Shown here: piece after piece, positions 1 through 64,000 of the stretch | How positions within the stretch are numbered: the first letter of the stretch is position 1 | Layout: every line of letters starts with the position of its first letter | From: Escherichia coli | GTDB taxonomy: Bacteria > Pseudomonadota > Gammaproteobacteria > Enterobacterales > Enterobacteriaceae | Reading direction: 5' to 3' (one strand) | Assembly: GCF_022846255.1 (NCBI RefSeq) | Contig: NZ_AP025682.1 | DNA: 64,000 bases | The notes under the pieces: generated by a model | Told to the model about the DNA's origin: nothing | Seen by the model: the letters and a program-made list of their open reading frames with translations, nothing else | The model's database searches: none | Position numbers and translations under genes: made by a program

Positions 1-893
1 GCAAACAACAGGGGTGGTATAAACAATAAGAGAAAAAGTTCAGGATTGAATTCCACATGCAGACCAAATATAGGCTGGGCCAGTACTGCACCAGCGGCAA
101 TCTGGATTAAAGGAAGTGGTATCTGGACAGGAGACAGACGTGTAAGCACGCTGGTTAATGATACTACCAACGTAAGAATTAAAATTGTTAAAAGTATTTC
201 CATATAATAAACAGGCTTCCTCATTCATAAATAATGGATATTATTAATTTAATTTCATAAAAAGCGCTCTGGTTAGCACTTAACGTTAATCATTAATCAC
301 TGCGTTCACTCACATGATCAGAAGGAACCCAGTAAAATAAGTTTTCAAGTTGATAACAAATTCACCATGTGAATATTTACTGCCTTTCCCCGTTGTAACG
401 AATCGTCCGTTACTCTCTGATTTCCTTGCCGAACAAGTTATTTAGTGAATGACGGCTTTCTTTTAATATCAGCATGAATTATACGTTCAGCAAATGTATT
501 AAATCAGCACTAAATAAATTTAATGGATACCACCATTCTGCGTCAACACTTAGTTTTTATCTGTATTGACAATTTAAAATGGCCGCAGCCAAATTAATGA
601 TTTTATTTTTAATAAATCATCAACAGAATAAGAGATCTTATCAGCGGTAACTAAACTCATCAGAGGGTGTTCCTTGTAACGTCATGCATTACATAACTTT
701 AAAATATACAATCAAAAAATGCATTAAAAACCGATTAAAAGCAGCAAAGTATTACCCGGTGCACGAATTTATGATACATCTGCAGCCATTCTGCTATTCG
801 CTGACTACTTTTCAGTAATGACTGCTTTTTCATAAGGTTTCACTCCCGACAACAATGTTGGAGTTTTATTTTCTTAGCATGGAGTAAGTAAAG

Positions 894-1865
894 ATGAGCA
901 AAATAATAGCGATGCTAATTACTGTCAGTACCTTTTTTTTACCGTCAATAATCCAGGCAAAACCTATTTCAATAAAAGTTGCCTATGAAAATAACCCTGG
1001 AGAACCCCTGGATGTAGTCATGCGTTACTGGGCAGACCTATTAAATAAAAAAAGTAATGGCGAAATAACACTTGCGCTCTATCCCAGCTCCCAATTGGGA
1101 TCAAAACAGGATGTCACCGAGCAAGCCATGATGGGCATGAATGTCATAACCTTGAGTGATGTGGCCTTTCTTGCCGATTATGAACCCGATTTGGGGATTT
1201 TGTTTGGACCGTATCTGACTGACGATCCGCAAAAACTGTTCAAAATATATGAAAGCGACTGGTTTAAACAAAAAAATGAAAGTCTGAAGAAAAAGGGAAT
1301 TCATGTGGTAATGAATAATTATCTCTATGGCACTCGACAGATTATTTCGAAAAAACCCATTCGCACCGTTGACGATCTCGCAGGTTTAAAAATTCGCGTT
1401 CCTAATAACGTCATGCAAATAAAAGCCATTCAGGCGATGGGGGCAACACCAACTCCCATGCCATTAGGCGAAGTTTATCCCGCATTAACCCAGGGCGTTA
1501 TTGACGGCGTAGAAAACCCAATTTCAGTGCTGCAAGGGCAAAAACTGTATGAGCAGGCAAGATATCTGACAATGGTTAACTACCTGACAAATACCTCAGT
1601 GTGGATAGGTGGTGAAGCCTTCTTTAGCACCCTTTCACCAGAACAACTGGAGATGATCCACCAGACCGGCTATGAAGCGGGTGTCTATAGCCAGAAACTC
1701 ACTCTTGAGCGTGATGCCGAAATGTTGAAAACCATGCAGGCAGCCGGCGTCGAAGTGATCTATCCCGATACTGGACCATTCCAGAAGAAAGCACGCGAAG
1801 TTTACTCTCAATTCCCGGAATGGACACCAGGTCTGTACGAAACCATTCAACAGCAACTGCAATAA
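894..1865 (+). CDS. TRAP transporter periplasmic substrate-binding protein (DctP family)
   Basis: 323 aa ORF with N-terminal signal-peptide-like segment; GGAG RBS upstream; followed by small and large TRAP permease genes in canonical P-Q-M order. Confidence 0.75.
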   Translation: MSKIIAMLITVSTFFLPSIIQAKPISIKVAYENNPGEPLDVVMRYWADLLNKKSNGEITLALYPSSQLGSKQDVTEQAMMGMNVITLSDVAFLADYEPDLGILFGPYLTDDPQKLFKIYESDWFKQKNESLKKKGIHVVMNNYLYGTRQIISKKPIRTVDDLAGLKIRVPNNVMQIKAIQAMGATPTPMPLGEVYPALTQGVIDGVENPISVLQGQKLYEQARYLTMVNYLTNTSVWIGGEAFFSTLSPEQLEMIHQTGYEAGVYSQKLTLERDAEMLKTMQAAGVEVIYPDTGPFQKKAREVYSQFPEWTPGLYETIQQQLQ

Positions 1866-1928
1866 GCATTAATGCTCAGCGTCCTGCCTCATCTCTCTTA
1901 GGCAGGACACGCACTAACAGGAGGTTTC

Positions 1929-2402
1929 ATGCGTCTTTTTGGCAAAGTGGCAGAATTTAGTGCTGCCTTTGCGCTATTCGTTCTGGTTGTGGTGACAATT
2001 GGAGCGGTATTTATGCGTTATTTCATCGGCCAACCGCTTCAATGGACAGAAGAAATGTCGGGAATGCTGATGATTTGGGTGGTGATGTTAGGTGGAGTGG
2101 TGGCGGAACGTGACAGGGCGCACCTGACCATTCCCTTCCTGATGGAGATGCTTCCAGGCAAACTCAGGCGTGTTATTGCAGTACTGGTCGCCCTTCTCTC
2201 CATCGCACTGCTGCTTTATATGGCCTGGCTGGGCTACCGACTAGCCGAAATGGCGCAGTTTAAAGTGACACAAATTCTGAAGGTTTCCTGGTTCTGGATC
2301 GATCTGGCGGTCCCTGTCGGCGCACTGGCAACGGCTATTTATACCCTCTACTGGTTAATAAACGATACAAAACAATCCGATAGCGGAGACAAAATGCAAT
2401 GA
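1929..2402 (+). CDS. TRAP transporter small permease (DctQ family)
   Basis: 157 aa hydrophobic protein with about 4 TM segments; AGGAGG RBS; stop overlaps start of downstream large permease. Confidence 0.7.
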   Translation: MRLFGKVAEFSAAFALFVLVVVTIGAVFMRYFIGQPLQWTEEMSGMLMIWVVMLGGVVAERDRAHLTIPFLMEMLPGKLRRVIAVLVALLSIALLLYMAWLGYRLAEMAQFKVTQILKVSWFWIDLAVPVGALATAIYTLYWLINDTKQSDSGDKMQ

Positions 2403-3670
2403 GTTGGTTATTGATTATTCCGCTAATGATCGTCTGTTTGTTTCTCAACATTCGGGTCTATCTGGCGATGTTTATTGGCATCATCGCTTACTTTTTATTC
2501 TTCTCCAGCGTACCGATTGAAATTGCCGTGCAAAGACTAATCGCGCCAACGCAAAGCCCATCATTGCTGGCCATTCCGTTTTTTATCTTGCTAGGCACAC
2601 TAATGAGCTACACCGGCATTGCCGAACGCATCCTGCACATTGCCAACGTTCTGGTGGGGAAAATGCGCGGCGGACTGGGCGTGGCAAACATTCTCGTCAG
2701 CACCATGATGGGCGGCGTCAGCGCCTCTAACCTTGCTGACGCGGCGATGCTGTCGCGCATGATGGTGCCGGAGATGGAGCGTAAAGGCTACAATCGCGCG
2801 TTTGCCGCCGCCATTACCGCTGGTGGCTCGTTAGTCACCCCGATCATACCGCCTGGAATAGCCCTGATTATTTACGGTCTGGTTGCCGACGTCTCTATCG
2901 GAAAAATGTTTATCGCCGGACTGGTACCTGGTTTGCTATGCGCAGTCGTACTGATGTTTACCGTCTACCTTGTCGCCCGCAAAACTAACGCTAAACCCTC
3001 GCGTGAAAGCTGGCCTACGGGCAAAGAGGTGGTGTTCTCGCTGGGACAGGCCTGGCCTGCGCTGTTCCTCATTTTTGCTGTGGTGGGTGGTATTCGCGCT
3101 AACATTTTCACCCCAACAGAAGCAGGTGCAGTAGCGGTGCTAATCGTGCTGGCGATTGGCTTTTTTATCTATCGTGAAATGCGGATTTCTCATGTCGTCA
3201 AAGCATTGGGCGAAACGGCACGCGCAACCGCATCGGTGATGCTGGTAATCATGGCCAGCGCCGCATTGGGATGGATTTTCTCAATGGAACATGCTGGTGT
3301 CGCAGTGGCGAATTTTGTGACTTCGCTGACCGAAAACAAATACATGTTCCTGTTGATTATCAACATATTGCTGCTGACGCTGGGGATGTTTCTGGAAGGA
3401 AACGCCATTTTGCTGATCCTGGTACCACTATTAAAACCGGTGGTCGAACACTTTGGCATCGATCCGGTGCATTTTGGCATCATCATGATCTTCAACCTGT
3501 CGATTGGCGCATTCACGCCACCGGTAGGTACCGTGATGCTGCTGGTATGTAATATCACGCAAGTTTCGGTGGGAAATTTCTTTAAACAATCCCTGCCCCT
3601 ACTGGCGGCTCTACTGTTAATGCTAATGCTGGTGACATATATCCCGGCGATTTCACTGTTCCTGGTTTAA
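2399..3670 (+). CDS. TRAP transporter large permease (DctM family)
   Basis: 423 aa polytopic membrane protein; ATGA start/stop overlap with DctQ-like gene indicates translational coupling. Confidence 0.8.
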   Translation: MSWLLIIPLMIVCLFLNIRVYLAMFIGIIAYFLFFSSVPIEIAVQRLIAPTQSPSLLAIPFFILLGTLMSYTGIAERILHIANVLVGKMRGGLGVANILVSTMMGGVSASNLADAAMLSRMMVPEMERKGYNRAFAAAITAGGSLVTPIIPPGIALIIYGLVADVSIGKMFIAGLVPGLLCAVVLMFTVYLVARKTNAKPSRESWPTGKEVVFSLGQAWPALFLIFAVVGGIRANIFTPTEAGAVAVLIVLAIGFFIYREMRISHVVKALGETARATASVMLVIMASAALGWIFSMEHAGVAVANFVTSLTENKYMFLLIINILLLTLGMFLEGNAILLILVPLLKPVVEHFGIDPVHFGIIMIFNLSIGAFTPPVGTVMLLVCNITQVSVGNFFKQSLPLLAALLLMLMLVTYIPAISLFLV

Positions 3671-3680
3671 TAATAAAAAC

Positions 3681-3703
3681 GCCGGATGAAATACTCATCC
3701 GGC
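3681..3703. terminator. Stem-loop between convergent dctM-like and tsr genes (GCCGGATGA / TCATCCGGC, 9-bp stem)
   Basis: Perfect 9-bp inverted repeat with 5-nt loop sitting between two convergent stop codons; flanks only moderately A/T rich. Confidence 0.45.
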
Positions 3704-3712
3704 ATCATTACG

Positions 3713-5377
3713 TTAAAACGTTTCCCAGTTCTCCTCGCTATCTGCCACGGCCATTTTGCGCGGCGTAGCTGGCGTCACGGTTTTTACCACAGCCGATGCT
3801 TCACGCTGCTGTTGCTGCTGTTGCTGAATCCGGAACACTGCCACTGCTTCGGTCAGGCGACTGGCCTGCTCTTCCAGCGCGGCGGCGGCGGCGGCAGATT
3901 CTTCCACCAGCGCGGCGTTCTGTTGAGTTACCCGGTCCATCTCAGCAACCGCTAAGCCAACCTGATCGATACCACGGCTCTGCTCATCAGAAGCAGAAGC
4001 AATTTCGCCCATAATGTCCGTCACGCGGGTCACGGCACTGACAATCTCCGCCATTGTTTCCCCTGCGCTTTCGACCAGCGTAGAGCCAACATCTACTTTC
4101 CCCACCGAGTCTTCAATCAGGCTTTTAATTTCACGAGCCGCCTGAGCGCTGCGCTGGGCCAGATTACGCACTTCACCCGCGACCACCGCAAAACCGCGCC
4201 CTTGCTCACCCGCGCGCGCTGCTTCAACCGCCGCGTTCAAAGCCAGAATATTGGTCTGGAAGGCAATGCCGTCAATTACGCTGATAATATCGGCGATTTT
4301 CTGCGAACTGGTGGAGATATCGCGCATAGTCTGCACCACGTTATCTACCACTTTGCCGCCGCGTTGCGCCGTTTCAGAAGCACTTAACGCCAGGTGGCTG
4401 GCCTGGCGCGCATTTTCGGCGTTCTGCTTCACCGTTGCGGTCAGTTGCTCCATGCTGGCTGCCGTCTCTTCCAGCGAAGCGGCCTGTTGCTCGGTGCGCG
4501 AAGAGAGATCGTTATTGCCGGTAGCGATTTCGCTGGCACCGCTATAGATGGCATTGGCCCCGTTGCGCACATCACCGACGGTACGCATCAGCTCTCCCTG
4601 CATATGGCGCAAACTCTCAGCCAGTTGCCCCATCTCATTAGAGCCATCCACCTCAATCGGTTTCACCAGATCGCCGCCTGCAATATGACGAATGCTGTCA
4701 ATCAGGCGATTCATTGGCGCTACCAACGAGGCTTTAATACCGAACCAGACGGCGAAGATGACCGCCAGTACGACGATCATCACGCCCACCAGAATCCACA
4801 TCGCCTGGCTGTAGGAGGCATTGTTATCGCTGACGGCGATATCATAGAGCCGATCGTTTTGCTCCATGTAAGCCACATACTGCTTCTCGAAACCGTCCTG
4901 ATATCCCTGGGTCGGCTGATCAAAGAACTCGTTGATTTTGCCTGCACCTAACAGTTGGATCAGCTCCGCCAGCGCATTGTGATAAATATCGTAATTACGT
5001 TTGATCTCTGCCGCTGCGGCGGTGCTCTGACGCGGGTCACGCGGCAACGCTTCGTAATCCGCCCAGTTTTTTTCCGCCTGTTTCAGCGAAATACTGGCAC
5101 TCTGCATCAGCTCAGCAACGGTTGAACCGCTACCAATATTATTCTGATCCATCATGTAGCGGATACCCGCGCGGTTGAGGGTGTTACGCGTCTGCAACAA
5201 CGCGACCCAGCTGCCATTCAGCGTGGATTGCTGCTGGCGAATGGTTTGTAAAACAGTGAAATTTTCTTTGTCATTCTTTAAGGCATTAAAGAACAGACCG
5301 CCTGATGTCAGTTGTAAAAGGCCAAAAACGGCCAAAACCAGCAGTAAGCTGGTCACGATCTTGATACGTTTTAACAT
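3713..5377 (-). CDS. tsr: Methyl-accepting chemotaxis protein I (serine chemoreceptor)
   Basis: 554 aa; matches recalled Tsr sequence essentially throughout, including 2 TM segments, HAMP, methylation helices and C-terminal NWETF pentapeptide. Confidence 0.95.
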
Positions 5378-5407
5378 GGTTTCTCTTTCCTGTGGACCGA
5401 TGCAAGA

Positions 5408-5434
5408 TTTTCGGCCTGGAAAGGAAAAACTTTA
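5408..5434 (-). promoter_or_regulatory. Candidate sigma-28 (FliA) promoter for tsr
   Basis: Minus-strand reads TAAAGTTT-N11-GCCGAAAA, close to the FliA consensus TAAAGTTT-N11-GCCGATAA, about 30 bp upstream of the tsr ATG; tsr is a class III flagellar-regulon gene. Confidence 0.55.
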
Positions 5435-5495
5435 TGAAAAGGTGTAACCCGCCATCCATGGAAAAACCAGGCGCTGGTTATCAGATATTAAAAAG

Positions 5496-5942
5496 TTATT
5501 CATTATCGCCCGGAATGTCTTCTTGTCGGGAATTACCCAGAGCAATAAATTCCTCTAACAGATGGGTTAACTGTTGCATTTTCTCGGCAGTAAACTGAGC
5601 TTCAATCTGCCGATAGGCTTCTTCAATCTGTGTCTGAGCGCGGTTATACAGGGCCTGCCCCTCTTTGGTCAGCGAGATATAGAGCTTCCGCTGATCATTG
5701 ATCGGCTTTAATCGCAACACTAAACCGTCGCGTTCCATCCTCGTGAGGATCCCGGTCAGGCTTGGGCGCAAAATGCAGGCGCGATACGCCAGATCGTGAA
5801 AATCCATTGATGGGCTTTCCGCCAGAATACGCACGATGCGCCACTGTTGCTCAGTCAAATTATGCCGTTTAACGATTGGGCGAAAATAACTCATCGCCGC
5901 TTCTCGCGCCTGGAGCAACGCAATGGTTAGTGAGTCGTGCAT
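5496..5942 (-). CDS. hpaR: MarR-family repressor of the hpa meta-cleavage operon
   Basis: About 148 aa from internal Met MHDSLTIALLQ of the ORF; MarR-like winged helix; divergent from hpaG as in the E. coli W/B/C hpa cluster. Confidence 0.8.
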   Translation of the reverse strand: MHDSLTIALLQAREAAMSYFRPIVKRHNLTEQQWRIVRILAESPSMDFHDLAYRACILRPSLTGILTRMERDGLVLRLKPINDQRKLYISLTKEGQALYNRAQTQIEEAYRQIEAQFTAEKMQQLTHLLEEFIALGNSRQEDIPGDNE

Positions 5943-6091
5943 TATCTTTCCCCTGAAAAATTCAAAATCATTAATATAGAAACAGTTAATCGTCACGTTA
6001 CCGGGACTGAGCTATCCCCGCAATTCCTCATTTTATCAAAATTGAGCATACTTTATTAACTTACTGATATTTAGTATTTTATTACCTGCAA

Positions 6092-6126
6092 ATGTAAATA
6101 GTTTGTTAATTAGATCACATTTACAT
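6092..6126. promoter_or_regulatory. Inverted repeat ATGTAAAT...ATTTACAT in hpaR-hpaG divergent promoter region (candidate HpaR operator)
   Basis: 8-bp arms in inverted orientation separated by about 19 bp inside the AT-rich intergenic region between divergent hpaR and hpaG. Confidence 0.3.
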
Positions 6127-6213
6127 CACTTACTTTTGCCAAACTACGCAATCGGGAATAAAAGTAATCATTAACATATTAATGATTAAAATGATCGAAT
6201 CCGAGGAGTGGTA

Positions 6214-7503
6214 ATGAAAGGCACTATCTTCGCCGTAGCGTTGAACCATCGCAGCCAGCTTGATGCATGGCAGGAAGCGTTCCAGCAATCCCCCTACAAA
6301 GCCCCGCCTAAAACTGCGGTCTGGTTTATTAAACCGCGCAATACGGTGATTGGTTGCGGTGAACCGATTCCCTTTCCACAGGGTGAAAAGGTACTGAGCG
6401 GTGCGACAGTTGCGCTGATTGTGGGAAAAACGGCGACGAAAGTACGTGAAGAAGATGCGGCAGAGTACATCGCCGGATATGCGCTGGCTAACGACGTCAG
6501 CCTGCCGGAAGAGAGCTTTTACCGCCCGGCAATCAAAGCAAAATGTCGTGATGGATTCTGCCCCATTGGCGAAACCGTGGCTCTCAGCAATGTCGATAAT
6601 CTGACCATCTATACCGAGATCAACGGGCGTCCTGCCGATCACTGGAACACCGCCGATTTACAACGTAATGCCGCGCAGTTGCTGAGCGCCCTGAGCGAAT
6701 TTGCCACGCTGAATCCAGGCGATGCCATTCTGCTCGGCACGCCACAGGCGCGCGTGGAAATACAGCCAGGCGATCGCGTTCGTGTTCTCGCAGAAGGTTT
6801 CCCGCCACTGGAAAATCCGGTAGTGGACGAACGTGAAGTGACCACGCGCAAGAGCTTCCCAACGCAGCCACACCCGCACGGCACGCTGTTTGCCCTCGGC
6901 CTGAACTACGCCGACCACGCCAGCGAACTGGAATTTAAGCCACCGGAAGAACCGCTGGTGTTCCTGAAAGCGCCGAATACCCTCACGGGCGATAACCAGA
7001 CCTCCGTGCGCCCGAACAATATTGAATACATGCACTACGAAGCGGAGCTGGTGGTAGTTATTGGCAAGCAGGCGCGTAACGTCAGCGAAGCCGATGCCAT
7101 GGATTATGTCGCGGGCTACACCGTGTGTAACGACTACGCCATTCGCGACTATCTGGAAAACTACTACCGCCCTAACCTGCGGGTAAAAAGCCGCGACGGA
7201 CTGACGCCGATGCTTTTAACCATCGTGCCGAAAGAGGCGATCCCGGACCCGCATAATCTGACCCTTCGCACCTTCGTCAACGGCGAGTTACGCCAGCAAG
7301 GCACCACCGCCGATCTGAACTTCAGCGTGCCCTTCCTGATCGCCTACTTAAGCGAATTTATGACCCTGAATCCGGGCGACATGATCGCCACCGGCACACC
7401 AAAAGGCTTATCTGACGTGGTGCCTGGCGATGAAGTAGTGGTGGAAGTCGAAGGCGTGGGCCGCCTGGTGAACCGAATTGTGAGTGAGGAAACAGCGAAA
7501 TGA
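6214..7503 (+). CDS. hpaG: Bifunctional 5-oxopent-3-ene-1,2,5-tricarboxylate decarboxylase / 2-hydroxyhepta-2,4-diene-1,7-dioate isomerase (tandem FAH domains)
   Basis: About 429 aa from ATG at 6214 preceded by GAGGAG RBS; two tandem FAH-like halves; first gene of hpaGEDFHI order. Confidence 0.85.
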   Translation: MKGTIFAVALNHRSQLDAWQEAFQQSPYKAPPKTAVWFIKPRNTVIGCGEPIPFPQGEKVLSGATVALIVGKTATKVREEDAAEYIAGYALANDVSLPEESFYRPAIKAKCRDGFCPIGETVALSNVDNLTIYTEINGRPADHWNTADLQRNAAQLLSALSEFATLNPGDAILLGTPQARVEIQPGDRVRVLAEGFPPLENPVVDEREVTTRKSFPTQPHPHGTLFALGLNYADHASELEFKPPEEPLVFLKAPNTLTGDNQTSVRPNNIEYMHYEAELVVVIGKQARNVSEADAMDYVAGYTVCNDYAIRDYLENYYRPNLRVKSRDGLTPMLLTIVPKEAIPDPHNLTLRTFVNGELRQQGTTADLNFSVPFLIAYLSEFMTLNPGDMIATGTPKGLSDVVPGDEVVVEVEGVGRLVNRIVSEETAK

Positions 7504-8966
7504 AAAAAGTAAATCATTGGATCAACGGCAAAAATGTTGCAGGTAACGACTACTTCCAGACTACCAATCCGGCAACGGGTGAAGTGCTGGCGGATGTGGC
7601 CTCTGGCGGTGAAGCGGAGATCAATCAGGCGGTAGCGGCAGCGAAAGAGGCGTTCCCGAAATGGGCCAATCTGCCGATGAAAGAGCGTGCGCGCCTGATG
7701 CGCCGTCTGGGCGATTTGATCGACCAGAACGTGCCTGAGATCGCCGCGATGGAAACCGCGGACACGGGCCTGCCGATCCATCAGACCAAAAATGTGTTGA
7801 TCCCACGCGCTTCTCACAACTTTGAATTTTTCGCGGAAGTCTGCCAGCAGATGAACGGCAAGACCTATCCGGTTGACGACAAGATGCTCAACTACACGCT
7901 GGTGCAACCGGTAGGCGTTTGTGCGCTGGTGTCACCGTGGAACGTGCCGTTTATGACCGCCACATGGAAGGTCGCGCCGTGTCTTGCGCTGGGCAATACC
8001 GCGGTGCTGAAGATGTCGGAACTCTCCCCGCTGACCGCTGACCGCCTGGGTGAGCTGGCGCTGGAAGCCGGTATTCCGGCAGGCGTGCTGAACGTGGTAC
8101 AGGGCTACGGCGCAACCGCAGGGGATGCGCTGGTTCGTCATCATGACGTACGTGCCGTGTCGTTCACCGGCGGTACGGCCACCGGGCGCAACATCATGAA
8201 AAAAGCCGGGCTGAAAAAATACTCCATGGAACTGGGCGGTAAATCGCCGGTGCTGATTTTTGAAGATGCTGATATTGAACGCGCGCTGGACGCCGCCCTG
8301 TTCACCATCTTCTCGATCAACGGCGAGCGCTGCACCGCCGGTTCGCGCATCTTTATTCAGCAAAGCATCTACCCGGAATTCGTTAAACGCTTTGCCGAAC
8401 GCGCCAACCGTCTGCGCGTGGGCGATCCGAATGATCCGAATACCCAGGTTGGGGCGCTTATCAGCCAGCAACACTGGGAAAAAGTCTCCGGCTATATCCG
8501 TCTCGGCATTGAAGAAGGCGCAACCCTGCTGGCGGGCGGTCCGGATAAACCGTCCGACCTGCCTGCGCACCTGAAAGGCGGCAACTTCCTGCGCCCAACG
8601 GTGCTGGCTGACGTTGATAACCGTATGCGCGTCGCCCAGGAAGAGATTTTCGGGCCGGTCGCCTGCCTGCTGCCGTTTAAAGATGAAGCCGAAGGCTTAC
8701 GCCTGGCAAACGACGTGGAGTACGGCCTCGCGTCGTACATCTGGACGCAGGATGTCAGCAAAGTGTTACGCCTGGCGCGTGGCATTGAAGCAGGCATGGT
8801 GTTCGTCAACACCCAGAACGTGCGCGACCTGCGCCAGCCGTTTGGCGGCGTAAAAGCCTCCGGCACCGGGCGTGAAGGCGGTGAGTACAGCTTCGAAGTG
8901 TTCGCGGAAATGAAGAACGTCTGCATTTCCATGGGCGACCATCCAATTCCGAAATGGGGAGTCTGA
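7500..8966 (+). CDS. hpaE: 5-carboxymethyl-2-hydroxymuconate semialdehyde dehydrogenase (aldehyde dehydrogenase family)
   Basis: 488 aa; aldehyde dehydrogenase hallmarks (ELGGKSP, cysteine active-site region); ATGA overlap with hpaG. Confidence 0.9.
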   Translation: MKKVNHWINGKNVAGNDYFQTTNPATGEVLADVASGGEAEINQAVAAAKEAFPKWANLPMKERARLMRRLGDLIDQNVPEIAAMETADTGLPIHQTKNVLIPRASHNFEFFAEVCQQMNGKTYPVDDKMLNYTLVQPVGVCALVSPWNVPFMTATWKVAPCLALGNTAVLKMSELSPLTADRLGELALEAGIPAGVLNVVQGYGATAGDALVRHHDVRAVSFTGGTATGRNIMKKAGLKKYSMELGGKSPVLIFEDADIERALDAALFTIFSINGERCTAGSRIFIQQSIYPEFVKRFAERANRLRVGDPNDPNTQVGALISQQHWEKVSGYIRLGIEEGATLLAGGPDKPSDLPAHLKGGNFLRPTVLADVDNRMRVAQEEIFGPVACLLPFKDEAEGLRLANDVEYGLASYIWTQDVSKVLRLARGIEAGMVFVNTQNVRDLRQPFGGVKASGTGREGGEYSFEVFAEMKNVCISMGDHPIPKWGV

Positions 8967-8967
8967 T

Positions 8968-9819
8968 ATGGGTAAGTTAGCGTTAGCCGCCAAGATCACG
9001 CACGTACCGTCGATGTATCTCTCTGAACTGCCAGGGAAAAACCACGGTTGCCGCCAGGGCGCGATCGACGGGCATAAAGAGATCAGCAAGCGTTGCCGGG
9101 AAATGGGCGTCGATACCATTATCGTTTTCGATACTCACTGGCTGGTCAACAGTGCTTATCACATCAACTGTGCAGACCATTTTGAAGGCGTCTACACCAG
9201 CAACGAGCTGCCGCATTTTATTCGTGACATGACCTACAACTACGAGGGCAACCCGGAGTTGGGGCAGCTAATTGCCGATGAAGCGATAAAACTCGGCGTG
9301 CGGGCGAAAGCGCACAACATTCCCAGCCTGAAACTGGAATACGGCACGCTGGTGCCAATGCGCTACATGAATGAAGACAAGCACTTCAAAGTGGTTTCCA
9401 TTTCGGCTTTCTGCACGGTTCACGATTTTGCCGACAGCCGCAAGCTGGGCGAAGCGATTCTGAAAGCGATCGAACAGTACGACGGCACCGTGGCGGTCCT
9501 TGCCAGCGGTTCGTTATCGCACCGCTTTATTGACGATCAGCGTGCGGAAGAAGGGATGAACAGCTACACCCGCGAGTTCGACCGCCAGATGGACGAGCGC
9601 GTGGTGAAGCTGTGGCGCGAAGGCCAGTTCAAAGAGTTCTGCAATATGCTGCCGGAGTACGCCGACTACTGCTACGGCGAAGGCAATATGCACGACACGG
9701 TGATGCTGCTGGGGATGCTCGGCTGGGATAAATACGACGGCAAGGTGGAGTTTATCACCGAGCTGTTCCCAAGCTCCGGTACTGGTCAGGTTAACGCTGT
9801 TTTCCCGCTTCCCGCGTAA
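8968..9819 (+). CDS. hpaD: 3,4-dihydroxyphenylacetate 2,3-dioxygenase (extradiol dioxygenase)
   Basis: 283 aa; position and size match hpaD in the hpa meta-cleavage operon. Confidence 0.85.
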   Translation: MGKLALAAKITHVPSMYLSELPGKNHGCRQGAIDGHKEISKRCREMGVDTIIVFDTHWLVNSAYHINCADHFEGVYTSNELPHFIRDMTYNYEGNPELGQLIADEAIKLGVRAKAHNIPSLKLEYGTLVPMRYMNEDKHFKVVSISAFCTVHDFADSRKLGEAILKAIEQYDGTVAVLASGSLSHRFIDDQRAEEGMNSYTREFDRQMDERVVKLWREGQFKEFCNMLPEYADYCYGEGNMHDTVMLLGMLGWDKYDGKVEFITELFPSSGTGQVNAVFPLPA

Positions 9820-9828
9820 GGAACCACC

Positions 9829-10209
9829 ATGCCGCACTTTATCGTGGAATGTACTGAAAATATTCGTCAAGAAGCCCGCTTACCTGAGCTGTTTGCCAGT
9901 GTTAACACCGCACTGGCAGCGACGGGGATTTTTCCGCTTGGGGGAATACGTAGCCGGGCACACTGGATCGATACCTGGCAAATGGCTGATGGCAAGCACG
10001 ATTACGCCTTTGTGCATATGACGCTAAAAATCGGCAGCGGGCGCAGTCTGGAAAGCCGTCAGGAAGTGGGCGAAATGCTGTTTGATCTGATTAAAACGCA
10101 CTTCGCCTCACTGATGGAGAGCCGTTACCTGGCGCTTTCATTTGAGATTGCAGAGCTGCACCCGACGTTGAATTTCAAACAGAACAACGTACACGCGTTG
10201 TTTAAATAA
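9829..10209 (+). CDS. hpaF: 5-carboxymethyl-2-hydroxymuconate isomerase
   Basis: 126 aa starting [12 protein letters not shown]; size and operon position consistent with HpaF. Confidence 0.85.
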
Positions 10210-10227
10210 ATTTGCACCAGCTTCCAG

Positions 10228-10257
10228 GCCGGATGATAAGGCGCAGCCGCATCCGGC
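10228..10257. repeat. REP-like palindrome (GCCGGATG...CATCCGGC) between hpaF and hpaH
   Basis: Inverted repeat of GCCGGATG arms resembling enterobacterial REP elements. Confidence 0.4.
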
Positions 10258-10276
10258 AATGCCACAGGATATCGCT

Positions 10277-11080
10277 ATGTTCGATAAACATACCCACACC
10301 CTGATCGCCCAGCGTCTGGATCAGGCAGAAAAACAGCGCGAACAGATCCGCGCGATCTCCCTGGATTACCCGGAGATCACCATCGAAGACGCTTACGCGG
10401 TGCAGCGCGAATGGGTTCGCCTGAAAATCGCCGAAGGCCGTACGCTGAAAGGCCACAAAATCGGACTGACCTCGAAAGCGATGCAGGCCAGCTCACAAAT
10501 CAGCGAACCAGATTACGGTGCACTGCTGGACGACATGTTCTTCCACGACGGCAGCGATATCCCGACCGATCGCTTTATCGTGCCGCGCATTGAAGTGGAG
10601 CTGGCTTTCGTGCTGGCAAAACCGCTGCGTGGGCCAAACTGCACGCTGTTCGACGTCTACAACGCCACGGACTATGTGATCCCGGCGCTGGAGCTGATCG
10701 ACGCTCGCTGCCACAACATCGATCCGGAAACCCAGCGCCCGCGTAAAGTGTTCGACACCATTTCTGATAACGCCGCCAATGCCGGGGTGATCCTCGGTGG
10801 TCGTCCCATTAAGCCCGATGAGTTGGATCTACGTTGGATCTCCGCCCTGATGTATCGCAATGGCGTGATTGAAGAAACCGGCGTCGCCGCTGGCGTGCTG
10901 AATCACCCGGCAAACGGCGTGGCCTGGCTGGCGAACAAACTCGCACCGTATGACGTACAACTGGAAGCCGGGCAAATCATTCTCGGTGGTTCGTTCACCC
11001 GCCCGGTTCCGGCGCGTAAGGGCGACACCTTCCACGTCGATTACGGCAACATGGGCTCCATTAGCTGCCGCTTTGTTTAA
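10277..11080 (+). CDS. hpaH: 2-oxo-hept-4-ene-1,7-dioate hydratase
   Basis: About 267 aa from MFDKHTHT; hydratase of the hpa pathway by position and size. Confidence 0.85.
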
Positions 11081-11090
11081 GGAGAGAACG

Positions 11091-11879
11091 ATGGAAAACA
11101 GTTTTAAAGCGGCGCTGAAAGCAGGCCGCCCGCAGATCGGATTATGGCTGGGGCTAAGTAGCAGCTACAGCGCAGAGTTACTGGCCGGAGCAGGATTCGA
11201 CTGGTTATTGATCGACGGTGAGCACGCGCCGAACAACGTGCAAACCGTGCTCACCCAGCTACAGGCGATTGCGCCCTACCCCAGCCAGCCGGTAGTGCGC
11301 CCATCCTGGAACGATCCGGTGCAAATCAAACAACTGCTGGATGTCGGTACACAAACCTTACTGGTGCCGATGGTACAAAACGCCGACGAAGCCCGTGAAG
11401 CGGTACGCGCCACCCGTTATCCCCCCGCCGGTATTCGTGGTGTGGGCAGTGCGCTGGCCCGCGCCTCGCGCTGGAACCGTATTCCGGATTACCTGCAAAA
11501 AGCCAACGATCAAATGTGCGTGCTGGTGCAGATCGAAACTCGTGAGGCAATGAAGAACCTACCGCAGATTCTGGACGTGGAAGGGGTAGACGGCGTGTTT
11601 ATCGGCCCGGCGGATCTGAGCGCCGATATGGGTTATGCCGGTAATCCGCAGCACCCGGAAGTGCAGGCCGCCATTGAACAGGCGATCGTGCAGATCCGTG
11701 AAGCGGGCAAAGCTCCGGGGATCCTGATCGCCAATGAGCAACTGGCAAAACGCTACCTGGAACTGGGCGCGCTATTTGTCGCCGTCGGCGTTGACACCAC
11801 CCTGCTCGCCCGCGCCGCCGAAGCGCTGGCAGCACGGTTTGGTGCTCAGGCCACCGCCGTGAAGCCCGGCGTGTATTAA
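11091..11879 (+). CDS. hpaI: 4-hydroxy-2-oxo-heptane-1,7-dioate aldolase (HpcH/HpaI aldolase family)
   Basis: 262 aa from [19 protein letters not shown] with GGAGAG RBS; class II aldolase family pattern. Confidence 0.85.
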
Positions 11880-11952
11880 TGCCGGATGCGCTTATCCGGT
11901 TTACAGCAGTACCAAATTGTAGCCGGATAAGGCGTTTGTGCTGCATCCGCCA
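11880..11952. repeat. REP element cluster (BIME-like) downstream of hpaI
   Basis: GCCGGATGCGCTTATCCGG and TAGCCGGATAAGGCG...GCATCCGCC palindromic units typical of REP sequences. Confidence 0.5.
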
Positions 11953-11996
11953 TAAACCTTGTCGTACCCTACAAAAATCCCATTAGAGGAAGAAAA

Positions 11997-13373
11997 ATGA
12001 GCGACACCTCACCTGCCATACCGGAGAGTATCGATCCGGCGAATCAGCATAAAGCGCTGACTGCCGGACAACAGGCGGTTATTAAGAAGTTGTTTCGCCG
12101 CCTGATCGTCTTTCTGTTCGTGCTGTTTATCTTCTCGTTCCTTGATCGCATCAACATTGGTTTTGCTGGACTAACGATGGGACGCGACCTCGGTCTGAGC
12201 GCCACCATGTTTGGCCTCGCTACCACCCTGTTCTACGCCGCTTATGTCATCTTCGGCATTCCCAGCAACATTATGCTGAGTATTGTCGGTGCGCGGCGCT
12301 GGATCGCCACCATCATGGTGCTCTGGGGCATCGCCTCTACGGCCACCATGTTTGCCACTGGCCCCACCAGCTTATACGTACTGCGTATACTGGTTGGCAT
12401 TACCGAAGCCGGCTTTCTGCCTGGTATTCTGCTGTATTTAACCTTCTGGTTTCCGGCCTATTTCCGCGCCCGTGCCAACGCCTTGTTTATGGTAGCAATG
12501 CCGGTAACGACAGCGCTGGGATCTATCGTTTCCGGCTACATTTTGTCGCTGGATGGCGTAATGGCATTAAAAGGCTGGCAGTGGCTGTTTTTGCTGGAAG
12601 GCTTCCCGTCGGTATTACTCGGCGTCATGGTGTGGTTCTGGCTTGATGACTCACCGGACAAAGCTAAGTGGCTGACGAAAGAAGACAAAAAATGCCTGCA
12701 AGAGATGATGGATAACGATCGTCTGACGCTGGTTCAGCCAGAGGGAGCCATCAGTCACCACGCCATGCAACAACGCAGCATGTGGCGGGAGATCTTCACT
12801 CCGGTGGTGATGATGTATACCCTGGCGTATTTCTGCCTGACCAACACACTTAGTGCAATCAGCATCTGGACACCGCAGATCCTGCAAAGCTTTAATCAGG
12901 GTAGCAGTAATATCACCATCGGCCTGCTGGCCGCCGTACCGCAGATTTGTACCATTCTCGGGATGATCTACTGGAGCCGTCACTCAGATCGCCGCCAGGA
13001 ACGAAGGCATCACACCGCCCTTCCTTATTTGTTCGCTGCCGCTGGTTGGTTACTGGCTTCGGCAACTGATCACAACATGATCCAGATGCTGGGGATCATT
13101 ATGGCTTCGACCGGATCATTCAGCGCAATGGCGATTTTCTGGACAACACCGGATCAGTCCATCAGCCTGCGGGCACGAGCGATCGGTATTGCGGTGATCA
13201 ACGCCACTGGCAACATTGGTTCAGCGTTAAGTCCGTTTATGATCGGCTGGTTGAAAGATCTGACCGGCAGCTTTAACAGTGGATTGTGGTTTGTTGCCGC
13301 GCTGCTGGTGATTGGTGCGGGGATTATCTGGGCAATTCCAATGCAGTCCTCCCGTCCGCGAGCGACCCCGTAA
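11997..13373 (+). CDS. hpaX: 4-hydroxyphenylacetate permease (MFS transporter)
   Basis: 458 aa 12-TM MFS-like protein located between hpaI and hpaA as in the described hpa cluster. Confidence 0.85.
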   Translation: MSDTSPAIPESIDPANQHKALTAGQQAVIKKLFRRLIVFLFVLFIFSFLDRINIGFAGLTMGRDLGLSATMFGLATTLFYAAYVIFGIPSNIMLSIVGARRWIATIMVLWGIASTATMFATGPTSLYVLRILVGITEAGFLPGILLYLTFWFPAYFRARANALFMVAMPVTTALGSIVSGYILSLDGVMALKGWQWLFLLEGFPSVLLGVMVWFWLDDSPDKAKWLTKEDKKCLQEMMDNDRLTLVQPEGAISHHAMQQRSMWREIFTPVVMMYTLAYFCLTNTLSAISIWTPQILQSFNQGSSNITIGLLAAVPQICTILGMIYWSRHSDRRQERRHHTALPYLFAAAGWLLASATDHNMIQMLGIIMASTGSFSAMAIFWTTPDQSISLRARAIGIAVINATGNIGSALSPFMIGWLKDLTGSFNSGLWFVAALLVIGAGIIWAIPMQSSRPRATP

Positions 13374-13382
13374 GGAACGACG

Positions 13383-14273
13383 ATGTGCGATAGTCAGATT
13401 GCCAATATTGATATCAGCAAAGAGTACGATGAAAGCCTGGGCACGGACGATGTGCATTATCAGTCCTTCGCCCGCATGGCGGCCTTTTTTGGCCGCCATA
13501 TGCTGCCACATCGCCACGAACAGTACTTTCAGATGCATTTCCTCAATAGCGGACAGATTGAGCTACAGCTTGACGATCATCGCTACTCGGTGGAAGCGCC
13601 CCTGTTTGTCCTGACGCCGCCGTCAGTACCTCATGCGTTTATTACGGAGTCTGACGCCGACGGTCATGTGTTGACGGTACGGGAAGATCTGATCTGGCCC
13701 CTGCTGGAAGTTCTTTATCCGGGCACTCGGGAAACCTTCGGCCTGCCGGGGATTTGCCTGTCACTGGCAGATAAACCCGACGAACTGGCAGCGCTGGAAC
13801 ACTATTGGCAACTGATAGAGCGGGAATCGGTAGAACAACTGCCTGGACGGGAACACACCCTGACGCTACTAGCACAGGCAGTATTCACCCTACTGCTGCG
13901 TAATGCAAAACTCGACGACCATGCCGCCAGCGGGATGCGCGGAGAATTAAAACTGTTCCAGCGTTTTAATATGCTGATTGAAAGCCATTTTCATCAGCAC
14001 TGGACGGTACCGGATTACGCTAACGAACTGCATATCACCGAATCACGACTCACCGACATCTGCCGCCGCTTTGCCAACCGTCCGCCAAAACGGTTGATTT
14101 TCGACAGGCAGCTACGAGAAGCCAAGCGGCTGCTGCTGTTTTCTGATAACGCCGTGAACAATATTGCCTGGCAACTCGGTTTTAAGGATCCGGCTTATTT
14201 TGCGCGCTTTTTTAATCGCTTAGTCGGTTGCTCGCCCAGTGCTTATCGCGCCAAAAAAGTACCTGTGACGTGA
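13383..14273 (+). CDS. hpaA: AraC/XylS-family activator of hpaBC
   Basis: 296 aa; C-terminal AraC-type HTH region; immediately upstream of hpaBC. Confidence 0.85.
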   Translation: MCDSQIANIDISKEYDESLGTDDVHYQSFARMAAFFGRHMLPHRHEQYFQMHFLNSGQIELQLDDHRYSVEAPLFVLTPPSVPHAFITESDADGHVLTVREDLIWPLLEVLYPGTRETFGLPGICLSLADKPDELAALEHYWQLIERESVEQLPGREHTLTLLAQAVFTLLLRNAKLDDHAASGMRGELKLFQRFNMLIESHFHQHWTVPDYANELHITESRLTDICRRFANRPPKRLIFDRQLREAKRLLLFSDNAVNNIAWQLGFKDPAYFARFFNRLVGCSPSAYRAKKVPVT

Positions 14274-14523
14274 AAATCCCTTAGCCTTAACGGGAAACCA
14301 GGCACCACCTGCTATTCCCCTTTCTCCGCCTGGAGCAAGGGGATTTAGTAACGTTAAAAATCGCGAAAAGCGACCTCGATCACAAAACCGTACCCGACCT
14401 GAAAAGTACCAGCCATTGTCCCAAAAGTGTCTTCCCGTAATCGCCCCTGCAAGCTTCAATTGAATAACAAAAACAACACACAAAATTAACAATCATATTC
14501 CGATTAATACTGTAGAGGTCGAT

Positions 14524-16086
14524 ATGAAACCAGAAGATTTCCGCGCCAGTACCCAACGTCCGTTCACCGGGGAAGAGTATCTGAAAAGCCTGCAGGATGG
14601 TCGCGAGATCTATATCTATGGCGAGCGAGTGAAAGACGTCACCACTCATCCGGCATTTCGTAATGCGGCAGCGTCTGTTGCCCAACTGTACGACGCGCTG
14701 CACAAACCGGAGATGCAGGACTCTCTGTGTTGGAACACCGACACCGGCAGCGGCGGCTATACCCATAAATTCTTCCGCGTGGCGAAAAGTGCCGACGACC
14801 TGCGCCAGCAACGCGACGCCATCGCTGAATGGTCACGCCTGAGCTATGGCTGGATGGGCCGTACCCCAGACTACAAAGCCGCTTTCGGTTGCGCACTGGG
14901 CGCAAATCCGGGCTTTTACGGTCAGTTCGAGCAGAACGCCCGTAACTGGTACACCCGTATTCAGGAAACTGGCCTCTACTTTAACCACGCGATTGTTAAC
15001 CCACCGATTGATCGTCATTTGCCGACCGATAAAGTGAAAGACGTTTACATCAAGCTGGAAAAAGAGACTGACGCCGGGATTATCGTCAGCGGTGCGAAAG
15101 TGGTTGCCACCAACTCGGCGCTGACTCACTACAACATGATTGGCTTCGGCTCGGCACAAGTGATGGGCGAAAACCCGGACTTCGCACTGATGTTCGTTGC
15201 GCCAATGGATGCCGATGGCGTGAAATTAATCTCCCGCGCCTCTTATGAGATGGTCGCGGGTGCTACCGGCTCGCCATACGACTACCCGCTCTCCAGCCGC
15301 TTCGATGAGAACGATGCGATCCTGGTGATGGATAACGTACTGATCCCGTGGGAAAACGTGTTGATCTACCGCGATTTCGATCGCTGCCGTCGCTGGACGA
15401 TGGAAGGCGGTTTCGCCCGTATGTATCCGCTGCAAGCCTGTGTGCGCCTGGCAGTGAAATTAGACTTCATTACGGCACTGCTGAAAAAATCACTCGAATG
15501 TACCGGCACCCTGGAGTTCCGTGGCGTGCAGGCCGATCTCGGTGAAGTGGTGGCGTGGCGCAACACCTTCTGGGCATTGAGTGACTCGATGTGTTCAGAA
15601 GCAACGCCGTGGGTCAACGGGGCTTATTTACCGGATCATGCCGCACTGCAAACCTATCGCGTACTGGCACCAATGGCCTACGCGAAGATCAAAAACATTA
15701 TCGAACGCAACGTTACCAGTGGCCTGATCTATCTCCCTTCCAGTGCCCGTGACCTGAACAATCCGCAGATCGACCAGTATCTGGCGAAGTATGTGCGCGG
15801 TTCGAACGGTATGGATCACGTCCAGCGCATCAAGATCCTCAAACTGATGTGGGATGCTATTGGCAGCGAATTTGGTGGTCGTCACGAGCTGTATGAAATC
15901 AACTACTCCGGTAGCCAGGATGAGATTCGCCTGCAGTGTCTGCGTCAGGCACAAAGCTCCGGCAATATGGACAAGATGATGGCGATGGTTGATCGCTGCC
16001 TGTCGGAATACGACCAGAACGGCTGGACTGTGCCGCACCTGCACAACAACGACGATATCAACATGCTGGATAAGCTGCTGAAATAA
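14524..16086 (+). CDS. hpaB: 4-hydroxyphenylacetate 3-monooxygenase, oxygenase component
   Basis: 520 aa; matches the two-component flavin-dependent HpaB family in size and operon context. Confidence 0.9.
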   Translation: MKPEDFRASTQRPFTGEEYLKSLQDGREIYIYGERVKDVTTHPAFRNAAASVAQLYDALHKPEMQDSLCWNTDTGSGGYTHKFFRVAKSADDLRQQRDAIAEWSRLSYGWMGRTPDYKAAFGCALGANPGFYGQFEQNARNWYTRIQETGLYFNHAIVNPPIDRHLPTDKVKDVYIKLEKETDAGIIVSGAKVVATNSALTHYNMIGFGSAQVMGENPDFALMFVAPMDADGVKLISRASYEMVAGATGSPYDYPLSSRFDENDAILVMDNVLIPWENVLIYRDFDRCRRWTMEGGFARMYPLQACVRLAVKLDFITALLKKSLECTGTLEFRGVQADLGEVVAWRNTFWALSDSMCSEATPWVNGAYLPDHAALQTYRVLAPMAYAKIKNIIERNVTSGLIYLPSSARDLNNPQIDQYLAKYVRGSNGMDHVQRIKILKLMWDAIGSEFGGRHELYEINYSGSQDEIRLQCLRQAQSSGNMDKMMAMVDRCLSEYDQNGWTVPHLHNNDDINMLDKLLK

Positions 16087-16103
16087 CGCAGCAGGAGGTT
16101 AAG

Positions 16104-16616
16104 ATGCAATTAGATGAACAACGCCTGCGCTTTCGTGACGCAATGGCCAGCCTGTCGGCAGCGGTAAATATTATCACCACCGAGGGCGACGCCGGGCAAT
16201 GCGGGATTACGGCAACGGCTGTCTGCTCGGTCACGGATACACCACCGTCGCTGATGGTGTGCATTAACGCCAACAGTGCGATGAACCCGGTTTTTCAGGG
16301 CAACGGTAAGTTGTGCGTCAACGTCCTCAACCATGAGCAGGAACTGATGGCACGCCACTTCGCGGGCATGACAGGCATGGCGATGGAAGAGCGTTTTAGC
16401 CTCTCATGCTGGCAAAAAGGTCCGCTGGCGCAGCCGGTGCTGAAAGGTTCGCTGGCCAGTCTTGAAGGTGAGATCCGCGATGTGCAGGCGATTGGCACAC
16501 ATCTGGTGTATCTGGTGGAGATTAAAAACATCATCCTCAGTGCAGAAGGTCACGGACTTATCTACTTTAAACGCCGTTTCCATCCGGTGATGCTGGAAAT
16601 GGAAGCTGCGATTTAA
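16104..16616 (+). CDS. hpaC: 4-hydroxyphenylacetate 3-monooxygenase, flavin reductase component
   Basis: 170 aa flavin reductase-like protein directly downstream of hpaB with AGGAGG RBS. Confidence 0.9.
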   Translation: MQLDEQRLRFRDAMASLSAAVNIITTEGDAGQCGITATAVCSVTDTPPSLMVCINANSAMNPVFQGNGKLCVNVLNHEQELMARHFAGMTGMAMEERFSLSCWQKGPLAQPVLKGSLASLEGEIRDVQAIGTHLVYLVEIKNIILSAEGHGLIYFKRRFHPVMLEMEAAI

Positions 16617-16622
16617 GCTCCA

Positions 16623-16658
16623 GCCCCTTCACGTATTCGTCGAAGGGGCATTTTTATT
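16623..16658 (+). terminator. Rho-independent terminator after hpaC
   Basis: GCCCCTTC...GAAGGGGC stem followed by ATTTTTATT run. Confidence 0.6.
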
Positions 16659-16701
16659 GTGATCTCAATCACATATCCACCCGATGAATAATTCTTGCCC
16701 A

Positions 16702-16750
16702 ACCGCTCACCGCCATTCCTGACCGCTTACATCCCTAAAATAACCACTCA
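16702..16750 (+). promoter_or_regulatory. Three direct repeats ACC(G/A)CT(C/T)A spaced about 21 bp upstream of btsT (LytTR-type BtsR/YehT binding motif)
   Basis: ACCGCTCA (16702), ACCGCTTA (16722), ACCACTCA (16743); matches the described YehT/BtsR recognition motif of direct repeats with 13-bp spacer. Confidence 0.55.
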
Positions 16751-16885
16751 GTTATTTACCTTACTTTACGCGCGCGTAACTCTGGCAACATCACTGCAGG
16801 ATAGCGGTCAATTTACCTCCTCAAACGCAACGCAAACCTAGAACGGCTTCGGCCAACTATTAATCAATACATGCCAGGTTTTACT

Positions 16886-19036
16886 ATGGATACTAAAAAG
16901 ATATTCAAGCACATACCCTGGGTGATTCTTGGAATCATCGGTGCATTCTGCCTAGCGGTAGTTGCATTACGTCGGGGGGAGCACGTCAGTGCCCTGTGGA
17001 TCGTGGTCGCCTCTGTGTCAGTGTATCTGGTGGCTTATCGCTACTACAGTCTGTACATCGCCCAGAAGGTAATGAAACTCGACCCCACGCGCGCGACGCC
17101 TGCGGTTATTAACAACGACGGTCTGAACTATGTTCCGACCAACCGTTACGTGTTGTTTGGTCACCACTTCGCCGCTATCGCCGGTGCTGGTCCGCTGGTT
17201 GGTCCGGTTCTCGCCGCGCAGATGGGCTACCTGCCAGGTACGCTGTGGCTGCTGGCGGGGGTAGTGCTGGCCGGTGCGGTACAGGACTTTATGGTGCTGT
17301 TTATCTCCTCTCGCCGTAATGGCGCATCTCTTGGTGAGATGATCAAAGAAGAGATGGGGCCAGTACCGGGGACTATCGCGCTGTTTGGCTGTTTCTTAAT
17401 CATGATCATCATCCTCGCCGTCCTGGCGCTGATTGTGGTTAAAGCCCTGGCCGAAAGTCCGTGGGGTGTCTTCACCGTTTGCTCAACCGTACCGATTGCG
17501 CTGTTTATGGGTATCTACATGCGCTTTATTCGTCCGGGGCGTGTGGGTGAAGTCTCTGTCATTGGTATCGTGCTGCTGGTTGCCTCTATCTACTTCGGTG
17601 GCGTGATTGCTCACGATCCGTACTGGGGTCCGGCACTGACCTTTAAAGACACCACCATTACCTTCGCGCTGATTGGCTATGCGTTTGTTTCCGCACTGCT
17701 GCCAGTGTGGCTGATCCTCGCACCACGCGACTATCTGGCAACCTTCCTGAAAATCGGCGTTATCGTCGGCCTGGCGCTGGGTATCGTGGTGCTGAACCCG
17801 GAACTGAAAATGCCTGCGATGACCCAGTACATTGACGGTACTGGCCCGCTGTGGAAAGGCGCTCTGTTCCCGTTCCTGTTCATCACCATCGCCTGTGGTG
17901 CGGTATCTGGCTTCCACGCGCTGATCTCTTCCGGTACGACGCCGAAACTGCTGGCTAACGAAACCGACGCGCGTTTCATTGGCTACGGCGCAATGCTGAT
18001 GGAGTCCTTCGTGGCGATTATGGCGCTGGTTGCTGCGTCCATCATCGAACCGGGTCTTTACTTCGCGATGAATACCCCGCCTGCGGGCCTTGGCATCACC
18101 ATGCCTAACCTGCATGAAATGGGTGGCGAGAACGCGCCGATCATCATGGCGCAGCTGAAAGACGTTACCGCACACGCGGCAGCGACTGTCAGCTCCTGGG
18201 GCTTCGTGATTTCGCCAGAGCAGATCCTGCAAACCGCGAAAGACATTGGTGAGCCTTCTGTCCTGAACCGTGCAGGTGGTGCGCCGACGCTGGCGGTAGG
18301 TATCGCTCACGTGTTCCACAAAGTGCTGCCGATGGCTGACATGGGCTTCTGGTATCACTTCGGTATTCTGTTCGAAGCCCTGTTCATCCTGACCGCGCTG
18401 GATGCGGGTACCCGTTCTGGCCGCTTTATGCTGCAAGACCTGTTGGGTAACTTCGTGCCGTTCCTGAAAAAAACCGACTCTCTGGTTGCCGGTATCATCG
18501 GTACTGCGGGCTGTGTGGGTCTGTGGGGCTACCTGCTGTATCAGGGCGTGGTCGATCCGCTGGGCGGCGTTAAGAGCCTGTGGCCGCTGTTCGGTATCTC
18601 CAACCAGATGCTGGCAGCCGTAGCGCTGGTACTGGGCACCGTTGTGCTGATTAAGATGAAGCGCACCCAATACATCTGGGTAACTGTTGTTCCGGCTGTA
18701 TGGCTGCTTATCTGCACCACCTGGGCGCTGGGCCTGAAACTGTTCAGTACCAACCCGCAGATGGAAGGCTTCTTCTACATGGCAAGCCAGTACAAAGAGA
18801 AGATTGCTAACGGTACTGACCTGACGGCGCAGCAGATTGCCAACATGAACCACATCGTTGTGAACAACTACACCAACGCAGGCCTGAGTATTCTGTTCCT
18901 GATTGTGGTGTACAGTATCATCTTCTACGGTTTCAAAACCTGGCTGAAGGTGCGTAACAGCGACAAACGTACTGACAAAGAAACTCCGTACGTTCCAATC
19001 CCGGAAGGCGGCGTGAAGATCTCTTCGCACCACTAA
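16886..19036 (+). CDS. btsT: CstA-family pyruvate/H+ symporter
   Basis: About 716 aa from MDTKKIFKHIPWVILG; polytopic CstA-like transporter; followed by yjiX-yjiA as in E. coli. Confidence 0.9.
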   Translation: MDTKKIFKHIPWVILGIIGAFCLAVVALRRGEHVSALWIVVASVSVYLVAYRYYSLYIAQKVMKLDPTRATPAVINNDGLNYVPTNRYVLFGHHFAAIAGAGPLVGPVLAAQMGYLPGTLWLLAGVVLAGAVQDFMVLFISSRRNGASLGEMIKEEMGPVPGTIALFGCFLIMIIILAVLALIVVKALAESPWGVFTVCSTVPIALFMGIYMRFIRPGRVGEVSVIGIVLLVASIYFGGVIAHDPYWGPALTFKDTTITFALIGYAFVSALLPVWLILAPRDYLATFLKIGVIVGLALGIVVLNPELKMPAMTQYIDGTGPLWKGALFPFLFITIACGAVSGFHALISSGTTPKLLANETDARFIGYGAMLMESFVAIMALVAASIIEPGLYFAMNTPPAGLGITMPNLHEMGGENAPIIMAQLKDVTAHAAATVSSWGFVISPEQILQTAKDIGEPSVLNRAGGAPTLAVGIAHVFHKVLPMADMGFWYHFGILFEALFILTALDAGTRSGRFMLQDLLGNFVPFLKKTDSLVAGIIGTAGCVGLWGYLLYQGVVDPLGGVKSLWPLFGISNQMLAAVALVLGTVVLIKMKRTQYIWVTVVPAVWLLICTTWALGLKLFSTNPQMEGFFYMASQYKEKIANGTDLTAQQIANMNHIVVNNYTNAGLSILFLIVVYSIIFYGFKTWLKVRNSDKRTDKETPYVPIPEGGVKISSHH

Positions 19037-19044
19037 CCGTGTTT

Positions 19045-19072
19045 AGCCCCGCTTCGGCGGGGCTTTGTTCTT
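19045..19072 (+). terminator. Hairpin plus T-tract after btsT (terminator/attenuator before yjiX)
   Basis: AGCCCCGC-TTCG-GCGGGGCT stem-loop followed by TTGTTCTTAT. Confidence 0.45.
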
Positions 19073-19085
19073 ATCAGAGTGAACT

Positions 19086-19289
19086 ATGTTTGGTAACTTA
19101 GGACAGGCAAAAAAATATCTCGGCCAGGCGGCGAAGATGTTGATTGGCATTCCAGACTACGACAACTACGTCGAGCATATGAAGACCAACCATCCCGACA
19201 AGCCGTACATGAGCTATGAAGAATTCTTCCGCGAACGCCAGAACGCGCGCTACGGCGGCGATGGTAAAGGCGGTATGCGCTGTTGTTAA
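19086..19289 (+). CDS. yjiX: Small DUF466-family protein accompanying CstA-like transporters
   Basis: 67 aa; conserved partner gene immediately downstream of btsT. Confidence 0.75.
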
Positions 19290-19299
19290 TGGAGAGAGC

Positions 19300-20256
19300 A
19301 TGAACCCGATTGCAGTTACCCTACTCACCGGTTTTTTAGGCGCGGGCAAAACTACCCTGCTGCGCCATATTCTTAACGAACAACACGGCTACAAGATCGC
19401 CGTGATTGAAAACGAATTCGGCGAAGTCTCCGTTGATGATCAACTGATTGGCGACCGCGCCACGCAGATCAAAACGCTGACCAACGGCTGCATCTGCTGT
19501 TCGCGCTCCAACGAGCTGGAGGACGCACTACTCGACCTGCTGGATAATCTCGACAAGGGCAATATTCAGTTCGACCGTCTGGTCATTGAATGCACCGGCA
19601 TGGCCGATCCTGGCCCGATTATTCAGACCTTTTTCTCCCATGAGATTTTATGCCAGCGCTACCTGCTGGACGGGGTGATTGCACTGGTGGATGCGGTACA
19701 TGCCGATGAGCAGATGAACCAGTTCACCATCGCCCAGTCACAGGTTGGCTACGCCGACCGCATTCTGCTGACCAAAACCGACGTCGCAGGCGAAGCAGAA
19801 AAACTGCGTGAACGCCTGGCGCGCATCAACGCCCGTGCACCGGTCTACACGGTTACCCACGGCGATATCGACCTGGGCCTGCTATTCAACACCAACGGTT
19901 TTATGCTGGAAGAGAACGTGGTCAGCACCAAACCGCGTTTCCACTTTATCGCGGATAAACAAAACGATATTTCGTCGATTGTGGTGGAACTGGATTACCC
20001 GGTAGATATCAGCGAAGTTTCTCGGGTGATGGAAAACCTGCTGCTGGAATCGGCAGATAAACTACTGCGTTACAAAGGGATGCTGTGGATTGACGGCGAA
20101 CCTAACCGCCTGCTGTTCCAGGGCGTTCAGCGCCTCTACAGCGCCGACTGGGACCGCCCGTGGGGCGATGAAAAACCGCATAGCACGATGGTGTTTATCG
20201 GGATTCAGTTGCCAGAGGATGAGATTCGGGCAGCGTTTGCGGGGTTGAGGAAGTAA
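19300..20256 (+). CDS. yjiA: CobW/P47K-family GTPase (zinc-associated)
   Basis: 318 aa from MNPIAVTLLTGFLGAGKTTLL (P-loop) with CICC motif; ATG at 19300 in frame with the longer ORF. Confidence 0.9.
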   Translation: MNPIAVTLLTGFLGAGKTTLLRHILNEQHGYKIAVIENEFGEVSVDDQLIGDRATQIKTLTNGCICCSRSNELEDALLDLLDNLDKGNIQFDRLVIECTGMADPGPIIQTFFSHEILCQRYLLDGVIALVDAVHADEQMNQFTIAQSQVGYADRILLTKTDVAGEAEKLRERLARINARAPVYTVTHGDIDLGLLFNTNGFMLEENVVSTKPRFHFIADKQNDISSIVVELDYPVDISEVSRVMENLLLESADKLLRYKGMLWIDGEPNRLLFQGVQRLYSADWDRPWGDEKPHSTMVFIGIQLPEDEIRAAFAGLRK

Positions 20257-20267
20257 TTTTAGATGAT

Positions 20268-20285
20268 GGCCGCCATGTGGCGGCC
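20268..20285. terminator. Hairpin between convergent yjiA and DUF4415 gene (GGCCGCC-ATGT-GGCGGCC)
   Basis: 7-bp GC stem followed on plus strand by a T-rich run; sits between two convergent stop codons. Confidence 0.5.
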
Positions 20286-20289
20286 TGAA

Positions 20290-20592
20290 TTATTTTTTAT
20301 TCTGATCGCGCAGCATCGCTTCACGTAAAATTGCGTTCAGGCGAGTTTGATAGCCTTTACCTGGTCGCTTCAACCATTCCATCACATCAGAATCAATACG
20401 CACCGAGGCCTGAGTTTTCAATGGCCGATAAAACTTACCGCGTTCTGCGTTAGACCATTGCTCATCGCTGGAAGGAGGGATATCACTGTAATCAATCTCT
20501 TCGTCGGATTTATTCGCCAGCGCCTTCAGTTCGGCCTCATGCTGCACATCGAGTGTAGAGGAGGTCCCTCGTTTATGTTTAACCATGCTCAT
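20290..20592 (-). CDS. DUF4415-family protein (BrnA-like putative antitoxin / RHH-like)
   Basis: About 100 aa from MSMVKHKRG with AGAGGAG RBS; sequence SDEEIDYSDIP...VRIDSDVMEWLKRPGKGYQTRLNAILREA matches the DUF4415 pattern as recalled. Confidence 0.65.
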   Translation of the reverse strand: MSMVKHKRGTSSTLDVQHEAELKALANKSDEEIDYSDIPPSSDEQWSNAERGKFYRPLKTQASVRIDSDVMEWLKRPGKGYQTRLNAILREAMLRDQNKK

Positions 20593-20730
20593 AGCGACTC
20601 CTCTCTTTACGATCTGCTTTTCGTGCACTGATGATTCGAATGTTGGAAATAGCATCACGTTTTAGGAAAAGATAGGGAAGTTGATATGAAGGGGCTGGAT
20701 GGCAGCATTGGGACACCATCCAGCACTTAT

Positions 20731-21465
20731 TCAAACCTGATAGCAATCCACCAAAAATGCCATCATTTCACTGGCATCTTTGCTGTGATAAAAGCGCACC
20801 ATTTTGCTGTTGAACTCCAGCGCACGAGCTGCGGGTACACTAATGGGATTGTAACCGTGGCGCATTAACCAGCCGTTCATCATATGGCGACTGGTACGCT
20901 TGTTGCCATCAAAGAAAAACTGAAAATAAGCACCAAATAAAAACATTGCCAGCGCCCCTTCGAATGGTGGCATCTCTTTTATTTGTGCCACACCTGCGGC
21001 GAATATTCGATTCAGTTCAGGTGCACCTGCTTCAGTGGCTGGTGGAAAATGAGCGCCCAGTTCACCGAGATGAACGCGCGCATTGTAATGTAACTCTTCA
21101 CCTTCGCCGCGAAAAACGCCCCACTCCAGCGCCTCATTACGCGCAATAATGCCGTTAAGTAACGTGAACGTTTTCTTATCAAGGTCAAAACGCCCGAATT
21201 GCACAAGTTCAATCAGTTTTTTTGCGCTATCTGCCAGGTTCAACACCTGCTCAGTATCACTGACCTTATGCCCGCCAACAGTGACGCCATCGAGCAACGT
21301 TTTAACTTCAACAAAGGTATAGGGGTTATTTTCCAGTTGCGCGGCATCCCAGACAAACCCAGCCATATGCGTTTTGAAGGTAAATAAGGCTGCGCGCGTA
21401 CCGACAATTTGCATCGCCGGGATGGCATTTGCATTCCAGCTCAGGTCCAGTAGTTTGGTTGTCAT
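20731..21465 (-). CDS. Fic/Doc-fold protein with degenerate active-site motif
   Basis: 244 aa; region FQFFFDGNKRTSRHMMNGWLMRHGY aligns to the Fic motif HPFx(D/E)GNGRxxR but has Gln in place of the invariant His and the Doc-type NKR; AAGGA RBS; 43 bp downstream of GmrSD-like gene. Confidence 0.55.
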   Translation of the reverse strand: MTTKLLDLSWNANAIPAMQIVGTRAALFTFKTHMAGFVWDAAQLENNPYTFVEVKTLLDGVTVGGHKVSDTEQVLNLADSAKKLIELVQFGRFDLDKKTFTLLNGIIARNEALEWGVFRGEGEELHYNARVHLGELGAHFPPATEAGAPELNRIFAAGVAQIKEMPPFEGALAMFLFGAYFQFFFDGNKRTSRHMMNGWLMRHGYNPISVPAARALEFNSKMVRFYHSKDASEMMAFLVDCYQV

Positions 21466-21508
21466 TAGAGGATCCTTGATTGCATGGTAAAGTGGATATT
21501 ATTCCATA

Positions 21509-23608
21509 TTAAACCATCGCGTTATCCATCTGCTTTTCAAATGCCTGACGAATTAATCCCATCACATAAGGAAGCTCAGAAAGATCGCTGAAACCTATTT
21601 CAACATCGCCATTGCCCCAACGGCCTATATCTGTGACATCTTTAGCCATACATTTTGGGTCAACCAGTTCATGGAATGGCATATTTAGTGATAAACGTAA
21701 GCGACTTTTTTGCGGCACCACATCAACAAAATTCGTCTCCGCTTTGAAGGCAACATAGAGCTTCAATATTTCTCGCGTAACCCCAGCGTCCAGCGTCATA
21801 ACGGCATCAGAAAGGCTGTCAAAAAGTACGCGGATGTGCGTACCTTCTTCAAGTTGCGGGAAATCAGCAAGGACATATCCCGTTCCTCGTTCAACGACAG
21901 TGCGATAACGAGCCAACACGTCTTCCGAAAGTTTGGGGATCGCCCAGACGTCTATTGCCAGCTCGGACAGACGTTCCGCTCTCTTTTGTATCGCTGCACG
22001 ATCCCATATTTCACATTGCCCTAACCCCGTGTTCAGGCGTAATGGACTTTCCTTAAAGCCACCTTTTATATCTCGTTTCTTCGCAAATGGACGGTCGCTG
22101 TAGCTTGAGTTATAGCCAGTTAACGTTAAATTACCCAACGTATGGAGCCACTTTTTATGGATACGCTTCCATTCCGGACCAAGGTCATCGCGCCACTTCA
22201 CCGATAAATTAGGGTTCTGCGGCATGATATGTTCAATCGTATAAGTGTCAACATAGACCCGTTCTTTACGATCGTGGTTTTCAAATCTGCGTAGCCAATA
22301 GCTGCGATTACGGAAGTTGTAGAGATCGCGAGTTTTCAGTTCACGTTGAAATTCATCATCATCCGGGAAACGACGGTAGGAAGGCAGATCCAGCAAATGC
22401 GCCGCAATGCTCTCCAGATAACGCTCTTTATCCAGCACTTTGTAAAACGTAGCGAAGGTTTTAGTAAATGAGTTGGTGGGAATTGCACAGACTGCGCGCC
22501 GGAAGATATACGACTCAATTAAACGCGTGGCACCTAAAAAATCCGCGGCAGAAAGGATCCCCTGTTTATAGTCGTGATAAAGCACCAACAGGAACGGCCA
22601 TGCAGCATCAACTTTCAGTTCCCGCAGATCCTGAAACGCCATCTTTAAGGTTTTATCCTTTTCGCTATCCAGCGCCATCGCACAAAAATAGTCAGCAAAC
22701 GTACGAATATCCGCAACCAGCGCCTCCATCCCGCTATCTATTACGCCAGGTTTTCGCGCATAGCGTTTAAAGGCTTCATAGACATCACCAATTCGCGGAA
22801 TCTCACCTGTTTTTACCGTCAGGTAATTACGCATAAAACTGTCGAAATAGTCAGTGTATCCCTTCTGACCAAACGCCAGCTCCATGGGCCGCCAGTAATC
22901 GTCGTACAGTTGGCTTTGATGTTCTGGCTCCAGCCCCATCAAAACATAGTTGCGTACTAGATCCGCCTGACTCAGCGCTTTTCCTGTAGAGTTCATGCTT
23001 TCGAAGATAAGTTGCGGATTATCCTGACCGCGATTCAAGGCGACATCCACAATCAGCAGTTTTGAAAGGCCCTGACATAACGCGGTGAAATTGCCGTGGA
23101 GTTTGCCTATTTGCTCATGGAAAAACTCAAAATTCTCTTTCACGCGTAGAGAGCAATTTTCTGCCAGCGGTTTTTGTCTAATCAATGCCAGCAGGCTTTC
23201 TCTGTCCGTTTGCGTAAGCAGTAACTTAAAACCACGCTCGCCTGATTCATACGGATTGAGCAGATAATAGTTTCGTAATTTCATGGCGGAGAAACCATCC
23301 ATCACCTCGTCATCGCCAAGATGTCTGGACAACGCTTCCAGCAATAACATCGCCGTTGTCAGGCGTTGCTGACCGTCAATCACCAGTAATGGCGAAATCC
23401 CCGAAACCTGATATAGGCCCTGTTCGATATACACCACCGAGCCGATGAAATGCGCCGGGATATCATCACGCTGCCCGGCACGTATTACATCGTCCCAGAG
23501 CTGGCGGCACTGTTCCTCTGACCATGAGTAAGTACGCTGATAAATGGGAATAACGAATTGCTGAGAGCGTTTTAGAAAATCGAGTAATCGGGCTTCGGTG
23601 GCTTTCAT
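21509..23608 (-). CDS. GmrSD-like Type IV restriction endonuclease candidate (DUF262 ParB-like NTPase + DUF1524 His-Me finger nuclease)
   Basis: 699 aa; N-terminal IPIYQRTYSW and DGQQRLT motifs (DUF262); C-terminal EHIMPQ...GNLTLTGYNSSYS motif (DUF1524); AGGAG RBS. Confidence 0.75.
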   Translation of the reverse strand: MKATEARLLDFLKRSQQFVIPIYQRTYSWSEEQCRQLWDDVIRAGQRDDIPAHFIGSVVYIEQGLYQVSGISPLLVIDGQQRLTTAMLLLEALSRHLGDDEVMDGFSAMKLRNYYLLNPYESGERGFKLLLTQTDRESLLALIRQKPLAENCSLRVKENFEFFHEQIGKLHGNFTALCQGLSKLLIVDVALNRGQDNPQLIFESMNSTGKALSQADLVRNYVLMGLEPEHQSQLYDDYWRPMELAFGQKGYTDYFDSFMRNYLTVKTGEIPRIGDVYEAFKRYARKPGVIDSGMEALVADIRTFADYFCAMALDSEKDKTLKMAFQDLRELKVDAAWPFLLVLYHDYKQGILSAADFLGATRLIESYIFRRAVCAIPTNSFTKTFATFYKVLDKERYLESIAAHLLDLPSYRRFPDDDEFQRELKTRDLYNFRNRSYWLRRFENHDRKERVYVDTYTIEHIMPQNPNLSVKWRDDLGPEWKRIHKKWLHTLGNLTLTGYNSSYSDRPFAKKRDIKGGFKESPLRLNTGLGQCEIWDRAAIQKRAERLSELAIDVWAIPKLSEDVLARYRTVVERGTGYVLADFPQLEEGTHIRVLFDSLSDAVMTLDAGVTREILKLYVAFKAETNFVDVVPQKSRLRLSLNMPFHELVDPKCMAKDVTDIGRWGNGDVEIGFSDLSELPYVMGLIRQAFEKQMDNAMV

Positions 23609-23892
23609 GAATGACTCCTGTCAAATTGCGCTGGCAAACGGCGTCATTATGCTGCGAATAAAAAATAAAAGTTAGCGTCTTTGTTTCTGCAAAAATACCA
23701 TTCCAGGATAAATCAAAATATATTAAGAAACACCTCAAAACACATTCATTAGAACAATTAATGCTTCCAATATATATTAATAACGCATTGAAAATGATCA
23801 TGTTTTTGATCATCACAACGATAGTTTGATATAACAAAGCATTCACTTCACATTGAATATCCCCCTCTTTTTCAGGGCAAGGAATGCTTTTT

Positions 23893-26238
23893 ATGTCATC
23901 AACTAATTTCAGCCAGATTGCAGCCTTCCTGTGGTCTGTCGCCGACCTGTTACGCGGCGATTTTAAACAATCACAATATGGGCGAATTATTCTCCCTTTC
24001 ACTCTTCTTCGTCGTCTGGAATGCGTACTCGAAACAACGAAAGACGCGGTCATTGCTGAGGCGCAAAAAGTAAAAGCCATGAAACTACCAGAGGACGCTC
24101 AGGAGAAAATGATCCTGCGGGCGACCAATGGCCTCACGTTCTTTAACGCCTCAGCGATGGACCTCAGCAAAATGGGGCAAAATGGCATACAGGACAACCT
24201 GGAAAACTATATCCAGTCGTTCTCTTCGGATGCCCGAGAAATTTTCGAACACTTCAAGTTCAGCGAATTTGTCGGGCAGCTCGCTGATGCGAACTTACTG
24301 TTCAAAGTGGTGCAAATATTCGCTAAAGCAGATTTATACCCCGGGCGCGTCACCAACCACGACATGGGGCTGGTGTTTGAGGAGCTGATCCGACGTTTTG
24401 CAGAGAGTTCTAACGAAACCGCCGGGGAACACTTTACCCCGCGTGATATAGTCAATCTGACCACCTCGCTGGTGTTTTTCGATGATGATGATGCACTCAA
24501 TAAAGACGGCATCATCCGCACCATTTACGACCCAACAGCAGGAACCGGCGGCTTTCTCTCTTCCGGCATGGAGTACGTCCACAAACAAAACCCCAATGCC
24601 GTGATGCGCGCGTTTGGTCAGGAGTTAAACCCGGAATCCTACGCCATCTGCAAAGCCGACATGCTGATTAAGGGCCAGGACGTCAGCCTTATCAAACTCG
24701 GCAACACCCTTTCCAACGATCAACTCCCCACAGAAAAATTCGATTACATGCTCTCTAACCCACCTTTCGGCGTGGACTGGAAAAAGATCGAAGGCGACAT
24801 CAACGACGAGCACAAACTCAAAGGTGCTGATGGCCGCTTTGGCCCCGGCCTGCCCCGCGTCTCCGACGGTTCGTTGCTGTTTCTGCTGCACCTGATCAGC
24901 AAAATGCGCGATGCCAAAAGCGGTGGTGGGCGGATCGGCATCATTCTTAATGGCTCTCCGTTATTCACCGGCGGCGCGGGCAGCGGTGAAAGCGAGATCC
25001 GCCGCTACATTCTGGAAGCGGATTTGCTGGAAGGCATTATCGCCCTGCCCACCGACATGTTTTACAACACCGGTATCGCTACCTATGTGTGGATTTTGTC
25101 GAATAAAAAAGCGCCAGAGCGCAAGGGCAAAGTCCAGCTTATCGACGCTAGCAACCTGTGCGGCAAGATGCGTAAATCGCTGGGGTCAAAACGCAATATT
25201 CTCGGGGAGGAGGATATTGGTTTAATCACCCGCACGTTTGGCGATTTCGAATTCGTTGCCACCACCACGCTTGCGGCGTTAGGCCTGGAGAAAGCACCCG
25301 AACAAAAATCCAGCCGGGGACGCCAGCCCGCAACAACCAAAACCGAGGCGGCAAAAACCTTTGCCAGCAAAGTCTTTCACAGCACCGAGTTTGGCTATCG
25401 TCGCATCACCGTTGAACGCCCGTTACGCCTGTCGGCTCAGATCACCGATGACGCCATTGCCACATTGCTCTTTGCGCCGAAGCCGTTTAACGCTCCGATG
25501 GCGCAACTGTATGACGCCTTTGCTTTCCAGTGGCAGGACGGTAATTACGGCGACTTAACAGAGATAGAAAGTGAAGCCCGCGCCATTCTTAAAGCCGATT
25601 TTAGCGAGCTGAAAGAGAAGCAAATTAAAGATCTGCTCGACAGCAAATTATGGCTGGTCCAGCGCGGATTAATGGAAAAAGCGCGGCGTATTCAGGCGGC
25701 GATGGGTATGCAGGCGGGCGGCAAAGATACCGTTAGCAATGACTTTAATCAGTTCCAGTTGACGCTGAAAGAGGCGTTCAAAACCGCAGGCGTGAAGCTG
25801 GATGCGAAAGAGAACAAGCAGTTTATTGATGCCATTACCCGCAAAAACCCGGACGCCGAGCCGGTAGTCAGCAAGGTACTGAAAGAAGCGGCCCAACCGC
25901 TGTATGGCGCGTGTGAGTACAACGGAAAGGTTGTGGAGTTTGAGCCGGATGGCGACCTGCGTGATAACGAGAATGTGCCGTTAAATCCGGCGGTATCTAC
26001 CAGCGAGTTGATCGAGGGTTACTTCAAAGCAGAAGTGTTACCGCACGCCGCGGATGCGTGGATTAACGCCGATAAACGCGATGCGAAAGATGGGGATATC
26101 GGGATTGTGGGGTATGAAATTCCGTTTAATCGCCATTTTTATGTTTATACACCGCCGCGACCGTTGGAGGAGATTGATGCTGATTTGGATGCGGTAAGCG
26201 CTGAGATTATGAAACTGTTGCAGGAGGTACATTCCTGA
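23893..26238 (+). CDS. hsdM: Type I restriction-modification DNA methyltransferase subunit M (with long C-terminal extension)
   Basis: About 781 aa; motif [11 protein letters not shown] and motif IV NPPFG present; start taken at second ATG (23893) with AAGGA RBS; stop overlaps hsdS start. Confidence 0.9.
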
Positions 26239-27503
26239 TGGCGGGGTTAAATAAGTATCGGGCGTATCCGGAGTACAAGGATTCTGGGGTGGAGTGGTTG
26301 GGGGAGATACCAGTCCATTGGAATATAAATCGGTTAGGACATTTTTTTGAGGAACGTAGAGAAAAGGTTAGTGATAAGGATTTCCCAGCATTATCAGTCA
26401 CAATGCAAGGGATTGTTCCTCAGCTTGAAACAGCAGCTAAAACGGATGCTGGAGACAATCGTAAATTAGTTTTAAAAGATGATTTTGTAATAAATAGTCG
26501 TTCTGACAGAAAAGGTTCAGCCGGTGTATCTCGGTTAAATGGCTCTGTTTCATTAATTAGCATAGTCATGCAACCAAAAAAAATAAATGTCAATTTTGCC
26601 CATCACCTACTCCGAAGCTATCCCTTCCAGGAAGAGTTTTATCGCTATGGGAAAGGAATCGTAGCAGATCTGTGGAGCACTAATGCCTCCGAGATGAAAA
26701 ATATACTACTCCCTGAAATTCCTGGCAGCGAAAGTGAAAATATTGCAAATTTTCTCAACTATGAAACCGCAAAAATCGATATCCTGATCGAGAAACAACA
26801 ACAACTTATTGAACTGCTGAAAGAAAAACGTCAGGCCGTGATTAGCCATGCGGTGACCAAAGGGCTAAATCCTGATGTGCCGATGAAAGATTCTGGGGTT
26901 GAGTGGTTGGACGAAATCCCTGAACACTGGAGGATATGCAAATTAAAAAACCTAGCTAAAATATGTAATGGACAGGATTATAAACTCGTTCAAGCAGAAA
27001 CCGGTTATCCAGTAATAGGCTTCGGGGGGCAGTTTGCATGGGCGAATACTTTTCTATATGATAAACCATCAGTCCTCTTGGGTAGAAAGGGTACAATTGA
27101 TAAACCATTGTATATAGACAAGGCATTTTGGACCGTCGATACAATGTATTACACGGAAGTATTTGATTGCATTATAGAGAAATATTTATATTATTTAGCA
27201 CTGACAATTCAGTTTAATCGTTATGCAACTAATACCGCACTGCCTAGTATGACTCAAGAACACTTAGGTAATTACTCATTTTCATTGTCATTCAACCTCA
27301 GTGAGCAAAAACTAATAATTAATAGCATTGAAAAATCATTAATTAAAATAGATGCCCTAACCGAAAAACAGTTAAAACAAATCGAACTCCTCAAAGAACG
27401 CCGCACCGCCCTTATCTCCGCCGCCGTCACCGGCAAAATAGATCTCCGCAACTGGACCGCCCCCATCGCCAAAACGGAAGCACCCACGGAGGCCAGCGCA
27501 TGA
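26238..27503 (+). CDS. hsdS: Type I restriction-modification specificity subunit S
   Basis: 421 aa; two AT-rich target-recognition domains separated by conserved repeats (KDSGVEWLGEIPVHW / KDSGVEWLDEIPEHW; LLKEKRQAVIS / LLKERRTALIS); TGATG overlap with hsdM. Confidence 0.85.
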   Translation: MAGLNKYRAYPEYKDSGVEWLGEIPVHWNINRLGHFFEERREKVSDKDFPALSVTMQGIVPQLETAAKTDAGDNRKLVLKDDFVINSRSDRKGSAGVSRLNGSVSLISIVMQPKKINVNFAHHLLRSYPFQEEFYRYGKGIVADLWSTNASEMKNILLPEIPGSESENIANFLNYETAKIDILIEKQQQLIELLKEKRQAVISHAVTKGLNPDVPMKDSGVEWLDEIPEHWRICKLKNLAKICNGQDYKLVQAETGYPVIGFGGQFAWANTFLYDKPSVLLGRKGTIDKPLYIDKAFWTVDTMYYTEVFDCIIEKYLYYLALTIQFNRYATNTALPSMTQEHLGNYSFSLSFNLSEQKLIINSIEKSLIKIDALTEKQLKQIELLKERRTALISAAVTGKIDLRNWTAPIAKTEAPTEASA

Positions 27504-30500
27504 GCAACGACATTACAAAAGAGCTCAACCTGCAAAACGACATCATCGCCCAGATGGTGGAAAAAGGCTGGATTGTCGGCAAAGGTGACGGCTACGACCG
27601 GGAACGTGCGCTATACGCACAAGACGTTCTGCACTTTGTGCAAACCACCCAACCGCAAGAGTGGGAGAAATTCGCCCGCGTTTACCCCAACGACAACGAA
27701 CGCCATTTCCTCGACGCGCTGGTTGCGCAGTTAAAAAAAGCCGACAGCAACGCCACCGACATCCAGACGCGCACCTGGGGTACGCTCGGCGTACTTCGCC
27801 ACGGACTGAAAATCCGCAATGCCCGTTTTTCGCTGTGTCAGTTTAAACCGGAACATAATCTCAACCCGGAAACGCTGGCGCGCTATCAGCAGAATATCTG
27901 CCGTATCGTGCCGGAACTGGTCTACAGCCCATATGCCTCAAATAGCGTCTTTGCAGAAACGGGCGTGAAAGCCAAAAAATGGCGCATCGACCTGGTGCTG
28001 TTTATCAACGGCCTGCCAATTGCCACGCTGGAGCTGAAATCCGAATTCAAACAGGCGGTGCAGAACGCCATTGCGCAGTACAAAAAGACCCGCCTGCCGA
28101 AAGATCCCGCCACCAATAAACCGGAACCGCTGCTGACCTTTAAGCGCGGCGCGCTGGTGCATTTTGCCGTCAGCCAGTATGACGTCTTTATGACCACCAA
28201 ACTCGCGGGTGACAGCACCTTCTTCCTGCCGTTTAACAAAGGCACCAAAGACGGAGGCGCAGGCAACGAGATCCCCGAAGATACCCACCGCTACGCCACC
28301 GATTATCTGTGGAATGAAGTGCTGCTGCCGGACAACTTATTAAAAATCCTCGCCAGTTTTGTCCATTTGCAGATTGAAGAAAAAGAGGACTGGAACGGGC
28401 TGAAAGCGAAGAAAGAGAGCCTGATTTTCCCGCGTTATCACCAGTGGGATGTGGTCAACAAACTGCTGGAGGCCGCAACGGTCGAAGGCACCGGCCATAA
28501 ATACCTGATCCAGCACAGCGCCGGTTCCGGTAAATCGAACTCCATTGCCTGGACCGCCCACCAGCTTTCTCGTCTGTACGACGTGAACGGGGAAAAACAG
28601 TTCCACTCCGTTATCGTGGTGACGGACCGCACGGTGCTGGACGACCAGCTTCAGGACACCATCTGGCAGTTCGAACATGCCGACGGCGTGGTCGGGCGCA
28701 TCAATAACAGAGAGGGCGACGGCTCTAAATCGGAAAAGCTCGCCAACGCGCTGGAAAACTCGCAGCCGATAATCATCGTCACCATCCAGACATTCCCGTT
28801 CGTGCTGAAAGCCATCGAAAACAGCGTCAGCCTGAAGCAGCGTAAATACGCGGTGATTGCCGACGAAGCACACTCCTCGCAGAGCGGTTCTACCGCCCGT
28901 CAGCTTAAAGAAGTGCTGATGAGCGAAGAAATGGATGATGACGTGGTACTGTCGTCAGAAGATATCCTGGATGCGACCATTGCCGCCCGGAAAGGCAGCA
29001 GTAACCTGAACTACTACGCCTTTACCGCCACGCCAAAATCCAAAACCCTCGAACTTTTTGGTCGCCGCCCACGTCCCGATGAACCGGCGTCAAAAACCAA
29101 TAAACCTGAGGCCTTCCACGTCTACTCCATGCGCCAGGCAATCGAAGAAGGCTTTATCCTCGATGTGCTGAAAAACTACACCAACTACAAAGTGGCGTAT
29201 CAGTTGTTGCAAAAGCTGGAAGACAAAGACCGCGAGGTCGATAGCAAACGGGCGAAGATTAAGCTCAACCAGTGGGTGACACTGCACGACCACAATATCT
29301 CGCAGAAGGTGAAGGTGATTGTGGATCACTTCCGCAAACATGTGATGCACCTGCTTGGTGGCCAGGCCAAAGCGATGGTGGTCACCAGTTCACGCAAAGC
29401 CGCTGTGCGCTACAAGCTGGCGTTTGATAAATACATTAGCGAGAACAATTACCAGAAAATCAGCGCGATGGTGGCATTTTCCGGGGAAGTTGAATTCCAG
29501 GAAGGCGACCATAACAGCCTGGCATTGTTAAACCAGAAATTTACTGAAATAAACATGAACCCCGGCCTGAAAGGGCGGGATATGCGCAAAGCCTTCGACA
29601 GCGACGATTATCAGGTGATGTTGGTCGCCAATAAATTCCAGACCGGTTTTGACCAGCCAAAGCTGTGCGCAATGTACGTGGATAAACCCCTCGGTGGCGT
29701 CGAGTGTGTCCAGACGCTTTCCCGCCTGAACCGCACCTATCCGGGCAAAGCGGAATCAGGCACTTTTGTCCTCGATTTTATCAACGATCCGGGCGAGATC
29801 CTCAAGGCATTCCAGCCCTATTACCAGACGGCGGAACTGACCGATGTCAGCGATCCGCAGCAGGTATTCGATCTGTTTGAAAAACTGCGCGCCACGCAGA
29901 TTTTCCAGTGGCATGAAGTCGAGCAGTTCTGCGAGGCATACTTCATCAAAAATAAATCGAATGCGGCGATCAGTAATATCTGCAAACCGGCGGTAGAACG
30001 CTGGAAAAAGCGTTATCTGATGGCGATAGACGCCTATTTGACCGCCAAAGAGATGTTCGAGCGCACCAAAAAAACGGGCGATACGGTGTTAATCACCAAT
30101 GCGGAAAACAGTTTTAAAGCCTGTAAGCAGGAGAAAGATCGCCTGGAAATATTCAAAAAGGATCTCGGCAGCTTTGTTCGCTTTTATGAATTTATGTCGC
30201 AGATCGTCGAGTACGATGACAAAGATCTGGAAAAACTGAGCCTGTTTGCCCGCCATTTGCGTCCGCTGCTGCATGAACAACGTCTGGAAGAGGATGAGGT
30301 TGATCTCAGTAACGTGGAGATCAGTCACTATCGCTTATCGAAAATCCATGAACAAGATTTACGCTTACAGGAAGAAACACCTGACTATACGCTGGATGCA
30401 AGTAATGATATTGGTACGGCAAAAGCGAAAGATAAAAAAGAGGAGTTTTTATCGCAGGTGCTTTCTCGGATGAATGAATTATTCATTAGCGACCATTTGA

Positions 30501-30763
30501 CCGACAAAGATATGATCAGCAATGCTTTTTCGGTGTATAACAAAATAACTGAAAATGAAAATGTTATGACACAAATTAATAATAATCCGCCAGAACAAGC
30601 TATTCTTGGTGATTTCCTCCAGGCAGTTGATAATGCTGTAATGGACAGTAATGACGCTCGACAAGAATTTATGTTGCAATATTTATCCGATCCAGTTCGG
30701 GCAAAGGGCTTTGCTTATCTGATGTTTGATATGCTAACGGGGAAAATTGCTTTGCCAACATGA
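27500..30763 (+). CDS. hsdR: Type I restriction enzyme R subunit (endonuclease/helicase)
   Basis: 1087 aa; N-terminal PD-(D/E)xK-like LELKSE region, Walker A GSGKS, DEAH box VIADEAHSSQ; ATGA overlap with hsdS. Confidence 0.9.
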   Translation: MSNDITKELNLQNDIIAQMVEKGWIVGKGDGYDRERALYAQDVLHFVQTTQPQEWEKFARVYPNDNERHFLDALVAQLKKADSNATDIQTRTWGTLGVLRHGLKIRNARFSLCQFKPEHNLNPETLARYQQNICRIVPELVYSPYASNSVFAETGVKAKKWRIDLVLFINGLPIATLELKSEFKQAVQNAIAQYKKTRLPKDPATNKPEPLLTFKRGALVHFAVSQYDVFMTTKLAGDSTFFLPFNKGTKDGGAGNEIPEDTHRYATDYLWNEVLLPDNLLKILASFVHLQIEEKEDWNGLKAKKESLIFPRYHQWDVVNKLLEAATVEGTGHKYLIQHSAGSGKSNSIAWTAHQLSRLYDVNGEKQFHSVIVVTDRTVLDDQLQDTIWQFEHADGVVGRINNREGDGSKSEKLANALENSQPIIIVTIQTFPFVLKAIENSVSLKQRKYAVIADEAHSSQSGSTARQLKEVLMSEEMDDDVVLSSEDILDATIAARKGSSNLNYYAFTATPKSKTLELFGRRPRPDEPASKTNKPEAFHVYSMRQAIEEGFILDVLKNYTNYKVAYQLLQKLEDKDREVDSKRAKIKLNQWVTLHDHNISQKVKVIVDHFRKHVMHLLGGQAKAMVVTSSRKAAVRYKLAFDKYISENNYQKISAMVAFSGEVEFQEGDHNSLALLNQKFTEINMNPGLKGRDMRKAFDSDDYQVMLVANKFQTGFDQPKLCAMYVDKPLGGVECVQTLSRLNRTYPGKAESGTFVLDFINDPGEILKAFQPYYQTAELTDVSDPQQVFDLFEKLRATQIFQWHEVEQFCEAYFIKNKSNAAISNICKPAVERWKKRYLMAIDAYLTAKEMFERTKKTGDTVLITNAENSFKACKQEKDRLEIFKKDLGSFVRFYEFMSQIVEYDDKDLEKLSLFARHLRPLLHEQRLEEDEVDLSNVEISHYRLSKIHEQDLRLQEETPDYTLDASNDIGTAKAKDKKEEFLSQVLSRMNELFISDHLTDKDMISNAFSVYNKITENENVMTQINNNPPEQAILGDFLQAVDNAVMDSNDARQEFMLQYLSDPVRAKGFAYLMFDMLTGKIALPT

Positions 30764-30828
30764 AAATACGTTGATAGCCGGGGTCGCACTTTCTACCCCG
30801 GCCATATTATTTGCAATAAGGAATAGCT

Positions 30829-31542
30829 ATGCTGAAGATGATTAAAGATTTTAAATTCAAAAAATACATTAAAAAATTACGTGAAGAAGGTTTGTTTTTT
30901 TATGTTTCTTTCGGGTTTATATTAACATTGTTAATGGAAGTTGATGACCGATTACCGTACTATCTTCAACAAGACTTCTTTTTTGATACACTTATAGGAT
31001 TTATGCCAATCAATATACTCTTTGTTTTGATTTGCATAAATGCATTTTTCATTTTCGTCCACACACTTATTTCACCTTATAAAGGTCAAAGAGTTGGTGA
31101 GAAATTTCTCTCTGAACTTGATAAAAGAACGCAACAAATTGGCTTTATTATTTCATTCATATGTTTTGGCATGACATTGTTTTGTGCTCTGGCGTGGTTG
31201 CTGTTTTTTGAGATGAATACTGAAAGTTACTACGCAAAATATACATTAGATTTTTTGGCTGTTTTTATCATTATGATTATGTTTTCTTCAGCAGTTAATC
31301 CAGTCATGAGAAGAATATTCCAAAAAATGAAGGAATCGGACTCACATGGAAATTCAAAAATAATTCTTATAATTATAATCATTACATTATTGCTACTATT
31401 ACCAATTGCGTGCATTATCAATAAAAATAAAACAATTGAAATCAATATTAAGAAAGAAACTTATCAGCAAATAAAAGAAAAAACAAAGATGAAACCAGAA
31501 GATTATATCAAAAAATTGATTGCTGATATTAAATTCAACTAA
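30829..31542 (+). CDS. Hypothetical polytopic membrane protein (AT-rich, orphan)
   Basis: 237 aa; about 5 predicted TM helices; very AT-rich with atypical codon usage; AAGGAA RBS; no similarity recognised to any named family. Confidence 0.55.
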   Translation: MLKMIKDFKFKKYIKKLREEGLFFYVSFGFILTLLMEVDDRLPYYLQQDFFFDTLIGFMPINILFVLICINAFFIFVHTLISPYKGQRVGEKFLSELDKRTQQIGFIISFICFGMTLFCALAWLLFFEMNTESYYAKYTLDFLAVFIIMIMFSSAVNPVMRRIFQKMKESDSHGNSKIILIIIIITLLLLLPIACIINKNKTIEINIKKETYQQIKEKTKMKPEDYIKKLIADIKFN

Positions 31543-31545
31543 TAT

Positions 31546-31572
31546 CTATATGTACCCTAGTTTCTTCCTAGG
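31546..31572. repeat. AT-rich near-perfect inverted repeat (TATATGTACCCTAG-N7-CTAGGTACATATA)
   Basis: 13-14 bp arms with one-base bulge immediately after the membrane-protein stop; not followed by a T-run on the plus strand. Confidence 0.4.
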
Positions 31573-31617
31573 TACATATAAAAAGTTAATATCCTGATTT
31601 ATTCTCAACATCCCCCC

Positions 31618-31782
31618 TCACTCCACATCTTCCCTGCGTAACCCAATATCCCTCAACCGCTCATCACTCATCTGCTGTAACACCCGCCGGGCCTGCATTT
31701 GCCGCCGCCAACGCCTCACTGCCTGCCAGAGTTGTACGATGCCAGTAAACGGCGCTTTGGCTTTGTTTTCGTGAAATTCCAT
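31618..31782 (-). CDS. yjiS: DUF1127-family small protein
   Basis: 54 aa (MEFHENKAKAPFTGIVQLWQAVRRWRRQMQARRVLQQMSDERLRDIGLRREDVE) with GAGGAGG RBS; below the 60-aa cutoff of the ORF track; divergent from yjiR. Confidence 0.7.
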   Translation of the reverse strand: MEFHENKAKAPFTGIVQLWQAVRRWRRQMQARRVLQQMSDERLRDIGLRREDVE

Positions 31783-31958
31783 CTGCTGCCTCCTCATCTT
31801 TCAGAGGCTTCATCATCCGTCTTCTGGCAGTTCACAATACAGATGCAAATATTAGTTTTATTTAACATACAGACAGGTTAAAACAGCATCTGCATCCGGT
31901 TTTTTAGCCTCATCTGTACCGGTTTTTCTCTCTGTATGGTCCAAATAAGGAATACAGC

Positions 31959-33371
31959 ATGACGCGTTATCAACATCTGGCGACTCTACTTGCCGAGCGG
32001 ATTGAGCAAGGGCTGTATCGTCACGGGGAGAAATTGCCGTCGGTGCGCAGCTTAAGTCAGGAGCACGGCGTCAGTATTAGCACCGTGCAGCAGGCGTACC
32101 AGACGCTGGAGACGATGAAGCTCATCACTCCGCAGCCGCGTTCGGGTTATTTTGTCGCACAACGTAAAGCCCAGCCGCCAGTACCGCCGATGACGCGTCC
32201 GGTGCAGCGCCCGGTGGAAATTACCCAGTGGGATCAAGTGCTGGATATGCTGGAGGCGCATAGCGACAGTTCCATTGTTCCGTTAAGTAAAAGCACGCCG
32301 GATGTCGAAACGCCCAGCCTGAAACCGCTGTGGCGGGAGCTAAGCCGGGTGGTGCAGCATAATCTGCAAACCGTTCTCGGTTATGACTTGTTAGCCGGTC
32401 AGCGAGTGTTGCGAGAGCAGATTGCCCGCCTGATGCTCGACAGCGGCTCGGTGGTCACCGCCGATGACATCATTATCACCAGCGGCTGCCATAACTCGAT
32501 GTCGCTGGCGTTAATGGCGGTATGTAAACCGGGCGATATTGTCGCAGTCGAATCCCCCTGTTATTACGGTTCAATGCAGATGCTGCGCGGTATGGGCGTG
32601 AAAGTGATTGAAATCCCAACCGATCCAGAAACTGGCATCAGCGTTGAAGCGCTGGAACTGGCGCTGGAACAGTGGCCGATTAAAGGCATCATTCTGGTGC
32701 CAAACTGTAATAATCCGCTGGGATTTATTATGCCGGACGCACGCAAACGGGCCGTTCTCTCTCTCGCTCAGCGTCATGATATTGTGATTTTTGAAGATGA
32801 TGTCTACGGCGAACTGGCGACGGAGTATCCGCGCCCGCGGACCATTCATTCCTGGGATATCGACGGGCGAGTGCTGCTGTGCAGCTCGTTCAGTAAAAGT
32901 ATTGCACCTGGCCTGCGCGTGGGTTGGGTCGCACCGGGGCGTTATCACGATAAACTGATGCATATGAAATACGCCATCAGCAGCTTTAATGTGCCGTCCA
33001 CGCAAATGGCGGCGGCAACGTTTGTGCTGGAAGGTCACTATCATCGCCATATCCGGCGGATGCGGCAGATCTATCAGCGCAATCTGGCACTTTATACCTG
33101 CTGGATACGGGAATATTTTCCCTGCGAAATCTGTATTACGCGCCCGAAAGGCGGATTTTTACTGTGGATAGAATTGCCTGAACAGGTCGATATGGTCTGC
33201 GTCGCGCGGCAGCTGTGCCGCATGAAAATCCAGGTGGCAGCAGGCTCGATTTTCTCAGCTTCCGGCAAATACCGTAATTGTCTGCGCATCAACTGCGCTT
33301 TGCCGCTCAGCGAAACCTATCGCGAAGCACTGAAGCAAATTGGCGAAGCCGTGTATCGGGCAATGGAATGA
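31959..33371 (+). CDS. yjiR: MocR-family transcriptional regulator (GntR HTH + PLP-dependent aminotransferase-like domain)
   Basis: 470 aa; N-terminal GntR-type HTH, C-terminal fold-type I aminotransferase-like region. Confidence 0.85.
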   Translation: MTRYQHLATLLAERIEQGLYRHGEKLPSVRSLSQEHGVSISTVQQAYQTLETMKLITPQPRSGYFVAQRKAQPPVPPMTRPVQRPVEITQWDQVLDMLEAHSDSSIVPLSKSTPDVETPSLKPLWRELSRVVQHNLQTVLGYDLLAGQRVLREQIARLMLDSGSVVTADDIIITSGCHNSMSLALMAVCKPGDIVAVESPCYYGSMQMLRGMGVKVIEIPTDPETGISVEALELALEQWPIKGIILVPNCNNPLGFIMPDARKRAVLSLAQRHDIVIFEDDVYGELATEYPRPRTIHSWDIDGRVLLCSSFSKSIAPGLRVGWVAPGRYHDKLMHMKYAISSFNVPSTQMAAATFVLEGHYHRHIRRMRQIYQRNLALYTCWIREYFPCEICITRPKGGFLLWIELPEQVDMVCVARQLCRMKIQVAAGSIFSASGKYRNCLRINCALPLSETYREALKQIGEAVYRAME

Positions 33372-33485
33372 ATTCAAAATAGTGGCGAGCCCCCTGATTT
33401 CCTCTCACGAATAGCGTGTGACTCGTTTTATCTTTGCAGGGTCATCTCCACGTTCCAGCATGGCTTAGGCAAAATGCGCTTCGTT

Positions 33486-33586
33486 CATGCCGGATGCCAT
33501 GTGAACGCCTTACCAGGTCTACAAAATTTTTAAAGTTCAATATATTAAATGGGTTATGTAGACCTGATAAGCGTAGCGCATCAGGG
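33486..33586. repeat. Pair of inverted REP elements (BIME-like)
   Basis: GCCGGATGCCATGTGAACGCCTTACCAGGTCTAC and GTAGACCTGATAAGCGTAGCGCATCAGG units in opposite orientation. Confidence 0.5.
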
Positions 33587-33613
33587 TGCTTTGCGTTTGT
33601 CATCAGTCTCTGA

Positions 33614-34570
33614 TTAGTACTCGATCCATGGATCGCGCTTGCTTTCAGGCAAGGGCTGATCTAATGCCTGCATTTGCTCTGCCGAAAGTCCGGTATATCG
33701 TTGTATCCATTCAGGATCCGCCCCATTCTGCAACAACAATCGGAGGAGGCTCTTTTCCCCTTCTTCTTTCCCTTCTTTCCTCCCCCTCTCCCTTCCCAAT
33801 AGCCATCCATCATTATGAATTCGCTCTGCAATCGTCATTATTCGCTCCCTGTGTTGTGGCATTCGACTGGTTAGTTCGCTGATAAACTCTTTAAAACTCG
33901 CTTCATCGCCAGCCAGTAAAATGTAATTTAACAGCGCAGTTATCTGGCTGTCATTAGCACACTCTGTAACCAGTAATACTACCAGTTGGTCAATAAGCCC
34001 CATCAGATCGCGCTGGCGAATATGCTTTTGGATCAACTCCAACAGGGCGACTCTGCGATGCTGCACAATCTCGTCGTCTGGCACGACAGTGATATCCACC
34101 AGCGGGAACGCGGCGGTATAAAGCTTCCGTGCGGTAGTTGGGTCGGCAAATTCGTCCAGCCAGCACAAAGACCAGGGATAAGGGCTACGGCTACCGTGAT
34201 AAAACAGCATCGGGATGACCAGCGGTAGCTGCCGGCGTTTATCATGTTCGATATGGCGCTGCATCACCGCCATGGAATATCGCATCAGACGAAAGGCCAT
34301 ATGAATATCCTCACGGCTCTGATGTTCAATCACTACATAAATATAGCCATCGCCTTCACGGGTCTTTACCGACCACAGAATATCGGAATGTAGCGCCCGC
34401 AATTTTTCATCGACAAAGCTGGCGGATTCCAGTTTTAAGCTATCGAGATCGCACAGTTCACGTAAATCTTTGGGTAAGTGGATCTCCATAAAATCCCGCG
34501 CGGTGTCAGAGTGTGTGAGAAAGGATTTAAATAATGCGTCATGCGGCGTGCTGGTCGTAAAGTTTGTCAT
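33614..34570 (-). CDS. rpnD: Rpn-family recombination-promoting nuclease (PD-(D/E)xK, transposase_31-like)
   Basis: 318 aa starting [18 protein letters not shown] typical of YhgA/Rpn proteins; position corresponds to yjiP/yjiQ of E. coli K-12. Confidence 0.75.
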
Positions 34571-35036
34571 GGCGATCCGTCACCTGTAGATAAGATGGCC
34601 CAACTTTAGCGACTAACAAAGCCATTCACACCTGGCTATTTCCTATTCCCCGAGGCGGTTTCCAGGCTATTTTTATTCTTCTGCAAACGATACATTTTTC
34701 CGGAAACAGGCTCGCATTTTACATTTCCTGTACCCGGCAGATATTCCCCTTTCCACCGCACTCTTTTGATTAACCGCAAATTTTAATTACACTTAAGGTG
34801 TATATTTTCTATGCAACCCATCAATTCAAGAGGTGTAATGTGCTGATGACTATTTGTAATCGTTATACATTCTGACCCGAAGTCAGAAGGTATTTCTCTG
34901 TCTGTGTGTTCACAGGCAGTGTGGTTGATTACATGAAATTCAGTACATTTGTCCTTCTCGCCTGCCTTTCGTCATTACCGACGGTATTGAATTTCGTTTT
35001 CCCCATTGGGGTTCTCCGGACAAGGAGTAGTTTGTT

Positions 35037-36269
35037 ATGCCACGTTTTTTTGCCCGCCATGCCGCCACGCTGTTTTTCCCGATGGCGTTGATTTTGTATG
35101 ACTTTGCTGCGTATCTGTCGACGGACCTGATCCAGCCAGGGATCATTAATGTGGTCCGTGATTTTAATGCCGATGTCAGTCTGGCCCCGGCTGCCGTCAG
35201 TCTCTATCTCGCTGGAGGCATGGCATTGCAGTGGCTGCTGGGGCCGCTTTCCGACAGGATTGGCCGCAGGCCGGTGCTGATTAACGGGGCGTTAATTTTT
35301 ACCCTTGCCTGCGCCGCGACAATGTTCACCACGTCAATGACACAATTTCTTATCGCGCGTGCAATTCAGGGCACCAGTATCTGTTTTATTGCCACCGTTG
35401 GTTATGTCACGGTGCAGGAGGCGTTCGGACAGACAAAAGGGATCAAGTTGATGGCGATTATCACCTCCATCGTACTGATTGCGCCGATTATCGGCCCGCT
35501 TTCCGGCGCAGCTCTGATGCACTTTATGCACTGGAAAGTCCTTTTTGCCATCATTGCGGTTATGGGTTTTATCTCATTTGTCGGCTTGCTGCTGGCGATG
35601 CCAGAGACGGTGAAGCGCGGCGCGGTTCCGTTTAGCGCCAAAAGCGTCTTGCGCGATTTTCGTAATGTCTTTTGCAATCGGCTGTTCCTCTTTGGCGCAG
35701 CAACCATCTCTTTAAGCTATATCCCGATGATGAGCTGGGTGGCTGTCTCGCCGGTGATCCTTATCGATGCAGGCGGCTTAACAACTTCGCAGTTCGCCTG
35801 GACACAGGTTCCGGTGTTCGGCGCGGTGATTGTCGCGAATGCCATCGTGGCGCGTTTCGTTAAAGATCCGACCGAACCGCGGTTTATCTGGCGTGCCGTA
35901 CCCCTTCAACTGGTCGGCCTCTCGCTGTTGATTATCGGCAATCTGCTGTCGCCGCACGTCTGGCTGTGGTCGGTGCTGGGCACCAGTCTGTATGCTTTCG
36001 GGATTGGTTTGATTTTCCCGACCTTATTCCGCTTTACGCTGTTTTCCAATAACTTACCGAAAGGGACCGTCTCCGCATCGCTAAATATGGTGATCCTGAT
36101 GGTGATGTCTGTCTCGGTCGAAATCGGCCGCTGGCTGTGGTTTAACGGCGGTCGCTTGCCGTTTCATCTGTTAGCCGTTTTAGCGGGCGTTATCGTCGTT
36201 TTCACCCTGGCGGGATTGCTCAATCGCGTGCGCCAGCATCAGGCAGCCGAGCTAGTGGAGGAGCAGTGA
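35037..36269 (+). CDS. mdtM: MFS multidrug efflux transporter
   Basis: 410 aa 12-TM MFS protein; sequence matches MdtM (YjiO) as recalled. Confidence 0.9.
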
Positions 36270-36309
36270 TTTTTGCGCGATCCTGCCGTCAGGCTCTATT
36301 CTTAACGTT

Positions 36310-37590
36310 ATGAATAAACTCATTGAACTCAGACGCGCCAAAATGTTGGCGCTCTCTTTACTGCTTATCGCCGCTGCTACCTTTGTCGTTACGCTGTTTT
36401 TGCCGCCCAATTTTTGGGTGAGCGGCGTGAAGGCGATTGCTGAAGCGGCGATGGTCGGCGCGCTGGCGGACTGGTTTGCGGTGGTGGCGCTGTTTCGCCG
36501 CGTGCCGATTCCGATCATTTCTCGTCATACGGCGATTATCCCGCGTAATAAAGACCGGATTGGCGAAAATCTCGGTCAGTTCGTGCAGGAAAAATTTCTC
36601 GATACCCAATCGCTGGTGGCATTGATTCGACGTCACGAACCGGCGTTGTTGATTGGCAACTGGTTTAGTCAGCCGGAAAACGCCTGCCGCGTTGGTCAGC
36701 ATCTGTTGCAGATCATGAGCGGTTTTCTTGAACTGACCGATGATGCGCGTATTCAGCGCCTGCTTAAGCGCGCAGTCCATCGGGCGATTGATAAGGTCGA
36801 TCTCTCCGGCACCAGTGCGTTGATGCTGGAGAGTATGACCAAAAACGATCGTCATCAGGTGCTGCTCGATACGCTGATCGCACAGTTGATCGCCCTTCTC
36901 CAGCGCGATAAATCGCGCAAGTTTATTGCCCAGCAGATTGTTCGCTGGCTGGAGAGCGAGCATCCGCTAAAAGCCAAAATTTTGCCCACTGAATGGCTGG
37001 GCGAACATAGCGCGGAGTTAGTTTCTGACGCGGTGAATTCTTTGCTTGATGATATTAGTCGCGATCGTGCGCATCAGATCCGCCATGCGTTTGATCGCGC
37101 CACCTTTGCCCTGATCGACAAGCTGAAAAACGATCCTGAAATGGCAGCGCGAGCCGATGCCGTAAAAAGCTATCTGAAAGAAGATGAAGCTTTTAACCGC
37201 TATCTCAGTGAATTGTGGGGGGATTTACGGGAATGGCTGAAAGCGGATATCAACAGTGAAGATTCTCGTGTGAAAGAACGTATCGCACGAGCGGGTCAAT
37301 GGTTTGGCGAAACGTTAATTGCCGATGATGCCTTGCGGGCGTCGTTAAATGGTCATCTGGAACAAGCCGCGCACCGCGTTGCGCCTGAGTTTTCCGCATT
37401 CCTGACGCGCCACATCAGCGATACGGTAAAAAGCTGGGATGCGCAGGATATGTCGCGGCAAATCGAGTTAAATATCGGCAAAGATCTGCAGTTTATCCGT
37501 GTCAACGGTACGCTGGTTGGCGGTTGTATTGGGCTAATTTTGTATTTGCTTTCGCAGCTCCCGGCCTTGTTCCCCCTCGGCAATTTTTAG
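36310..37590 (+). CDS. yjiN: DUF445-family inner membrane protein
   Basis: 426 aa; conserved position between mdtM and yjiM. Confidence 0.8.
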
Positions 37591-37705
37591 AAATCCATGA
37601 AAAACTAAGTGGCTAACCGCGAGAGAGATCAAATAAACCACACTAAAAGAATGGTAATAATGTGGCCTCTTTTCATTATCTCCCGTGGTACGGGGAAGGA
37701 AAATC

Positions 37706-38857
37706 ATGTCACTTGTCACCGATCTACCCGCCATTTTCGATCAGTTCTCTGAAGCTCGCCAGAAAGGCTTTCTCACCGTCATGGATCTCAAGGAGCGCGG
37801 CATTCCGCTGGTTGGCACTTACTGCACCTTTATGCCGCAAGAGATCCCGATGGCAGCCGGTGCGGTTGTGGTTTCGCTCTGTTCCACCTCTGATGAAACC
37901 ATTGAAGAAGCCGAGAAAGATCTGCCGCGCAACCTCTGCCCGCTGATTAAAAGCAGCTACGGCTTTGGCAAAACCGATAAATGCCCCTACTTCTACTTTT
38001 CGGATCTGGTGGTCGGTGAAACCACCTGCGACGGCAAAAAGAAAATGTATGAATACATGGCGGAGTTTAAGCCTGTTCATGTGATGCAGCTGCCGAACAG
38101 CGTTAAGGACGATGCCTCGCGTGCATTGTGGAAAGCCGAGATGCTGCGCTTGCAAAAAACGGTAGAAGAACGTTTTGGGCACGAGATTAGCGAAGATGCT
38201 CTGCGCGATGCCATTGTGCTGAAAAACCGCGAACGTCGCGCACTGGCCAACTTTTATCATTTGGGGCAGTTAAATCCTCCAGCGCTTAGCGGCAGCGACA
38301 TTCTGAAAGTGGTCTACGGCGCAACCTTCCGGTTCGATAAAGAGGCGTTGGTTGACGAACTGGATGCAATGACCGCCCGCGTTCGTCAGCAGTGGGAAGA
38401 AGGCCAGCGACTGGACCCGCGTCCACGCATTTTAATCACCGGCTGCCCAATTGGCGGCGCAGCAGAGAAAGTGGTGCGCGCGATTGAAGAGAATGGCGGC
38501 TGGGTTGTCGGTTATGAAAACTGCACCGGGGCGAAAGCGACCGAGCAATGCGTGGCAGAAACGGGCGATGTCTACGACGCGCTGGCGGATAAATATCTGG
38601 CGATTGGCTGCTCCTGTGTTTCGCCGAACGATCAGCGCCTGCAAATGCTCAGCCAGATGGTTGAAGAATATCAGGTCGATGGCGTAGTTGATGTGATTTT
38701 GCAGGCGTGCCATACCTACGCGGTGGAATCGCTGGCGATTAAACGTCATGTGCGTCAGCAGCACAACATTCCTTATATCGCTATTGAAACAGACTACTCC
38801 ACCTCAGATGTCGGGCAGCTCAGCACCCGTGTCGCGGCCTTTATTGAGATGCTGTAA
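37706..38857 (+). CDS. yjiM: 2-hydroxyglutaryl-CoA dehydratase D-component-like protein
   Basis: About 383 aa from MSLVTDLPAIFDQ with AGGAA RBS; cysteine-containing HgdB-like family. Confidence 0.8.
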   Translation: MSLVTDLPAIFDQFSEARQKGFLTVMDLKERGIPLVGTYCTFMPQEIPMAAGAVVVSLCSTSDETIEEAEKDLPRNLCPLIKSSYGFGKTDKCPYFYFSDLVVGETTCDGKKKMYEYMAEFKPVHVMQLPNSVKDDASRALWKAEMLRLQKTVEERFGHEISEDALRDAIVLKNRERRALANFYHLGQLNPPALSGSDILKVVYGATFRFDKEALVDELDAMTARVRQQWEEGQRLDPRPRILITGCPIGGAAEKVVRAIEENGGWVVGYENCTGAKATEQCVAETGDVYDALADKYLAIGCSCVSPNDQRLQMLSQMVEEYQVDGVVDVILQACHTYAVESLAIKRHVRQQHNIPYIAIETDYSTSDVGQLSTRVAAFIEML

Positions 38858-38860
38858 GGA

Positions 38861-40813
<1,953 letters not shown>

Positions 40814-40880
40814 CAGGCTGGCATGTTTCACCTTTTTGTTATTAACTTGTTAACAGCAAAAATGACAAACAAGGTTAAAC

Positions 40881-42059
40881 ATGCCTTCGCCCTCGCATCC
40901 CGTAGAACGCTTTTCTTTCAGCACCGCGCTTTTCGGGATGCTGGTTCTGACCTTAGGTATGGGTTTAGGCCGCTTCCTTTATACACCTATGTTGCCCGTC
41001 ATGATGGCGGAAGGATCGTTCTCATTTAGCCAGCTCTCGTGGATTGCCAGCGGCAACTATGCGGGGTATCTGGCTGGCAGTCTGCTATTTTCTTTTGGCG
41101 CATTTCACCAGCCATCGCGCCTGCGCCCATTTCTGTTGGCTTCTGCCCTGGCGAGCGGGTTGTTGATCCTCGCAATGGCATGGTTGCCGCCATTTATTCT
41201 GGTGTTATTGATTCGCGTCCTGGCGGGTGTCGCCAGCGCCGGAATGCTGATTTTTGGTTCGACGCTGATTATGCAGCACACGCGCCATCCTTTTGTGCTG
41301 GCAGCTTTGTTTTCTGGCGTTGGCATTGGCATCGCACTGGGCAATGAATATGTTCTGGCAGGCCTGCATTTTGACCTCTCCTCGCAAACGTTATGGCAAG
41401 GCGCCGGGGCGCTTTCTGGCATGATGCTGATTGCACTTACGCTTTTAATGCCCTCGAAAAAACACGCCATCACACCAATGCCATTGGCAAAAACGGAGCA
41501 ACAGATAATGAGCTGGTGGTTACTGGCTATTCTGTACGGCCTGGCGGGATTTGGTTATATCATCGTCGCAACTTACCTGCCGCTCATGGCGAAAGATGCA
41601 GGCTCACCATTGTTAACCGCCCATCTCTGGACGTTAGTCGGCTTATCAATTGTGCCTGGTTGCTTTGGCTGGCTATGGGCAGCAAAACGTTGGGGGGCTT
41701 TGCCCTGCCTGACGGCGAATTTGCTGGTGCAGGCTATTAGTGTGTTGCTTACTCTCGCCAGCGACTCGCCTCTCTTGCTTATCATCAGCAGTCTTGGTTT
41801 TGGCGGTACCTTTATGGGCACGACATCTCTGGTGATGACTATCGCCCGCCAACTGAGCGTACCGGGAAATCTCAATCTTTTAGGCTTTGTGACGCTCATT
41901 TACGGCATTGGGCAAATTCTTGGCCCGGCGCTGACCAGTATGCTTGGCAATGGAACATCGGCGCTTGCCTGCGCCACTCTCTGCGGCGCGGCGGCGTTGT
42001 TTATTGCTGCGCTTATCAGCACAGCGCAATTATTTAAGCTGCAAGTGGTCACTTCATGA
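40881..42059 (+). CDS. yjiJ: MFS-family transporter
   Basis: 392 aa, about 12 TM helices. Confidence 0.8.
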
Positions 42060-42071
42060 GGGAAGTTTCCC

Positions 42072-42626
42072 TTACCACTCAAGAAACTCAACCGCAACCG
42101 TTGATGTCAGCCAGACCCCGTTTTCCGCTTGCCAAAAAGGGATGCCTCGTTTCGCCATTTCCTGTGCTTTGACGGTTAAAATAACTGGCGATCCGTGTCT
42201 TGCTCCCACTTTGCGTGCCGTTGCTTCATCAGCAGAGAGATGCACGTAATGGCGCTCCCCTGCAATCAGCCCTTGTTTTTTTATCTCGTCAAGAAAACGG
42301 CTTGCCGTACCATGGTAGAGAAATTGTGGCGGTGTTTTTTCGATGAAGCCAATGGCGACCTGCGAAGTCGAATGCCCCTGAACGGCGCGAATACACGTAC
42401 CATCACTGGAATAACTAAAGCGCTTTTTATCGCTGGTAGCGACAACGATATCCAGTAATGCGCGGGTTAACCGCTTGCCCGCTTTTTGGGCACAGAGTAT
42501 GAGCTTATCGATATCCGCCCATCCTTCACGGTCCAGCACGATACCAATCGCCTCTGGTTTATGTCGGAGGACAAAACTTAAAAACTTGCTCGTCTCTGCC
42601 AGCTCTTTGTCGTTGTATTTTGCCAT
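42072..42626 (-). CDS. kptA: RNA 2'-phosphotransferase (Tpt1/KptA family)
   Basis: 184 aa from [25 protein letters not shown]; conserved Tpt1 HxT and R residues. Confidence 0.85.
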
Positions 42627-42863
42627 CGCGTTTTCGTCCCTGGATTTTCTGTTTTTATTTACTGATGTCATTGTCACTGGGTTTATGAATTTTCTGCAAC
42701 TCAATCCTGCGCAGAACCTTTGCCACACAGCGTCATTTTTCCGCTATGCAAAAAACGCATAGCAAGAAACATACTTGCATTTTCCCCATACCCACATGAC
42801 TGATAAGGTTTTTCAGCTCCAGGAATTTTCCTGGCTCAAGCAACACACATACACAAAAAAACA

Positions 42864-43559
42864 ATGGGGATTGTTATGACACAACAAGGGGATGCTGTAG
42901 CTGGGGAGCTGGCGACAGAAAAAGTGGGTGTTAAAGGGTATCTGGCCTTTTTTCTCACGATTATCTTTTTTTCCGGAGTTTTTTCCGGGACAGACAGTTG
43001 GTGGCGCGTTTTTGACTTTTCCGTTCTGAACGGATCGTTTGGGCAACTGCCTGGTGCGAATGGCGCTACCACCTCGTTTCGCGGCGCAGGTGGCACAGGA
43101 GCTAAAGATGGCTTTCTCTTCGCACTGGAACTGGCTCCGTCAGTGATTCTCTCTCTGGGAATTATCTCGATTACCGATGGTCTTGGCGGATTGCGCGCCG
43201 CGCAGCAGTTAATGACGCCCGTGCTAAAACCGTTGTTGGGCATTCCAGGCATCTGTTCACTGGCGCTGATTGCTAACCTGCAAAACACCGATGCCGCCGC
43301 AGGTATGACCAAAGAACTGGCGCAGGAAGGGGAAATTACCGAACGTGATAAAGTGATATTCGCCGCCTATCAAACCAGCGGTAGCGCCATCATCACCAAC
43401 TACTTCTCTTCCGGCGTCGCGGTGTTTGCCTTTCTGGGCACGTCCGTAATCGTACCTTTAGCCGTCATCCTGGTGTTTAAATTTGTCGGAGCCAACATTT
43501 TGCGCGTCTGGCTTAACTTCGAAGAACGTCGCAACCCAACGCAAGGAGCGCAAGCATGA
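42864..43559 (+). CDS. yjiH: Nucleoside-recognition-domain membrane protein
   Basis: 231 aa (start may be a few codons downstream); stop overlaps yjiG start. Confidence 0.7.
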   Translation: MGIVMTQQGDAVAGELATEKVGVKGYLAFFLTIIFFSGVFSGTDSWWRVFDFSVLNGSFGQLPGANGATTSFRGAGGTGAKDGFLFALELAPSVILSLGIISITDGLGGLRAAQQLMTPVLKPLLGIPGICSLALIANLQNTDAAAGMTKELAQEGEITERDKVIFAAYQTSGSAIITNYFSSGVAVFAFLGTSVIVPLAVILVFKFVGANILRVWLNFEERRNPTQGAQA

Positions 43560-44017
43560 CAACTCAGGTCCGCAAAAACGTCATGGATATGTTTATTGAT
43601 GGCGCGCGCCGTGGCTTTACTATCGCTACCACCAACCTGCTGCCAAACGTGGTGATGGCCTTTGTCATCATCCAGGCGCTGAAAATTACTGGCCTGCTCG
43701 ACTGGGTGGGACATATCTGTGAACCCGTAATGGCGCTGTGGGGATTGCCCGGTGAAGCGGCAACCGTCCTTTTAGCCGCATTGATGAGCATGGGCGGCGC
43801 AGTCGGTGTTGCCGCCAGTCTGGCAACCGCTGGCGCATTAACCGGCCACGATGTCACCGTTTTACTGCCCGCGATGTATTTAATGGGCAACCCGGTGCAA
43901 AATGTCGGTCGCTGCCTGGGAACAGCCGAAGTGAATGCCAAATATTACCCGCATATCATTACGGTCTGCGTGATTAACGCATTGCTGTCGATCTGGGTTA
44001 TGCAGCTTATTGTTTAA
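43556..44017 (+). CDS. yjiG: SpmB-like inner membrane protein
   Basis: 153 aa; ATGA coupling with yjiH. Confidence 0.7.
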   Translation: MTTQVRKNVMDMFIDGARRGFTIATTNLLPNVVMAFVIIQALKITGLLDWVGHICEPVMALWGLPGEAATVLLAALMSMGGAVGVAASLATAGALTGHDVTVLLPAMYLMGNPVQNVGRCLGTAEVNAKYYPHIITVCVINALLSIWVMQLIV

Positions 44018-44029
44018 CAAGGAGTTACC

Positions 44030-45202
44030 ATGATTGATTATTCCGCAGCCGGTTTTACCCTGCTGCAGGGAGCGCATTTGTATGCGCCGGAAGATCGGGG
44101 AATTTGCGATGTCCTCATCGCTAACGGCAAAATTATTGCCGTTGCCAGCAACATCCCTTCTGACATCGTACCGGACTGCACGGTTGTCGATCTCAGCGGG
44201 CAGATCCTCTGCCCAGGTTTTATTGATCAACACGTCCATTTGATTGGTGGTGGCGGCGAAGCAGGTCCCACGACACGCACGCCAGAAGTGGCGTTAAGTC
44301 GTCTGACGGAAGCGGGCGTCACGTCAGTGGTTGGTCTGCTGGGCACCGACTCTATCTCTCGCCACCCGGAATCCCTGCTCGCCAAGACCCGTGCGCTCAA
44401 TGAAGAAGGCATCAGCGCCTGGATGCTGACCGGCGCTTATCATGTCCCTTCCCGCACTATTACGGGTTCCGTGGAAAAAGACGTGGCGATTATCGATCGC
44501 GTGATTGGTGTGAAATGCGCCATCTCTGATCACCGTTCTGCCGCACCGGACGTTTATCACCTGGCTAATATGGCGGCGGAATCCCGCGTTGGCGGTTTGC
44601 TTGGCGGTAAACCTGGCGTCACCGTGTTCCACATGGGCGACAGTAAAAAGGCGTTACAGCCTGTCTATGACCTGCTGGAAAACTGCGATGTGCCGATCAG
44701 CAAGCTGCTGCCGACCCACGTTAACCGCAACGTACCGTTGTTTGAGCAGGCGCTGGAGTTCGCGCGCAAAGGCGGCACTATCGACATCACCAGCAGCATT
44801 GACGAACCGGTCGCCCCTGCCGAAGGTATTGCCCGCGCCGTTCAGGCGGGTATTCCGCTGGCACGCGTCACCCTCAGCTCTGACGGCAACGGTAGCCAGC
44901 CGTTCTTCGATGACGAAGGGAATTTAACCCATATCGGTGTTGCAGGTTTTGAAACGTTGCTGGAAACCGTGCAGGTGCTGGTCAAAGACTATGATTTCAG
45001 TATCAGCGATGCCCTGCGCCCGCTCACCAGTAGCGTAGCCGGTTTCCTTAACCTGAGCGGGAAAGGCGAAATTCTGCCAGGCAATGACGCAGACTTACTG
45101 GTCATGACGCCAGAATTGCGCATTGAGCAGGTATACGCTCGCGGCAAACTGATGGTCAAAGACGGCAAAGCCTGCGTGAAAGGAACGTTTGAAACGGCTT
45201 AA
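44030..45202 (+). CDS. iadA: Isoaspartyl dipeptidase (amidohydrolase superfamily)
   Basis: 390 aa; metal-binding HxH near N-terminus (IDQHVHLIGGGGE). Confidence 0.85.
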   Translation: MIDYSAAGFTLLQGAHLYAPEDRGICDVLIANGKIIAVASNIPSDIVPDCTVVDLSGQILCPGFIDQHVHLIGGGGEAGPTTRTPEVALSRLTEAGVTSVVGLLGTDSISRHPESLLAKTRALNEEGISAWMLTGAYHVPSRTITGSVEKDVAIIDRVIGVKCAISDHRSAAPDVYHLANMAAESRVGGLLGGKPGVTVFHMGDSKKALQPVYDLLENCDVPISKLLPTHVNRNVPLFEQALEFARKGGTIDITSSIDEPVAPAEGIARAVQAGIPLARVTLSSDGNGSQPFFDDEGNLTHIGVAGFETLLETVQVLVKDYDFSISDALRPLTSSVAGFLNLSGKGEILPGNDADLLVMTPELRIEQVYARGKLMVKDGKACVKGTFETA

Positions 45203-45266
45203 ACGGTTGTCAGCCGCCCGAATGGACGTAGAATGCCCGCAAGGGCGGCTGACAGAGTAAAACGTA

Positions 45267-46178
45267 ATGGATGACTGTGGTGCGGTTTTGCATAATATTG
45301 AAACAAAATGGCTTTATGATTTTCTGACCCTGGAAAAATGCCGCAACTTTTCCCAGGCGGCAGTCAGTCGCAACGTCTCGCAACCAGCATTCAGCCGCCG
45401 CATCCGTGCGCTGGAACAGGCGATTGGTGTTGAATTGTTTAACCGCCAGGTAACGCCGCTGCAACTCTCAGAACAAGGGAAAATCTTCCATTCGCAGATC
45501 CGCCATCTGTTGCAACAGTTAGAGAGCAATCTGGCAGAGCTGCGTGGCGGCAGCGATTACGCGCAACGTAAAATCAAGATAGCCGCTGCACACTCTCTTT
45601 CCCTCGGTCTGTTACCGTCCATTATCAGCCAGATGCCGCCGCTCTTTACCTGGGCAATTGAAGCCATTGATGTCGATGAAGCGGTCGATAAACTGCGTGA
45701 AGGGCAAAGTGACTGTATTTTTTCCTTTCACGACGAAGATTTGCTGGAAGCGCCGTTTGACCACATCCGCTTATTTGAATCTCAATTGTTCCCCGTCTGC
45801 GCCAGTGACGAACACGGAGAAGCACTTTTTAACCTCGCTCAGCCACACTTTCCGTTACTGAATTACAGCCGCAACTCCTACATGGGGCGATTGATTAATC
45901 GCACCCTGACGCGCCACAGCGAGTTAAGTTTCAGCACCTTTTTTGTCTCTTCGATGAGCGAGCTATTAAAGCAGGTTGCCCTCGACGGCTGTGGGATTGC
46001 CTGGCTGCCGGAGTATGCCATCCAACAAGAAATTCGCAGCGGGCAGCTCGTTGTACTGAATCGGGACGAACTGGTGATCACGATTCAGGCCTATGCATAC
46101 CGGATGAATACCCGCATGAATCCAGTTGCCGAACGCTTCTGGCGTGAACTGCGCGAGCTGGAGATTGTGCTTAGCTGA
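45267..46178 (+). CDS. hypT: LysR-family transcriptional regulator (hypochlorite-responsive HypT/YjiE)
   Basis: 303 aa; N-terminal LysR HTH; position after iadA as in E. coli. Confidence 0.75.
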   Translation: MDDCGAVLHNIETKWLYDFLTLEKCRNFSQAAVSRNVSQPAFSRRIRALEQAIGVELFNRQVTPLQLSEQGKIFHSQIRHLLQQLESNLAELRGGSDYAQRKIKIAAAHSLSLGLLPSIISQMPPLFTWAIEAIDVDEAVDKLREGQSDCIFSFHDEDLLEAPFDHIRLFESQLFPVCASDEHGEALFNLAQPHFPLLNYSRNSYMGRLINRTLTRHSELSFSTFFVSSMSELLKQVALDGCGIAWLPEYAIQQEIRSGQLVVLNRDELVITIQAYAYRMNTRMNPVAERFWRELRELEIVLS

Positions 46179-46264
46179 CATTATTCTGCAAAACATGGAA
46201 TTTTGACATTAACGCCGGATGGAGATTAATCCATCCGGCAAACGCATTTATTATCTTGAATAAC

Positions 46265-47668
46265 TCAGGCCTTTGCTTCGTTGAAGCGCAGTAAACGGAA
46301 ACCTGTAGAAGCATAGATCAACGCAAATATCATCGAGCAGAAACAGAATACACAGTACGGCAAGTAACTAAACGTCGGCACGCCTAGTGTTGTCGCCATA
46401 TACAATCCGGCAGCTGACCACGGAATAATTGGCGCGCTCATGGTGCCAAAATCTTCCAGCGTTCGGGCTAAGACTAACGGTGATAAATTAAGATCTTCGA
46501 ATTTCTTCATCATCAATTCAGATATAACAATCTTATTCAAACCATCAGAACCGGTAAGTAAGTTAATGATGATCGCTAAAACACCGCTTGCCAGAATAGC
46601 GCCAAAGGCACTTTTTATTTTGTTTGCCGCACTTTGTAATGTGACATCCATCATTCCTGTTCCCGTCAGGATGCCAGCAAACATCATGGCGCAGATAATA
46701 AATGACAGGAATCCGCCCTGATTATTCAGGCCGCCTTGTTCAAGCAGTTCTTTCACAGAAGGTAACAGCGTCGTTGAATCAGTGATCATCGTCAGACGGA
46801 AACCACTCATTGTGGCCTTAATACCTTCGGCCAGCGGGAAACCTTGATACAGCCATCCAACCAATACGGCCACGAACGCACTGCTTAATAATGCCGGTAC
46901 TGTAGGCAAACGCAAAAAGGTAAAGCACAGAACAATAAGCATAGGCAGTAGCGGTAACAGACCAAACTTATATAACTCTTTGAGCTGTACCAGCATCTGC
47001 ATGCTTTCTGGTGAAATAGAGCCCGTAGAAGTATGAATCATTCCCAGCCAGGTAAAAAACAGCAGGCTAATAATCGTTGATGGGATGGTCGTCCAGAGTA
47101 GATATTTAATCAGATCATAAAGTTTAGTTTTGGTTACCGCTGAAGTCAGGTTAGTGGTATCACTTAACGGTGAAAGTTTGTCGCCAAAATAAGCCCCGGT
47201 AACAATGGCTGCCGCCAGAATTGGAAGATCGGCATGTAAGCCGGAACCGATGCCCATTAATGCAACACCAATAGAAGCGACAGATCCCCATGATGCCCCG
47301 GAAACATAGGACAATACTGCGTTCAGAAAAAACGCTATGGCATAAAGCCATGCGGGCGCAACCAGTAACATACCGTAATAAACCAGCATCGGCAGTGTAC
47401 CTGCATAGCTCCATGTCGCGACCATAAAGCCAACGAAAATAACGATAAGTACTGGTGCCATCACCGCCGAAATCTTATCGATAATAAACCCCTGGATTTC
47501 ATCCCAGGTATATTTCAGCTTAGCCATTGCAATAATGCAGGAAAACGCCGCTGAAATTAATAAACAGACGCTGGCAGGCCAGCCCATAACACCGATGCCA
47601 ACAACCAACACGATCATCATAAAAATGATCGGTGTAAGCGCGACATAAAAACTGGGTTTTTCTCTCAT
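46265..47668 (-). CDS. NhaC-family transporter (Na+/H+ antiporter-like)
   Basis: 467 aa polytopic membrane protein; 12 nt upstream of the FAD-oxidoreductase stop (same operon). Confidence 0.65.
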   Translation of the reverse strand: MREKPSFYVALTPIIFMMIVLVVGIGVMGWPASVCLLISAAFSCIIAMAKLKYTWDEIQGFIIDKISAVMAPVLIVIFVGFMVATWSYAGTLPMLVYYGMLLVAPAWLYAIAFFLNAVLSYVSGASWGSVASIGVALMGIGSGLHADLPILAAAIVTGAYFGDKLSPLSDTTNLTSAVTKTKLYDLIKYLLWTTIPSTIISLLFFTWLGMIHTSTGSISPESMQMLVQLKELYKFGLLPLLPMLIVLCFTFLRLPTVPALLSSAFVAVLVGWLYQGFPLAEGIKATMSGFRLTMITDSTTLLPSVKELLEQGGLNNQGGFLSFIICAMMFAGILTGTGMMDVTLQSAANKIKSAFGAILASGVLAIIINLLTGSDGLNKIVISELMMKKFEDLNLSPLVLARTLEDFGTMSAPIIPWSAAGLYMATTLGVPTFSYLPYCVFCFCSMIFALIYASTGFRLLRFNEAKA

Positions 47669-47682
47669 AACTTTATTCCCTG

Positions 47683-49053
47683 TTAAAAGACTTTTACGCC
47701 ATTTTGCTGTAAGCGTTCCTGTACCGTCTGAATATCTACCTGTGAAACGGTAGTGTTATTTTTAATGGCAATAGCAGCGGCAGTCCCTGCACCTTCTCCA
47801 GTGACAATACAACACCCCATATTACGGATTGTCGCGTAGGCGAAATTATCTGCATCGATTGCCCGTCCGCAAACCAACAGGTTTTCAACTTGCTGCGGAA
47901 TCATTACGCCATAAGGGATTTGAAAATAGTTCGCTTCAAGAGGTAATTTAAGATGACCATTTCCATCTATAAACTCAGGGAATACCCCTATTGAATCCGC
48001 ATGACGTCCCTCATTACAAATATCATTTTCAGTTAATTGTGTTCGCCCGAGAATATGTCTTGATTCCCTTGTTCCCACCGTCATACCGAAGTTTTTTAAT
48101 TGTGCCTGTTCAAATCCTGGCTGGAATTGACGCAACGCTTCTATCGCCTGCATGGCTTGTTTGCGGCCCTCTATTTCGGCACGCGTCAGGTCAAAAACAT
48201 CTGTACAATCAACGGCAGGGATGCTGACAACGTTCAAGTAATTCGCATCACCATACTCGGTGACCGTACTCCAGGAACCGCCTAATGTCACATCTTCAGG
48301 AATAATTCCTGCCGCCTTTCCTTTCGCAAAGACTTTACCCAGATAAGGGCTAAACATATCGCGACAAGATTCATGAACATCATAAGACCAGTTTTTATTT
48401 TCTTCATCCGCCCCCCAGTCTCCATATTTAGGTTCCGTGCTCTTAATATTTTGCATGAACGCGTTTTTATTTATATTTGCGCAACTAAAAACGGTTGTCA
48501 TACACATTAGCTCTTCGCGTTCACGCTTAATAAATGGTGCTCCGGCAAACCATGCAATATCAGCATCGCCAGTACAGTCAATAATGACATTTGCCAAAAT
48601 AGCCTGACGACCAGATTTACTCTCTGTTATTACGCCGAGTAAATTATTGCCCTGCTTGATAACATCAACGGCGGTAATGTGTAGTACGCGGCGCACACCT
48701 GCCTGTTCAAGCATTGCATCCGCAACCAGTTTGAAACGCTCGGCGTTAATAGCCTGACTATTCGATTGCGGCTCAGGGCTGGACGCCCCCATTGATTTTG
48801 CCGTTTCTTCTATTTCGCGTGCCAGTCCACCTGACTCTACCGTATTTTCATGACGCCACCAGGCAATTGACTCGACGCCAGCCGTTGTCATCATTCCGCC
48901 AAAACAACCGAAACGTTCAATCAGCATAGTAGCTGCGCCTTCACGAGCGGCACTCATTGCTGCGGCAATACCCGATGGACCACCACCAACAACTAACACT
49001 TCCGTGGTTGCCAGCACAGGTATATTACGAGCGGGTTCCAGATAAAATTCCAT
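47683..49053 (-). CDS. FAD-dependent oxidoreductase
   Basis: 456 aa; N-terminal Rossmann dinucleotide motif VLVVGGGPSGIAAAM; paralogue of the gene at 58207-59571. Confidence 0.7.
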   Translation of the reverse strand: MEFYLEPARNIPVLATTEVLVVGGGPSGIAAAMSAAREGAATMLIERFGCFGGMMTTAGVESIAWWRHENTVESGGLAREIEETAKSMGASSPEPQSNSQAINAERFKLVADAMLEQAGVRRVLHITAVDVIKQGNNLLGVITESKSGRQAILANVIIDCTGDADIAWFAGAPFIKREREELMCMTTVFSCANINKNAFMQNIKSTEPKYGDWGADEENKNWSYDVHESCRDMFSPYLGKVFAKGKAAGIIPEDVTLGGSWSTVTEYGDANYLNVVSIPAVDCTDVFDLTRAEIEGRKQAMQAIEALRQFQPGFEQAQLKNFGMTVGTRESRHILGRTQLTENDICNEGRHADSIGVFPEFIDGNGHLKLPLEANYFQIPYGVMIPQQVENLLVCGRAIDADNFAYATIRNMGCCIVTGEGAGTAAAIAIKNNTTVSQVDIQTVQERLQQNGVKVF

Positions 49054-49339
49054 ACTTTATCTCCGTATTCAATAATTGAGTAAAACAATCCCCCGCGCTT
49101 ATATAAGCGCGTTGATATTTTTAATTATTAACAAGCAACATCATGCTAATACAGACATACAAGGAGATCATCTCTCTTTGCCTGTTTTTTATTATTTCAG
49201 GAGTGTAAACACATTTTCCGCCTCCCTGGCTAATAACCACATTGGCATTTATGGAGCACATCACAATATTTCAATACCATTAAAGCACTGCACCAAAGTG
49301 AAACACTGCGACATTAAAATTATTTCAATTTGAAAAGCA

Positions 49340-51289
49340 TCAATCTGCATGCTCAACATTTGGATAGAGATTATAGATTTTAAGTTTGCGCCATAATGTT
49401 GTACGACCAATTTTTAATACTTCAGCTGCTTTAGTTAGATTCCATTCGCAGACACGACATGTATGCTCAATAGCTTGCATCTCCAATTCTGCCAGTGAAG
49501 TAAGATGAGGGATATCATCGTCGCCACTACTGTTATTTTGTCGGATATCCAGAGGAATATTCTCTAACCCGAGGACAAGTCGATTGCAGTTAATAAATAC
49601 CTTCTCCATTCGATTTTTGAACTCGGAGATGTTCCCAGGCCAACGGTACTCAAGCAGAACTGAATTTGCGTCAGGCGTGATTGTCATTTTTTTTCGAGTG
49701 CGCTCCTGATACTTATCAATAATATCGTCAATCATTTGCTTGAGATCTTCACGACGTTTGCGCAATGGCGGAATTTCAATTTCATTCATGGAGATCTCAT
49801 AATATAGCTGTCGGCTAAAAGCCCCTTGTTGCACGTACTCACGTAAAGAACTACTGGTACATGTAATCAGGCGAAAGCGTACGGGGATCAAACGATGGCT
49901 GTCTGAGCGAGTAACAAGCCCCGTTTTCAATACTTTCAATAAAACACTCTGAACTTCCCCTGATAGATATTCGACTTTATCCAGATATAAGGTGCCATTA
50001 TGAGCCAGTTCAAATTTCGATGGCGAAGGGCCAACATCAGAGCCAAGAAGTTCGTGTAAGATATTTTCTGGTGATAGCATCTGACAATCTACAGAAATAA
50101 ATGGCCCATCACGTTGCTCGCTCTCATTATGTATTGCCATCGCCAAACTCAATTTTCCCACACCTTCTTCGCCATTGATCAAAATCGGAGAGATGGATTT
50201 AATTGCCCGGCGAGCGATAAGTAATACCTGCTTCATACCACCTGAAGCCGCATGTAAACTGTCAAAGGTAAAATTTGCATTAGTGCTTATTTGCTGTTGG
50301 GCTATTTTCCTGATTTTGTCTAATGGATGAAGAAAAAGCAAAAACGAACCATCGCTTAACGGGCGAAGGGTAACCATAAGTTCAATAAATTCGCCACGGC
50401 ATTCGAGGACAATTTGCTTTTGCGATAGTTTGTTTCGTTGTGTAATTGCCTCATTCAAAATCGGCGGAAATACGAATCCTTTTCGGATGTTCTGACCAAT
50501 TAAACTTTCTTTATCAATATTCAGTAATGTTTGTGCTTGAGAATTAACCATCGTAATTAAAGAATGACTATTCCAACAAATAAAACCGTCATCCATACAT
50601 TCAATCACAGCATTATGCTGGCAAAGTACTTTGTTTATTAACTTTTGTTCATTCTCAATATAGATATAATTAGCGATTTCTGTTGCACATGAATATGATG
50701 TTTTTAATTTAACAAGCTCGGCGGTGGTTTCAATTATACATACAATGTATCCATGTATATTACCATAATAATCAATGACCGGAGCTGCGCTCATCGCATA
50801 ACAATGTAGCTGTTCACTAAAATGTTCTGCTCCTTCCAGTTGTGTATATAAATTTGTTTCCCGACAAAGACTATATACATTGGTTCCAATGCCATCTTCG
50901 GCCCATGACATACCAGATTCAATTCCTAACTCTCGCAATTGACTGGAATAATCGCCTGCTGCATTCAACGATAGAACCCAGCCGTGTGGGTCAATGATCA
51001 AAAATGCCAACCGGTCGTCACCAGCCAGGGTGAAATGGTCTTCAACAACTCTTTGTGAAATTCTAATAAACTCTTCGTTACGAGAAAAAATCGTCTGCAA
51101 TGTTTGCCCGGAAGCTTTGACAGGCGTGTTCCAGTGGCGAGGGTCACAATGCTTGAGACATTTTTGCCATGACCTCAGCATCACATGATTAGTCGAATTT
51201 GTCGCGACCCAACCATGCTTAACAAACATTTTCCATTTATTTTTTAGATCATTATGATACGACTCTTTATTCATTATAATAATATCCAT
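49340..51289 (-). CDS. DhaR-like transcriptional regulator (sensing domain + AAA+ sigma-54-interaction-like domain + Fis-type HTH)
   Basis: 649 aa; LINGEEGVGK atypical Walker A, SRQLYY and C-terminal GRTTLWRKLK HTH as in DhaR; no GAFTGA motif seen. Confidence 0.7.
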   Translation of the reverse strand: MDIIIMNKESYHNDLKNKWKMFVKHGWVATNSTNHVMLRSWQKCLKHCDPRHWNTPVKASGQTLQTIFSRNEEFIRISQRVVEDHFTLAGDDRLAFLIIDPHGWVLSLNAAGDYSSQLRELGIESGMSWAEDGIGTNVYSLCRETNLYTQLEGAEHFSEQLHCYAMSAAPVIDYYGNIHGYIVCIIETTAELVKLKTSYSCATEIANYIYIENEQKLINKVLCQHNAVIECMDDGFICWNSHSLITMVNSQAQTLLNIDKESLIGQNIRKGFVFPPILNEAITQRNKLSQKQIVLECRGEFIELMVTLRPLSDGSFLLFLHPLDKIRKIAQQQISTNANFTFDSLHAASGGMKQVLLIARRAIKSISPILINGEEGVGKLSLAMAIHNESEQRDGPFISVDCQMLSPENILHELLGSDVGPSPSKFELAHNGTLYLDKVEYLSGEVQSVLLKVLKTGLVTRSDSHRLIPVRFRLITCTSSSLREYVQQGAFSRQLYYEISMNEIEIPPLRKRREDLKQMIDDIIDKYQERTRKKMTITPDANSVLLEYRWPGNISEFKNRMEKVFINCNRLVLGLENIPLDIRQNNSSGDDDIPHLTSLAELEMQAIEHTCRVCEWNLTKAAEVLKIGRTTLWRKLKIYNLYPNVEHAD

Positions 51290-51543
51290 TCAAGTCATTT
51301 TCAGAACTTGTATCAGAATGCTATGCCAGTAAGCTTGATCAAACGCAATAATATCTAGCCTGGATCATTACAAAAACAGACCTTATCAACAATGTAATCA
51401 CACATACATTAGAAATAATAACCGTTAAAGCAATAAAAAACGAATGATACATTAGATAAATTTTAAAACTGCCAACAACATCTGAAATCTTTGCGTTTGA
51501 TATTTATAATTATTCAAACTGAAACAACACAGGCATACGAGTT

Positions 51544-51558
51544 GTTTCACTGTGAAAC
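51544..51558. promoter_or_regulatory. 15-bp palindrome GTTTCAC-T-GTGAAAC upstream of gcl-like operon (candidate operator)
   Basis: Symmetric except for the centre base; located about 110 bp upstream of the gcl-like ATG in the divergent regulator/operon intergenic region. Confidence 0.35.
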
Positions 51559-51667
51559 AGTGCAGCGAAATTTGTTCTGCCCTTTTATTTCCTCAAAGAT
51601 ATTTCATCGTTAAATTCCAAAATTGACTGACTATTCAACTCAGCGTAAATATCAGGAGAAATAATGT

Positions 51668-53407
51668 ATGGCGAGGATGCGTGCAATCGAAGCTGCAGTA
51701 GAAATACTGAAAAAAGAAGGCATTAGCGTTGCTTTTGGTGTACCCGGCGCAGCAATAAACCCACTCTATGCCGCGATGAAAAAATCAGGCGGTATTGATC
51801 ATATTCTGGCCCGTCATGTTGAGGGCGCCTCGCATATGGCTGAAGGTTACACCCGCAGTCAGAATGGCAATATTGGCGTGTGTATTGGCACATCAGGCCC
51901 TGCGGGCACTGATATGATTACCGGGCTGTATTCTGCCTCTGCGGATTCCATTCCTATTCTCTGCATTACTGGTCAAGCTCCCGTAGGAAAACTTCATAAA
52001 GAAGATTTCCAGGCCGTCGATATTGAGGCTATCGCCACGCCAGTAACCAAAATGGCTCGCACAATTCTCGAAGCGGGTCAGTTGCCGGGGATATTCCAGA
52101 AAGCCTTCTGGGAAATGCGTTCAGGCCGCCCTGGCCCGGTTCTTTTAGATCTCCCTTTTGATGTTCAGATGACCGAAATTGAGTTTGATATCGATCTCTA
52201 TCAGCCACTCACTCCCTGGAAACCCCAGGCGACGCTGGCCCAGGCCGTACGCGCATTAGAAATGCTAAATGACGCCGAAAAGCCCGTCATCATCGCTGGC
52301 GGTGGCATTATTAACGCCGAAGCGAGTGAATTGTTGCGTGAGTTTGTCGAGTTAACTGGCGTTCCCGTCATTCAAACCTTACGCGGTTGGGGCGCTTTAT
52401 CAGACGATCACCCCCTAATGATTGGTCGCATGGGATGTCAGGCGGGTCATCGCTATGGTAACGCCAGTTATCTGGCCTCAGATTTTGTTTTTGGTATCGG
52501 TAACCGTTGGGCAAACCGCCATACCGGAGCCATTGAGACCTACACCGAAGGCCGCAAATTCATTCATGTTGATATCGAACCTGCACAAATTGGCCGGATA
52601 TTTGCGCCGGATCTGGGCATTGTTTCTGATGCTGAAAGCGCCTTAACGCTATTTATTCAGGTCGCCCGTGATATGAAGTCACGTGGAGAACTGAAAGACC
52701 GCAGTCGCTGGATTGCCGAATGTGCCGAGCGTAAACGCACAATGCTTCGTCGTTCAGACTTTGACTGCAATCCAATTAAACCGCAGCGCGTGTATCACGA
52801 AATGAATAAGGTTTTCGGACCGGAGACACGCTATATTTCGACAATTGGTCTGGCGCAAATCGCCGCAAACCAATTTTTACATGTTTACCGCCCACGCCAC
52901 TGGATTAATGCCTGTCAGGCTGGGCCGCTAGGCTGGACAATGCCCGCAGCACTGGGCGCGGTAAAAGCTGATCCATCTGTTCCCGTTGTGGCAATATCCG
53001 GTGATTACGATTTTCAGTTCTTGATTGAAGAATTAGCCGTCGGCGCACAATTTAATCTTCCGTATATCCATATTTTACTTAACAACGCTTATCTTGGTTT
53101 GATTCGTCAATCACAACGTGCATTTGATATTGATTATTGCGTTCAACTGTCATTTGAAAATATTAATGCTCCAGAAATTAATGGTTATGGCGTTGATCAT
53201 AAAGCTGTGGTTGAAGGATTAGGATGTAAAGCGATTCGCGTATTCGCATCACAGGATATTGCGCCTGCACTGCAAGAAGCCCAGCGTTTGCGTGACGAAT
53301 TTCACGTACCTGTTGTTGTGGAAATTATTACTGAACGCGTGACTAATATCGCTATGGGACCTGACATTAATAAAGTCACAGAATTTGAAGAAATTCTCGA
53401 TTTATAA
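51668..53407 (+). CDS. gcl: Glyoxylate carboligase (tartronate-semialdehyde synthase), TPP-dependent
   Basis: 579 aa; N-terminus [39 protein letters not shown]...[18 protein letters not shown] nearly identical in pattern to E. coli Gcl. Confidence 0.85.
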
Positions 53408-53419
53408 GGAAACAGGATT

Positions 53420-54202
53420 ATGGCAAAGTTTGCAGCAAATTTATCTATGCTCTTTACCGAGTATCCATTTATTGAACGTTTTGCACAAGCAAGTCACGCA
53501 GGATTCCACGGCGTTGAGTATCTTTTCCCCTATGACTTTTCCGCAGATGAGTTGGTTTCGCAACTGCATCAACATAATCTGACGCAGGTTCTGTTTAATC
53601 TTCCTGCGGGTAACTGGCAAGAGGGTGAACGGGGTATTGCATGTCATCCTGGTCGGGCAAAAGAATTTCAGGAGGGCGTTTCCAGGGCAATAGAGTATGC
53701 ATTGGCCCTTAATTGTTCACAAGTTAATTGCCTTGCAGGAAAACATCCAGGTGGTTATTCGCATGAACAATGTCATGAAACACTGGTCGAAAATTTGCGC
53801 TATGCAGTAGATAAATTGGCTTCTCATGGCATAAAGTTAGTTCTGGAAGCCATTAATACAAAAGATATTCCCGGTTTTTTTGTTAACAACACCAGACAAG
53901 CTCTCAATATTATTCATGATGTAAATCATCCTGATTTTCGCTATCAATACGATATTTATCATATGCAAATCATGGAAGGGAATATTGCTACAACAATCAA
54001 AAACAACCTGAATAACATTGGACATATTCAATTAGCCGATAACCCTGGGCGTCATGAACCAGGGACGGGAGAAATTAATTACCCGTGGTTGTTAAATTAT
54101 ATAGACCAGATTGGTTATCAGGGATGGATTGGTTGCGAATATGTTCCATCTACGACAACGACTGAAAGTCTACGCTGGCTAAAAAACGAGACTCAATTTT
54201 AA
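53420..54202 (+). CDS. hyi: Hydroxypyruvate isomerase
   Basis: 260 aa; N-terminus MAKFAANLSMLFTEYPFIERF matches Hyi (TIM-barrel); directly downstream of gcl. Confidence 0.8.
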   Translation: MAKFAANLSMLFTEYPFIERFAQASHAGFHGVEYLFPYDFSADELVSQLHQHNLTQVLFNLPAGNWQEGERGIACHPGRAKEFQEGVSRAIEYALALNCSQVNCLAGKHPGGYSHEQCHETLVENLRYAVDKLASHGIKLVLEAINTKDIPGFFVNNTRQALNIIHDVNHPDFRYQYDIYHMQIMEGNIATTIKNNLNNIGHIQLADNPGRHEPGTGEINYPWLLNYIDQIGYQGWIGCEYVPSTTTTESLRWLKNETQF

Positions 54203-54219
54203 TCCCTGAGGTATTTATC

Positions 54220-55107
54220 ATGAATATTGGATTTATCGGCACCGGCATAATGGGTAAGCCGATGGCTTATAATTTACAACAAGCCGGACATACTCTTTAT
54301 TTTTCAGCGCATTTTGAACCTGCACCGCAAGAGCTTATTGGTGAACGTGGCATTGTTTGCTCTACACCGCGTGAAGTCGCGCAGGAGTGTGAGGTCATCA
54401 TCACCATGCTCCCTGATACCCCACATGTTGAGGATGTTCTTTTTCATCCCAACTATGGCGTAATACACGGTTTAAGCCACGGGAAAATTGTGATTGATAT
54501 GAGTTCAATTTCCCCGGTTGCCACCAAAGCATTTGCACAACGTATTATCGCGGGAGGCGCGGAATATATCGATGCGCCCGTCTCTGGCGGTGAAGTTGGC
54601 GCGAAAGCCGGGACGCTTTCCATTATGGTTGGCGGATGTGAAGAGGTTTATTTGCAGATCAAACCGATTCTGGAATTGATGGGTAAAAATATCACTCTGG
54701 TCGGTAACGTCGGTGATGGTCAAACGTGCAAAGTCGCTAACCAAATTATTGTTGCACTGAATATTGAAGCGGTGGCTGAAGCCCTGCTCTTTGCCAGTAA
54801 ATCAGGTGCCGATCCCGCCCGCGTACGTGAAGCGCTGATGGGAGGGTTTGCCTCCTCTCGCGTGCTGGAAGTTCATGGCGAACGGATGATTAAAGGAACA
54901 TTCGAACCCGGTTTTCGTATTAGTCTGCATCAAAAAGATCTGAATCTGGCGCTGGAGAATGCCCGCCTGTTGAATACCCCGCTTCCTAACACGGCGACGA
55001 CACAGCAGTTATTTAGCGCCTGCGCCGCGCTCGGTGGTAAAGAGTGGGATCATTCTGCGTTAATTCGGGCGCTTGAAACACAAGCCAATTTCACTATCCG
55101 TAAATAA
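54220..55107 (+). CDS. glxR: Tartronate semialdehyde (2-hydroxy-3-oxopropionate) reductase
   Basis: 295 aa; NAD-binding GFIGTGIMGKPMAYNL at N-terminus; 3-hydroxyisobutyrate dehydrogenase family. Confidence 0.8.
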   Translation: MNIGFIGTGIMGKPMAYNLQQAGHTLYFSAHFEPAPQELIGERGIVCSTPREVAQECEVIITMLPDTPHVEDVLFHPNYGVIHGLSHGKIVIDMSSISPVATKAFAQRIIAGGAEYIDAPVSGGEVGAKAGTLSIMVGGCEEVYLQIKPILELMGKNITLVGNVGDGQTCKVANQIIVALNIEAVAEALLFASKSGADPARVREALMGGFASSRVLEVHGERMIKGTFEPGFRISLHQKDLNLALENARLLNTPLPNTATTQQLFSACAALGGKEWDHSALIRALETQANFTIRK

Positions 55108-55181
55108 TGAATTAAGGGAACCACCGGTTCCCTTCGTTCACTCATTGCCCTGCCCCATTCCCCTATTTTGAGAGACCTGCT

Positions 55182-56324
55182 ATGAAGATAGTTATCTCCC
55201 CCGACTCCTTTAAAGAATGCCTTCCTGCATGGAAAGTCGCCGAAGCGCTGGCAACCGGCTGGCGCAAGGTCCTGCCTGGCAGCCAACTGGTGTGTTTGCC
55301 CGTGGCTGATGGCGGCGAAGGCACGCTCGAAACACTCATTCATGCGACTGACGGTACGTTTTACACTAAAAAAGTCACCGGACCGCTTGGCGAATCAATA
55401 CATGCGCAATACGGTATTTTAGGCAACCAAACCACCGCAGTGATAGAACTGGCACAAGCTTCAGGGCTGGAACTGGTTTCTCCTGTCCAGCGTTCTCCCC
55501 TTTATACGACGTCGTTTGGCACTGGCGAACTTATTCTCGCCGCCCTGGAACACAATATTGATACCGTTATTCTATGCCTGGGTGGCAGTGCTACAAATGA
55601 TGGCGGTATTGGGTTGATGTCGGCACTTGGCGCATCGTTTACAGACGCCGAAGGGCTATCAGTCTCTGTTAATGGGATGGGGCTGGCGGCAATTCACCAC
55701 ATTGACTTACAGCACCTCGATCCACGATTGAAAAATGTGAAATTTATTGCGGCCTGTGATGTCACCAACCCACTAACCGGCGATAACGGCGCGACCCGGG
55801 TTTTTGCTCAACAAAAAGGGGCCAGTGCTAACGACCTTGAGCAACTGGAACAGGGAATGAAAAACTATGCCCGTTGCATCTACCGTTGTTGTGGTAAAGA
55901 CGTCGATACGATACCCGGTTCTGGGGCGGCTGGCGGCGTTGGCGCGGCCTTGATGGCTTTTCTCGATGCTCGCTTACAACCGGGTATTTCGCTCGTGCTG
56001 GAAGCGATTCAATATACCCAACATTTAAAATACGCAGCATTGGCCATTGTCGGTGAAGGGAAATTAGATAGTCAGAGCCTGAATGGCAAAGCGCCCGTAG
56101 GCGCAGCCAAAGTTGCCCAGATGATGGGCGTTCCGGTTATCGCAATTGCCGGGTATATCGATGATCAACTTGATCTGAATGAGTTACGCCAGTGTGGAAT
56201 AGAAGCCTGTTTTTCCGTCGTCAATGGTCCTTGTGATTTCCCCACCGCGCTGAGTCAGGGAGAAAATAATTTAATTCGTCTTGGGGAAAATCTGGCGGGA
56301 TATTTTCGTGCGATCCTGAGTTAA
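55182..56324 (+). CDS. Glycerate kinase
   Basis: 380 aa; N-terminus MKIVISPDSFKECL characteristic of GlxK/GarK glycerate kinases. Confidence 0.8.
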   Translation: MKIVISPDSFKECLPAWKVAEALATGWRKVLPGSQLVCLPVADGGEGTLETLIHATDGTFYTKKVTGPLGESIHAQYGILGNQTTAVIELAQASGLELVSPVQRSPLYTTSFGTGELILAALEHNIDTVILCLGGSATNDGGIGLMSALGASFTDAEGLSVSVNGMGLAAIHHIDLQHLDPRLKNVKFIAACDVTNPLTGDNGATRVFAQQKGASANDLEQLEQGMKNYARCIYRCCGKDVDTIPGSGAAGGVGAALMAFLDARLQPGISLVLEAIQYTQHLKYAALAIVGEGKLDSQSLNGKAPVGAAKVAQMMGVPVIAIAGYIDDQLDLNELRQCGIEACFSVVNGPCDFPTALSQGENNLIRLGENLAGYFRAILS

Positions 56325-56379
56325 TTCCCGTTCGTTAAAATGCCCGATAATGCAAATTACCGGGCATTCCTGAATATCA

Positions 56380-57906
56380 TTATTCATCTCTCGCGGTTTT
56401 CTCTTCAGCCGCAAGCTGTGTCAAAAAACTCTTCAATAAAATAAACACTACGCCGCAAAGCGGTAGTCCGGCCAGGATAGAGACCGTTTGTAGCGGCTGC
56501 AAACTCTGCGCATCAAGAAGATAGAGTGTGATGGCGACGATTCCAGTCATAATCAACCAAAATGCCACGTTCCAGAATGCCGGTTCACTCTCACTATCTG
56601 CCCGTTTTTGCGTCGCAAAACCGAGGGCATAACCCACAGTACAGTGTCCGGTAATATATGAAATTAATGCTATAGCCCCAAAAGCAACCAAAAACACCTG
56701 ACTTGCGGGTAGCTGCTCCAGTAAACGAGAAACGACAACGCCTCGCCCTTGTTCGTTAAGTATGGGAACAAAATCGATGACATGAGTTGTCTGCAACGAT
56801 AAGCCGAAATTAGCCAGTACCATGTAAAAAAACATGCATCCCAATGAACCTGCCAGAGCTCCACATACAATCAATTGCCGGATCGTCCTTCCTTTTGAAA
56901 TACGGGCGATAAATAAACCGAATGGGATGGCATACACGACCCACCATGAAAAATAAAATACGGTCCACATCTGTGGAAATCCGCTACGACCAATAGCATC
57001 GGTACTTAAACTCATCGCTACAAAATTTTGCAGCATCAGGCCGAGACCATCAATTGATTGATTAAGTATAAATGCCGTTGGTCCACAAATCAGTATTGCA
57101 AGTAGCATCAAAATGTCAGCACGAATATTCCAGTTACTGGCCCATGCCACACCTTTTTTAAGTCCAAAAAAGAGAATGAATAATGGCACTAGCGTCCAGA
57201 TAAAAATAACCATGACATTGATAAACTGCCCGGCAGGATCCAGATGAAACACATGGCAAAATACGGCAGAAATCATCGGCGTTCCCAGCGCCAGAGACGT
57301 TACCGCGCCGCCGAGCAAACCAAACATGTAGAAAAAATTCACACAATGCCCGCAAAAACCATCCGCACGCGCTCCCAAACATCCACGACATAAATCACTG
57401 ACCTTTAATGAGTTTGTTTTCTTAACATGCATAAACCAACCAATAGGAACGGCACAAATCAGATACCACGCCCATGCGGACGGCCCCCAATGGAACATGC
57501 CATAAGCAGAGGCCCAACGAGCAGCCTGAGCGCTTCCTGCTGTTGCGCCAAAAGGCGGTTGCTGAATGATCCAAATCCACTCTACAGAGGCCAGATATAA
57601 CAAGCTGCCCCCCGTTCCAGAAGTAAAAATAAGTCCAAGCCAGGTTAACAAGCTGAAGTCAGGTTTTTCTCCCGACTGACCTAACAAGATATCGCCATAA
57701 CGTGAGAAGGCCAGCCACAGACAACAAAGTACAACCAGAAAAATCCCGCCCATTTCCCAGGTTAAAAAATGATGTATTTTATTTATATACCGGCTGGTAT
57801 CTTGTGGATATATCGTCAAACACAGAATGATTACCGCAATAAATAATATTGCTGGGATAAACACATTCAGTTCAATCAAAGAAAAGCGTTTTTTTAAATA
57901 TTGCAT
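56380..57906 (-). CDS. BCCT-family transporter (betaine/carnitine/choline-type)
   Basis: About 508 aa from MQYLKKRF with AGGAG RBS; BCCT signature WTVFYFSWWVVYAIPFGLFIARISKGRTIRQL. Confidence 0.75.
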   Translation of the reverse strand: MQYLKKRFSLIELNVFIPAILFIAVIILCLTIYPQDTSRYINKIHHFLTWEMGGIFLVVLCCLWLAFSRYGDILLGQSGEKPDFSLLTWLGLIFTSGTGGSLLYLASVEWIWIIQQPPFGATAGSAQAARWASAYGMFHWGPSAWAWYLICAVPIGWFMHVKKTNSLKVSDLCRGCLGARADGFCGHCVNFFYMFGLLGGAVTSLALGTPMISAVFCHVFHLDPAGQFINVMVIFIWTLVPLFILFFGLKKGVAWASNWNIRADILMLLAILICGPTAFILNQSIDGLGLMLQNFVAMSLSTDAIGRSGFPQMWTVFYFSWWVVYAIPFGLFIARISKGRTIRQLIVCGALAGSLGCMFFYMVLANFGLSLQTTHVIDFVPILNEQGRGVVVSRLLEQLPASQVFLVAFGAIALISYITGHCTVGYALGFATQKRADSESEPAFWNVAFWLIMTGIVAITLYLLDAQSLQPLQTVSILAGLPLCGVVFILLKSFLTQLAAEEKTARDE

Positions 57907-57929
57907 TTCAGTCTCCTGAATGTTTTCAT

Positions 57930-58154
57930 TCAATGAGGACGAATATTTCGCCGTTCCTTTTTCATGTGTTGCAATTGTCGGGAAAGGCGTAAAGAAAAAA
58001 AGGCGCAAATAAGTGAAAGAGCCGCAATACAATACAGAGCTAAACCACGCTGATGCTGTTGCAGCATGAACAGGAATATCCCCAAAAAGAGGCCGCAGAG
58101 AACTGTGGTTATCCAGTAATTGGCACTTAAGTGCTCCAGGTCATCATCCCTCAT
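57930..58154 (-). CDS. Small two-TM membrane protein upstream of BCCT transporter
   Basis: 74 aa from MRDDDLEHLSANYWITTVLCGLFLGIFLF with AGGAG RBS 7 nt upstream; two hydrophobic helices. Confidence 0.45.
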   Translation of the reverse strand: MRDDDLEHLSANYWITTVLCGLFLGIFLFMLQQHQRGLALYCIAALSLICAFFSLRLSRQLQHMKKERRNIRPH

Positions 58155-58206
58155 GGTCTTTCTCCTGCAAGGCGCAGACAGGCTTTCAGCTCTCTGCGCC
58201 TTGTTG

Positions 58207-59571
58207 TTATGCCAGACGTACGCCCTGCTGTTGCAGCGTGTTTTGCAAATCAGGGATAGCAACCTGACGCACGGTGCAATTTTGCTGTAGCGAAACCACG
58301 GCGGCAGTACCTGCGGCCTCACCGGTAACGGCACAACACATCATGTTACGCATAGAAGTATGTGCAACTACGCCTGCGGAAATACAGCGACCGGCGACCA
58401 AAAGGTTCTCCACTTTTTGCGGCACCAGACAACCATAAGGGATCTGAAAGAAACGCCCGGTCGTTGGCAAAATGAGATAACCGGAACCATCAATAAATTC
58501 CGGGAAAATCCCTACACTGTCCGAACAACGCCCCTGATTAAGGACGTAATCATCAGCAATACGTATTTCCCCCTCAATAAGCCGTGATTCACGCGTCCCC
58601 AGCGTGGCACCAAAATTGCGTAACCGTACATTTTCAAAGCCCGGAACATAATGGCGTAGAGCGTCAATTGCCCATAATGCTTGCTGCCTTCCGGCAATCT
58701 CAGCTTTGGTTAAATCGAAGACATCGGTACAGTCAAAACCAAAGGCGTACACCATATTCATCTGGAAAGCCTCACCGCTTTCAGAAAAGGTCGACCAGGT
58801 TCCGGCAATCGCCTGGGCGTCACCTGGAATCACACCATCCTGTTGCGCGCGGGTAAAAATATCCTCCATATACGGGCTAAACATCGGGTCTTCTTTACCC
58901 GTGGTTTGAATCGTCCAGTTTTTGCCCCAATCCGCGTAGGTCGGCTTAAGTTCTTCCGCAACAAAACGGTTAAAGCGTGCCACATCAACACCTGCGCAAC
59001 TGAACATCACGGTGACGCCCATCAGTTGGTCCTTGCTCCGTTTCGTCCAGGGCGCGCCTGCACGAGCGGCAATATCAGCATCCCCCGTGCAATCGACGAT
59101 TCTTTTCGCCAGAATTGCCCCTCGACCTGATTTATTCTCGACGATAACACCGCATAACGTATTCCCGTCCTTGATCACGTCCACAACCCAGGAGTGATAT
59201 AACGGCTCAACGCCAGATTCCGTAATCATCTGATCGGCGACAACTTTAAATCCTTCAGTATCTATAACTTCGCTAATTGACTGAGGTTCTGGTCGTGTGA
59301 AGCCCAATGCTCGCGCGCGGCCTTCATATTCACGACAAATCCCTTCACAATCTTCCGTCCCCGGATGGCGATACCAGGCAAAACTTTCCACACCAACCTG
59401 CGTCAATACGCCGCCTAGTGAGCCGTAACGCTCAACAATCATGGTTCTGGCACCTAGCCGCCCCGCCGCTATCGCCGCCGTTAATCCTGCCGGACCGCCC
59501 CCGATAACCAGAACGTCCGTTTGTGCAATGACTGGCGTTTGCCGTGCACTTTCATTAATCATGTCCACCAT
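58207..59571 (-). CDS. FAD-dependent oxidoreductase (paralogue of 47683-49053)
   Basis: About 454 aa from MVDMINES; dinucleotide motif VLVIGGGPAGLTAAIAA; shared CTGDADIA and GVESxAW motifs with the paralogue. Confidence 0.7.
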   Translation of the reverse strand: MVDMINESARQTPVIAQTDVLVIGGGPAGLTAAIAAGRLGARTMIVERYGSLGGVLTQVGVESFAWYRHPGTEDCEGICREYEGRARALGFTRPEPQSISEVIDTEGFKVVADQMITESGVEPLYHSWVVDVIKDGNTLCGVIVENKSGRGAILAKRIVDCTGDADIAARAGAPWTKRSKDQLMGVTVMFSCAGVDVARFNRFVAEELKPTYADWGKNWTIQTTGKEDPMFSPYMEDIFTRAQQDGVIPGDAQAIAGTWSTFSESGEAFQMNMVYAFGFDCTDVFDLTKAEIAGRQQALWAIDALRHYVPGFENVRLRNFGATLGTRESRLIEGEIRIADDYVLNQGRCSDSVGIFPEFIDGSGYLILPTTGRFFQIPYGCLVPQKVENLLVAGRCISAGVVAHTSMRNMMCCAVTGEAAGTAAVVSLQQNCTVRQVAIPDLQNTLQQQGVRLA

Positions 59572-59588
59572 TGGTTCCCCCGTCAGAT

Positions 59589-60857
59589 TCAGGATGCGCA
59601 ATCCGCATTGTTTTGAGTGATTTCATTGACTTGATTTTTACTTTTACGATTCACACGCTGGAGGACCAGTGCGGCGATAAGGCCGATGAATGCGCAAACC
59701 AACATGAACAGGAAAACATCCTGATAACCGGCAATACCCGGTTTGCGGTCGACCATATTGCCCACCATCGTGTAGCAGTAGATTTCCGGGAAATAGGTCA
59801 GTAAAGAGATCAGACCCGCAGCAGTCCCTGTGACTTTTGCCGGGATCCGAACCTCATCAATAATTGAGAAGAACACGGCATTCGCAGAGTAAATAAACAC
59901 GCCCAACGCAACCATATTCGCCAGCGCAATAGTGACGTAGCGCGACTCACCGGGCAGGAAGAAATAAACGGTAGTAAAGACAATCATGCCGATAAAGGCG
60001 TAAATCATAAAACGCGTGCGTGACGCACAGCGGTCGGCCAGTTGTCCGCCAATTAATCCCCCCATCGCAAATAACACATAGGCGCGAAGAATACTGGCAA
60101 CTGCCACTTCCGATTCGCCCATATGCAGGATCTGCGTGAGATACGGCGTGACCATGCCAAAGCCGATATAAATTGACCACATACAAAAGGTCACAACACC
60201 TGCCAGCCAAACCGTCGGCATTTTCAGCACGAATGCCATATCTGCCAGACGGAAATTCGCTTTATCTTCGCTGTGCGTTTCATCCTGACAAACAAACCAG
60301 GCTAAAACACCGGCCAGAATAGTCACTACGGAATAAAAAATAATTGTCGCCCGTAAACCATCAACACCTTCGCCAAATTTGGCAAATACCGGCACGGAAA
60401 GAAATCCCAGTACAATGGAGGTTAATCCCTTACCCAGAAACCAGTAACCGTATAAGCGACCTTGTTCTTCGCTGGTTCCCAGGGTACGAATAATTCGCAC
60501 ACACACGGCCCAAAACGTAAATACGGTTGTAACAGCCCAAAGTGCATGTAACAAACAGATCATGGTATACGAGGGGAAGGTCGCATAATAAAAACCACTT
60601 ATCCCGGTGGAAATTAATGAAAAGGTCATTAATTTACGTGCAGAAAATCTATCGGCAGCCCAACCGCCAGGTAGATATAATAAAAAGTTCACCAGACCAT
60701 AGGCTGTCATTAGAAAACCAAGTTCAGCATTAGTCGCTCCTGTAGCCTGCTGCATCGCGTCGTAATAGGTTTCCCGTAAATAAGGCAATTTATATATTGC
60801 ACTTCCGGCAATACCACATAACGCCAGCGTGATCCAACGTTTCCAGTTACTGGTCAT
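59589..60857 (-). CDS. MFS-family transporter
   Basis: 422 aa, about 12 TM helices; between the glycerol-dehydrogenase-family gene and the FAD oxidoreductase. Confidence 0.75.
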   Translation of the reverse strand: MTSNWKRWITLALCGIAGSAIYKLPYLRETYYDAMQQATGATNAELGFLMTAYGLVNFLLYLPGGWAADRFSARKLMTFSLISTGISGFYYATFPSYTMICLLHALWAVTTVFTFWAVCVRIIRTLGTSEEQGRLYGYWFLGKGLTSIVLGFLSVPVFAKFGEGVDGLRATIIFYSVVTILAGVLAWFVCQDETHSEDKANFRLADMAFVLKMPTVWLAGVVTFCMWSIYIGFGMVTPYLTQILHMGESEVAVASILRAYVLFAMGGLIGGQLADRCASRTRFMIYAFIGMIVFTTVYFFLPGESRYVTIALANMVALGVFIYSANAVFFSIIDEVRIPAKVTGTAAGLISLLTYFPEIYCYTMVGNMVDRKPGIAGYQDVFLFMLVCAFIGLIAALVLQRVNRKSKNQVNEITQNNADCAS

Positions 60858-60922
60858 ATTTATTCCCGAATGAAGTATTTAAAATGACACCAACGGCCTG
60901 CTTTGCACAGGCCGTATTATTT

Positions 60923-62005
60923 TTAAAGTCCCAAATGATGTGCAGTTAAAATTGCACAAAGAACGTCCTGCGCTGTTACTACGAATGGCATATTATGGAT
61001 AGTTTCCCCTTCAGCAGTCGCGGCTTTAGCCACTGCCCGTAATTTATCTTTATTAATTTCCTTCACGCCTAACATATGAAGATTTGTCGGCAAGCCAACG
61101 CTATGGCAGAAATTGAGTACGGTTTCAATTTCCTCCTGTGGTGCGTTTTCCAGTACGAGCTGTACCAGGACGCCAAATGCCACTTTTTCACCGTGGTAGC
61201 AATGATGGCATTCCTCCAGTTGCGTCATGCCGTTATGAATGGCATGAGCTGCCGCCAGGCCGCTACTTTCAAATCCAATGCCGCTAAGATAGGTATTAGC
61301 TTCGATAATATTCTCTACCGCTTTGGTGCTAACACCTTGTTCAACCGCGACTTTTGCCTTATAGCCATCTTCCAGTAGCGTGGTATAACAGAGTCGGGCA
61401 ATAGCCAGTGCCGCCAGTGTCGACGCCCCACCTGCCATTGTGGCTTTTCCTGACGCCTGATTGGCTCTCGCCTCAAACCAGGTTGACAATGCATCTCCCA
61501 TACCGGCCACCAGCAGACGCACTGGCGCGGCTGAAATGACGCCAGTATCCATAATCACCATATCCGGGTTTTTCGGGAAAAACAGATATTCGCTAAACTG
61601 ACCTTCCGGGGTGTAAATTACCGCCAGAGAACTGGTTGGCGCATCTGTGGAAGCAATTGTCGGCACCACCACCACCGGAATTTTTTGGTAATACGCTACG
61701 GCTTTTGCCGTATCCAACGTTTTACCGCCGCCAATACCAATAACGACATTATATTTACGCTGATTAAATTTCTCACGAATTCGAGAAATTTCATTTTGCG
61801 AGCATTCACCACAAAAGATATCAAAATCTGCAGTAATATTTTCTTTTGCAAAGCTCTGGCTTACTCTGTCACCCACCAGACCGGTCACAAATTCATCTGC
61901 AATAATTAATGGTTCTGTTCCCAAACTCGCCGCATATGTAGCAATATTATCCAGAGAACCATTTCCCTGGATATATTTAGCCGGACTTATAATAATCTTA
62001 TCCAT
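60923..62005 (-). CDS. Glycerol dehydrogenase family (iron-containing/group III polyol dehydrogenase)
   Basis: 360 aa; GldA-like N-terminus MDKIIISPAKYIQG, GGGKTLDTAK NAD-binding motif; GAGGA RBS. Confidence 0.8.
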   Translation of the reverse strand: MDKIIISPAKYIQGNGSLDNIATYAASLGTEPLIIADEFVTGLVGDRVSQSFAKENITADFDIFCGECSQNEISRIREKFNQRKYNVVIGIGGGKTLDTAKAVAYYQKIPVVVVPTIASTDAPTSSLAVIYTPEGQFSEYLFFPKNPDMVIMDTGVISAAPVRLLVAGMGDALSTWFEARANQASGKATMAGGASTLAALAIARLCYTTLLEDGYKAKVAVEQGVSTKAVENIIEANTYLSGIGFESSGLAAAHAIHNGMTQLEECHHCYHGEKVAFGVLVQLVLENAPQEEIETVLNFCHSVGLPTNLHMLGVKEINKDKLRAVAKAATAEGETIHNMPFVVTAQDVLCAILTAHHLGL

Positions 62006-62117
62006 ATCATTCCTCGCGTAACTTGTTTTGCTTCACTGTTAACCTACTCGTTGCATCCAGTAGCGGCAAACATTTCATTCGCGAAAAATTATGTTTTATG
62101 ATCGCGCTGTAAAAAAC

Positions 62118-62133
62118 ATCATCTGCAGATGAT
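62118..62133. promoter_or_regulatory. 16-bp perfect palindrome ATCATCTGCAGATGAT in the divergent gldA-like/dhaK intergenic region (candidate operator)
   Basis: Exact reverse-complement symmetry, AT-rich flanks, between two divergently transcribed operons. Confidence 0.4.
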
Positions 62134-62330
62134 AATAAAAAACACTTTTCATGCCTTAATCACAATATATCAATATCCACGCTGGTCCCATTTCATTTTG
62201 GAACAACACAATGAATTAACTGTTTCATTATGAATCTTATTATCGTGCGATTTGTTTTATTGCGGCTGGAGAATTAATCTCGCAAGCATATTTAGCGCGA
62301 TTTACGTAATTTATCAGAACAGGAATGACT

Positions 62331-63395
62331 ATGAAGAAATTAATTAACCAGATTGATTCTGTTGTCACAGAACAAATGGAAGGACTCATCGCCACCTGGC
62401 CACACCTGCAGGCAAATTACGCGCCCCGATATGTGTGGTGCAAACAAACCGATAATGCAGTGGCGCTGATTTCAGGCGGCGGCTCAGGCCATGAACCACT
62501 GCATGCAGGTTTTGTCGGTATGGGAATGTTAACCGGTGCATGTCCTGGTGAAATCTTCACATCGCCCACACCAGATCAAATGATCGAATGTGCCAAAGCG
62601 GTTGATAATGGTTCTGGCGTTCTGTTTTTCATCAAAAATTACACTGGCGATATTCTGAATTTCGAAACGGCAGTCGAGATGTTACACGAAGAAGGCATCG
62701 CCGTTGGGACCGTCATTATTGATGATGATGTAGCGGTAAAAGATAGCCTGTATACAGCCGGACGTCGCGGTGTTGCGGGTACAGTTTTTGTTGAAAAGAT
62801 TGTCGGTGCGGCTGCACTTCAGGGATATAACCTGGGGCAGTGCGAGCAACTTGGCAAAGATGTTAACAATGCCACCCGTTCTTTTGGCATCGCACTGTCA
62901 GCCTGTACGGTTCCCGCCGCGGGAAAACCCTCATTTGAACTGGCTGATAATGAAATCGAATTTGGTGTCGGGATCCACGGTGAACCCGGCATTGAACGCC
63001 GCACTTTGCAAGATCTGAACACTTTAATCGACAGCGTGATAGCGCAATTACTGGATAATACCCCCTGGCGACGCACATTACGCCATTGGGATCGCCATGC
63101 GGGGGGATGGATTGACGCATCATCAATGAATGAGTCATTCGATCAAAATGCCGAATATATTGTGTTAATTAACGGACTTGGCAGCACGCCTGAATCAGAG
63201 TTATATGGTGTAGCCAGGGTATTTATGTGCGCCGCACAGCGCCAGGGAATTAAAATTAGCCGCCAGTTGGTCGGTAATTATTGTACATCATTAGATATGG
63301 CCGGATTTTCCATTAGCCTGCTGAAATGTACCCCAGAGTTTTTGCAACTTTGGGATGCCCCGGTCAATACGCCAGCGCTTCGTTGGGGATGTTAA
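62331..63395 (+). CDS. dhaK: Dihydroxyacetone kinase, DhaK subunit
   Basis: About 354 aa from MKKLINQ with AGGAA RBS; GGGSGHEP motif and strong pattern match to E. coli DhaK. Confidence 0.85.
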   Translation: MKKLINQIDSVVTEQMEGLIATWPHLQANYAPRYVWCKQTDNAVALISGGGSGHEPLHAGFVGMGMLTGACPGEIFTSPTPDQMIECAKAVDNGSGVLFFIKNYTGDILNFETAVEMLHEEGIAVGTVIIDDDVAVKDSLYTAGRRGVAGTVFVEKIVGAAALQGYNLGQCEQLGKDVNNATRSFGIALSACTVPAAGKPSFELADNEIEFGVGIHGEPGIERRTLQDLNTLIDSVIAQLLDNTPWRRTLRHWDRHAGGWIDASSMNESFDQNAEYIVLINGLGSTPESELYGVARVFMCAAQRQGIKISRQLVGNYCTSLDMAGFSISLLKCTPEFLQLWDAPVNTPALRWGC

Positions 63396-63407
63396 TAAGG
63401 ACATTAT

Positions 63408-64000
63408 ATGAAAATTCAAAACAAACATGTTATTGCCTGGCTGGAGAGTTGTGCTGCACATCTTACTGAACAACAAGATTTTCTAACCGCACTTGACAGA
63501 GATATTGGTGATGCCGACCACGGCCTCAATATGAATCGTGGTTTCAGTGCCGTGAAAGCGACGTTGCCCGACATTGAACGTCAGCATATTGGCAATATCC
63601 TTAAAAATACTGGCATGAAACTACTTTCCAGCGTTGGCGGTGCCAGTGGTCCTCTTTACGGCACATTATTTATTCGCGCTTCTGCGGCAGTGGGAGCCAG
63701 AACAGAATTAAGTCTGGAAGAGTGGCTGGCGTGTCTGGAAGAAGGGATTGCAGGCGTTATCGCACGAGGAAAAGCAGAACAAGGGGATAAAACACTGTGT
63801 GATGTCTGGGTTCCAGTCCTCCACGAAGCCAAAAAGAACCTGCAAGCCGGAATGTCGCCTTCCCTTCTGCTGAATACGATGGTGCAAGATGCGGCAACAG
63901 CCGTCGATAACACCATCAATATGCAGGCGAAAAAAGGACGTGCCAGTTATCTCGGCGCTCGCAGTGTGGGCCATCAGGATCCAGGCGCGACCTCCTCCTG
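63408..64000 (+). CDS. dhaL: Dihydroxyacetone kinase, DhaL (ADP-binding) subunit, 3'-truncated by window edge
   Basis: Starts MKIQNKHVIAWLESCA with DRDIGDADHG motif; ORF runs off the end of the window. Confidence 0.8.
   Translation, partial: MKIQNKHVIAWLESCAAHLTEQQDFLTALDRDIGDADHGLNMNRGFSAVKATLPDIERQHIGNILKNTGMKLLSSVGGASGPLYGTLFIRASAAVGARTELSLEEWLACLEEGIAGVIARGKAEQGDKTLCDVWVPVLHEAKKNLQAGMSPSLLLNTMVQDAATAVDNTINMQAKKGRASYLGARSVGHQDPGATSS

Follow-up and report, generated by a model that had tools for sequence, protein, structure and literature searches.

The genes for L-galactonate use in Escherichia coli K-12 have been described as two divergent operons, lgoRT and lgoD (PMC5934670). The lgo genes are induced on L-galactonate, and YjjM/LgoR is the regulator of the pathway (PMC5934670; bioRxiv 10.64898/2026.05.20.726482). 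An experimentally defined operator for LgoR was found neither in PMC5934670 nor in PMC6055005. A pangenome study has reported that lgoT never co-occurs with nhaK, siaP, or siaT in E. coli, and this was discussed as gene-gene avoidance (PMC10769857). TRAP systems with dual specificity for L-fuconate and L-galactonate are given as documented in the passage of PMC5507952 that cites Vetting et al. (2015).

The order of genes in K-12 is lgoR, a 214-bp spacer, lgoT, and tsr. In Citrobacter amalonaticus (three genomes; loci L004, L005, and L051), lgoD on the minus strand and lgoR on the plus strand are followed by a spacer of 171–172 bp, dctPQM on the plus strand, a gap of about 600 bp, and tsr on the minus strand; lgoR and dctPQM are direct neighbours and point the same way, as lgoR and lgoT do in K-12, and the locus is without the antiporter. 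The TRAP-type E. coli locus studied here has the order opgB, lgoD (minus), lgoR (plus), antiporter (minus), intergenic interval, dctPQM (plus), and tsr (minus). In contrast to K-12, lgoR is 2.3 kb away and a convergent antiporter gene stands between. The TRAP operon occupies the position that lgoT has in K-12, and the initial annotation was right to regard it as foreign to the K-12 tsr neighbourhood. The window is the whole 64-kb stretch of E. coli DNA that was analysed; coordinates are positions in it, and numbers of the form L0xx denote comparison loci that were fetched. The flanking genes and the parts of the interval are:

1–203, minus strand: 5′ end of a gene for a CPA1-family Na+/H+ antiporter, 'nhaK'-like, 550 aa (PF00999); the window begins inside the gene
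204–893, no strand assigned: whole divergent intergenic region, 690 bp, 33.2% GC
204–722, no strand assigned: AT-rich part assigned to the antiporter cassette, 519 bp, 31.9% GC; absent from the Citrobacter lgoR-dctP locus
722–772, plus strand: block matching the start of the K-12 lgoR-lgoT spacer, 82% identity over 51 bp
723–893, plus strand: ancestral spacer between lgoR and the transporter genes, 171 bp, collinear with the Citrobacter spacer of 171/172 bp
881–896, plus strand: dctP Shine-Dalgarno sequence GGAG (881–884) and start codon (894–896)
894–3670, plus strand: TRAP operon, with dctP at 894–1865, dctQ at 1929–2402, and dctM at 2399–3670; convergent tsr lies beyond dctM

The non-coding interval is bounded by the minus-strand ATG of the antiporter gene at 203 and the ATG of dctP at 894. 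The antiporter start (ATG at 203–201 on the minus strand, the reverse complement of CAT at 201–203; product MEILLT...) is the same as that annotated by RefSeq for the 550-aa Na+/H+ antiporter of strain 95-3322, which is 99.5% identical. An AT-rich non-coding gap at 230–893 had been described in the initial annotation; the gap exists, but its left edge has to be moved to 204. The boundary at 230 was probably set by an ORF at 40–228 (minus strand), which overlaps the antiporter start out of frame. The reading of the gap as non-coding was borne out: no ORF of at least 12 codons is intact across the four Escherichia lineages that were aligned, and no RefSeq feature lies under the interval in any of the listed genomes.

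Among 5426 complete E. coli genomes, 856–859 carry the interval, as a single chromosomal copy, and 866 carry dctP. The interval, the antiporter, and the TRAP operon thus travel together in E. coli. Carriers include the ExPEC strains APEC O1 and NC101 as well as STEC strains of O145 and O111. Nothing similar to the interval was found in a search of plasmids, the one "plasmid" match being a mislabelled chromosome record of 4.9 Mb, and blastn against E. coli genomes and plasmids detected no homologue of 204–722 elsewhere.

Comparison with the two described layouts divides the interval into two parts. K-12 and the TRAP-type locus align from opgB to 16 bp past lgoR; K-12 positions 4059–4109, beginning at the lgoR stop codon, then align a second time, with window positions 722–772. 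Both of these blocks precede genes of the pathway transporter. Beyond the block, K-12 continues into the promoter region of lgoT (an MFS gene), whereas the window continues into TRAP-specific sequence. The Citrobacter spacer aligns with 723–893 over its full length, almost without gaps, at 55% identity (shuffled sequences gave 31 ± 8%, with a maximum of 42%). It resembles the window in its length, in opening with the same repeat, there directly after the lgoR stop, and in a similar Shine-Dalgarno sequence and start, and differs from it in having no cassette. Clear homology to an intact intergenic region of known function in related strains had been named in the initial annotation as the observation that would speak against its reading of the gap. 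Such homology was found for 723–893 (Citrobacter lgoR-dctP) and for 722–772 (K-12 lgoR-lgoT), but the homologous spacers are themselves putative control regions, and 204–722 has no counterpart in Citrobacter.

The antiporter cassette is bracketed by a 21-bp imperfect direct repeat, with 17 of the 21 positions identical and the copies 2342 bp apart. The left copy, ATTAAGTACAGATTAAAAACA, follows directly after the lgoR stop, and the right copy, ATTAAAAACCGATTAAAAGCA, is at 723–743. Apart from the antiporter gene and its 3′ flank, the bracketed 2342 bp hold nothing but positions 204–722. Spacer homology and the bracketing repeat together indicate that the interval is composite, 723–893 being ancestral and 204–722 having come with the antiporter cassette. 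The cassette event is old, since N50 and E4742, although deeply diverged, have both repeat copies. No terminal inverted repeats and no recombinase gene were found in the cassette. A transposable element or MITE was considered and rejected: terminal inverted repeats and transposase are absent, the sequence is single copy, and the flanking repeat is 21 bp long and imperfect. The repeat may possibly have arisen as a 21-bp target duplication, through integration guided by similar sequence in the donor, or when the antiporter and TRAP module replaced lgoT in one step and the native operator of lgoT stayed in place. Of the two copies, the left is closer to the repeat of K-12 and the right to that of Citrobacter, which hints at donor-guided integration or one-step replacement of lgoT rather than target duplication.

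Conservation was assessed in an alignment of four Escherichia lineages, namely the window, L002 (a 94.7%-identical locus of STEC type), N50, and Escherichia sp. E4742, which represent only two deep clades. Between the two clades, identity at four-fold degenerate sites of the flanking genes is only 39–63%, and neutral sites are therefore near saturation. Across most of 307–480 and 555–676 only 13–40% of the columns are invariant, at or below the neutral level. Islands reach 50–90% invariant columns, with 50% at 350–379, around the palindrome, and five of them stand out in the cassette part (204–248, 278–313, 360–374, 495–547, and 677–722). The elements of the interval are:

204–248, minus strand: island at the antiporter translation start, 73% of columns invariant, with an SD-like GAGGA at 222–218 and an out-of-frame ATG at 228–226
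278–313, minus strand: conserved island with two copies of TTAATCA and GTTCACTCAC; candidate regulator site or leader element
360–374, no strand assigned: 15-bp palindrome ATTCAC-N3-GTGAAT, kept with changes in N50 and E4742; candidate transcription-factor site in the predicted leader
495–547: promoter-like island, conserved in the four lineages
517–546, minus strand: sigma-70-like promoter pointing at the antiporter gene, with −35 TTGACG (546–541), an 18-nt spacer, and −10 TAAATT (522–517)
677–722, plus strand: right end of the cassette, with CATAACTT ... ATATACAAT invariant and 63–70% of columns invariant; directly upstream of site T
723–743, plus strand: site T, ATTAAAAACCGATTAAAAGCA, candidate LgoR operator; direct repeat with 11-bp phasing, and right copy of the cassette-flanking 21-bp repeat
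846–870, plus strand: weak hairpin CCGACA-ACAA-TGTTGG followed by a T-run; 6-bp stem with three G-C pairs, 24 nt before the dctP ATG

Both hexamers of the promoter-like site are identical in the four lineages, while the 17–18-nt spacer between them has diverged. They are the two longest invariant strings in 495–547, and TTGACG/TAAATT is the only promoter-like site of the intergenic region with identical hexamers in all four lineages. Transcription of the antiporter gene from this site is predicted to start near 510 and would pass through a leader of about 307 nt; the length of the leader is nearly constant across the four lineages (327, 327, 324, and 326 nt). The SD-like GAGGA lies 15 nt from the antiporter ATG. 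In the clade of the window, no Shine-Dalgarno sequence stands at normal spacing and an out-of-frame upstream ORF overlaps the start; the antiporter may be poorly expressed. The palindrome and the TTAATCA repeats were compared with the consensus sites of CRP, Fur, ArgR, ArcA, and Cra, and no convincing fit was found. About 16% of complete E. coli genomes, ExPEC and STEC strains among them, have this accessory antiporter, and the conserved hexamers are a candidate for its promoter.

On the dctP side the most conserved element is site T, the best conserved 30 bp of the interval, in which 90% of the columns are invariant across the four lineages, a level equal to that of flanking coding sequence. 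Its pattern is ATTAAAA-N4-ATTAAAA, two units in 11-bp phase. The lgoD-lgoR intergenic region carries ATTAAAA(G/C)CCGATTTAAAA on the opposite strand, towards lgoD and 19–32 nt upstream of the lgoR start; TRAP-type E. coli, N50, K-12, and Citrobacter all have this copy. Each of the complete TRAP-type loci that were fetched (L001, L002, L003, and L076) contains two exact matches to the 14-mer ATTAAAANCCGATT, one upstream of dctP and the other between lgoD and lgoR, on the opposite strand. K-12 and Citrobacter each have it once, in the lgoD-lgoR region, and it was absent from the 68 other fetched loci. By our own estimate, a pattern of 13 specified bases would be expected by chance about 6e-4 times per 18.8-kb locus. 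As ATTAAAA-N4-ATT(T)AAAA, the motif is present both in window positions 722–772 and after lgoR in K-12, and also between lgoD and lgoR. Its recurrence at lgoD-lgoR and upstream of lgoT or dctP extends over E. coli, Citrobacter, and other Escherichia lineages. Three to six phased copies precede the dctP orthologues (81–83% identical) of Affinibrenneria and Edaphovirga; lgoR does not lie within 5 kb of dctP in these two, though the motif is present there.

As the motif is shared with the lgoD-lgoR region, site T is probably an LgoR site. The protein binding it would most likely be the pathway regulator, with LgoR as the candidate that we prefer and UxuR/ExuR as the alternative. Regulators of the FadR subfamily of GntR proteins usually bind palindromes; dyad symmetry was not found in site T, which is a direct repeat with 11-bp phasing. 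The phased A-tracts of the site could also be mere bent or UP-like DNA. Site T is offered here as a candidate operator for LgoR, a regulator that is still listed as uncharacterised.

A search of 723–893 for a conserved sigma-70-like promoter that could serve dctP found none. Cut off from the lgoR promoter by the cassette, dctPQM would start from an activator-dependent promoter or from 677–722, which may supply promoter or UP-like function for dctP. RNAalifold gave no consensus structure for the 171-bp spacer (−0.47 kcal/mol), and a riboswitch- or attenuator-like fold was rejected since no conserved fold was found in it. A hairpin similar to that at 846–870 can be drawn by eye in the Citrobacter spacer but is missing from the RNAalifold result.

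The product of dctPQM is a probable sugar-acid transporter of the L-galactonate/L-fuconate type standing in for lgoT. The nearest solved structure to its binding protein is 4ovt (E = 7e-147), the ligand of which we take to be L-fuconate. Genes for LgoD-like dehydrogenases adjoin dctP orthologues in Azospirillum, Lampropedia, Brucella, and Pseudomonas, and the neighbourhood in Azospirillum also includes an LgoR-like regulator. In E. coli, lgoT and the nhaK/TRAP genes are alternative cassettes with a common regulatory motif, and either set fills the one slot that lies between lgoR and tsr. With one slot shared, the mutual exclusivity of lgoT and nhaK/TRAP follows from position, and probably also from equivalent function.

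It is likely, in our judgement, that 204–893 is a composite two-way regulatory region without a gene of its own, the right part carrying site T and the left part derived from the antiporter cassette. A regulator, preferably LgoR, would bind site T and so control dctPQM. The cassette part looks for the most part like unconstrained AT-rich DNA of the composition preferred by H-NS, interspersed with short conserved blocks that resemble regulator sites, and TTGACG-N18-TAAATT on the minus strand would serve the antiporter gene. Apart from its informative history, the interval is a control region of the ordinary intergenic kind.

AT-rich xenogeneic promoter regions silenced by H-NS form a general class, and the interval shares with them a GC content of about 32% in a genome of 50% GC, horizontal acquisition, and a position between divergent genes. 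The GC content of 204–893 compares with 49.3% across the 64 kb, where no more than 0.8% of 690-bp segments are equally AT-rich, and A/T tracts number 19 per kb against 12 per kb; 204–722 is 68% AT against 51% for the window, as expected of an H-NS-bound xenogeneic region. This left part is also foreign to the Citrobacter-type locus, and most of it evolves approximately neutrally. It is conceivable, though we lean against it, that the interval is simply horizontally acquired AT-rich DNA that H-NS coats and silences, with conserved patches that are incidental and neither flanking unit specifically regulated. Invariant hexamers around a diverging spacer are nevertheless hard to call incidental, as is a site T that is 90% conserved and has a second copy at lgoD-lgoR, and the adjoining antiporter gene differs from the silenced class in its ordinary GC content of 48%. 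From its composition, binding of H-NS to 204–722 appears plausible, and silencing would be compatible with the two-way regulatory model. The predicted leader raises another possibility, that its approximately 307 nt act as a cis-regulatory RNA (sensing pH, Na+, or temperature, for example) that controls the antiporter. The promoter is conserved far upstream of the gene, leader length has hardly changed through several indels and about 40% divergence, a long-range 8-bp helix (UCAUUCAC / GUGAGUGA) shows two covarying pairs, and the conserved palindrome can form a hairpin. We consider such an RNA unlikely, however, because the RNAalifold consensus is very weak (−11 kcal/mol over 336 columns; folding term −6.9), evolution is neutral over most of the leader, covariation between two clades amounts to one event, no Rfam match was obtained, and no comparably placed promoter was found for the antiporter homologues of Klebsiella, Limnobaculum, Edaphovirga, and L077. 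Across sets of four to seven sequences, no conserved covarying structure was detected beyond the weak leader helix.

The two-way regulatory reading also has to be weighed against proposals that place a gene, living or dead, in the interval; gene decay and a small RNA, like an H-NS-silenced promoter region, had been suggested in the initial annotation. The interval is unusually long, the cassette has clearly moved from another context, and antiporter homologues elsewhere face various other genes across intergenic regions of 510–750 bp, all of which would suit the remnant of a decayed gene, e.g., that of a regulator, or the leading gene of a different transporter operon with which the antiporter was once paired. 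A six-frame Pfam scan gave a best E of 0.13, which is meaningless, and tblastn with proteins from the neighbourhoods of related loci (DctP-353, GntR, Rep3, ParG, LgoT, LgoR, GhxP, and a downstream oxidoreductase) returned only chance-level matches; the best of these, to a GntR C-terminus over 720–803 (E = 0.03), was judged a chance match inside the conserved block. With blastn no related sequence was found elsewhere in E. coli genomes or plasmids, and there is no long interrupted reading frame, all of which makes gene decay very unlikely. A small RNA or small protein encoded in the interval seems even harder to credit, despite some suggestive signals. Seven promoter-like sites were found where 4.3 were expected, a hairpin with a T-run lies at 395–413, and folding z-scores fall below −2.5 at 405–504 (plus strand, −3.0) and 505–629 (minus strand, −3.5 at 530–629), with a borderline value at 780–879 (minus strand). 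A 36-aa ORF was also predicted by gene callers for this intergenic region on L078, a near-identical contig of E. coli, but no ORF of 12 codons or more remains intact across the clades. The segments with low z-scores fall within the least conserved sequence, and the strongest of them overlaps a 10-bp deletion in L002. Consensus structures are negligible, no conserved terminator was found on either strand, and the lone terminator-like hairpin in the AT-rich part is not conserved in N50. A search of 1–1500 against Rfam 15 at E ≤ 10 gave five chance-level matches (E 1.7–7.9), far below gathering scores.

Relatives from Salmonella, Dickeya, and Brenneria that match YjcE in length are about 59% identical to the antiporter. 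A link to YjcE is suggested by the length of the antiporter, by these relatives, and by a chimera at the yjcE position in L073. The nearest relatives outside Escherichia are 76–77% identical. In Klebsiella sp. I138 and Limnobaculum xujianqingii (loci L070, L074, and L075) such a relative faces a TRAP dctPQM operon across 703–751 bp, beside a GntR/FCD regulator. The TRAP system there is, however, unrelated in detail (a 353-aa DctP with 26% identity to DctP of the window), and the intergenic region shows no similarity beyond the antiporter start; a 70-nt element conserved among those loci is absent from the window. Homology of the interval with the antiporter loci of Klebsiella, Limnobaculum, Edaphovirga, and L077 was likewise rejected past the coding start, and a weak 30-nt match to the site T area (E = 0.046) in the intergenic regions of antiporter homologues was discarded on inspection. 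Contig L078 was set aside as an independent pairing of antiporter and DctP, since its DctP fragment (99.3% identical) and intergenic region (98.6% identical) show it to be this very locus of E. coli.

TRAP transporters are Na+-coupled, and an adjoining Na+/H+ antiporter that recycles Na+ would be a sensible pairing. We infer such a functional pairing of Na+ extrusion by the antiporter with Na+-coupled uptake by the TRAP transporter. A bolder proposal, which we regard as improbable, is that the two make up a mobile 'sodium-cycle' module, put together on more than one occasion; the operator-like 21-bp repeat would have been the recombination site through which the cassette was placed, and the leader of about 307 nt, conserved in length, would be a new cis sensor tuning Na+ extrusion to the use of the transporter. 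With respect to such a module, the antiporter is accompanied by an lgo-type TRAP system in Escherichia and by an unrelated one in Klebsiella sp. I138 and Limnobaculum. The antiporter homologue of Edaphovirga lies beside plasmid-type par and rep genes. On another contig, an antiporter homologue adjoins a gene whose product, judging by its N-terminus, is presumably an enzyme of the mannonate-dehydratase/enolase type.

A published analysis of the E. coli pangenome described 'avoidance' between lgoT and nhaK/siaP/siaT/dctM (PMC10769857). This avoidance corresponds to alternative cassettes that fill one and the same slot, flanked by lgoR and tsr (whole locus; window 1-5377), an account not mentioned in the consulted passages of that article. 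The antiporter cassette at this locus is bracketed by a 21-bp operator-like repeat, the left copy of which lies outside the window, in the comparison locus from a TRAP-type E. coli (L001):

L001 7232-7252, left repeat copy (21 bp, operator-like), downstream of lgoR

With lgoR and the antiporter gene converging on it from either side, this copy is now an 'orphan': there is no obvious promoter at that position for LgoR to control, should it bind there.

A different arrangement of antiporter and lgoR was found in an E. coli assembly (GCA_015160575.1) and in a metagenome scaffold:

L073 6001-7653, 550-aa antiporter gene followed by lgoR (E. coli assembly GCA_015160575.1)
L079 866-2518, 550-aa antiporter gene followed by lgoR (metagenome scaffold)

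The gene order in L073 is ghxP, antiporter gene (in the yjcE position), lgoR, lgoD, and opgB. Compared with the window's antiporter (5' end of the gene at window 1-203), the L073/L079 protein is chimeric, with YjcE-like residues 1-300 sharing about 60-70% identity and residues 301-550 sharing 90-100%. The 170-bp spacer downstream of the chimeric gene matches at 168 of 170 positions. The sequences suggest that the two antiporter paralogues recombined, giving a large inversion, unless the arrangement is an assembly artefact.

The antiporter translation start (window 204-228, minus strand) differs among Escherichia lineages. Genes of the window's clade lack a normally spaced Shine-Dalgarno sequence (GAGGA is 15 nt away from the ATG, upstream on the minus strand), and a 62-codon out-of-frame ORF from an upstream ATG at 228 crosses the start codon. 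The N50 and E4742 lineages have GGAG or GGGG 7 nt ahead of the antiporter ATG, and their equivalent upstream ORF is just 6 codons long. On the basis of these differences in spacing and ORF length, antiporter translation may differ between the lineages.

Variation was also detected on the dctP side. In Escherichia sp. E4742 the 7-nt sequence TCTCCAG is tandemly duplicated just upstream of the pre-dctP hairpin (L076 around 3330-3345, corresponding to window 838-845), so that the 5' arm of the hairpin is present twice. The match of strain MS20657 (NZ_CP082077.1) to window 150-950 comprises 800 bases, not 801, and no TRAP binding-protein gene is annotated under it; dctP is possibly frameshifted in this genome.

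Other antiporter loci share a 70-nt element that is absent from the window:

L070 5611-5680, 70-nt element (position 315-384 of extracted upstream segment)
L074 5388-5457, 70-nt element (position 416-485 of extracted upstream segment)
L077 693-762, 70-nt element (position 102-171 of extracted upstream segment)

The element is about 80% conserved across the three, with the core CCATACAAGAATGTTTGT. In Klebsiella sp. I138 and Limnobaculum it lies upstream of a TRAP operon with a 353-aa DctP, and in the third contig (L077) upstream of the gene adjoining the antiporter. The neighbouring GntR/FCD regulator probably has its operator region here.

The AT-richest segment of the window, at about 30300-31900 (minimum 27.5% GC in 690-bp windows), falls in the hsdR/hypothetical protein/yjiR-yjiS area. 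Only 114 of 5426 E. coli genomes contain the whole 2.6-kb stretch.

Follow-up and report, generated by a model that had tools for sequence, protein, structure and literature searches.

The window, a 64,000-nt stretch of an Escherichia coli genome (contig NZ_AP025682.1) read on one strand, carries tsr, the gene of the serine chemoreceptor, on its minus strand. The initial annotation, made from the letters alone, had named the gene correctly: tsr is the annotation under every E. coli match to the stretch, and a protein identical to the translated product over its full length (P0001, 100% identity) carries the Pfam domains PF00015, PF00672 and PF02203 (MCP-signal, HAMP and TarH). The Tsr of the window has the MCP signalling domain, the HAMP domain and the four-helix-bundle TarH ligand-binding domain, and its open reading frame ends in ...SEENWETF, that is, in an xWxxF pentapeptide closing a non-conserved linker. 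Across 32 orthologues N550, E552, T553 and F554 are invariant and W551 is kept in at least 90%, while the linker that precedes them is not conserved. The features that concern us here are the following.

3713..5377, minus strand: tsr coding sequence, serine chemoreceptor, 554 aa plus stop codon, with C-terminal NWETF (open reading frame list; annotation of the E. coli matches)
3716..3730, minus strand: NWETF pentapeptide (sequence and open reading frame; role from PMC7390727 and PMC8609364)
3731..3829, minus strand: C-terminal flexible tether of 33 codons, Ile517 up to the last residue ahead of NWETF (PMC10561060; PMC4692393; AF2 model)
3806..3826, minus strand: glutamine tract CAG CAA CAG CAG CAA CAG CAG, 21 nt, 7 Gln (read from the sequence; TRF)
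3818..3826, minus strand: repeat unit 1, CAGCAACAG (MG1655 alignment)
3809..3817, minus strand: repeat unit 2, CAGCAACAG (sequence; TRF)
3806..3808, minus strand: partial third unit, CAG (read directly from the sequence)
3878..3895, minus strand: neighbouring (GCC)5GCG tract encoding six alanines, Ala6 (TRF period 3, 100% matches)

Alternative gene sets lie on either side of tsr (window 2399-3670, plus strand; 5496-5996, minus strand; 6208-7503, plus strand). The gene is followed downstream either by a TRAP transporter permease, as in the window, or by lgoT-lgoR, as in K-12, and upstream there is either hpaR with the 4-hydroxyphenylacetate cluster, as in the window, or other genes; the combinations of flanking genes track neither the tsr tree nor the number of glutamines. 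Directly after the tsr stop codon, at about window 3671-3712, a G+C-rich inverted repeat (GCCGGATGA...TCATCCGGC) is followed by TTTTT. With tsr and the TRAP permease gene converging on it from either side, it looks like a putative intrinsic terminator shared by both. Among complete E. coli genomes, the best full-length match to window 1-20000 has 97.7% identity (O145:H28 and others), and identity of at least 99% anywhere in this segment is reached in only one record. The 208 bp around the glutamine tract are identical in strains such as MCJCHV-1.

A run of about seven glutamines encoded by a CTG/CAG trinucleotide tract had been described at this position. There are indeed exactly seven codons, read on the minus strand from 3826 to 3806, but the tract turned out to be a mixture of CAG and CAA with a 9-bp periodicity. 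TRF reports it as 2.4 copies of a period-9 unit, CAGCAACAG (Gln-Gln-Gln), with 100% matches and a score of 44, compared with only 78% matches at period 3. CAA breaks the run at every third codon and the longest pure stretch is (CAG)2, so that this is not the uninterrupted run of a single trinucleotide that defines a (CAG)n microsatellite; its 2.4 head-to-tail copies are those of an in-frame coding VNTR, which has at least two. In the seven-codon allele the 12-bp sequence CAGCAACAGCAG is present twice, at an offset of 9 bp. A search for (CAR)7 gives a single occurrence in the 64 kb of the window and none in 100 shuffles that preserve dinucleotide composition, and only one other tandem repeat of the window reaches a TRF score of 40 or more. 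That repeat, at window 14981-15010, has a period of 15, 2.0 copies and 87% matches, with the unit TTAACCCACCGATTG.

The chemoreceptor tether, unstructured and about 30-35 residues long, terminates in NWETF and serves to recruit CheR and CheB (PMC7390727, PMC8609364, PMC10561060). In K-12 Tsr it begins at I517 and forms a flexible chain of 30 residues (PMC10561060), and according to Parkinson's group the non-conserved C-terminus of Tsr starts after residue 517 (PMC4692393). Because the tether starts at I517 and the non-conserved part after residue 517, the glutamine run is the first element of the tether. Its earlier assignment to the flexible tether that carries NWETF agrees with this start, but the run had been placed just before the pentapeptide, whereas it opens the tether on its N-terminal side, 25 residues ahead of NWETF. 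In an AF2 model (554 aa, 32 orthologues; mean pLDDT 72.8, pTM 0.40) confident helix stops at residue 512 and pLDDT drops below 50 at residue 521 and stays there up to the C-terminus, with a low-confidence helix over residues 519-529; going by this model, there may be some helical extension of the glutamine run. Immediately before the tether, at window 3830-3832, R516 is replaced by Leu (CGG to CTG) in strains 98198 and CB8671 (L006 and L007). R516 is the tethering point in the published model.

In tsr of K-12 MG1655 (L001) the tract reads CAG CAA CAG CAG, which encodes four glutamines, residues 518-521 in K-12 numbering, in a protein of 551 aa. The shorter K-12 run given in the initial annotation is therefore real (4 against 7 Gln, 551 against 554 aa). 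The two Tsr proteins are 99% identical, and the alignment of the genes places a clean 9-bp gap within the tract, exactly one unit. The unit that is absent in K-12 is either of two identical copies, which the alignment cannot tell apart.

The lengths of the tract in the species were counted with short exact probes in 5,426 complete E. coli genomes, built such that only one allele could supply the 28-base exact word that megablast requires. The 3' end of tsr was found in 5,342 of these genomes with a 208-nt query and in 5,382 with a 45-nt blastn query. The probe for a pure run of seven glutamine codons (Q7; other lengths are abbreviated likewise) matched 3,800 genomes, the Q4 probe 1,208, and a probe for ten or more codons 75; this last probe was built around a naturally occurring CAT mismatch, since a pure 30-nt tract is masked by DUST in megablast. 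A two-probe query for His-containing forms matched 252 genomes, nearly all of them QQQQQHQ and at least one QQHQ. Seven-codon alleles are thereby carried by about 4,050 genomes, or about 76% (3,800 with pure Gln plus about 250 with QQQQQHQ), ten-codon alleles by about 73 (about 1.4%) and 13-codon alleles by at least two. Four-codon alleles are carried by about 1,210 genomes, a share (about 23%) that is inflated by the laboratory K-12 derivatives in which the RefSeq complete-genome set is rich and that is probably too high for natural populations. These classes total 5,335 genomes, and some 7 to 47 genomes holding the region fall outside them. Q7 is the common E. coli allele, and the Q4 of K-12 is a minority form.

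Alleles of at least ten codons were read directly in L004 and L011-L017, where they are Q10 (NRG 857C, HS, KSC64, 94-3024 and 8178), QQQQQQQQHQ (2014C-3338) and Q13 (A13 and Z1323HEC0355, 560 aa). CFSAN061771 carries QQQQQHQ and GF43 carries QQHQ, and two synonymous CAG-to-CAA variants of the seven-codon tract were seen among the loci read. Over the loci L001-L024 the copy number is about 1.3, 2.3, 3.3 or 4.3, corresponding to 4, 7, 10 or 13 codons, and the tract varies by whole units as a VNTR does. The comparison of alleles by glutamine-codon count that had been proposed as a check therefore gives 4, 7, 10 and 13, and not one length everywhere. All alleles have full-length open reading frames, of 551, 554, 557 or 560 aa, and keep NWETF; the differences being multiples of 9 bp, there is none of the on/off or frame switching of contingency loci and phase variation. 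Sequencing or assembly artefacts were ruled out, as the alleles are found in complete genomes, are common to members of a clade and are always in frame.

Steps of a single codon were searched for separately. Alleles of 2, 3, 5, 6 and 8 codons were not found by the probe searches of the 5,426 genomes. Exact probes for Q5 and Q3 (a clean probe pair) had no match in this set, and a query of 39 probes, aimed at alleles that depart from Q4 or Q7 by one or two codons in either direction and validated on simulated alleles, returned no record at or above 99% identity, the band where simulation puts Q8, Q6 and Q2. This query was read through identity bands and top multi-piece matches, after each candidate allele had been simulated; the top-ranked multi-piece matches are synonymous seven-codon variants only, and 2,846 gapped matches are artefacts caused by a GCA/GCT flank polymorphism that extends into the spacer. 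Among the nine-codon forms, four CAG-rich probes were DUST-masked and two forms were without a specific probe, and rare alleles of other lengths are thus possible. The alleles differing by 3-bp units that a (CAG)n microsatellite would have were not seen in the glutamine tract. They are found, by contrast, in the alanine tract of the same gene: the protein database contains E. coli Tsr entries 553, 555 and 556 aa long, all of them Q7, whose length difference is due to the alanine tract (the best 120 matches of the full-length protein search are all E. coli variants), and in complete genomes there are alleles of five alanines (at least 16 genomes), seven (at least one) and eight (at least two). 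A pure (GCC)5 tract located 52 bp from the glutamine tract thus varies by single codons; (GCC)5 slips by one codon, whereas the CAA-interrupted glutamine tract changes only by the 9-bp unit.

The Ala6 tract (window 3878-3895, minus strand) is on the methylation helix, between the methylation sites E493 and E502, and a one-residue indel at such a place in the coiled coil should be of greater consequence than the glutamine variation. Other length variants of E. coli Tsr were also encountered. In strain 3PT from mink (L002, 341-1972) a 33-nt in-frame deletion at about window 3884-3916, flanked by short GCCGCG direct repeats, removes 11 residues including E493 and leaves a Tsr of 543 aa. In P0070 (570 aa) 16 residues within HAMP are duplicated in tandem, and P0104 has an additional His in HAMP (IRHHIAGG).

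The history of the unit number was followed on a neighbour-joining tree built, after removal of the glutamine tract, from 25 tsr coding sequences (those of 24 loci and that of the window); the set was enriched on purpose for rare alleles and informs on recurrence, not on rate. The unit number changes 11 times on this tree, against a minimum of 3 with one origin per length, a count that short gene-conversion tracts could mimic in part, tsr being visibly mosaic and located between variable islands. At the finest scale, only 2 nt of 1,644 separate 98198 and CB8671 (Q7) from GN04979 (Q4). A single tight clade, with TRAP transporter genes downstream, includes Q4, Q7, Q10 and Q13, and its Q4 members carry the flanking SNPs of their own clade and not those of K-12. 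Q10 is found on three haplotypes (HS/KSC64, NRG857C/8178 and 94-3024), and the His-marked unit is present in tracts of 4, 7 and 10 codons. Because there are 11 changes instead of 3, and genes 2 nt apart with 4 and 7 glutamines, the number of units probably changes recurrently, and comparison of these sequences points to slippage of the 9-bp unit as the most likely cause.

Outside the species, Leclercia, Enterobacter, Citrobacter, Kluyvera and a 95%-identical Escherichia lineage have IQQ(D/E/A/S)QQ(K/R)... at the position of the tract. Among the matches listed, a set without E. albertii, E. fergusonii, Shigella and Salmonella, these outgroup Tsr proteins have no pure glutamine run, no 9-bp periodicity and a tether of 33 residues. 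Since the outgroup tethers have 33 aa, the seven-codon allele is the usual length and K-12 the short outlier. Both alleles are also represented among deposited structures. PDB 3ZX6 (chain A, residues 273-341, an Af1503-HAMP/Tsr chimera) carries the seven-Gln allele and was therefore built from a non-K-12 tsr, and as far as the sequence search shows the polymorphism goes without comment in the deposited molecule name; PDB 6S1K has the four-Gln sequence of K-12.

We consider it likely, with a probability of roughly 70%, that the tract is a short in-frame 9-bp VNTR opening the Tsr tether that slips by whole units, with seven glutamines as the common state, a contraction in K-12 and a near-neutral effect. 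We infer the following course of events. During replication the nascent strand would misalign on the 12-bp sequence repeated at a 9-bp offset, the units and the partial third unit supplying the 12-bp homology, and one unit would be lost or gained; the four-Gln allele of K-12 would be such a contraction by one unit. Slippage by single codons would not be favoured, because the CAA interruptions leave only (CAG)2 pure. The four-codon allele would be expected to be comparatively stable, because it keeps only 3 bp of repeated homology, and the longer alleles would be less so. Such predicted differences in stability would be in line with the occurrence of Q4 in large clonal blocks and with how rare Q10 and Q13 are. 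Length polymorphism by slipped-strand mispairing, as the initial annotation had it, is upheld inasmuch as the length does vary in E. coli, although the steps are 9-bp units and not single CAG codons. Changes in copy number, giving 4, 7, 10 or 13 glutamines, would produce tethers of 30, 33, 36 or 39 residues and, because every allele is in frame with NWETF, the outcome would be length variation of a functional protein and not an on/off switch.

The likely consequence of such variation can be approached from Tar, where in tether variants of 22-46 aa the peak of CheR concentration shifts by 0.128 +/- 0.048 nm per residue (PMC10561060). Extrapolating from these data, one unit would correspond to about 0.38 nm of CheR reach and the natural range to about 1.15 nm, roughly one heptad; shifts of this size (about 0.38-1.15 nm) would be measurable in principle, yet small compared with the tether's own spread. 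By this analogy we infer that each unit gained or lost would move the reach of the tethered enzymes CheR and CheB slightly, by about 0.4 nm, a change that is probably close to neutral. An effect of the natural Tsr alleles on adaptation kinetics, as proposed in the initial annotation, is plausible, but probably small.

Other explanations deserve consideration. That the tract is a CAG/CTG trinucleotide microsatellite which gains and loses single glutamine codons by slipped-strand mispairing is hardly tenable: it is built of CAG and CAA codons, TRF also lists period 3 and its length differs among strains, but the 78% matches at period 3 compare poorly with the 100% at period 9, pure runs do not exceed (CAG)2, the only lengths seen are 4, 7, 10 and 13, the probes for Q2, Q3, Q5, Q6 and Q8 were without a match in the 5,426 genomes, and the protein length variants of one or two residues map to the alanine tract and not to this one. 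Alternatively, the length classes could have arisen once or twice long ago, homologous recombination having since shuffled tsr 3' ends between lineages. The mosaic 3'-end haplotypes and the alternative islands flanking tsr (lgoT-lgoR or TRAP; hpaR or other), which do not track the tree, are in line with such shuffling, which nevertheless seems unlikely to us in view of coding sequences 2-3 nt apart that differ in unit number while keeping their own SNPs 10-60 bp from the tract. Moreover, GN04979 and 729yolk, both Q4, share the GCA/ACG/CGC markers with their Q7 sisters instead of having those of K-12, the His-marked unit sits in 4-, 7- and 10-codon contexts, and Q13 has no plausible donor class except a further expansion of Q10.

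The variation could also be adaptive, selection keeping lineage- or niche-specific tether lengths that set the adaptation kinetics of Tsr or its preference among methylation sites. The 9-bp repeat would then be an evolved tuning knob with which lineages repeatedly reset, by way of three glutamines, the reach of CheR and CheB along Tsr and its neighbours. In Tar, CheR reach and adaptation precision respond measurably to tether length (PMC10561060); the 34 aa of Tar fall within the natural Tsr range of 30-39 aa, the common allele has the 33-aa length of other genera, and the changes appear recurrent. A neutral hypermutable repeat would, however, also give recurrence, the predicted effect per unit is small, and no obvious association with host or niche is seen, the Q10 isolates coming from human, mouse, pig, dog, soil and water; we therefore regard adaptive tuning as improbable. 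If it were true, the repeat would alter the order in which methylation sites are served, and hence the speed and precision of adaptation to serine, and K-12, on which nearly all quantitative models of chemotaxis are based, would stand at the short extreme of the natural range.

The tether and pentapeptide of chemoreceptors are textbook knowledge, and in-frame tandem repeats that change by slippage are well known in bacteria. As a real 9-bp coding repeat that probably changes recurrently, the tract of Tsr is not a new kind of system. It is located in the same protein and the same region as the tether and NWETF described for the high-abundance chemoreceptors (Tsr, Tar), starting right after I517. 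However, the literature's Tsr has one tether length, the 30 aa of K-12, whereas the Tsr of the window has 33 aa and the species a series of 30, 33, 36 and 39; the K-12 form makes up about 23% of a K-12-enriched set of genomes, even though the literature treats its length as that of Tsr. In the literature searched, whose coverage is incomplete, we found no description of a glutamine polymorphism in Tsr. A close parallel is the engineered Tar tethers (22, 29, 34 and 46 aa), described with a tethered-particle-motion model of CheR, which likewise change only the number of residues from the helical body to NWETF; from their published slope of 0.128 nm per residue one can predict in numbers what the natural Tsr alleles should do. 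Those are laboratory constructs modified at the distal end of the tether, whereas the natural variation of Tsr is at the proximal end and involves glutamine only.

As in other bacterial coding VNTRs and minisatellite-like repeats, the copies are perfect and head-to-tail, and the polymorphism concerns whole units, keeps the frame and is probably recurrent; unlike them, the repeat is very short (about 1.3 to 4.4 copies of 9 bp) and resides in a cytoplasmic signalling protein and not in a surface protein. With contingency loci and phase-variable SSRs it would share a repeat-mediated, reversible and recurrent intragenic mutation, but there is no frameshift and no on/off state, since lengths change by multiples of 9 bp and Tsr is always full-length.

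The existence of this polymorphism bears on how Tsr is understood. It has been argued that the Tsr tether is shorter than that of Tar as its methylation sites lie closer to the anchor (PMC10561060), an argument that weakens because it uses the K-12 length; in most E. coli the tether has 33 residues, against 34 in Tar. More generally, nearly all quantitative work on chemotactic adaptation has been done with K-12 Tsr, whose 30-residue tether is the shorter and less common allele. The CAA codons among the CAG codons are a clean example of codon interruptions that replace slippage in 3-bp steps by slippage in 9-bp steps, with the pure (GCC)5 tract in the same gene acting as a control for single-codon slippage, and the natural series of 30, 33, 36 and 39 residues is a ready set of otherwise near-identical receptors for models of tethered enzymes.

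Follow-up and report, generated by a model that had tools for sequence, protein, structure and literature searches.

A complete hydroxyphenylacetate degradation cluster between tsr and btsT of Escherichia coli, with the K-12-type absence better read as loss

The stretch of Escherichia coli DNA analysed here (64,000 nucleotides of NZ_AP025682.1, assembly GCF_022846255.1; hereafter, the window) carries an eleven-gene 3-/4-hydroxyphenylacetate (3-/4-HPA) degradation cluster that, judged from its sequence, is complete and intact and is of a kind already known in E. coli. Very probably, it is the chromosomal hpa gene set that serves to degrade 4- and 3-hydroxyphenylacetate aerobically, located at its ancestral position, and its absence from K-12-type strains represents an old loss or replacement allele. 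As a catabolic cluster it is textbook material that had been recognised correctly, and not a discovery.

Gene content of the hpa cluster

The cluster consists of hpaR, hpaGEDFHI, hpaX, hpaA and hpaBC, all intact, in an order (hpaR and hpaGEDFHI divergently oriented, then hpaX, hpaA and hpaBC) that is collinear with those of E. coli W, C325 and strain 144. Each of the 11 open reading frames starts with ATG, has one terminal stop and matches its E. coli W counterpart in length; all 11 protein products score above the cut-offs of NCBIfam equivalog models.

On the minus strand, hpaR (5496–5942) encodes a MarR-family repressor of the meta-cleavage operon (TIGR02337 HpaR, 201 bits vs a cut-off of 121). 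The remaining genes are all on the plus strand. Those of the meta-cleavage operon are hpaG for the bifunctional isomerase/decarboxylase (6214–7503; NF011750, 972.8 bits vs 811), hpaE for 5-carboxymethyl-2-hydroxymuconate semialdehyde dehydrogenase (7500–8966; TIGR02299, 738 bits vs 638), hpaD for 3,4-dihydroxyphenylacetate 2,3-dioxygenase (8968–9819; TIGR02298, 549.6 bits vs 316), hpaF for 5-carboxymethyl-2-hydroxymuconate isomerase (9829–10209; NF011605, 263.5 bits vs 215), hpaH for 2-oxo-hept-4-ene-1,7-dioate hydratase (10277–11080; TIGR02312, 464.7 bits vs 351.5) and hpaI for 4-hydroxy-2-oxoheptanedioate aldolase (11091–11879; TIGR02311, 433.8 bits vs 368.8). They are followed by hpaX for the MFS 4-hydroxyphenylacetate permease (11997–13373; TIGR02332, 893.9 bits vs 615), hpaA for the AraC-family activator of hpaBC (13383–14273; TIGR02297, 390 bits vs 275), hpaB for the oxygenase component of 4-HPA 3-monooxygenase (14524–16086; TIGR02310, 1109.6 bits vs 885) and hpaC for its flavin reductase component (16104–16616; NF012030, 385.6 bits vs 315). 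Residue 379 of HpaB, as read from the window sequence, is Arg; R379 has been tied to the use of 3-HPA (PMC7201708). This residue and the identity of HpaB to the W protein are indirect evidence that the cluster may allow growth on 3-HPA and 4-HPA.

The E. coli W locus (NC_017635.1, 4841054–4852274), whose hpa cluster is cited as GenBank Z37980 in PMC7180172, shares with the window the eleven genes, their order, orientation and lengths, and the position between tsr and btsT. Compared with it, the window shows no rearrangement, and every gene is present and unbroken. The sequence-only reading, which had named an eleven-gene hpa cluster and its presence in E. coli W, is thus borne out by the equivalog matches, the collinearity and the W genome locus; presence in E. 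coli B and C is described in the literature (PMC7201708). Nucleotide identity to W is 96.6–99.0% in 10 of the 11 genes, with HpaR, HpaH, HpaB and HpaC identical at the protein level and HpaG differing at three amino acids. The exception is hpaF, which is only 80.3% identical, with 20 of 126 residues different, W carrying another allele class. Two hpaF classes exist, approximately 20% apart; the window has the commoner one, and its hpaF is ∼ 93–98% identical to those of strains C325 and 144 (200-bp bins).

There are differences in the extragenic parts as well: the hpaF–hpaH spacer holds one REP in the window and two in E. coli W (+43 bp), the hpaI–hpaX spacer holds two REP-like units in the window and three in W and C325 (+56 bp), and a 123-bp ERIC-like element upstream of btsT in E. 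coli W is absent from the window. To the left of tsr, there is a TRAP transporter gene in the window, whereas E. coli W has lgoT.

Boundaries of the variable segment

The cluster is flanked on the left by tsr, for the serine chemoreceptor (3713–5377, minus strand; NF011615, 1224.9 bits vs a cut-off of 947, and so annotated in matching genomes), and on the right by btsT (yjiY), for the pyruvate/H+ symporter (16886–19036, plus strand). The latter is assigned from the annotation of matching genomes; BtsT also matches the CstA-family model NF011590, with a score under the cut-off set for this model. Gene annotation thus agrees with the previously proposed position between tsr and btsT.

Relative to K-12, the additional DNA runs from 5439 to approximately 16657, with the left breakpoint at 5438/5439. 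The interval given earlier, 5943–16658, does contain ten of the genes, but its left coordinate is wrong and leaves out hpaR, because 5943 directly follows the start codon of hpaR (5940–5942, CAT on the plus strand); 5439–16657 is therefore a useful correction.

Both edges adjoin promoter-like sequences. The left breakpoint is located 3–4 bp upstream of a sigma-28-type promoter-like element for tsr, TAAAGTTT-N11-GCCGAAAA (5408–5434, minus strand), recognised by its match to the sigma-28 consensus; it is conserved throughout the E. coli alleles, and likewise in Enterobacter, Lelliottia and Leclercia. On the right, the predicted btsT promoter contains a direct repeat, ACCGCTCA ... ACCGCTTA (16702–16729, plus strand), which is conserved across genera and presumably represents the BtsR boxes. 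It is preceded by the putative CRP site TGTGATCTCAATCACA (16658–16673, plus strand), whose half-sites are common to all three E. coli spacer alleles (see below) and to other genera. The variable segment is framed by the sigma-28-like promoter of tsr and the CRP-like site of btsT. Control of btsT by CRP (PMC7730263) and conservation of the BtsR motif across genera (PMC5552118) have been described.

Spacer alleles in E. coli

The absence of the cluster from K-12, also part of the sequence-only reading, is evident in MG1655, which has no hpa genes and a tsr–btsT spacer of 377 bp (NC_000913.3, 4591280–4591656). This spacer is identical to the window on the tsr promoter side up to 5438 and in the btsT promoter from ∼ 16715 on, and shares the CRP-like half-sites. 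It diverges over a 40-bp patch that follows the CRP-like site (16674 to ∼ 16714) and has an 88-bp filler unrelated to hpa in place of the 11.2 kb. The filler does not significantly resemble the left or right end of the cluster, nor any of the fetched loci. The proposed loss is therefore more than a simple deletion between two points.

Of the 5,426 complete E. coli genomes, ∼ 38% (2,019–2,063) are hpa-positive, 51–57% carry the K-12 filler and 7% carry a third, 776-bp filler. The hpa-negative genomes examined have one common junction and one common filler; between K-12 and strains 1105, NGF1 and A33, the 88-bp sequence differs by five substitutions and one indel. In the latter three strains the promoter patch is a hybrid and hints at a recombination breakpoint. 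The hpa, 88-bp and 776-bp alleles probably all persist within E. coli, with homologous recombination in the conserved flanking DNA redistributing them.

Tentatively, and with somewhat less than even confidence, the locus could be viewed as an ancient three-allele replacement polymorphism (11.2-kb hpa, 88-bp and AT-rich 776-bp) that was maintained across the diversification of E. coli, with its edges pinned by the two promoters and possibly under balancing selection that acts on aromatic-acid degradation in the gut; the two hpaF classes, one of them Pseudocitrobacter-like, would then point to repeated inter-genus gene flow into an otherwise vertically inherited locus. The three spacer alleles, the two hpaF classes and the exchange with Pseudocitrobacter are small leads for E. 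coli accessory-genome dynamics and leave the identity and function of the cluster unchanged.

How the cluster came to be in this particular strain is a separate matter. It could be ancestral to the species and yet have been regained here recently, by homologous recombination from another hpa-positive E. coli, the closest sequenced relatives being hpa-negative. The left flank (window positions 1–5400) is indeed 99.4–99.5% identical to those of the hpa-negative strains 1105, NGF1 and A33, whereas the best complete-genome match of the cluster is merely 98.3% and btsT is 1.7–2.0% away from every strain compared, so that divergence shifts along the region. There was, however, no donor-like hpa allele with at least 99% identity among the 5,426 genomes, so that no sign is seen of a recent import out of any sequenced lineage. 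The pattern would be just as well explained if the strain belonged to a poorly sampled lineage in which the cluster was simply retained, and we consider a recent regain unlikely.

Synteny in other genera and the origin of the K-12 state

The case for an ancestral position comes from other genera. We kept 80 HpaI-encoding loci from species-representative genomes and found hpaC adjacent to btsT in 20 of them, with yjiX and yjiA coming next in 19; tsr adjoins hpaR in 11 of the 80. The loci with either adjacency include those of Enterobacter, Lelliottia, Leclercia, Pseudocitrobacter, Klebsiella, Raoultella and a divergent Escherichia, the last with 92.6% nucleotide identity. The entire arrangement tsr-hpaR...hpaC-btsT-yjiX-yjiA recurs in Enterobacter, Lelliottia, Pseudocitrobacter and the divergent Escherichia, and the hpaC–btsT junction is also found in Klebsiella and Raoultella. 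Gene order is shared, at ∼ 77–88% nucleotide identity, with Enterobacter cloacae (loci L012 and L013), Lelliottia (L019), Pseudocitrobacter (L008 and L010) and Klebsiella (L020, L023 and L024). Many enterobacterial hpa loci, like the window, have tsr on the left and btsT-yjiX-yjiA on the right with conserved btsT promoter motifs, which lie directly 3' of the hpaC region in all these genera.

The conservation is not uniform. Klebsiella and some other genera have no full-length HpaG match, HpaX of other Enterobacteriaceae falls into two classes with ∼ 90% and ∼ 70% amino acid identity, and the spacers of enterobacterial hpa loci contain repeats different from those of the window. In Salmonella arizonae (L031), hpaBC is inverted and located to the left of hpaR, and there is no btsT nearby. 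The meta-cleavage operon of Pseudocitrobacter is unusually similar to that of E. coli; taken with the hpaF classes, it indicates exchange between genera and an inheritance that was not purely vertical.

The cluster is about as diverged as its flanks. At fourfold sites, divergence from Enterobacter, Lelliottia, Klebsiella and Citrobacter is 0.34–0.58 for hpa and 0.30–0.52 for tsr, btsT, yjiX and yjiA; within E. coli, the respective values are 0.065–0.079 for hpa and 0.02–0.08 for the flanks. The GC content of the segment (54.4%) matches those of tsr (54.6%) and btsT-yjiA (54.9%), and the GC3 values overlap. There is no tRNA gene in positions 1–24000 of the window, the two junctions share no k-mer of at least 8 bp (i.e. 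there is no flanking direct repeat), and the eleven cluster proteins, all of them Hpa catabolic, transport or regulatory proteins, include no integrase or transposase. The plasmid and phage collections contained no genuine plasmid or phage copy of the cluster; full-length matches in the plasmid collection came from very large records (0.37–4.8 Mb), 16 of the 19 matching records being typed as non-mobilizable, and look like chromosomal sequence.

These observations bear on the earlier description of the cluster as an inserted island, according to which it was horizontally acquired into an empty tsr–btsT spacer and K-12 retains the ancestral empty site. The cluster is indeed present in only ∼ 38% of complete E. 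coli genomes, was not found in representative genomes of other named Escherichia species, and the empty-site allele is the commonest one. The presence/absence polymorphism is nevertheless explained equally well by loss, and the description is not supported on the other counts: several genera share both the flanks and the cluster at equal divergence, there is neither a compositional anomaly nor a hallmark of mobility, the supposedly empty site holds 88 bp unrelated to the hpa allele, and the promoter patch beside hpaC is closer to those of other genera than the K-12 patch is. An island is accordingly improbable; a segment is not one merely for being present where K-12 lacks it.

Because of the shared synteny, flank-like divergence, matching GC content and lack of a tRNA, integrase or flanking repeat, we infer that K-12 carries a loss allele, and its state is better read as derived than as ancestral. 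Loss as the explanation for the absence of hpa from K-12 has been suggested before (PMC7201708). The ancestral enterobacterial position of the cluster would be between the tsr and btsT promoters, and the K-12-type hpa-negative state would be an old loss or replacement that exchanged 11.2 kb for an unrelated 88-bp filler. Of the Escherichia species representatives, a single one yielded HpaI, and the others are therefore apparently without the cluster; an early loss in Escherichia may have been followed by re-acquisition.

Regulatory elements and predicted function

The pathway roles of the Hpa proteins are established knowledge, applied here from sequence alone. The substrate would be imported by HpaX and hydroxylated to homoprotocatechuate by HpaB and HpaC (oxygenase and flavin reductase, respectively), with hpaBC activated by the AraC-family HpaA. 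Meta-cleavage by HpaD, HpaE, HpaF, HpaG, HpaH and HpaI is then expected to yield pyruvate and succinic semialdehyde. Until an inducer is present, the MarR-family HpaR would repress the divergent hpaGEDFHI via two TTAA-N4-TTAA operators.

A search for repeats and inverted repeats placed two HpaR-operator-like sites, 200 bp apart, in the divergent hpaR/hpaG regulatory region (5943–6213), one at 5966–5989 and the other, the perfect palindrome TAATCATTAA-N4-TTAATGATTA, at 6165–6188. HpaR sites of the form TTAA-N4-TTAA have been described in E. coli W and Yersinia (PMC7180172). The hpaA–hpaB spacer (14274–14523, plus strand) is the predicted hpaBC promoter region, a role assigned to it by literature cited in the same paper (PMC7180172).

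Starting seven bases past the hpaC stop, where the DNA absent from K-12 ends on the right, is the predicted intrinsic terminator of hpaBC (16623–16658, plus strand), a GC-rich hairpin GCCCCTTC...GAAGGGGC followed by the T-run ATTTTTATT. Its computed fold has an energy of −19.1 kcal/mol (z = −4.38; 0 of 200 shuffled sequences fold as well), in agreement with the terminator earlier proposed at these positions; a simple terminator scan missed it because the loop is long and bulged. Downstream of hpaR, AACCAGCGCCTGGTTTTT (5462–5479, minus strand) reads as a terminator-like hairpin, although the computed fold does not pair it as a simple hairpin.

A single REP with the perfect-arm palindrome GCCGGATGATAAGGCGCAGCCGCATCCGGC is found in the hpaF–hpaH spacer (10228–10257, minus strand); by chance, 0 occurrences of this pattern would be expected and 2 were found in a scan of the window. 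Two degenerate REP-like units, a BIME-like pair, occupy the hpaI–hpaX spacer (11880–11952), which folds barely better than shuffled sequence (z = −1.97). Positions 10228–10257 and 11920–11951 align to the Y-type REP consensus. REP elements had been placed at 10228–10257 and 11880–11952 before, correctly as to position; they do not bound the cluster, both being internal to it, on either side of hpaH–hpaI in the meta-cleavage region.

It is highly improbable that this strain carries the cluster in a silent or non-functional state, e.g. through regulatory decay. The REP units are fewer here than in E. coli W, and one 200-bp bin of the hpaR–hpaG regulatory region is just 92.5% identical to W. The regulatory region nevertheless has 99.5% identity to its counterpart in strain 144, neither the operator palindromes nor the terminator is damaged, and the eleven full-length open reading frames show 0–3 amino acid changes relative to W, except for hpaF with its commoner allele class. 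The REPs within the long operon and the strong hairpin after hpaC would be ordinary transcript punctuation.

Gene content of the hpa cluster

The genes between tsr (3713–5377, minus strand) and btsT (16886–19036, plus strand) are hpaR (5496–5942, minus strand) and, all on the plus strand, hpaG (6214–7503), hpaE (7500–8966), hpaD (8968–9819), hpaF (9829–10209), hpaH (10277–11080), hpaI (11091–11879), hpaX (11997–13373), hpaA (13383–14273), hpaB (14524–16086) and hpaC (16104–16616). Each of the 11 products exceeds the curated cut-off of its own NCBIfam equivalog model, and all are catabolic, transport or regulatory Hpa proteins. Gene order, orientation and the lengths of all 11 ORFs are the same as in Escherichia coli W (NC_017635.1), and alignment to that strain therefore reveals neither a missing gene nor a rearrangement. 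The equivalog assignments and this collinearity bear out the sequence-only reading, which had correctly identified the region as the eleven-gene hpa cluster, that is, as known biology. Its start coordinate, 5943, needs correction: it lies one base past the hpaR start codon (CAT on the plus strand, 5940–5942), and the interval therefore contains ten genes, not eleven.

With the exception of hpaF (80.3% identical, 20 of 126 residues different, fourfold-site divergence 0.42), the genes of the window share 96.6–99.0% nucleotide identity with those of E. coli W and differ by 0–3 amino acids. HpaB is the same protein in both strains; the window protein has Arg at residue 379, which has been tied to the use of 3-hydroxyphenylacetate besides 4-hydroxyphenylacetate (PMC7201708). 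The other background papers used were PMC7180172, PMC3446290, PMC7730263 and PMC5552118.

Ancestry of the locus

A scan of species-representative genomes for HpaI yielded 80 loci that were kept, and the window proteins were mapped onto them. The full arrangement tsr(−)-hpaR(−)-hpaGEDFHI-X-A-BC-btsT-yjiX-yjiA was found in six Enterobacter loci, in Lelliottia, in Pseudocitrobacter faecalis and in a strain labelled Citrobacter sp. 18056. In 20 of the 80 loci, including those of Klebsiella and Raoultella, btsT directly follows hpaC, with yjiX and yjiA next in all but one of the 20; tsr adjoins hpaR in 11 of the 80, among them a divergent Escherichia (locus L007, 92.6% nucleotide identity). Fourfold-site divergence of Enterobacter, Lelliottia, Klebsiella and Citrobacter from the window is 0.34–0.58 for the hpa genes and 0.30–0.52 for tsr, btsT, yjiX and yjiA; within E. 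coli the corresponding values are 0.065–0.079 for hpa and 0.02–0.08 for the flanks. The G+C content of the segment (54.4%) is like that of tsr (54.6%) and of btsT–yjiA (54.9%). A tRNA search found none, and comparison of the two junctions revealed no shared repeat of 8 bp or more.

A mobile cluster was considered and rejected on the same absence of a tRNA and of a junction repeat and on the database matches: the full-length ones in the plasmid collection are very large records (0.37–4.8 Mb) resembling chromosomal sequence, 16 of the 19 plasmid records with a match are typed as non-mobilizable, and the phage matches are two short unannotated fragments. The description of the cluster as inserted is not supported: the shared synteny, the flank-like divergence and G+C content and the absence of mobility traits are the signature of a region inherited with its neighbours and not of an inserted island. 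Such inheritance fits the proposal, passed on in PMC7201708, that the cluster was lost from K-12. A more complex history may apply, in which hpa was lost early in Escherichia and later regained, given that the scan found HpaI in just one Escherichia species representative.

Boundaries of the variable segment

In the alignment with K-12 MG1655, shared sequence stops at 5438 (...CTTTATGAA) and returns at 16658, at a TGTGAT-N6-ATCACA motif, so that K-12 has 88 bp where the window has 11.2 kb; to the right of this motif, a patch diverged between the two reaches ∼ 16714. On the left, the breakpoint falls 3–4 bp upstream of an element of tsr that resembles a sigma-28-type promoter (TAAAGTTT-N11-GCCGAAAA, minus strand, 5408–5434); all E. 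coli alleles, as well as other genera, have kept this element. On the right, the segment ends with the hpaC terminator, immediately next to a CRP-like site (16658–16673); 3′ of this site, a direct repeat, ACCGCTCA/ACCGCTTA (16702–16729), is kept across genera. Control of btsT by CRP and BtsS/BtsR has been reported (PMC7730263), as has conservation of the BtsR motif across genera (PMC5552118). With the tsr element at its left edge and the btsT motifs at its right, the variable DNA spans promoter to promoter and thus occupies the stretch between two divergent promoters, the assignment of individual motifs to these factors being putative.

Alleles of the tsr–btsT spacer in E. coli

Among 5,426 complete E. 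coli genomes, the 11.2-kb hpa cluster is found in 2,019–2,063 (about 38%), an 88-bp K-12-type filler in 2,752–3,119 (51–57%) and a 776-bp filler that is AT-rich and contains a disrupted ORF in 363 (6.7%). The K-12 filler could not be derived from either end of the cluster, its local alignment scores being no better than those of shuffled filler, and it matched none of the fetched loci. The loss of hpa is not a simple two-point deletion. Between K-12 and the hpa-negative strains 1105, NGF1 and A33, the filler differs by five substitutions and one indel, a divergence similar to that at fourfold sites of btsT in the same strains (0.041–0.046), which points to an old loss allele and not to a recent one.

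The promoter patch of 1105, NGF1 and A33 is a hybrid, K-12-like through GCCGCTCA and window-like afterwards, which suggests a recombination breakpoint. The left flank of the window is 99.4–99.5% identical to that of these three hpa-negative strains, while the best identity of its hpa cluster to any complete genome is 98.3%; therefore, the tsr–btsT region of the window is a mosaic, and its lineage may either have kept the cluster or have regained it through recombination.

The third allele, represented by E. coli BHD6 (locus L004, 359–1134), is the counterpart of window positions 5439–16657. It contains an ORF of ∼ 180 codons interrupted by a stop, and nearly all of its 363 copies are at least 99% identical. 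A Pfam search with the pseudo-ORF gave no match, and the allele showed no similarity to the other fetched loci.

hpaF classes and exchange between genera

The hpaF genes of E. coli form two allele classes that differ by about 20% in nucleotide sequence (window 9765–10234; comparison locus L006, 22561–22941), which split the hpa-positive complete genomes almost evenly (W-type, 987; window-type, 1,083). The idea that the window carries a foreign hpaF was rejected: it is the W-type allele that resembles hpaF of Pseudocitrobacter (93% identical), and the divergent Escherichia L007 has an hpaF 96% identical to the window-type allele. Judged by these identities, W is the strain with an unusual hpaF.

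In the Pseudocitrobacter loci compared (P. vendiensis L010, 4261–10869, and L008 and L009), hpaG, hpaE, hpaD, hpaH and hpaI share 91–96% nucleotide identity with E. coli, with a fourfold-site divergence of 0.13–0.25; the values are 0.43–0.51 for hpaR, hpaX, hpaA and hpaC and 0.31–0.41 for the flanking btsT, yjiX and yjiA. The hpaF classes and the low divergence of these five P. vendiensis genes show that some exchange between genera has reached the meta-cleavage operon, and the latter suggests gene flow of this operon between Pseudocitrobacter and E. coli. Across the Enterobacteriaceae (L012–L050), HpaX forms two classes of identity to the window protein, about 88–92% and about 68–72%, a split that does not track genus cleanly.

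Repeats, terminator and candidate operators

The REP elements proposed to bound the cluster were found where they had been placed and are internal to it, in the hpaF–hpaH and hpaI–hpaX spacers. The first is an exact palindrome (10228–10257), of a pattern expected zero times in shuffled sequence, that aligns to the Y-type REP consensus; the second site (11880–11952) holds two degenerate REP-like units. E. coli W has one REP more than the window in each spacer (43 bp and 56 bp, respectively). A second perfect-arm palindrome with the GCCGGATG...CATCCGGC pattern of the one at 10228–10257, GCCGGATGGAGATTAATCCATCCGGC, lies at 46214–46239.

W, C325 and strain 144 carry a 123-bp element 18 bp upstream of the btsT start codon (L005, 14490–14612, also in L001 and L006; insertion point 16867/16868 of the window) that the window and K-12 lack. 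Its core, GTGAATCCCCGGGAGCTTAC...AGTAAGTGACAGGGGTGAACG, matches the ERIC primer sequences, and the element is hence ERIC-like.

The terminator at 16623–16658 is supported by folding of its T-run hairpin (−19.1 kcal/mol, z = −4.4), although a simple terminator scan did not list it because its loop is longer than the limit of the scan. No RNA family was found when the whole window was scanned against Rfam at the gathering threshold. The hpaR–hpaG spacer contains a perfect palindrome, TAATCATTAA-N4-TTAATGATTA (6165–6188), with a related copy 200 bp upstream (5966–5989); both match the TTAA-N4-TTAA sites of HpaR described in E. coli W and Yersinia (PMC7180172) and are candidate operators.

Surrounding regions of the window

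To the left of tsr (1–3670), the window holds the beginning of a Na+/H+ antiporter gene, a spacer of 690 bp at 33% G+C (204–893) and a three-gene TRAP transporter (894–3670), whereas K-12 and W have lgoT at the place of these genes; this part is covered to at least 80% in only 862 of the 5,426 genomes. To the right of yjiA (20000–44000) lie type I restriction-modification genes, a GmrSD-domain gene, yjiN, yjiR and others. The best complete genome matches this part with 95.6% identity across 96% of its length, and only 114 genomes cover at least 80% of it; it probably represents a variable restriction/defence region.

Follow-up and report, generated by a model that had tools for sequence, protein, structure and literature searches.

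Dam sites upstream of hsdM in a variant Escherichia coli immigration control region: a conserved GATC block and a tentative case for methylation-sensitive promoter-proximal DNA

Upstream of hsdM, the first gene of a type I restriction-modification (R-M) operon of Escherichia coli, two Dam sites (GATC-1 and GATC-2) were found at a short distance from each other. We propose, with a probability of about 0.4, that hsdMSR has functional promoter-proximal DNA which includes these GATCs, and that their methylation state modulates transcription modestly and transiently. The sites and their location are directly visible in the sequence. Comparison of related loci revealed a conserved block which contains one of them, an enrichment of GATC upstream of hsdM and a turnover of GATC positions. 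The place of the promoter and any effect of methylation or of SeqA are inferred. Because the conserved 9-mer holds a GATC and GATC is about four-fold enriched, at least one of the two sites is probably functional and not incidental. On the sequence evidence, Dam-dependent control of hsdM is plausible.

The sites were located in a window of 64 kb, which is the whole stretch of DNA that was analyzed. The flanking core genes (tsr and the TRAP transporter genes) share 99.3% identity with E. coli strain A20, which identifies the host as E. coli; the stretch from btsT to hsdM is 97.7% identical to the same strain. E. coli is a Dam+ organism, and the dam gene itself lies outside the window. The flanking genes were identified by Pfam and by E. 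coli RefSeq annotation (Table 1). The operon belongs to a variant immigration control region (ICR) of E. coli; the ICR is a variable defence island bounded by yjiA and yjiN. The same intergenic region was present in 114 of 5,426 complete E. coli genomes, in all cases on the chromosome, and an identical 48-mer around the sites was found in 96 of these 114 genomes. ICR type I systems with adjoining GmrSD homologues have already been described (PMC4437046, PMC12707154). The operons of these studies resemble the present one in their position in the yjiA-yjiN island and in having a type I hsd operon as neighbour of a GmrSD-family type IV enzyme; the two studies cover gene content, not promoter elements.

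Table 1: Coordinates of the hsdM upstream region, its neighbouring genes and its candidate elements (positions refer to the window).
Feature	Position	Strand	Remarks
BrnA-like gene	20290-20658	-	
Fic-like gene	20731-21465	-	
GmrSD-family type IV restriction enzyme gene	21509-23608	-	GmrSD_N, GmrSD_C, DUF5655; divergent from hsdM; 699 aa
AT-rich divergent intergenic region GmrSD-hsdM	23609-23892	.	284 bp, 32.7% G+C
Candidate -10, model a	23790-23795	+	GAAAAT directly 5' of GATC-1; putative
AAAATGATC block, includes GATC-1	23791-23799	+	sole 9-mer common to four diverged 300-nt hsdM upstream regions
Inverted repeat ATGATCA / TGATCAT	23794-23813	.	7-bp arms, 6-nt spacer; equally a direct repeat
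TGATCA hexamer 1	23795-23800	.	GATC-1 at 23796-23799; BclI site; -97 from hsdM ATG
Fur-box-like 19-mer GATGATCAAAAACATGATC	23796-23814	-	14/19 to GATAATGATAATCATTATC; spans both GATCs
Candidate hsdM promoter, model b	23806-23835	+	third-best + strand PWM match
TGATCA hexamer 2	23807-23812	.	GATC-2 at 23808-23811; BclI site; -85 from hsdM ATG
Candidate promoter, model d	23826-23831 (TTGATA)		TTGATA, 17 bp, CACATT
Candidate promoter, model e	23837-23832 (TTGTTA); 23814-23809 (GATGAT)	-	TTGTTA, 17 bp, extended -10 TGtGATGAT
Shine-Dalgarno AAGGA and hsdM start codon ATG	23879-23895	+	AAGGA 23879-23883; ATG 23893-23895
Type I R-M operon hsdM-hsdS-hsdR	23893-30763	+	hsdM 23893-26238, hsdS 26238-27503, hsdR 27500-30763; Pfam, RefSeq annotation

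An earlier note on this DNA had described two GATC-bearing TGATCA hexamers, 12 bp apart, about 85 bp upstream of hsdM in an AT-rich region between the divergent hsdM and GmrSD genes. A direct check of the sequence showed that positions 23795-23812 indeed read TGATCA-TGTTTT-TGATCA. The divergent setting was found as described, and the G+C content of the intergenic gap compares with 49.3% for the window. The longest hsdM open reading frame begins at 23884, yet the ATG at 23893 is favoured as start codon because AAGGA is found 9 nt before it and because it corresponds to the annotated ATG of the RefSeq orthologue. Therefore, the two GATCs are situated at -97 and -85, in agreement with the reported distance. 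Their spacing is 12 bp from centre to centre with 8 bp in between. The elements lengthened by one base read ATGATCAT and TTGATCAT, and TGATCAT forms a 7-nt direct repeat with a 12-bp period. Since TGATCA is palindromic, this direct repeat is an inverted repeat as well.

The pattern TGATCA-N6-TGATCA occurred once in the window and in 0 of 100 shuffles, a rarity which is post hoc, since the pattern was defined after being seen. The window contains 288 GATCs, corresponding to one per 222 bp. Neighbouring GATCs no more than 12 bp apart were observed 17 times versus 15.1 expected, and three pairs showed a spacing of exactly 12 bp. The pair upstream of hsdM is the sole non-coding one among the 17 close pairs; for close non-coding pairs we estimated an expectation of about 0.6 from 18 non-coding GATCs in 6,543 bp. 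For the window alone, 2 GATCs were counted in the 160 nt before hsdM versus 0.68 expected (P = 0.14). Thus, the pair is real, yet within chance for the window taken alone. These counts are in line with both GATCs being incidental Dam sites in ordinary AT-rich promoter or upstream DNA, fully methylated, with an hsdM expression that is indifferent to Dam. This is the alternative that survives best and it has to be taken seriously. Most GATCs in E. coli promoters have no known regulatory effect.

A scan for HsdM in one genome per species yielded 80 loci with 67-96% protein identity. Their upstream regions belong to unrelated types: in one of them another gene abuts hsdM, a second one (the L012-type relatives) carries the conserved extended -10 TGTATAAT, and a third one resembles the window. 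Extra window-like copies came from metagenome contigs, which were scanned without bias for a degenerate pattern derived from the first hsdM codons. In the plasmid collection only distant HsdM relatives (65-70% identity) were present, and informative upstream regions were not found there. The window-like type comprises four lineages, namely E. coli, Pseudocitrobacter (L008, L098), Citrobacter A (L009, L097, L105) and Citrobacter B (L023, L101). The block AAAATGATC is what their upstream regions have in common (Table 1); a shared 8-mer among four upstream regions was obtained in 0.05% of shuffles. That the sole conserved 9-mer includes a GATC argues against incidental sites.

The left neighbour of hsdM is a GmrSD gene in E. 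coli and Pseudocitrobacter. It differs in Citrobacter, where a NERD/UvrD-like helicase gene (L009) or other open reading frames (L023) are found. Since the block stays when the left neighbour changes, it is tied to hsdM and not to GmrSD. The earlier note had proposed that the sites could couple defence-island expression to replication or hemimethylation; a shared switch that includes GmrSD is not supported, as the Citrobacter loci have another upstream neighbour.

In the relatives the GATC is located at -84 (L008, L009) or -88 (L023, L101) from the ATG, compared with -85 and -97 in the window. The alignments disagree on its orthologue: by position the shared GATC corresponds to GATC-2, by sequence to GATC-1. 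An extra stretch of about 10-12 nt with a second TGATCAT in E. coli would be consistent with both alignments, and in one of them (A4) GATC-2 falls into a stretch of about 10 nt that is unique to the E. coli type. A related cluster, GGGGATCATTTT...TTTTTGATGATCAC...GGAAAATGATCATCAAG, was detected in Kluyvera (L013). This cluster and hsdM are about 670 bp apart, with a convergent ORF of 169 aa (weak HTH_3 match) between them. Because of this distance, the block should not be regarded as the hsdM promoter in every genome. A weak HTH-like ORF was confined to L010/L013-type relatives.

Most lineages carry two or three GATCs in all, and the additional ones are found at non-homologous positions. L009-type regions contain three AAA(T/C)GATC sequences at -134, -117 and -84, and L008-type regions contain an inverted GGATCATTT at -137. 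In Rahnella (L032) one GATC is found at -97 and a second one, in the form TAATATGATC, at -78, and the L023/L101 lineage has one GATC only. When the 160-nt regions before hsdM from five lineages were taken together, 10 GATCs were counted versus 2.4 expected, an approximately four-fold enrichment that none of 2,000 dinucleotide-preserving shuffles attained. When the shared GATC was counted once, 6-7 events remained (P = 0.004-0.027). Both this enrichment and the recurrence of additional GATCs at non-homologous positions speak against incidental sites, and the pattern resembles a turnover of sites with selection acting on their number. The spacings between GATCs differ between the lineages (12, 16, 17, 19, 33, 38 and 53 bp) and share no common helical phase; lineages other than E. 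coli have one to three GATCs with spacings of 16-53 bp. As judged from the sequences, this variability speaks against a conserved geometry of the SeqA or dimer-operator type. The upstream regions of other HsdM-family branches are free of GATC. The fact that such branches possess a clear extended -10 TGTATAAT with no nearby GATC is in line with an incidental origin of the sites.

Variation within the E. coli type was analyzed in 24 sequences (eight genome haplotypes and sixteen metagenome copies). The GATC-1 core was kept in all 24. The base on its 5' side is changed from T to C in L092 (CGATCA), and the base on its 3' side from A to G in GF60, L093 and L109 (TGATCG). An invariant core between two variable flanking bases is not what incidental sites would suggest. 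The diversity of the E. coli type is too low for decisive statistics: by our own arithmetic, three substitutions miss four core positions of ten with a P of about 0.2. GATC-2 is absent in E. coli GF4-3 (GATT) and in the metagenome locus L102 (TATT), and in both the next 10 nt after the lost site are replaced too. According to this comparison, the TGATCA hexamer is unconstrained and the pair is not obligatory, because the flanks of GATC-1 vary and GATC-2 was lost in two haplotypes. The lack of conservation of TGATCA and the dispensable GATC-2 favour incidental sites. The idea of paired GATCs in a promoter, as put forward in the earlier note, is partly supported: a block with a GATC is conserved and GATC is enriched, yet the pair and the TGATCA hexamer are specific to E. 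coli.

A scan of positions 23500-24000 for consensus promoters and terminators called nothing. Our own PWM scan gave at least four weak, mutually exclusive promoter candidates on both strands (Table 1). The promoter position cannot be fixed from sequence. For model a, counterparts of the putative -10 were found as TAAAAT-GATC in L008, L023 and L101 and as TAATAT-GATC in L032, with poor -35 hexamers in these relatives. Model b combines a -35 TTGATC (23806-23811), which holds GATC-2, with an 18-bp spacer and the extended -10 TGaTATAAC (23827-23835). A TAnAAn element resembling this -10 is found in L008, L009, L023 and L101, equally far from the ATG; the final T of the -10 is absent in the window and in L009. 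With models a, b and e a GATC would be inside the DNA contacted by RNA polymerase, while with model d the sites would be located about 40-55 bp upstream of the transcription start. Relative to the promoter hexamers, GATC-2 lies in TTGATC and GATC-1 follows GAAAAT, both of them weak and competing PWM candidates. The conserved letters could just as well be a -10, or an A-tract together with the TGA from a -35 hexamer, which would again leave the GATCs incidental.

Two further candidates were rejected. Homology to the TGTATAAT promoters of the L012-type relatives seemed to be indicated by an alignment of TATAAC or GAATAT with TATAAT (by eye and by MAFFT), which lacked profile support: an nhmmer profile of the L012 group gave no match in the window, L008, L009, L023, L101 or L032. 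The ATG of AAAATGATC was also considered as the start of a leader peptide, which was dismissed by inspection because the shared sequence ends at M-I and a Shine-Dalgarno sequence is absent. The open reading frames from this ATG comprise 7 (L101), 11 (window), 11 (L023) and 18 codons (L009) and 88 aa (L008).

Regulator binding sites were searched with consensus scans and shuffle controls, and 11 motifs were tried. The best matches to the OxyR 37-mer (11/20), Lrp (12/15), CRP (6/10), FNR (8/10), IHF (8/9) and the pap GATC box (7/10) were no better than shuffles, and scans for the OxyR half-site, the CRP 16-/22-mer, the DnaA box and the H-NS motif gave nothing above shuffles. This result weakens the idea of a switch of the sci1 type, in which Dam and a transcription factor compete at the sites: binding would block methylation, methylation would lower binding, and conditional or heterogeneous ON/OFF expression of the R-M operon would follow. 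We regard such a switch as improbable. Its best candidate factor is Fur, as the 19-mer GATGATCAAAAACATGATC spans both GATCs. A hand count against the extended Fur consensus gave 15/21, and TGATCAT matches the Fur heptamer TGATAAT at 6 of 7 positions. At the sci1 promoter GATCs are found on either side of the -35 and adjacent to the -10, and the Fur-protected GATC-I is a BclI (TGATCA) site inside a weak Fur box of 13/19; the validated Fur boxes there reach only 13/19 and 11/19 (PMC3145626). The type VI secretion promoter sci1 of enteroaggregative E. coli (EAEC) resembles the present locus: both belong to a weapon or defence cluster that E. coli gained by horizontal transfer, and several GATCs are placed no more than about 50 bp from a sigma-70 promoter, which is a candidate one in the present case (PMC3145626). 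Fur was validated for sci1, whereas the candidate match in the window was reached by 3% of shuffles, which is not significant with 11 motifs tried. In addition, the central hexamer of the match is poor. The match is made by the E. coli-specific pair and is absent at the conserved block of the other lineages, where the best Fur matches are 11-13/19 and mostly found at different positions.

Undermethylated regulatory GATCs of Salmonella commonly occur in clusters of 2-4, such as the two non-methylated GATCs of gtr at -69 and -56, 13 bp apart (PMC7708049), which would again be compatible with competition between Dam and a factor. The agn43, gtr, opvAB and pap-family switches are similar to the hsdM upstream region in having close GATCs upstream of a promoter of an enterobacterial accessory locus. 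They differ in their regulators, since an OxyR or Lrp consensus is absent here. The spacing of 12 bp is unlike that of pap (102-103 bp), and small regulator ORFs of the papI/papB type do not flank the region.

Tandem hemimethylated GATCs that are separated by about one turn of the helix are bound by SeqA, which was crystallized on GATCs with 9 bp between them (PMC2691817). [quoted passage not shown] A dense cluster of the SeqA type was not observed, as the 284-bp gap contains only two GATCs; oriC and dnaA, by comparison, have dense GATC clusters, and with many sites per 200-250 bp such clusters prolong hemimethylation. The hsdM-hsdS-hsdR operon includes no small HTH ORF that could encode a C-protein controller. 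A search of Rfam with positions 23400-24100 gave only a sub-threshold match to an Enterococcus sRNA (21.9 bits versus a cutoff of 44.3 bits). In the features tested, the site pair differs from a pap- or OxyR-type switch, a dense SeqA cluster, a terminator and a C-protein operator.

There is likewise little to recommend a role of the sites on the minus strand, with GATC-2 in the -10 of a leftward GmrSD promoter, or a structural role as hairpin, terminator or boundary marker of the hsd module. Model e provides the candidate promoter for the former, yet the GmrSD start is 187-204 bp away from the two GATCs and the block is kept in Citrobacter loci without a divergent GmrSD gene. For the latter, the predicted RNA fold of the minus strand has -11.5 kcal/mol (z = -3.0 versus shuffles), with an AT-rich stem of which the U's are a part, while the + strand fold (-7.2 kcal/mol, z = -0.7) is at shuffle level. 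An intrinsic terminator at the inverted repeat was not called by the scanner; the stem is AT-rich and no U-tract follows it on the + strand. Moreover, a transcript that needs termination at this place is not expected in E. coli. In L013 an inverted repeat with 10-bp perfect arms and a 10-nt spacer, built from the words GATGATCA and TGATCATC, is found beyond the extra ORF, where the hsd module ends on its left side. Most lineages, in contrast, possess no inverted repeat beyond the GATC palindrome.

Methylation-sensitive promoters are well known from other loci. In dnaA P2, IS10 pIN and the IS50 transposase promoter a GATC is located in or next to the -35 or -10, and the methylation state changes promoter strength. 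Such Dam-sensitive core promoters couple expression to fork passage or to the entry of DNA into a new cell. In these three cases promoter and dam effect were measured, whereas the overlap upstream of hsdM derives from weak competing predictions. For the dnaA promoter a sensitivity to both Dam and SeqA was reported (PMC13337833). If the feature acts at all, it would possibly act like these promoters or like sci1.

We prefer the reading of promoter-proximal DNA with a modest methylation response, which may be pictured as follows. GATC-1 is part of AAAATGATC, which is kept upstream of orthologous hsdM genes despite the divergence of the surrounding DNA. GATC-2 would be an extra TGATCAT copy of the E. 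coli lineage, 12 bp downstream, placed in the best -35-like hexamer TTGATC. With GATCs in or beside its RNA polymerase contacts, the promoter could be read differently depending on the methylation state. The relevant states would be full methylation, hemimethylation (following passage of the replication fork or entry by conjugation) and absence of methylation in DNA that arrives from a dam- donor. SeqA could transiently occupy the hemimethylated GATC pair. The expected outcome would be a modest transient modulation as for dnaA P2, IS10 and IS50, and no ON/OFF switch.

In E. coli, type I restriction is understood to be controlled mainly at the post-translational level, as known for EcoKI and ClpXP, and this classical picture agrees with incidental sites. 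Phase variation of R-M systems is, to our knowledge, caused by repeat slippage and hsdS shuffling, not by Dam. In the literature on Dam, GATC and hsdM promoters, a report of Dam- or GATC-dependent control of an hsd promoter was not found, which also favours the incidental alternative. Among the Salmonella loci with undermethylated GATCs one was examined, and this locus (STM5308) encodes a sugar transporter and is not an hsd gene.

Quite unlikely, in our estimation, is a full Dam-dependent epigenetic control of the ICR type I R-M operon, with the gain of GATCs as a product of selection. Two versions can be envisaged. In the first one, competition of Dam with Fur, as in sci1, or with another protein would create restricting and non-restricting subpopulations. 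In the second one, the promoter would fire differently on hemimethylated or unmethylated DNA, and modification would be timed at the entry into a new host. The recurrent gain of GATC upstream of this hsdM lineage would then reflect selection for Dam control.

If the sites are incidental, the region is an ordinary AT-rich promoter region, and the present analysis documents the promoter-proximal anatomy of one ICR variant only. The cross-species footprint and the GATC enrichment add weight to the Dam hypothesis. If this hypothesis is true, there would be a connection between the host's own orphan methylase and the expression of a defence system that was acquired. Such a link could explain how cassettes of this kind are safely established after transfer and how a clonal population keeps some of its cells open to foreign DNA.

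The tetranucleotide GATC is over-represented in the entire window, with 288 occurrences compared to 241 ± 12.6 in dinucleotide-preserving shuffles, none of which reached 288. The highest GATC density found among the upstream regions of the hsdM family was observed in three Citrobacter loci (L009, L097 and L105), where three AAA(T/C)GATC motifs lie within 58 bp upstream of hsdM and place their GATCs at -134, -117 and -84 (see table). The 9-mer block AAAATGATC, which contains the first GATC of the E. coli promoter region (23796) and is common to four diverged hsdM upstream regions, occurs four times in the window compared to 1.1 expected copies (3 of 100 shuffles reached 4). hsdM itself holds a second exact copy, which lies 315 bp further downstream than the one in the promoter region. 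This intragenic copy codes for the conserved peptide EKMI and is retained in orthologues from Pseudocitrobacter and Citrobacter. Protein conservation may be the simple explanation for its presence.

The longest hsdM open reading frame of the window starts with the ATG at 23884, which is directly adjoined by the Shine-Dalgarno sequence AAGGA (23879-23883). The spacing of this AAGGA suits the in-frame ATG at 23893, the RefSeq-annotated hsdM start in the E. coli orthologues. The distance of about 85 bp between the GATC pair and the hsdM start, given in the earlier note, varies with the start chosen. The gene beginning at 23893 encodes a protein of 781 amino acids. Pfam matches in HsdM were restricted to HsdM_N (residues 9-143) and N6_Mtase (residues 155-453), leaving the C-terminal ~330 residues (about 454-781) without a Pfam match. 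Since tblastn matches cover residues 1-781, this C-terminal part is nevertheless conserved across Gammaproteobacteria.

The intergenic region is intact and keeps both GATCs in E. coli A20, GF60 and A37, in which the GmrSD gene is frameshifted or truncated. In A20 hsdS is also frameshifted or truncated. The decay of the defence genes is independent of the control region. A mechanically predicted minus-strand open reading frame of 204 amino acids covers the whole intergenic region and overlaps the starts of GmrSD and hsdM. It is almost certainly spurious, because the E. coli records carry no annotation for it.

Relative to E. coli A20 the window contains an insertion of ~11 kb, a 4-hydroxyphenylacetate (hpa) catabolic cluster with genes for FAA hydrolase, aldehyde dehydrogenase, LigB dioxygenase, HpcH/HpaI aldolase, an MFS transporter and HpaB. 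Clusters of this type are known from the E. coli strains B, C and W, but not from K-12. At the right-hand end of the immigration control region, the gene for a GntR-aminotransferase (MocR-like) regulator adjoins an Rpn/YhgA-like (Transposase_31) gene. The regulator gene is intact in the window and an interrupted pseudogene in A20.

In another branch of the HsdM family an extended -10 element, TGTATAAT or GATATAAT, is strongly conserved about 32-40 nt before the start codon. The group of L012, L025, L026 and L034 carries an additional conserved block, AAAACGAT-N4-(C/A)ATCAA, upstream of this element. The extended -10 branch is a distinct promoter architecture without GATC.

A related GATC cluster was detected in Kluyvera sichuanensis (L013), where it forms the perfect 10-bp inverted repeat TTGATGATCA-N10-TGATCATCAA. 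It is located ~670 bp upstream of hsdM, immediately beyond the 3' end of a convergent 169-amino-acid open reading frame whose match to HTH_3 is weak (E=0.006) and falls below the Pfam cutoff. Therefore, the GATC-containing motif may be a marker for the left boundary of the hsd module, and not just for a promoter.

Coordinates of the features discussed
Feature	Position	Loci or remarks
hsdM	window 23893-26238	
Intragenic AAAATGATC copy	window 24106-24114	L008/L023 3215-3222; L101 6528-6535
204-aa open reading frame	window 23466-24080 (-)	
hpa insertion	window 5440-16703	
MocR-like regulator and Rpn/YhgA-like genes	window 31959-33371 and 33614-34570	
Decayed genes in A20	L001 10109-12209 and 15333-16105	other strains with decay: L003, L005
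Triple AAA(T/C)GATC, Citrobacter	L009 2863-2920; L097 3923-3980; L105 2275-2332	
GATC cluster, Kluyvera	L013 2270-2345	GATCs at 2278, 2316, 2332
Extended -10 TGTATAAT/GATATAAT	30-50 nt upstream of hsdM	L012, L015, L017, L025, L031, L033, L034, L035, L037, L040, L042, L047

What the first reader, a model, noticed from the sequence alone, without database searches (positions are those of the whole stretch)
23893..26238. HsdM is about 780 aa: roughly 280-residue C-terminal extension beyond a canonical Type I methyltransferase
Canonical HsdM subunits are about 490-540 aa. The methyltransferase motifs ([15 protein letters not shown]) here lie in the first two thirds, followed by a long acidic/lysine-rich extension (from about residue 470 to the end) of unknown function. 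The operon order M-S-R with overlapping stop/start codons also differs from the K-12 EcoKI arrangement (R then M-S), pointing to a different Type I family.
Basis: partly seen in the sequence, partly recalled or inferred. Interest (0 to 1): 0.45.

Follow-up and report, generated by a model that had tools for sequence, protein, structure and literature searches.

The report
Long-form Type I methylase, common family
The unusually long DNA methylase gene is real and intact, but it belongs to a widespread, routinely annotated family of Type I restriction systems whose methylase carries an extra folded module that nobody has characterised, so it is mostly ordinary with one small open question.

Summary
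Observation confirmed. An intact hsdM (781 aa from ATG 23893; 784 aa from ATG 23884) is followed by hsdS and hsdR with overlapping stop and start codons. Pfam and solved structures cover only residues 12-456. Residues 457-784 have no Pfam, NCBIfam or PDB match.

The extension is neither junk nor rare. AlphaFold2 models it confidently (pLDDT about 90) as a disordered linker, a beta-rich core with a length-variable helical insert, and a terminal helix. It occurs in more than 2,000 clusters at 50% identity, only in adenine methyltransferases and across many phyla. One PADLOC "MTase_I" profile covers the whole protein (E = 3.9e-280). NCBI names it simply "type I restriction-modification system subunit M". 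Versions of 781-787 aa occur throughout Enterobacterales.

The cassette sits in the E. coli immigration control region in about 2% of complete genomes. By sequence it is not Type IA, IB, IC or ID (HsdM 25-27% and HsdR 23-31% identity to the IA, IB and ID prototypes; a weak partial match to the IC enzyme). Type IE (KpnBI) could not be tested. M-S-R order is shared with Type ID, and EcoKI hsdM/hsdS also overlap.

Most likely this is a classical Type I enzyme with a family-specific assembly module. It is a new member of a known kind and of low to moderate interest.

The parts
23893..26238 (+). hsdM, the long-form Type I modification subunit. It is 781 aa from ATG 23893; an alternative in-frame ATG at 23884 gives 784 aa. 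Residue numbers in this report use the 784-aa frame.
   Evidence: ORF. Pfam HsdM_N and N6_Mtase. PADLOC MTase_I PDLC03029 covers residues 5-783 at E = 3.9e-280. It is 97% identical to 781-aa E. coli proteins named 'type I restriction-modification system subunit M'.
23917..24321 (+). HsdM N-terminal helical domain (residues 12-146)
   Evidence: Pfam PF12161, E = 1.5e-26. The AF2 model is helical here with pLDDT above 90.
24355..25251 (+). N6-adenine methyltransferase catalytic domain (residues 158-456), with [10 protein letters not shown] at residue 216 (SAM-binding motif) and NPPFG at residue 292 (catalytic motif)
   Evidence: Pfam PF02384, E = 4.3e-58. Motif positions. PDB HsdM chains align only up to about residue 460.
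25252..25356 (+). Thr/Ala/Lys-rich linker (residues 457-491), predicted disordered from about residue 463
   Evidence: pLDDT is 56-60 for residues 471-490 and no secondary structure is predicted for 463-491. Composition and net charge of +3 computed for the 39-residue segment 457-495.
25357..26163 (+). Family-specific folded module (residues 492-760). It is a conserved beta-rich core (strands 492-518 carrying [13 protein letters not shown]; strands 652-699 carrying [12 protein letters not shown]; helix 706-718 followed by the [11 protein letters not shown] motif; strand 739-744 carrying [11 protein letters not shown]) that encloses a helical insert.
25447..25836 (+). Length-variable helical insert (residues 522-651) within the module. 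It is absent or much shorter in relatives of 644-684 aa.
   Evidence: The gap pattern in alignment A2, where the C-terminal region ranges from 206 to 330 aa. BLAST of the window HsdM against the 682-aa relative in L011 skips window residues 529-659.
26164..26232 (+). Terminal amphipathic helix (residues 761-783), inferred to be the HsdS-binding helix
   Evidence: Predicted helix H761-783. Its role is inferred from EcoKI, where the helical C-terminal region of HsdM lies along the HsdS helices and is needed for assembly (PMC3510504; Powell 2003 as cited in PMC6158711). No sequence similarity to canonical C-termini was detected by hhalign.
26238..27503 (+). hsdS specificity subunit (421 aa). Its start overlaps the hsdM stop by 1 nt (TGATG), and GGAGG lies 10 nt upstream.
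   Evidence: PADLOC Specificity_I, E = 2.3e-112, matched in two stretches. It is 32% identical over its full length to the HsdS that follows a 662-aa relative.
27500..30763 (+). hsdR restriction/translocase subunit (1087 aa). Its start overlaps the hsdS stop (ATGA).
   Evidence: Pfam HSDR_N, SWI2_SNF2/ResIII and T1R_D3-like. NCBIfam TIGR00348 scores 183.9 bits, below its cut-off. It is 34-36% identical over nearly its full length to the HsdR of distant long-HsdM operons, against 23-31% over partial alignments to Types IA, IB and ID.

Best explanation
This is an intact, probably functional, classical Type I restriction-modification operon (hsdM-hsdS-hsdR, translationally coupled). It belongs to a widespread family that has been catalogued but not studied experimentally. 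In that family HsdM has the usual N-terminal domain and N6-adenine methyltransferase domain, then a flexible linker, a family-specific folded module, and a terminal helix. The enzyme should work like any Type I system. An M2S1 complex methylates a bipartite site chosen by HsdS, and addition of two HsdR subunits gives an ATP-driven translocating endonuclease that acts on unmodified sites. I infer, but have not shown, that the extra module is a structural or assembly element. The terminal helix would bind the HsdS coiled-coil. The conserved beta-rich core, which sits next to that helix, would form part of the docking surface for this family's own divergent HsdR, or would close the M subunits around the DNA. 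The helical insert would be a dispensable peripheral decoration. In E. coli the operon is one allele of the immigration control region, carried on a cassette with a GmrSD Type IV enzyme.
For: All three genes are intact, carry the expected domains, and have coupled junctions. The operon lies between yjiA and yjiS/yjiR, which is the immigration control region described in PMC3874165 and PMC12707154. The whole cassette is present in 114 of 5426 complete E. coli genomes at about 96-97% identity. The extension is a real folded unit: the full-length model has pLDDT 89.4 and pTM 0.82, and the C-terminal region modelled alone has pLDDT 90.9. It has strongly conserved motifs. It is widespread and always attached to an adenine methyltransferase: more than 5000 clusters at 90% identity, 2368 clusters at 50% identity with E <= 1e-3, and AFDB50 hits from many phyla that are, with one unannotated exception, all methyltransferases. 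Relatives examined in detail sit in M-S-R operons, one with an extra gene between hsdS and hsdR. Their HsdR is the same family as the window's (34-36% identity over nearly the full length) whether or not the helical insert is present. This fits co-inheritance of the HsdM core module with this HsdR family, and dispensability of the helical insert. The role of the HsdM C-terminus in assembly with HsdS is established for EcoKI (PMC3510504; Powell 2003 cited in PMC6158711).
Against: No member of this family was shown here to be active, and no methylome or restriction data were available. The assembly or HsdR-docking role of the module is inference only: no complex could be modelled and no co-variation analysis was done. 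hhalign found no similarity between the extension, terminal helix included, and the canonical Type IB or ID HsdM, so even the helix assignment rests on position and predicted structure. HsdM and HsdR score below the NCBIfam equivalog and subfamily cut-offs, which shows how far they are from the studied enzymes.
Confidence: 0.7

Rival explanations
1. The system is a member of the already named Type IE family (prototype KpnBI of Klebsiella pneumoniae), so the long HsdM is simply the known hallmark of that family.
For: Type IE exists as a fifth enteric family (PMC3874165, PMC12707154, PMC2481252). From my own memory of the KpnBI paper (Chin et al. 2004, not held), its hsdM is about 2.6 kb and overlaps hsdS by one base. 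That would also be a long HsdM, and the same overlap is seen here. Klebsiella carries 786-aa homologues that are 83% identical to the window protein.
Against: The remembered length (about 876 aa) differs from 781-787 aa. No source names any homologue KpnBI.
Confidence: 0.25
2. The extra module is a regulatory or effector-coupling platform rather than a passive scaffold. For example, it might sense anti-restriction proteins or stalled complexes, or recruit other defence proteins.
For: The module is conserved yet tolerates large insertions and replacements. Two relatives of 1130-1148 aa replace the terminal helix with about 425 aa that carry an Rx4-5H motif and match a PADLOC Csx1/Csm6 CARF+HEPN profile weakly (E = 1.9e-5). 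Relatives carry extra genes inside or beside the operon (AlbA_2/HATPase, Fic, and Fic plus GmrSD in the window).
Against: No enzymatic, nucleotide-binding or sensor motif was recognised in the window's module. The HEPN-like fusions are rare and the evidence for them is weak. Neighbouring defence genes are typical of any defence island.
Confidence: 0.15
3. The extension is an additional DNA-binding or recognition domain that contributes to target recognition or flanking-DNA contact, as in Type IIG and Type ISP enzymes.
For: There are several invariant or near-invariant basic residues (K496, R512, R515, R693, K731, R750, R759) and a basic disordered linker.
Against: There is no similarity to the Type I TRD (PF01420) or to any DNA-binding fold in the PDB. 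The middle region (residues 496-684) has a net charge of +1 and the last 100 residues have -14, giving -10 for residues 457-784. A complete two-TRD HsdS is present.
Confidence: 0.1
4. The long ORF is an artefact: a frameshift fusion of hsdM with a downstream gene, or a decaying pseudogene.
For: Nothing specific. Fusions do occur in this family; for example a 1021-aa Citrobacter protein carries a Methylase_S domain.
Against: The same full-length architecture (780-799 aa) is conserved from 97% down to about 37% identity across orders and phyla. The extension is confidently folded. hsdS and hsdR follow intact.
Confidence: 0.02

Closest known systems
Type ID R-M systems (StySBLI, EcoR9I, KpnAI; EcoMII of E. 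coli EC958)
   Same: It occupies the same chromosomal site (the immigration control region between yjiA and yjiS/yjiR), has the same hsdM-hsdS-hsdR order, and has an HsdR of identical length, 1087 aa. Of the three families compared by BLASTP (IA, IB, ID), it gives the best HsdM and HsdR scores.
   Different: HsdM is only 27% identical and HsdR only 24%, which is the inter-family level (25-33% and 17-26%, PMC2481252). The Type ID HsdM is 539 aa and lacks the module; hhalign found no match to it. The companion Type IV gene is mrr in EC958 and gmrSD here.
Type IC R-M systems (EcoR124I/II), the structurally best understood Type I enzyme
   Same: Among the named prototype families in the PDB, it gives the best sequence match for both subunits: HsdM E = 7.6e-26 and HsdR E = 2e-11. 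The PacII and S. thermophilus M subunits scored higher for HsdM. The pentameric R2M2S1 mechanism presumably applies.
   Different: The match covers only HsdM residues 153-460 and a 64-residue stretch of HsdR. Foldseek identity is 21-24% and TM-score normalised to the query is about 0.4, because the C-terminal 40% of the query has no counterpart. EcoR124 HsdM is 520 aa.
Type IA (EcoKI) and Type IB (EcoAI family), the other alleles at the same site
   Same: They are alleles at the same locus and have the same three-subunit logic. EcoKI hsdM and hsdS also overlap and are translationally coupled (PMC3510504).
   Different: Their gene order is R-M-S. Their HsdM proteins are 529 and 489 aa. Identity is 26.7% and 25.2% for HsdM, and 23% for HsdR against Type IA and 31% over only 81 aa against Type IB.
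Type IE (KpnBI)
   Same: It is an enteric chromosomal Type I family distinct from IA-ID (PMC3874165). From memory it also has a long HsdM and a 1-nt overlap between hsdM and hsdS.
   Different: Unknown.
PADLOC MTase_I profile PDLC03029 / NCBI 'type I restriction-modification system subunit M' proteins of 780-800 aa
   Same: The profile gives a full-length match (residues 5-783, E = 3.9e-280). Proteins of 781-787 aa at 81-97% identity occur in E. coli, Salmonella salamae, Citrobacter, Klebsiella, Serratia, Yersinia, Pantoea, Cronobacter and Xenorhabdus.
   Different: Nothing of substance. The window protein is an ordinary member, and its HsdS specificity regions differ between strains, as expected (two aligned pieces covering 96%).

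Membership tests
Type I restriction-modification system (generic) | Three linked genes encoding M, S and R subunits | tested here: met
   hsdM 23893-26238, hsdS 26238-27503 and hsdR 27500-30763 lie on one strand with overlapping junctions.
Type I restriction-modification system (generic) | The M subunit has an HsdM_N domain and an N6-adenine methyltransferase domain with SAM-binding and NPPF motifs | tested here: met
   Pfam PF12161 and PF02384. [10 protein letters not shown] at residue 216 and NPPFG at residue 292.
Type I restriction-modification system (generic) | The S subunit has two target-recognition domains separated by conserved helices | tested here: met
   PADLOC Specificity_I, E = 2.3e-112, matched in two stretches across the 421-aa protein. 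The window itself was not scanned for Pfam Methylase_S; relatives' HsdS proteins carry PF01420.
Type I restriction-modification system (generic) | The R subunit has an N-terminal nuclease and an SF2 translocase | tested here: met
   Pfam HSDR_N, SWI2_SNF2, ResIII and T1R_D3-like.
Type I restriction-modification system (generic) | Methylation of a bipartite site and ATP-dependent restriction of unmodified DNA | not testable with these tools
   This needs a methylome and phage or plasmid restriction assays.
NCBIfam TIGR00497 hsdM (equivalog) / TIGR00348 hsdR (subfamily) | Whole-protein score above the curated cut-off | tested here: not met
   HsdM scores 90.4 bits against a cut-off of 242.75. 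HsdR scores 183.9 bits against 284.55.
PADLOC MTase_I PDLC03029 (long-form Type I methyltransferase) | End-to-end match to the profile | tested here: met
   Residues 5-783 match profile positions 2-660 of 661, E = 3.9e-280.
Type IA (EcoKI) | High HsdM and HsdR sequence identity to the prototype (within-family values in enterics are mostly above 90%, PMC2481252) | tested here: not met
   HsdM is 26.7% identical and HsdR 23.1%.
Type IB (EcoAI) | High HsdM and HsdR sequence identity to the family. The O157 Sakai system, 99% identical to the Type IB enzyme EcoAO83I (itself 98-99% to EcoAI), was used for comparison (PMC2481252). | tested here: not met
   HsdM is 25.2% identical. HsdR is 30.9% identical over only 81 aa.
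Type IC (EcoR124I) | High HsdM and HsdR sequence identity to the prototype | tested here: not met
   PDB phmmer gives HsdM E = 7.6e-26 over residues 153-460 only and HsdR E = 2e-11 over 64 residues. Foldseek identity is 21-24%.
Type ID (StySBLI/EcoMII) | High HsdM and HsdR sequence identity to the family. EC958 EcoMII was used; its HsdR is 92% identical to StySBLI (PMC4659465). | tested here: not met
   HsdM is 27% identical and HsdR 24%.
Type IE (KpnBI) | Sequence identity to KpnBI HsdM and HsdR | not testable with these tools
   The KpnBI paper and sequence are not held, and no homologue carries that name.
Any Type I family (classical definition) | Subunit complementation and antibody cross-reactivity with a family prototype | not testable with these tools
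   The definition is given in PMC12707154 and PMC2481252. It can only be tested experimentally.

The most novel reading that the evidence does not exclude
The conserved beta-rich module of HsdM, whose fold has no counterpart in the PDB, is the specific coupling surface between the methylase core and this family's divergent HsdR, or other effectors as in the HEPN-like fusion variants. On that reading the cassette is a sixth, so far unnamed, enteric Type I family that forms a fourth allelic class at the E. coli immigration control region, a site currently described as hosting only Types IA, IB and ID.
Probability: 0.2. Interest if true: 0.5.

Novelty: new member of a known kind. Interest (0 to 1): 0.27.

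Why it matters
It matters modestly. The finding shows that about 2% of complete E. coli genomes carry, at the classical immigration control region, a Type I system that is none of the families (IA, IB, ID) usually listed for that site. It also shows that a very large clade of Type I methylases contains a confidently folded module of about 270 residues with no Pfam entry and no solved-structure relative. Defining that module would tidy the annotation of thousands of proteins. It might also explain how this family assembles or controls its restriction subunit. It does not point to a new kind of defence mechanism.

Tried and rejected
1. Type ID hypothesis. This was suggested by the immigration control region location, the GmrSD neighbour and the identical HsdR length. 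It was rejected after direct comparison with the EC958 EcoMII system.

2. Types IA, IB and IC. All were rejected by BLASTP and by PDB searches.

3. Type IE. I tried to read Chin et al. 2004 and Titheradge et al. 2001, but neither is held. Text searches for the KpnBI gene sizes found nothing, and cluster names gave no REBASE-style names.

5. The extension as an insertion into a canonical post-catalytic hairpin plus helix. hhalign of the extension profile against the Type ID and Type IB HsdM found nothing, so this idea is kept only as a weak structural inference.

6. M-S gene fusion as the explanation for the 1130-1148-aa relatives. This was rejected: they have no Methylase_S domain, and they carry a HEPN-like tail instead.

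7. Literature on long HsdM proteins or C-terminal extensions. Nothing relevant was found.

8. The V. cholerae VPI-2 Type I system as a characterised family member. V. cholerae methyltransferase fragments share the fold at about 30% identity, but the paper gives no HsdM length or sequence, so the link is unproven.
Full report
**1. What is in the sequence**

The window is Escherichia coli-like DNA. The flanking btsT-yjiX-yjiA segment is 98.4% identical to E. coli chromosomes.

Between yjiA (19216-20256) and yjiS/yjiR (yjiR at 31959-33371) lies a cassette. On the minus strand it carries a BrnA-like antitoxin, a Fic protein and a 699-aa GmrSD/DUF262 Type IV enzyme. On the plus strand it carries hsdM (23884/23893-26238), hsdS (26238-27503), hsdR (27500-30763) and a 237-aa hypothetical membrane ORF.

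This is the "immigration control region" (ICR), the variable defence island bounded by yjiA and yjiS or yjiN (PMC3874165, PMC12707154).

An upstream in-frame ATG gives 784 aa, and I use the 784-aa numbering throughout. AAGGA lies about 9 nt upstream of 23893, which favours the 781-aa start.

The junctions are TGATG (a 1-nt overlap between hsdM and hsdS) and ATGA (a 4-nt overlap between hsdS and hsdR). Each has GGAGG upstream.

**2.

- Pfam finds HsdM_N (residues 12-146) and N6_Mtase (158-456), and nothing after residue 456.
- NCBIfam's hsdM model matches only residues 162-448 and scores below its cut-off.
- Every solved HsdM aligns only up to about residue 460.
- The motifs [10 protein letters not shown] and NPPFG start at residues 216 and 292.
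- The other three Type I families found at this locus have HsdM proteins of 529 aa (EcoKI), 489 aa (Type IB) and 539 aa (Type ID).

So about 325 residues are extra. The description "acidic/lysine-rich" is only mildly true: D+E is 15.5% and K+R is 12.5% overall, and only the last 100 residues are distinctly acidic.

**3. What the extension is**

It is a real, folded, conserved unit. AlphaFold2, run with an 85-sequence alignment, gives pLDDT 89.4 and pTM 0.82 for the whole protein. The C-terminal region modelled alone gives pLDDT 90.9.

The predicted anatomy is as follows:

- a disordered Thr/Ala/Lys-rich linker (about residues 463-491);
- beta strands 492-518, carrying the almost invariant [13 protein letters not shown];
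- a helical sub-domain, 522-651;
- more strands, 652-699, carrying [12 protein letters not shown];
- helix 706-718, followed by the [11 protein letters not shown] motif;
- strand 739-744, carrying [11 protein letters not shown];
- a terminal helix, 761-783.

In an alignment of 29 diverse C-terminal regions the two ends are strongly conserved. The helical middle varies greatly in length, so that the whole region ranges from 206 to 330 aa. A 682-aa relative simply lacks window residues about 529-659.

The module has no detectable relative among known domains or solved structures:

- Pfam and NCBIfam give nothing.
- PDB phmmer and profile hmmsearch give only noise.
- The full model matches PDB HsdM chains over only about 55% of its length, with TM-score normalised to the query of about 0.44.

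**4. How common it is**

It is very common.

- The extension alone retrieves more than 5000 clusters at 90% identity.
- It retrieves 2368 clusters at 50% identity with E <= 1e-3, and 976 with E <= 1e-10.
- Foldseek against AFDB50 gives 227 hits with E <= 0.001. Apart from one unannotated protein, the 50 listed are all adenine methyltransferases, from Proteobacteria, Planctomycetes, Bacteroidota, Fusobacteria, Kiritimatiellota and others.
- Full-length proteins of 780-799 aa at 81-97% identity occur in E. coli, Salmonella salamae, Citrobacter, Klebsiella, Serratia, Yersinia, Pantoea, Cronobacter and Xenorhabdus. All are named "type I restriction-modification system subunit M" or an equivalent.
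- One PADLOC MTase_I profile (PDLC03029) matches the protein end to end at E = 3.9e-280.
- In E. coli the gene is present in 116 of 5426 complete genomes, and the whole cassette in 114 of them.

**5. Which Type I family**

Families are defined by complementation, by cross-reactivity, and in practice by high HsdM and HsdR identity. Inter-family values are 25-33% for HsdM and 17-26% for HsdR (PMC2481252, PMC12707154).

I fetched the ICR alleles of K-12 (Type IA), O157 Sakai (Type IB, 99% identical to the Type IB enzyme EcoAO83I according to PMC2481252) and EC958 (Type ID; its HsdR is 92% identical to StySBLI according to PMC4659465), and compared them with the window proteins.

| Family | HsdM identity | HsdR identity |
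|---|---|---|
| Type IA (EcoKI) | 26.7% | 23% |
| Type IB (Sakai) | 25.2% | 31% over only 81 aa |
| Type ID (EcoMII) | 26.9% | 24% |

EcoR124 (Type IC) matches only HsdM residues 153-460 (E = 7.6e-26) and 64 residues of HsdR.

So the system is none of Types IA-ID by sequence. Type IE (KpnBI) could not be tested, because neither the paper nor the sequence was available. From memory only, KpnBI also has a long hsdM (about 2.6 kb) that overlaps hsdS by one base, so membership of Type IE or proximity to it remains possible.

Distant long-HsdM operons carry an HsdR that is 34-36% identical to the window's over nearly its whole length, whether or not the helical insert is present. The long HsdM and this HsdR therefore form one coherent and widely distributed family.

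**6.

"A different Type I family" is right. The supporting arguments are weaker. EcoKI hsdM and hsdS also overlap and are translationally coupled (PMC3510504). M-S-R order is shared with the Type ID system at the same site.

**7. Mechanism**

- Shown: the operon has intact genes, canonical catalytic domains, coupled translation signals, conserved operon context, and a conserved and confidently folded extra module.
- Inferred from the established Type I model (M2S1 methylase, R2M2S1 endonuclease): the system methylates a bipartite site chosen by HsdS and restricts unmodified DNA by ATP-driven translocation.
- Inferred with less certainty: the terminal helix is the HsdS-binding element. The basis is analogy with EcoKI, whose helical C-terminal region lies along the HsdS helices and is required for assembly (PMC3510504; Powell 2003 cited in PMC6158711).
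- Also inferred with less certainty: the adjacent beta-rich core helps dock this family's own HsdR or closes the complex on DNA, and the variable helical insert is peripheral.

hhalign found no sequence link between the extension and canonical HsdM C-termini, and no complex could be modelled. This part is therefore a hypothesis.

Rival readings are listed separately with their tests: Type IE membership, a regulatory or effector platform, an extra DNA-binding domain, and an artefact.

**8. Verdict**

The feature is real, but it is an ordinary member of a large, routinely annotated and experimentally unstudied Type I family.

Two things are mildly interesting. The module is a widespread domain without a Pfam entry or a structural relative. 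This family is also a fourth allelic class at the E. coli ICR, which a recent review describes as hosting Types IA, IB and ID (PMC12707154).

Novelty: new member of a known kind. Interest: about 0.27.

Noticed in passing
L010 7001-10447 (protein P0123, 1148 aa); also P0134 (1130 aa): Two relatives are long-family HsdM proteins up to the '...IGIVGYEI' strand (60% and 49% identical to the window HsdM). In both, the terminal helix is replaced by about 425 aa that carry an Rx4-5H motif (LRNDIAHRG / IRNTSVGHG). This tail gives a weak PADLOC Csx1/Csm6 CARF+HEPN match (E = 1.9e-5) and weak half-TRD matches (E about 1e-3). Pfam HEPN_RiboL-PSP reaches only E = 0.047. These may be HsdM-HEPN nuclease fusions.
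   Followed up: partly
window 30829-31542 (+): A 237-aa hypothetical ORF lies directly after hsdR. It is AT-rich (GC about 0.38 in the 30-32 kb bin) and its sequence looks strongly hydrophobic and membrane-like. It is conserved with the cassette in E. coli N3 (WP_097728008.1). It has no NCBIfam or PADLOC match.
   Followed up: partly
window 21509-23608 (-): An intact 699-aa GmrSD/DUF262 Type IV restriction enzyme is transcribed divergently from hsdM (PADLOC Orf5, E = 7.9e-215). In strain N3 the same gene is split by an IS4 insertion.
   Followed up: partly
window 20290-21465 (-): A BrnA-family antitoxin gene (20290-20658) is accompanied by only a remnant of the BrnT toxin in the N3 annotation. 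A 244-aa Fic-family protein (20731-21465) lies between yjiA and gmrSD. A Fic gene also sits directly upstream of the long hsdM in an unrelated groundwater metagenome contig (L012).
   Followed up: no
L005/L006/L007 11766-13409: In a distant long-HsdM operon, on an integrase-bearing island, a 547-aa AlbA_2 (Schlafen-like) plus HATPase_c_4 gene is inserted between hsdS and hsdR. This resembles the embedded TgvAB genes in the V. cholerae VPI-2 Type I operon (PMC11411939).
   Followed up: no
window 20257-31950 versus E. coli genomes: The complete brnA-fic-gmrSD-hsdMSR-orf237 cassette occurs in 114 of 5426 complete E. coli genomes. It aligns in two pieces covering 96% of the query, so a small part of the cassette differs between strains; I presume this is the hsdS specificity regions, but the gap was not located. 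A recent review lists only Types IA, IB and ID for this locus (PMC12707154).
   Followed up: partly
window 33614-34570 (-): An Rpn-family recombination-promoting nuclease (318 aa) lies at the far edge of the ICR, next to yjiR and mdtM, as in other E. coli strains.
   Followed up: no
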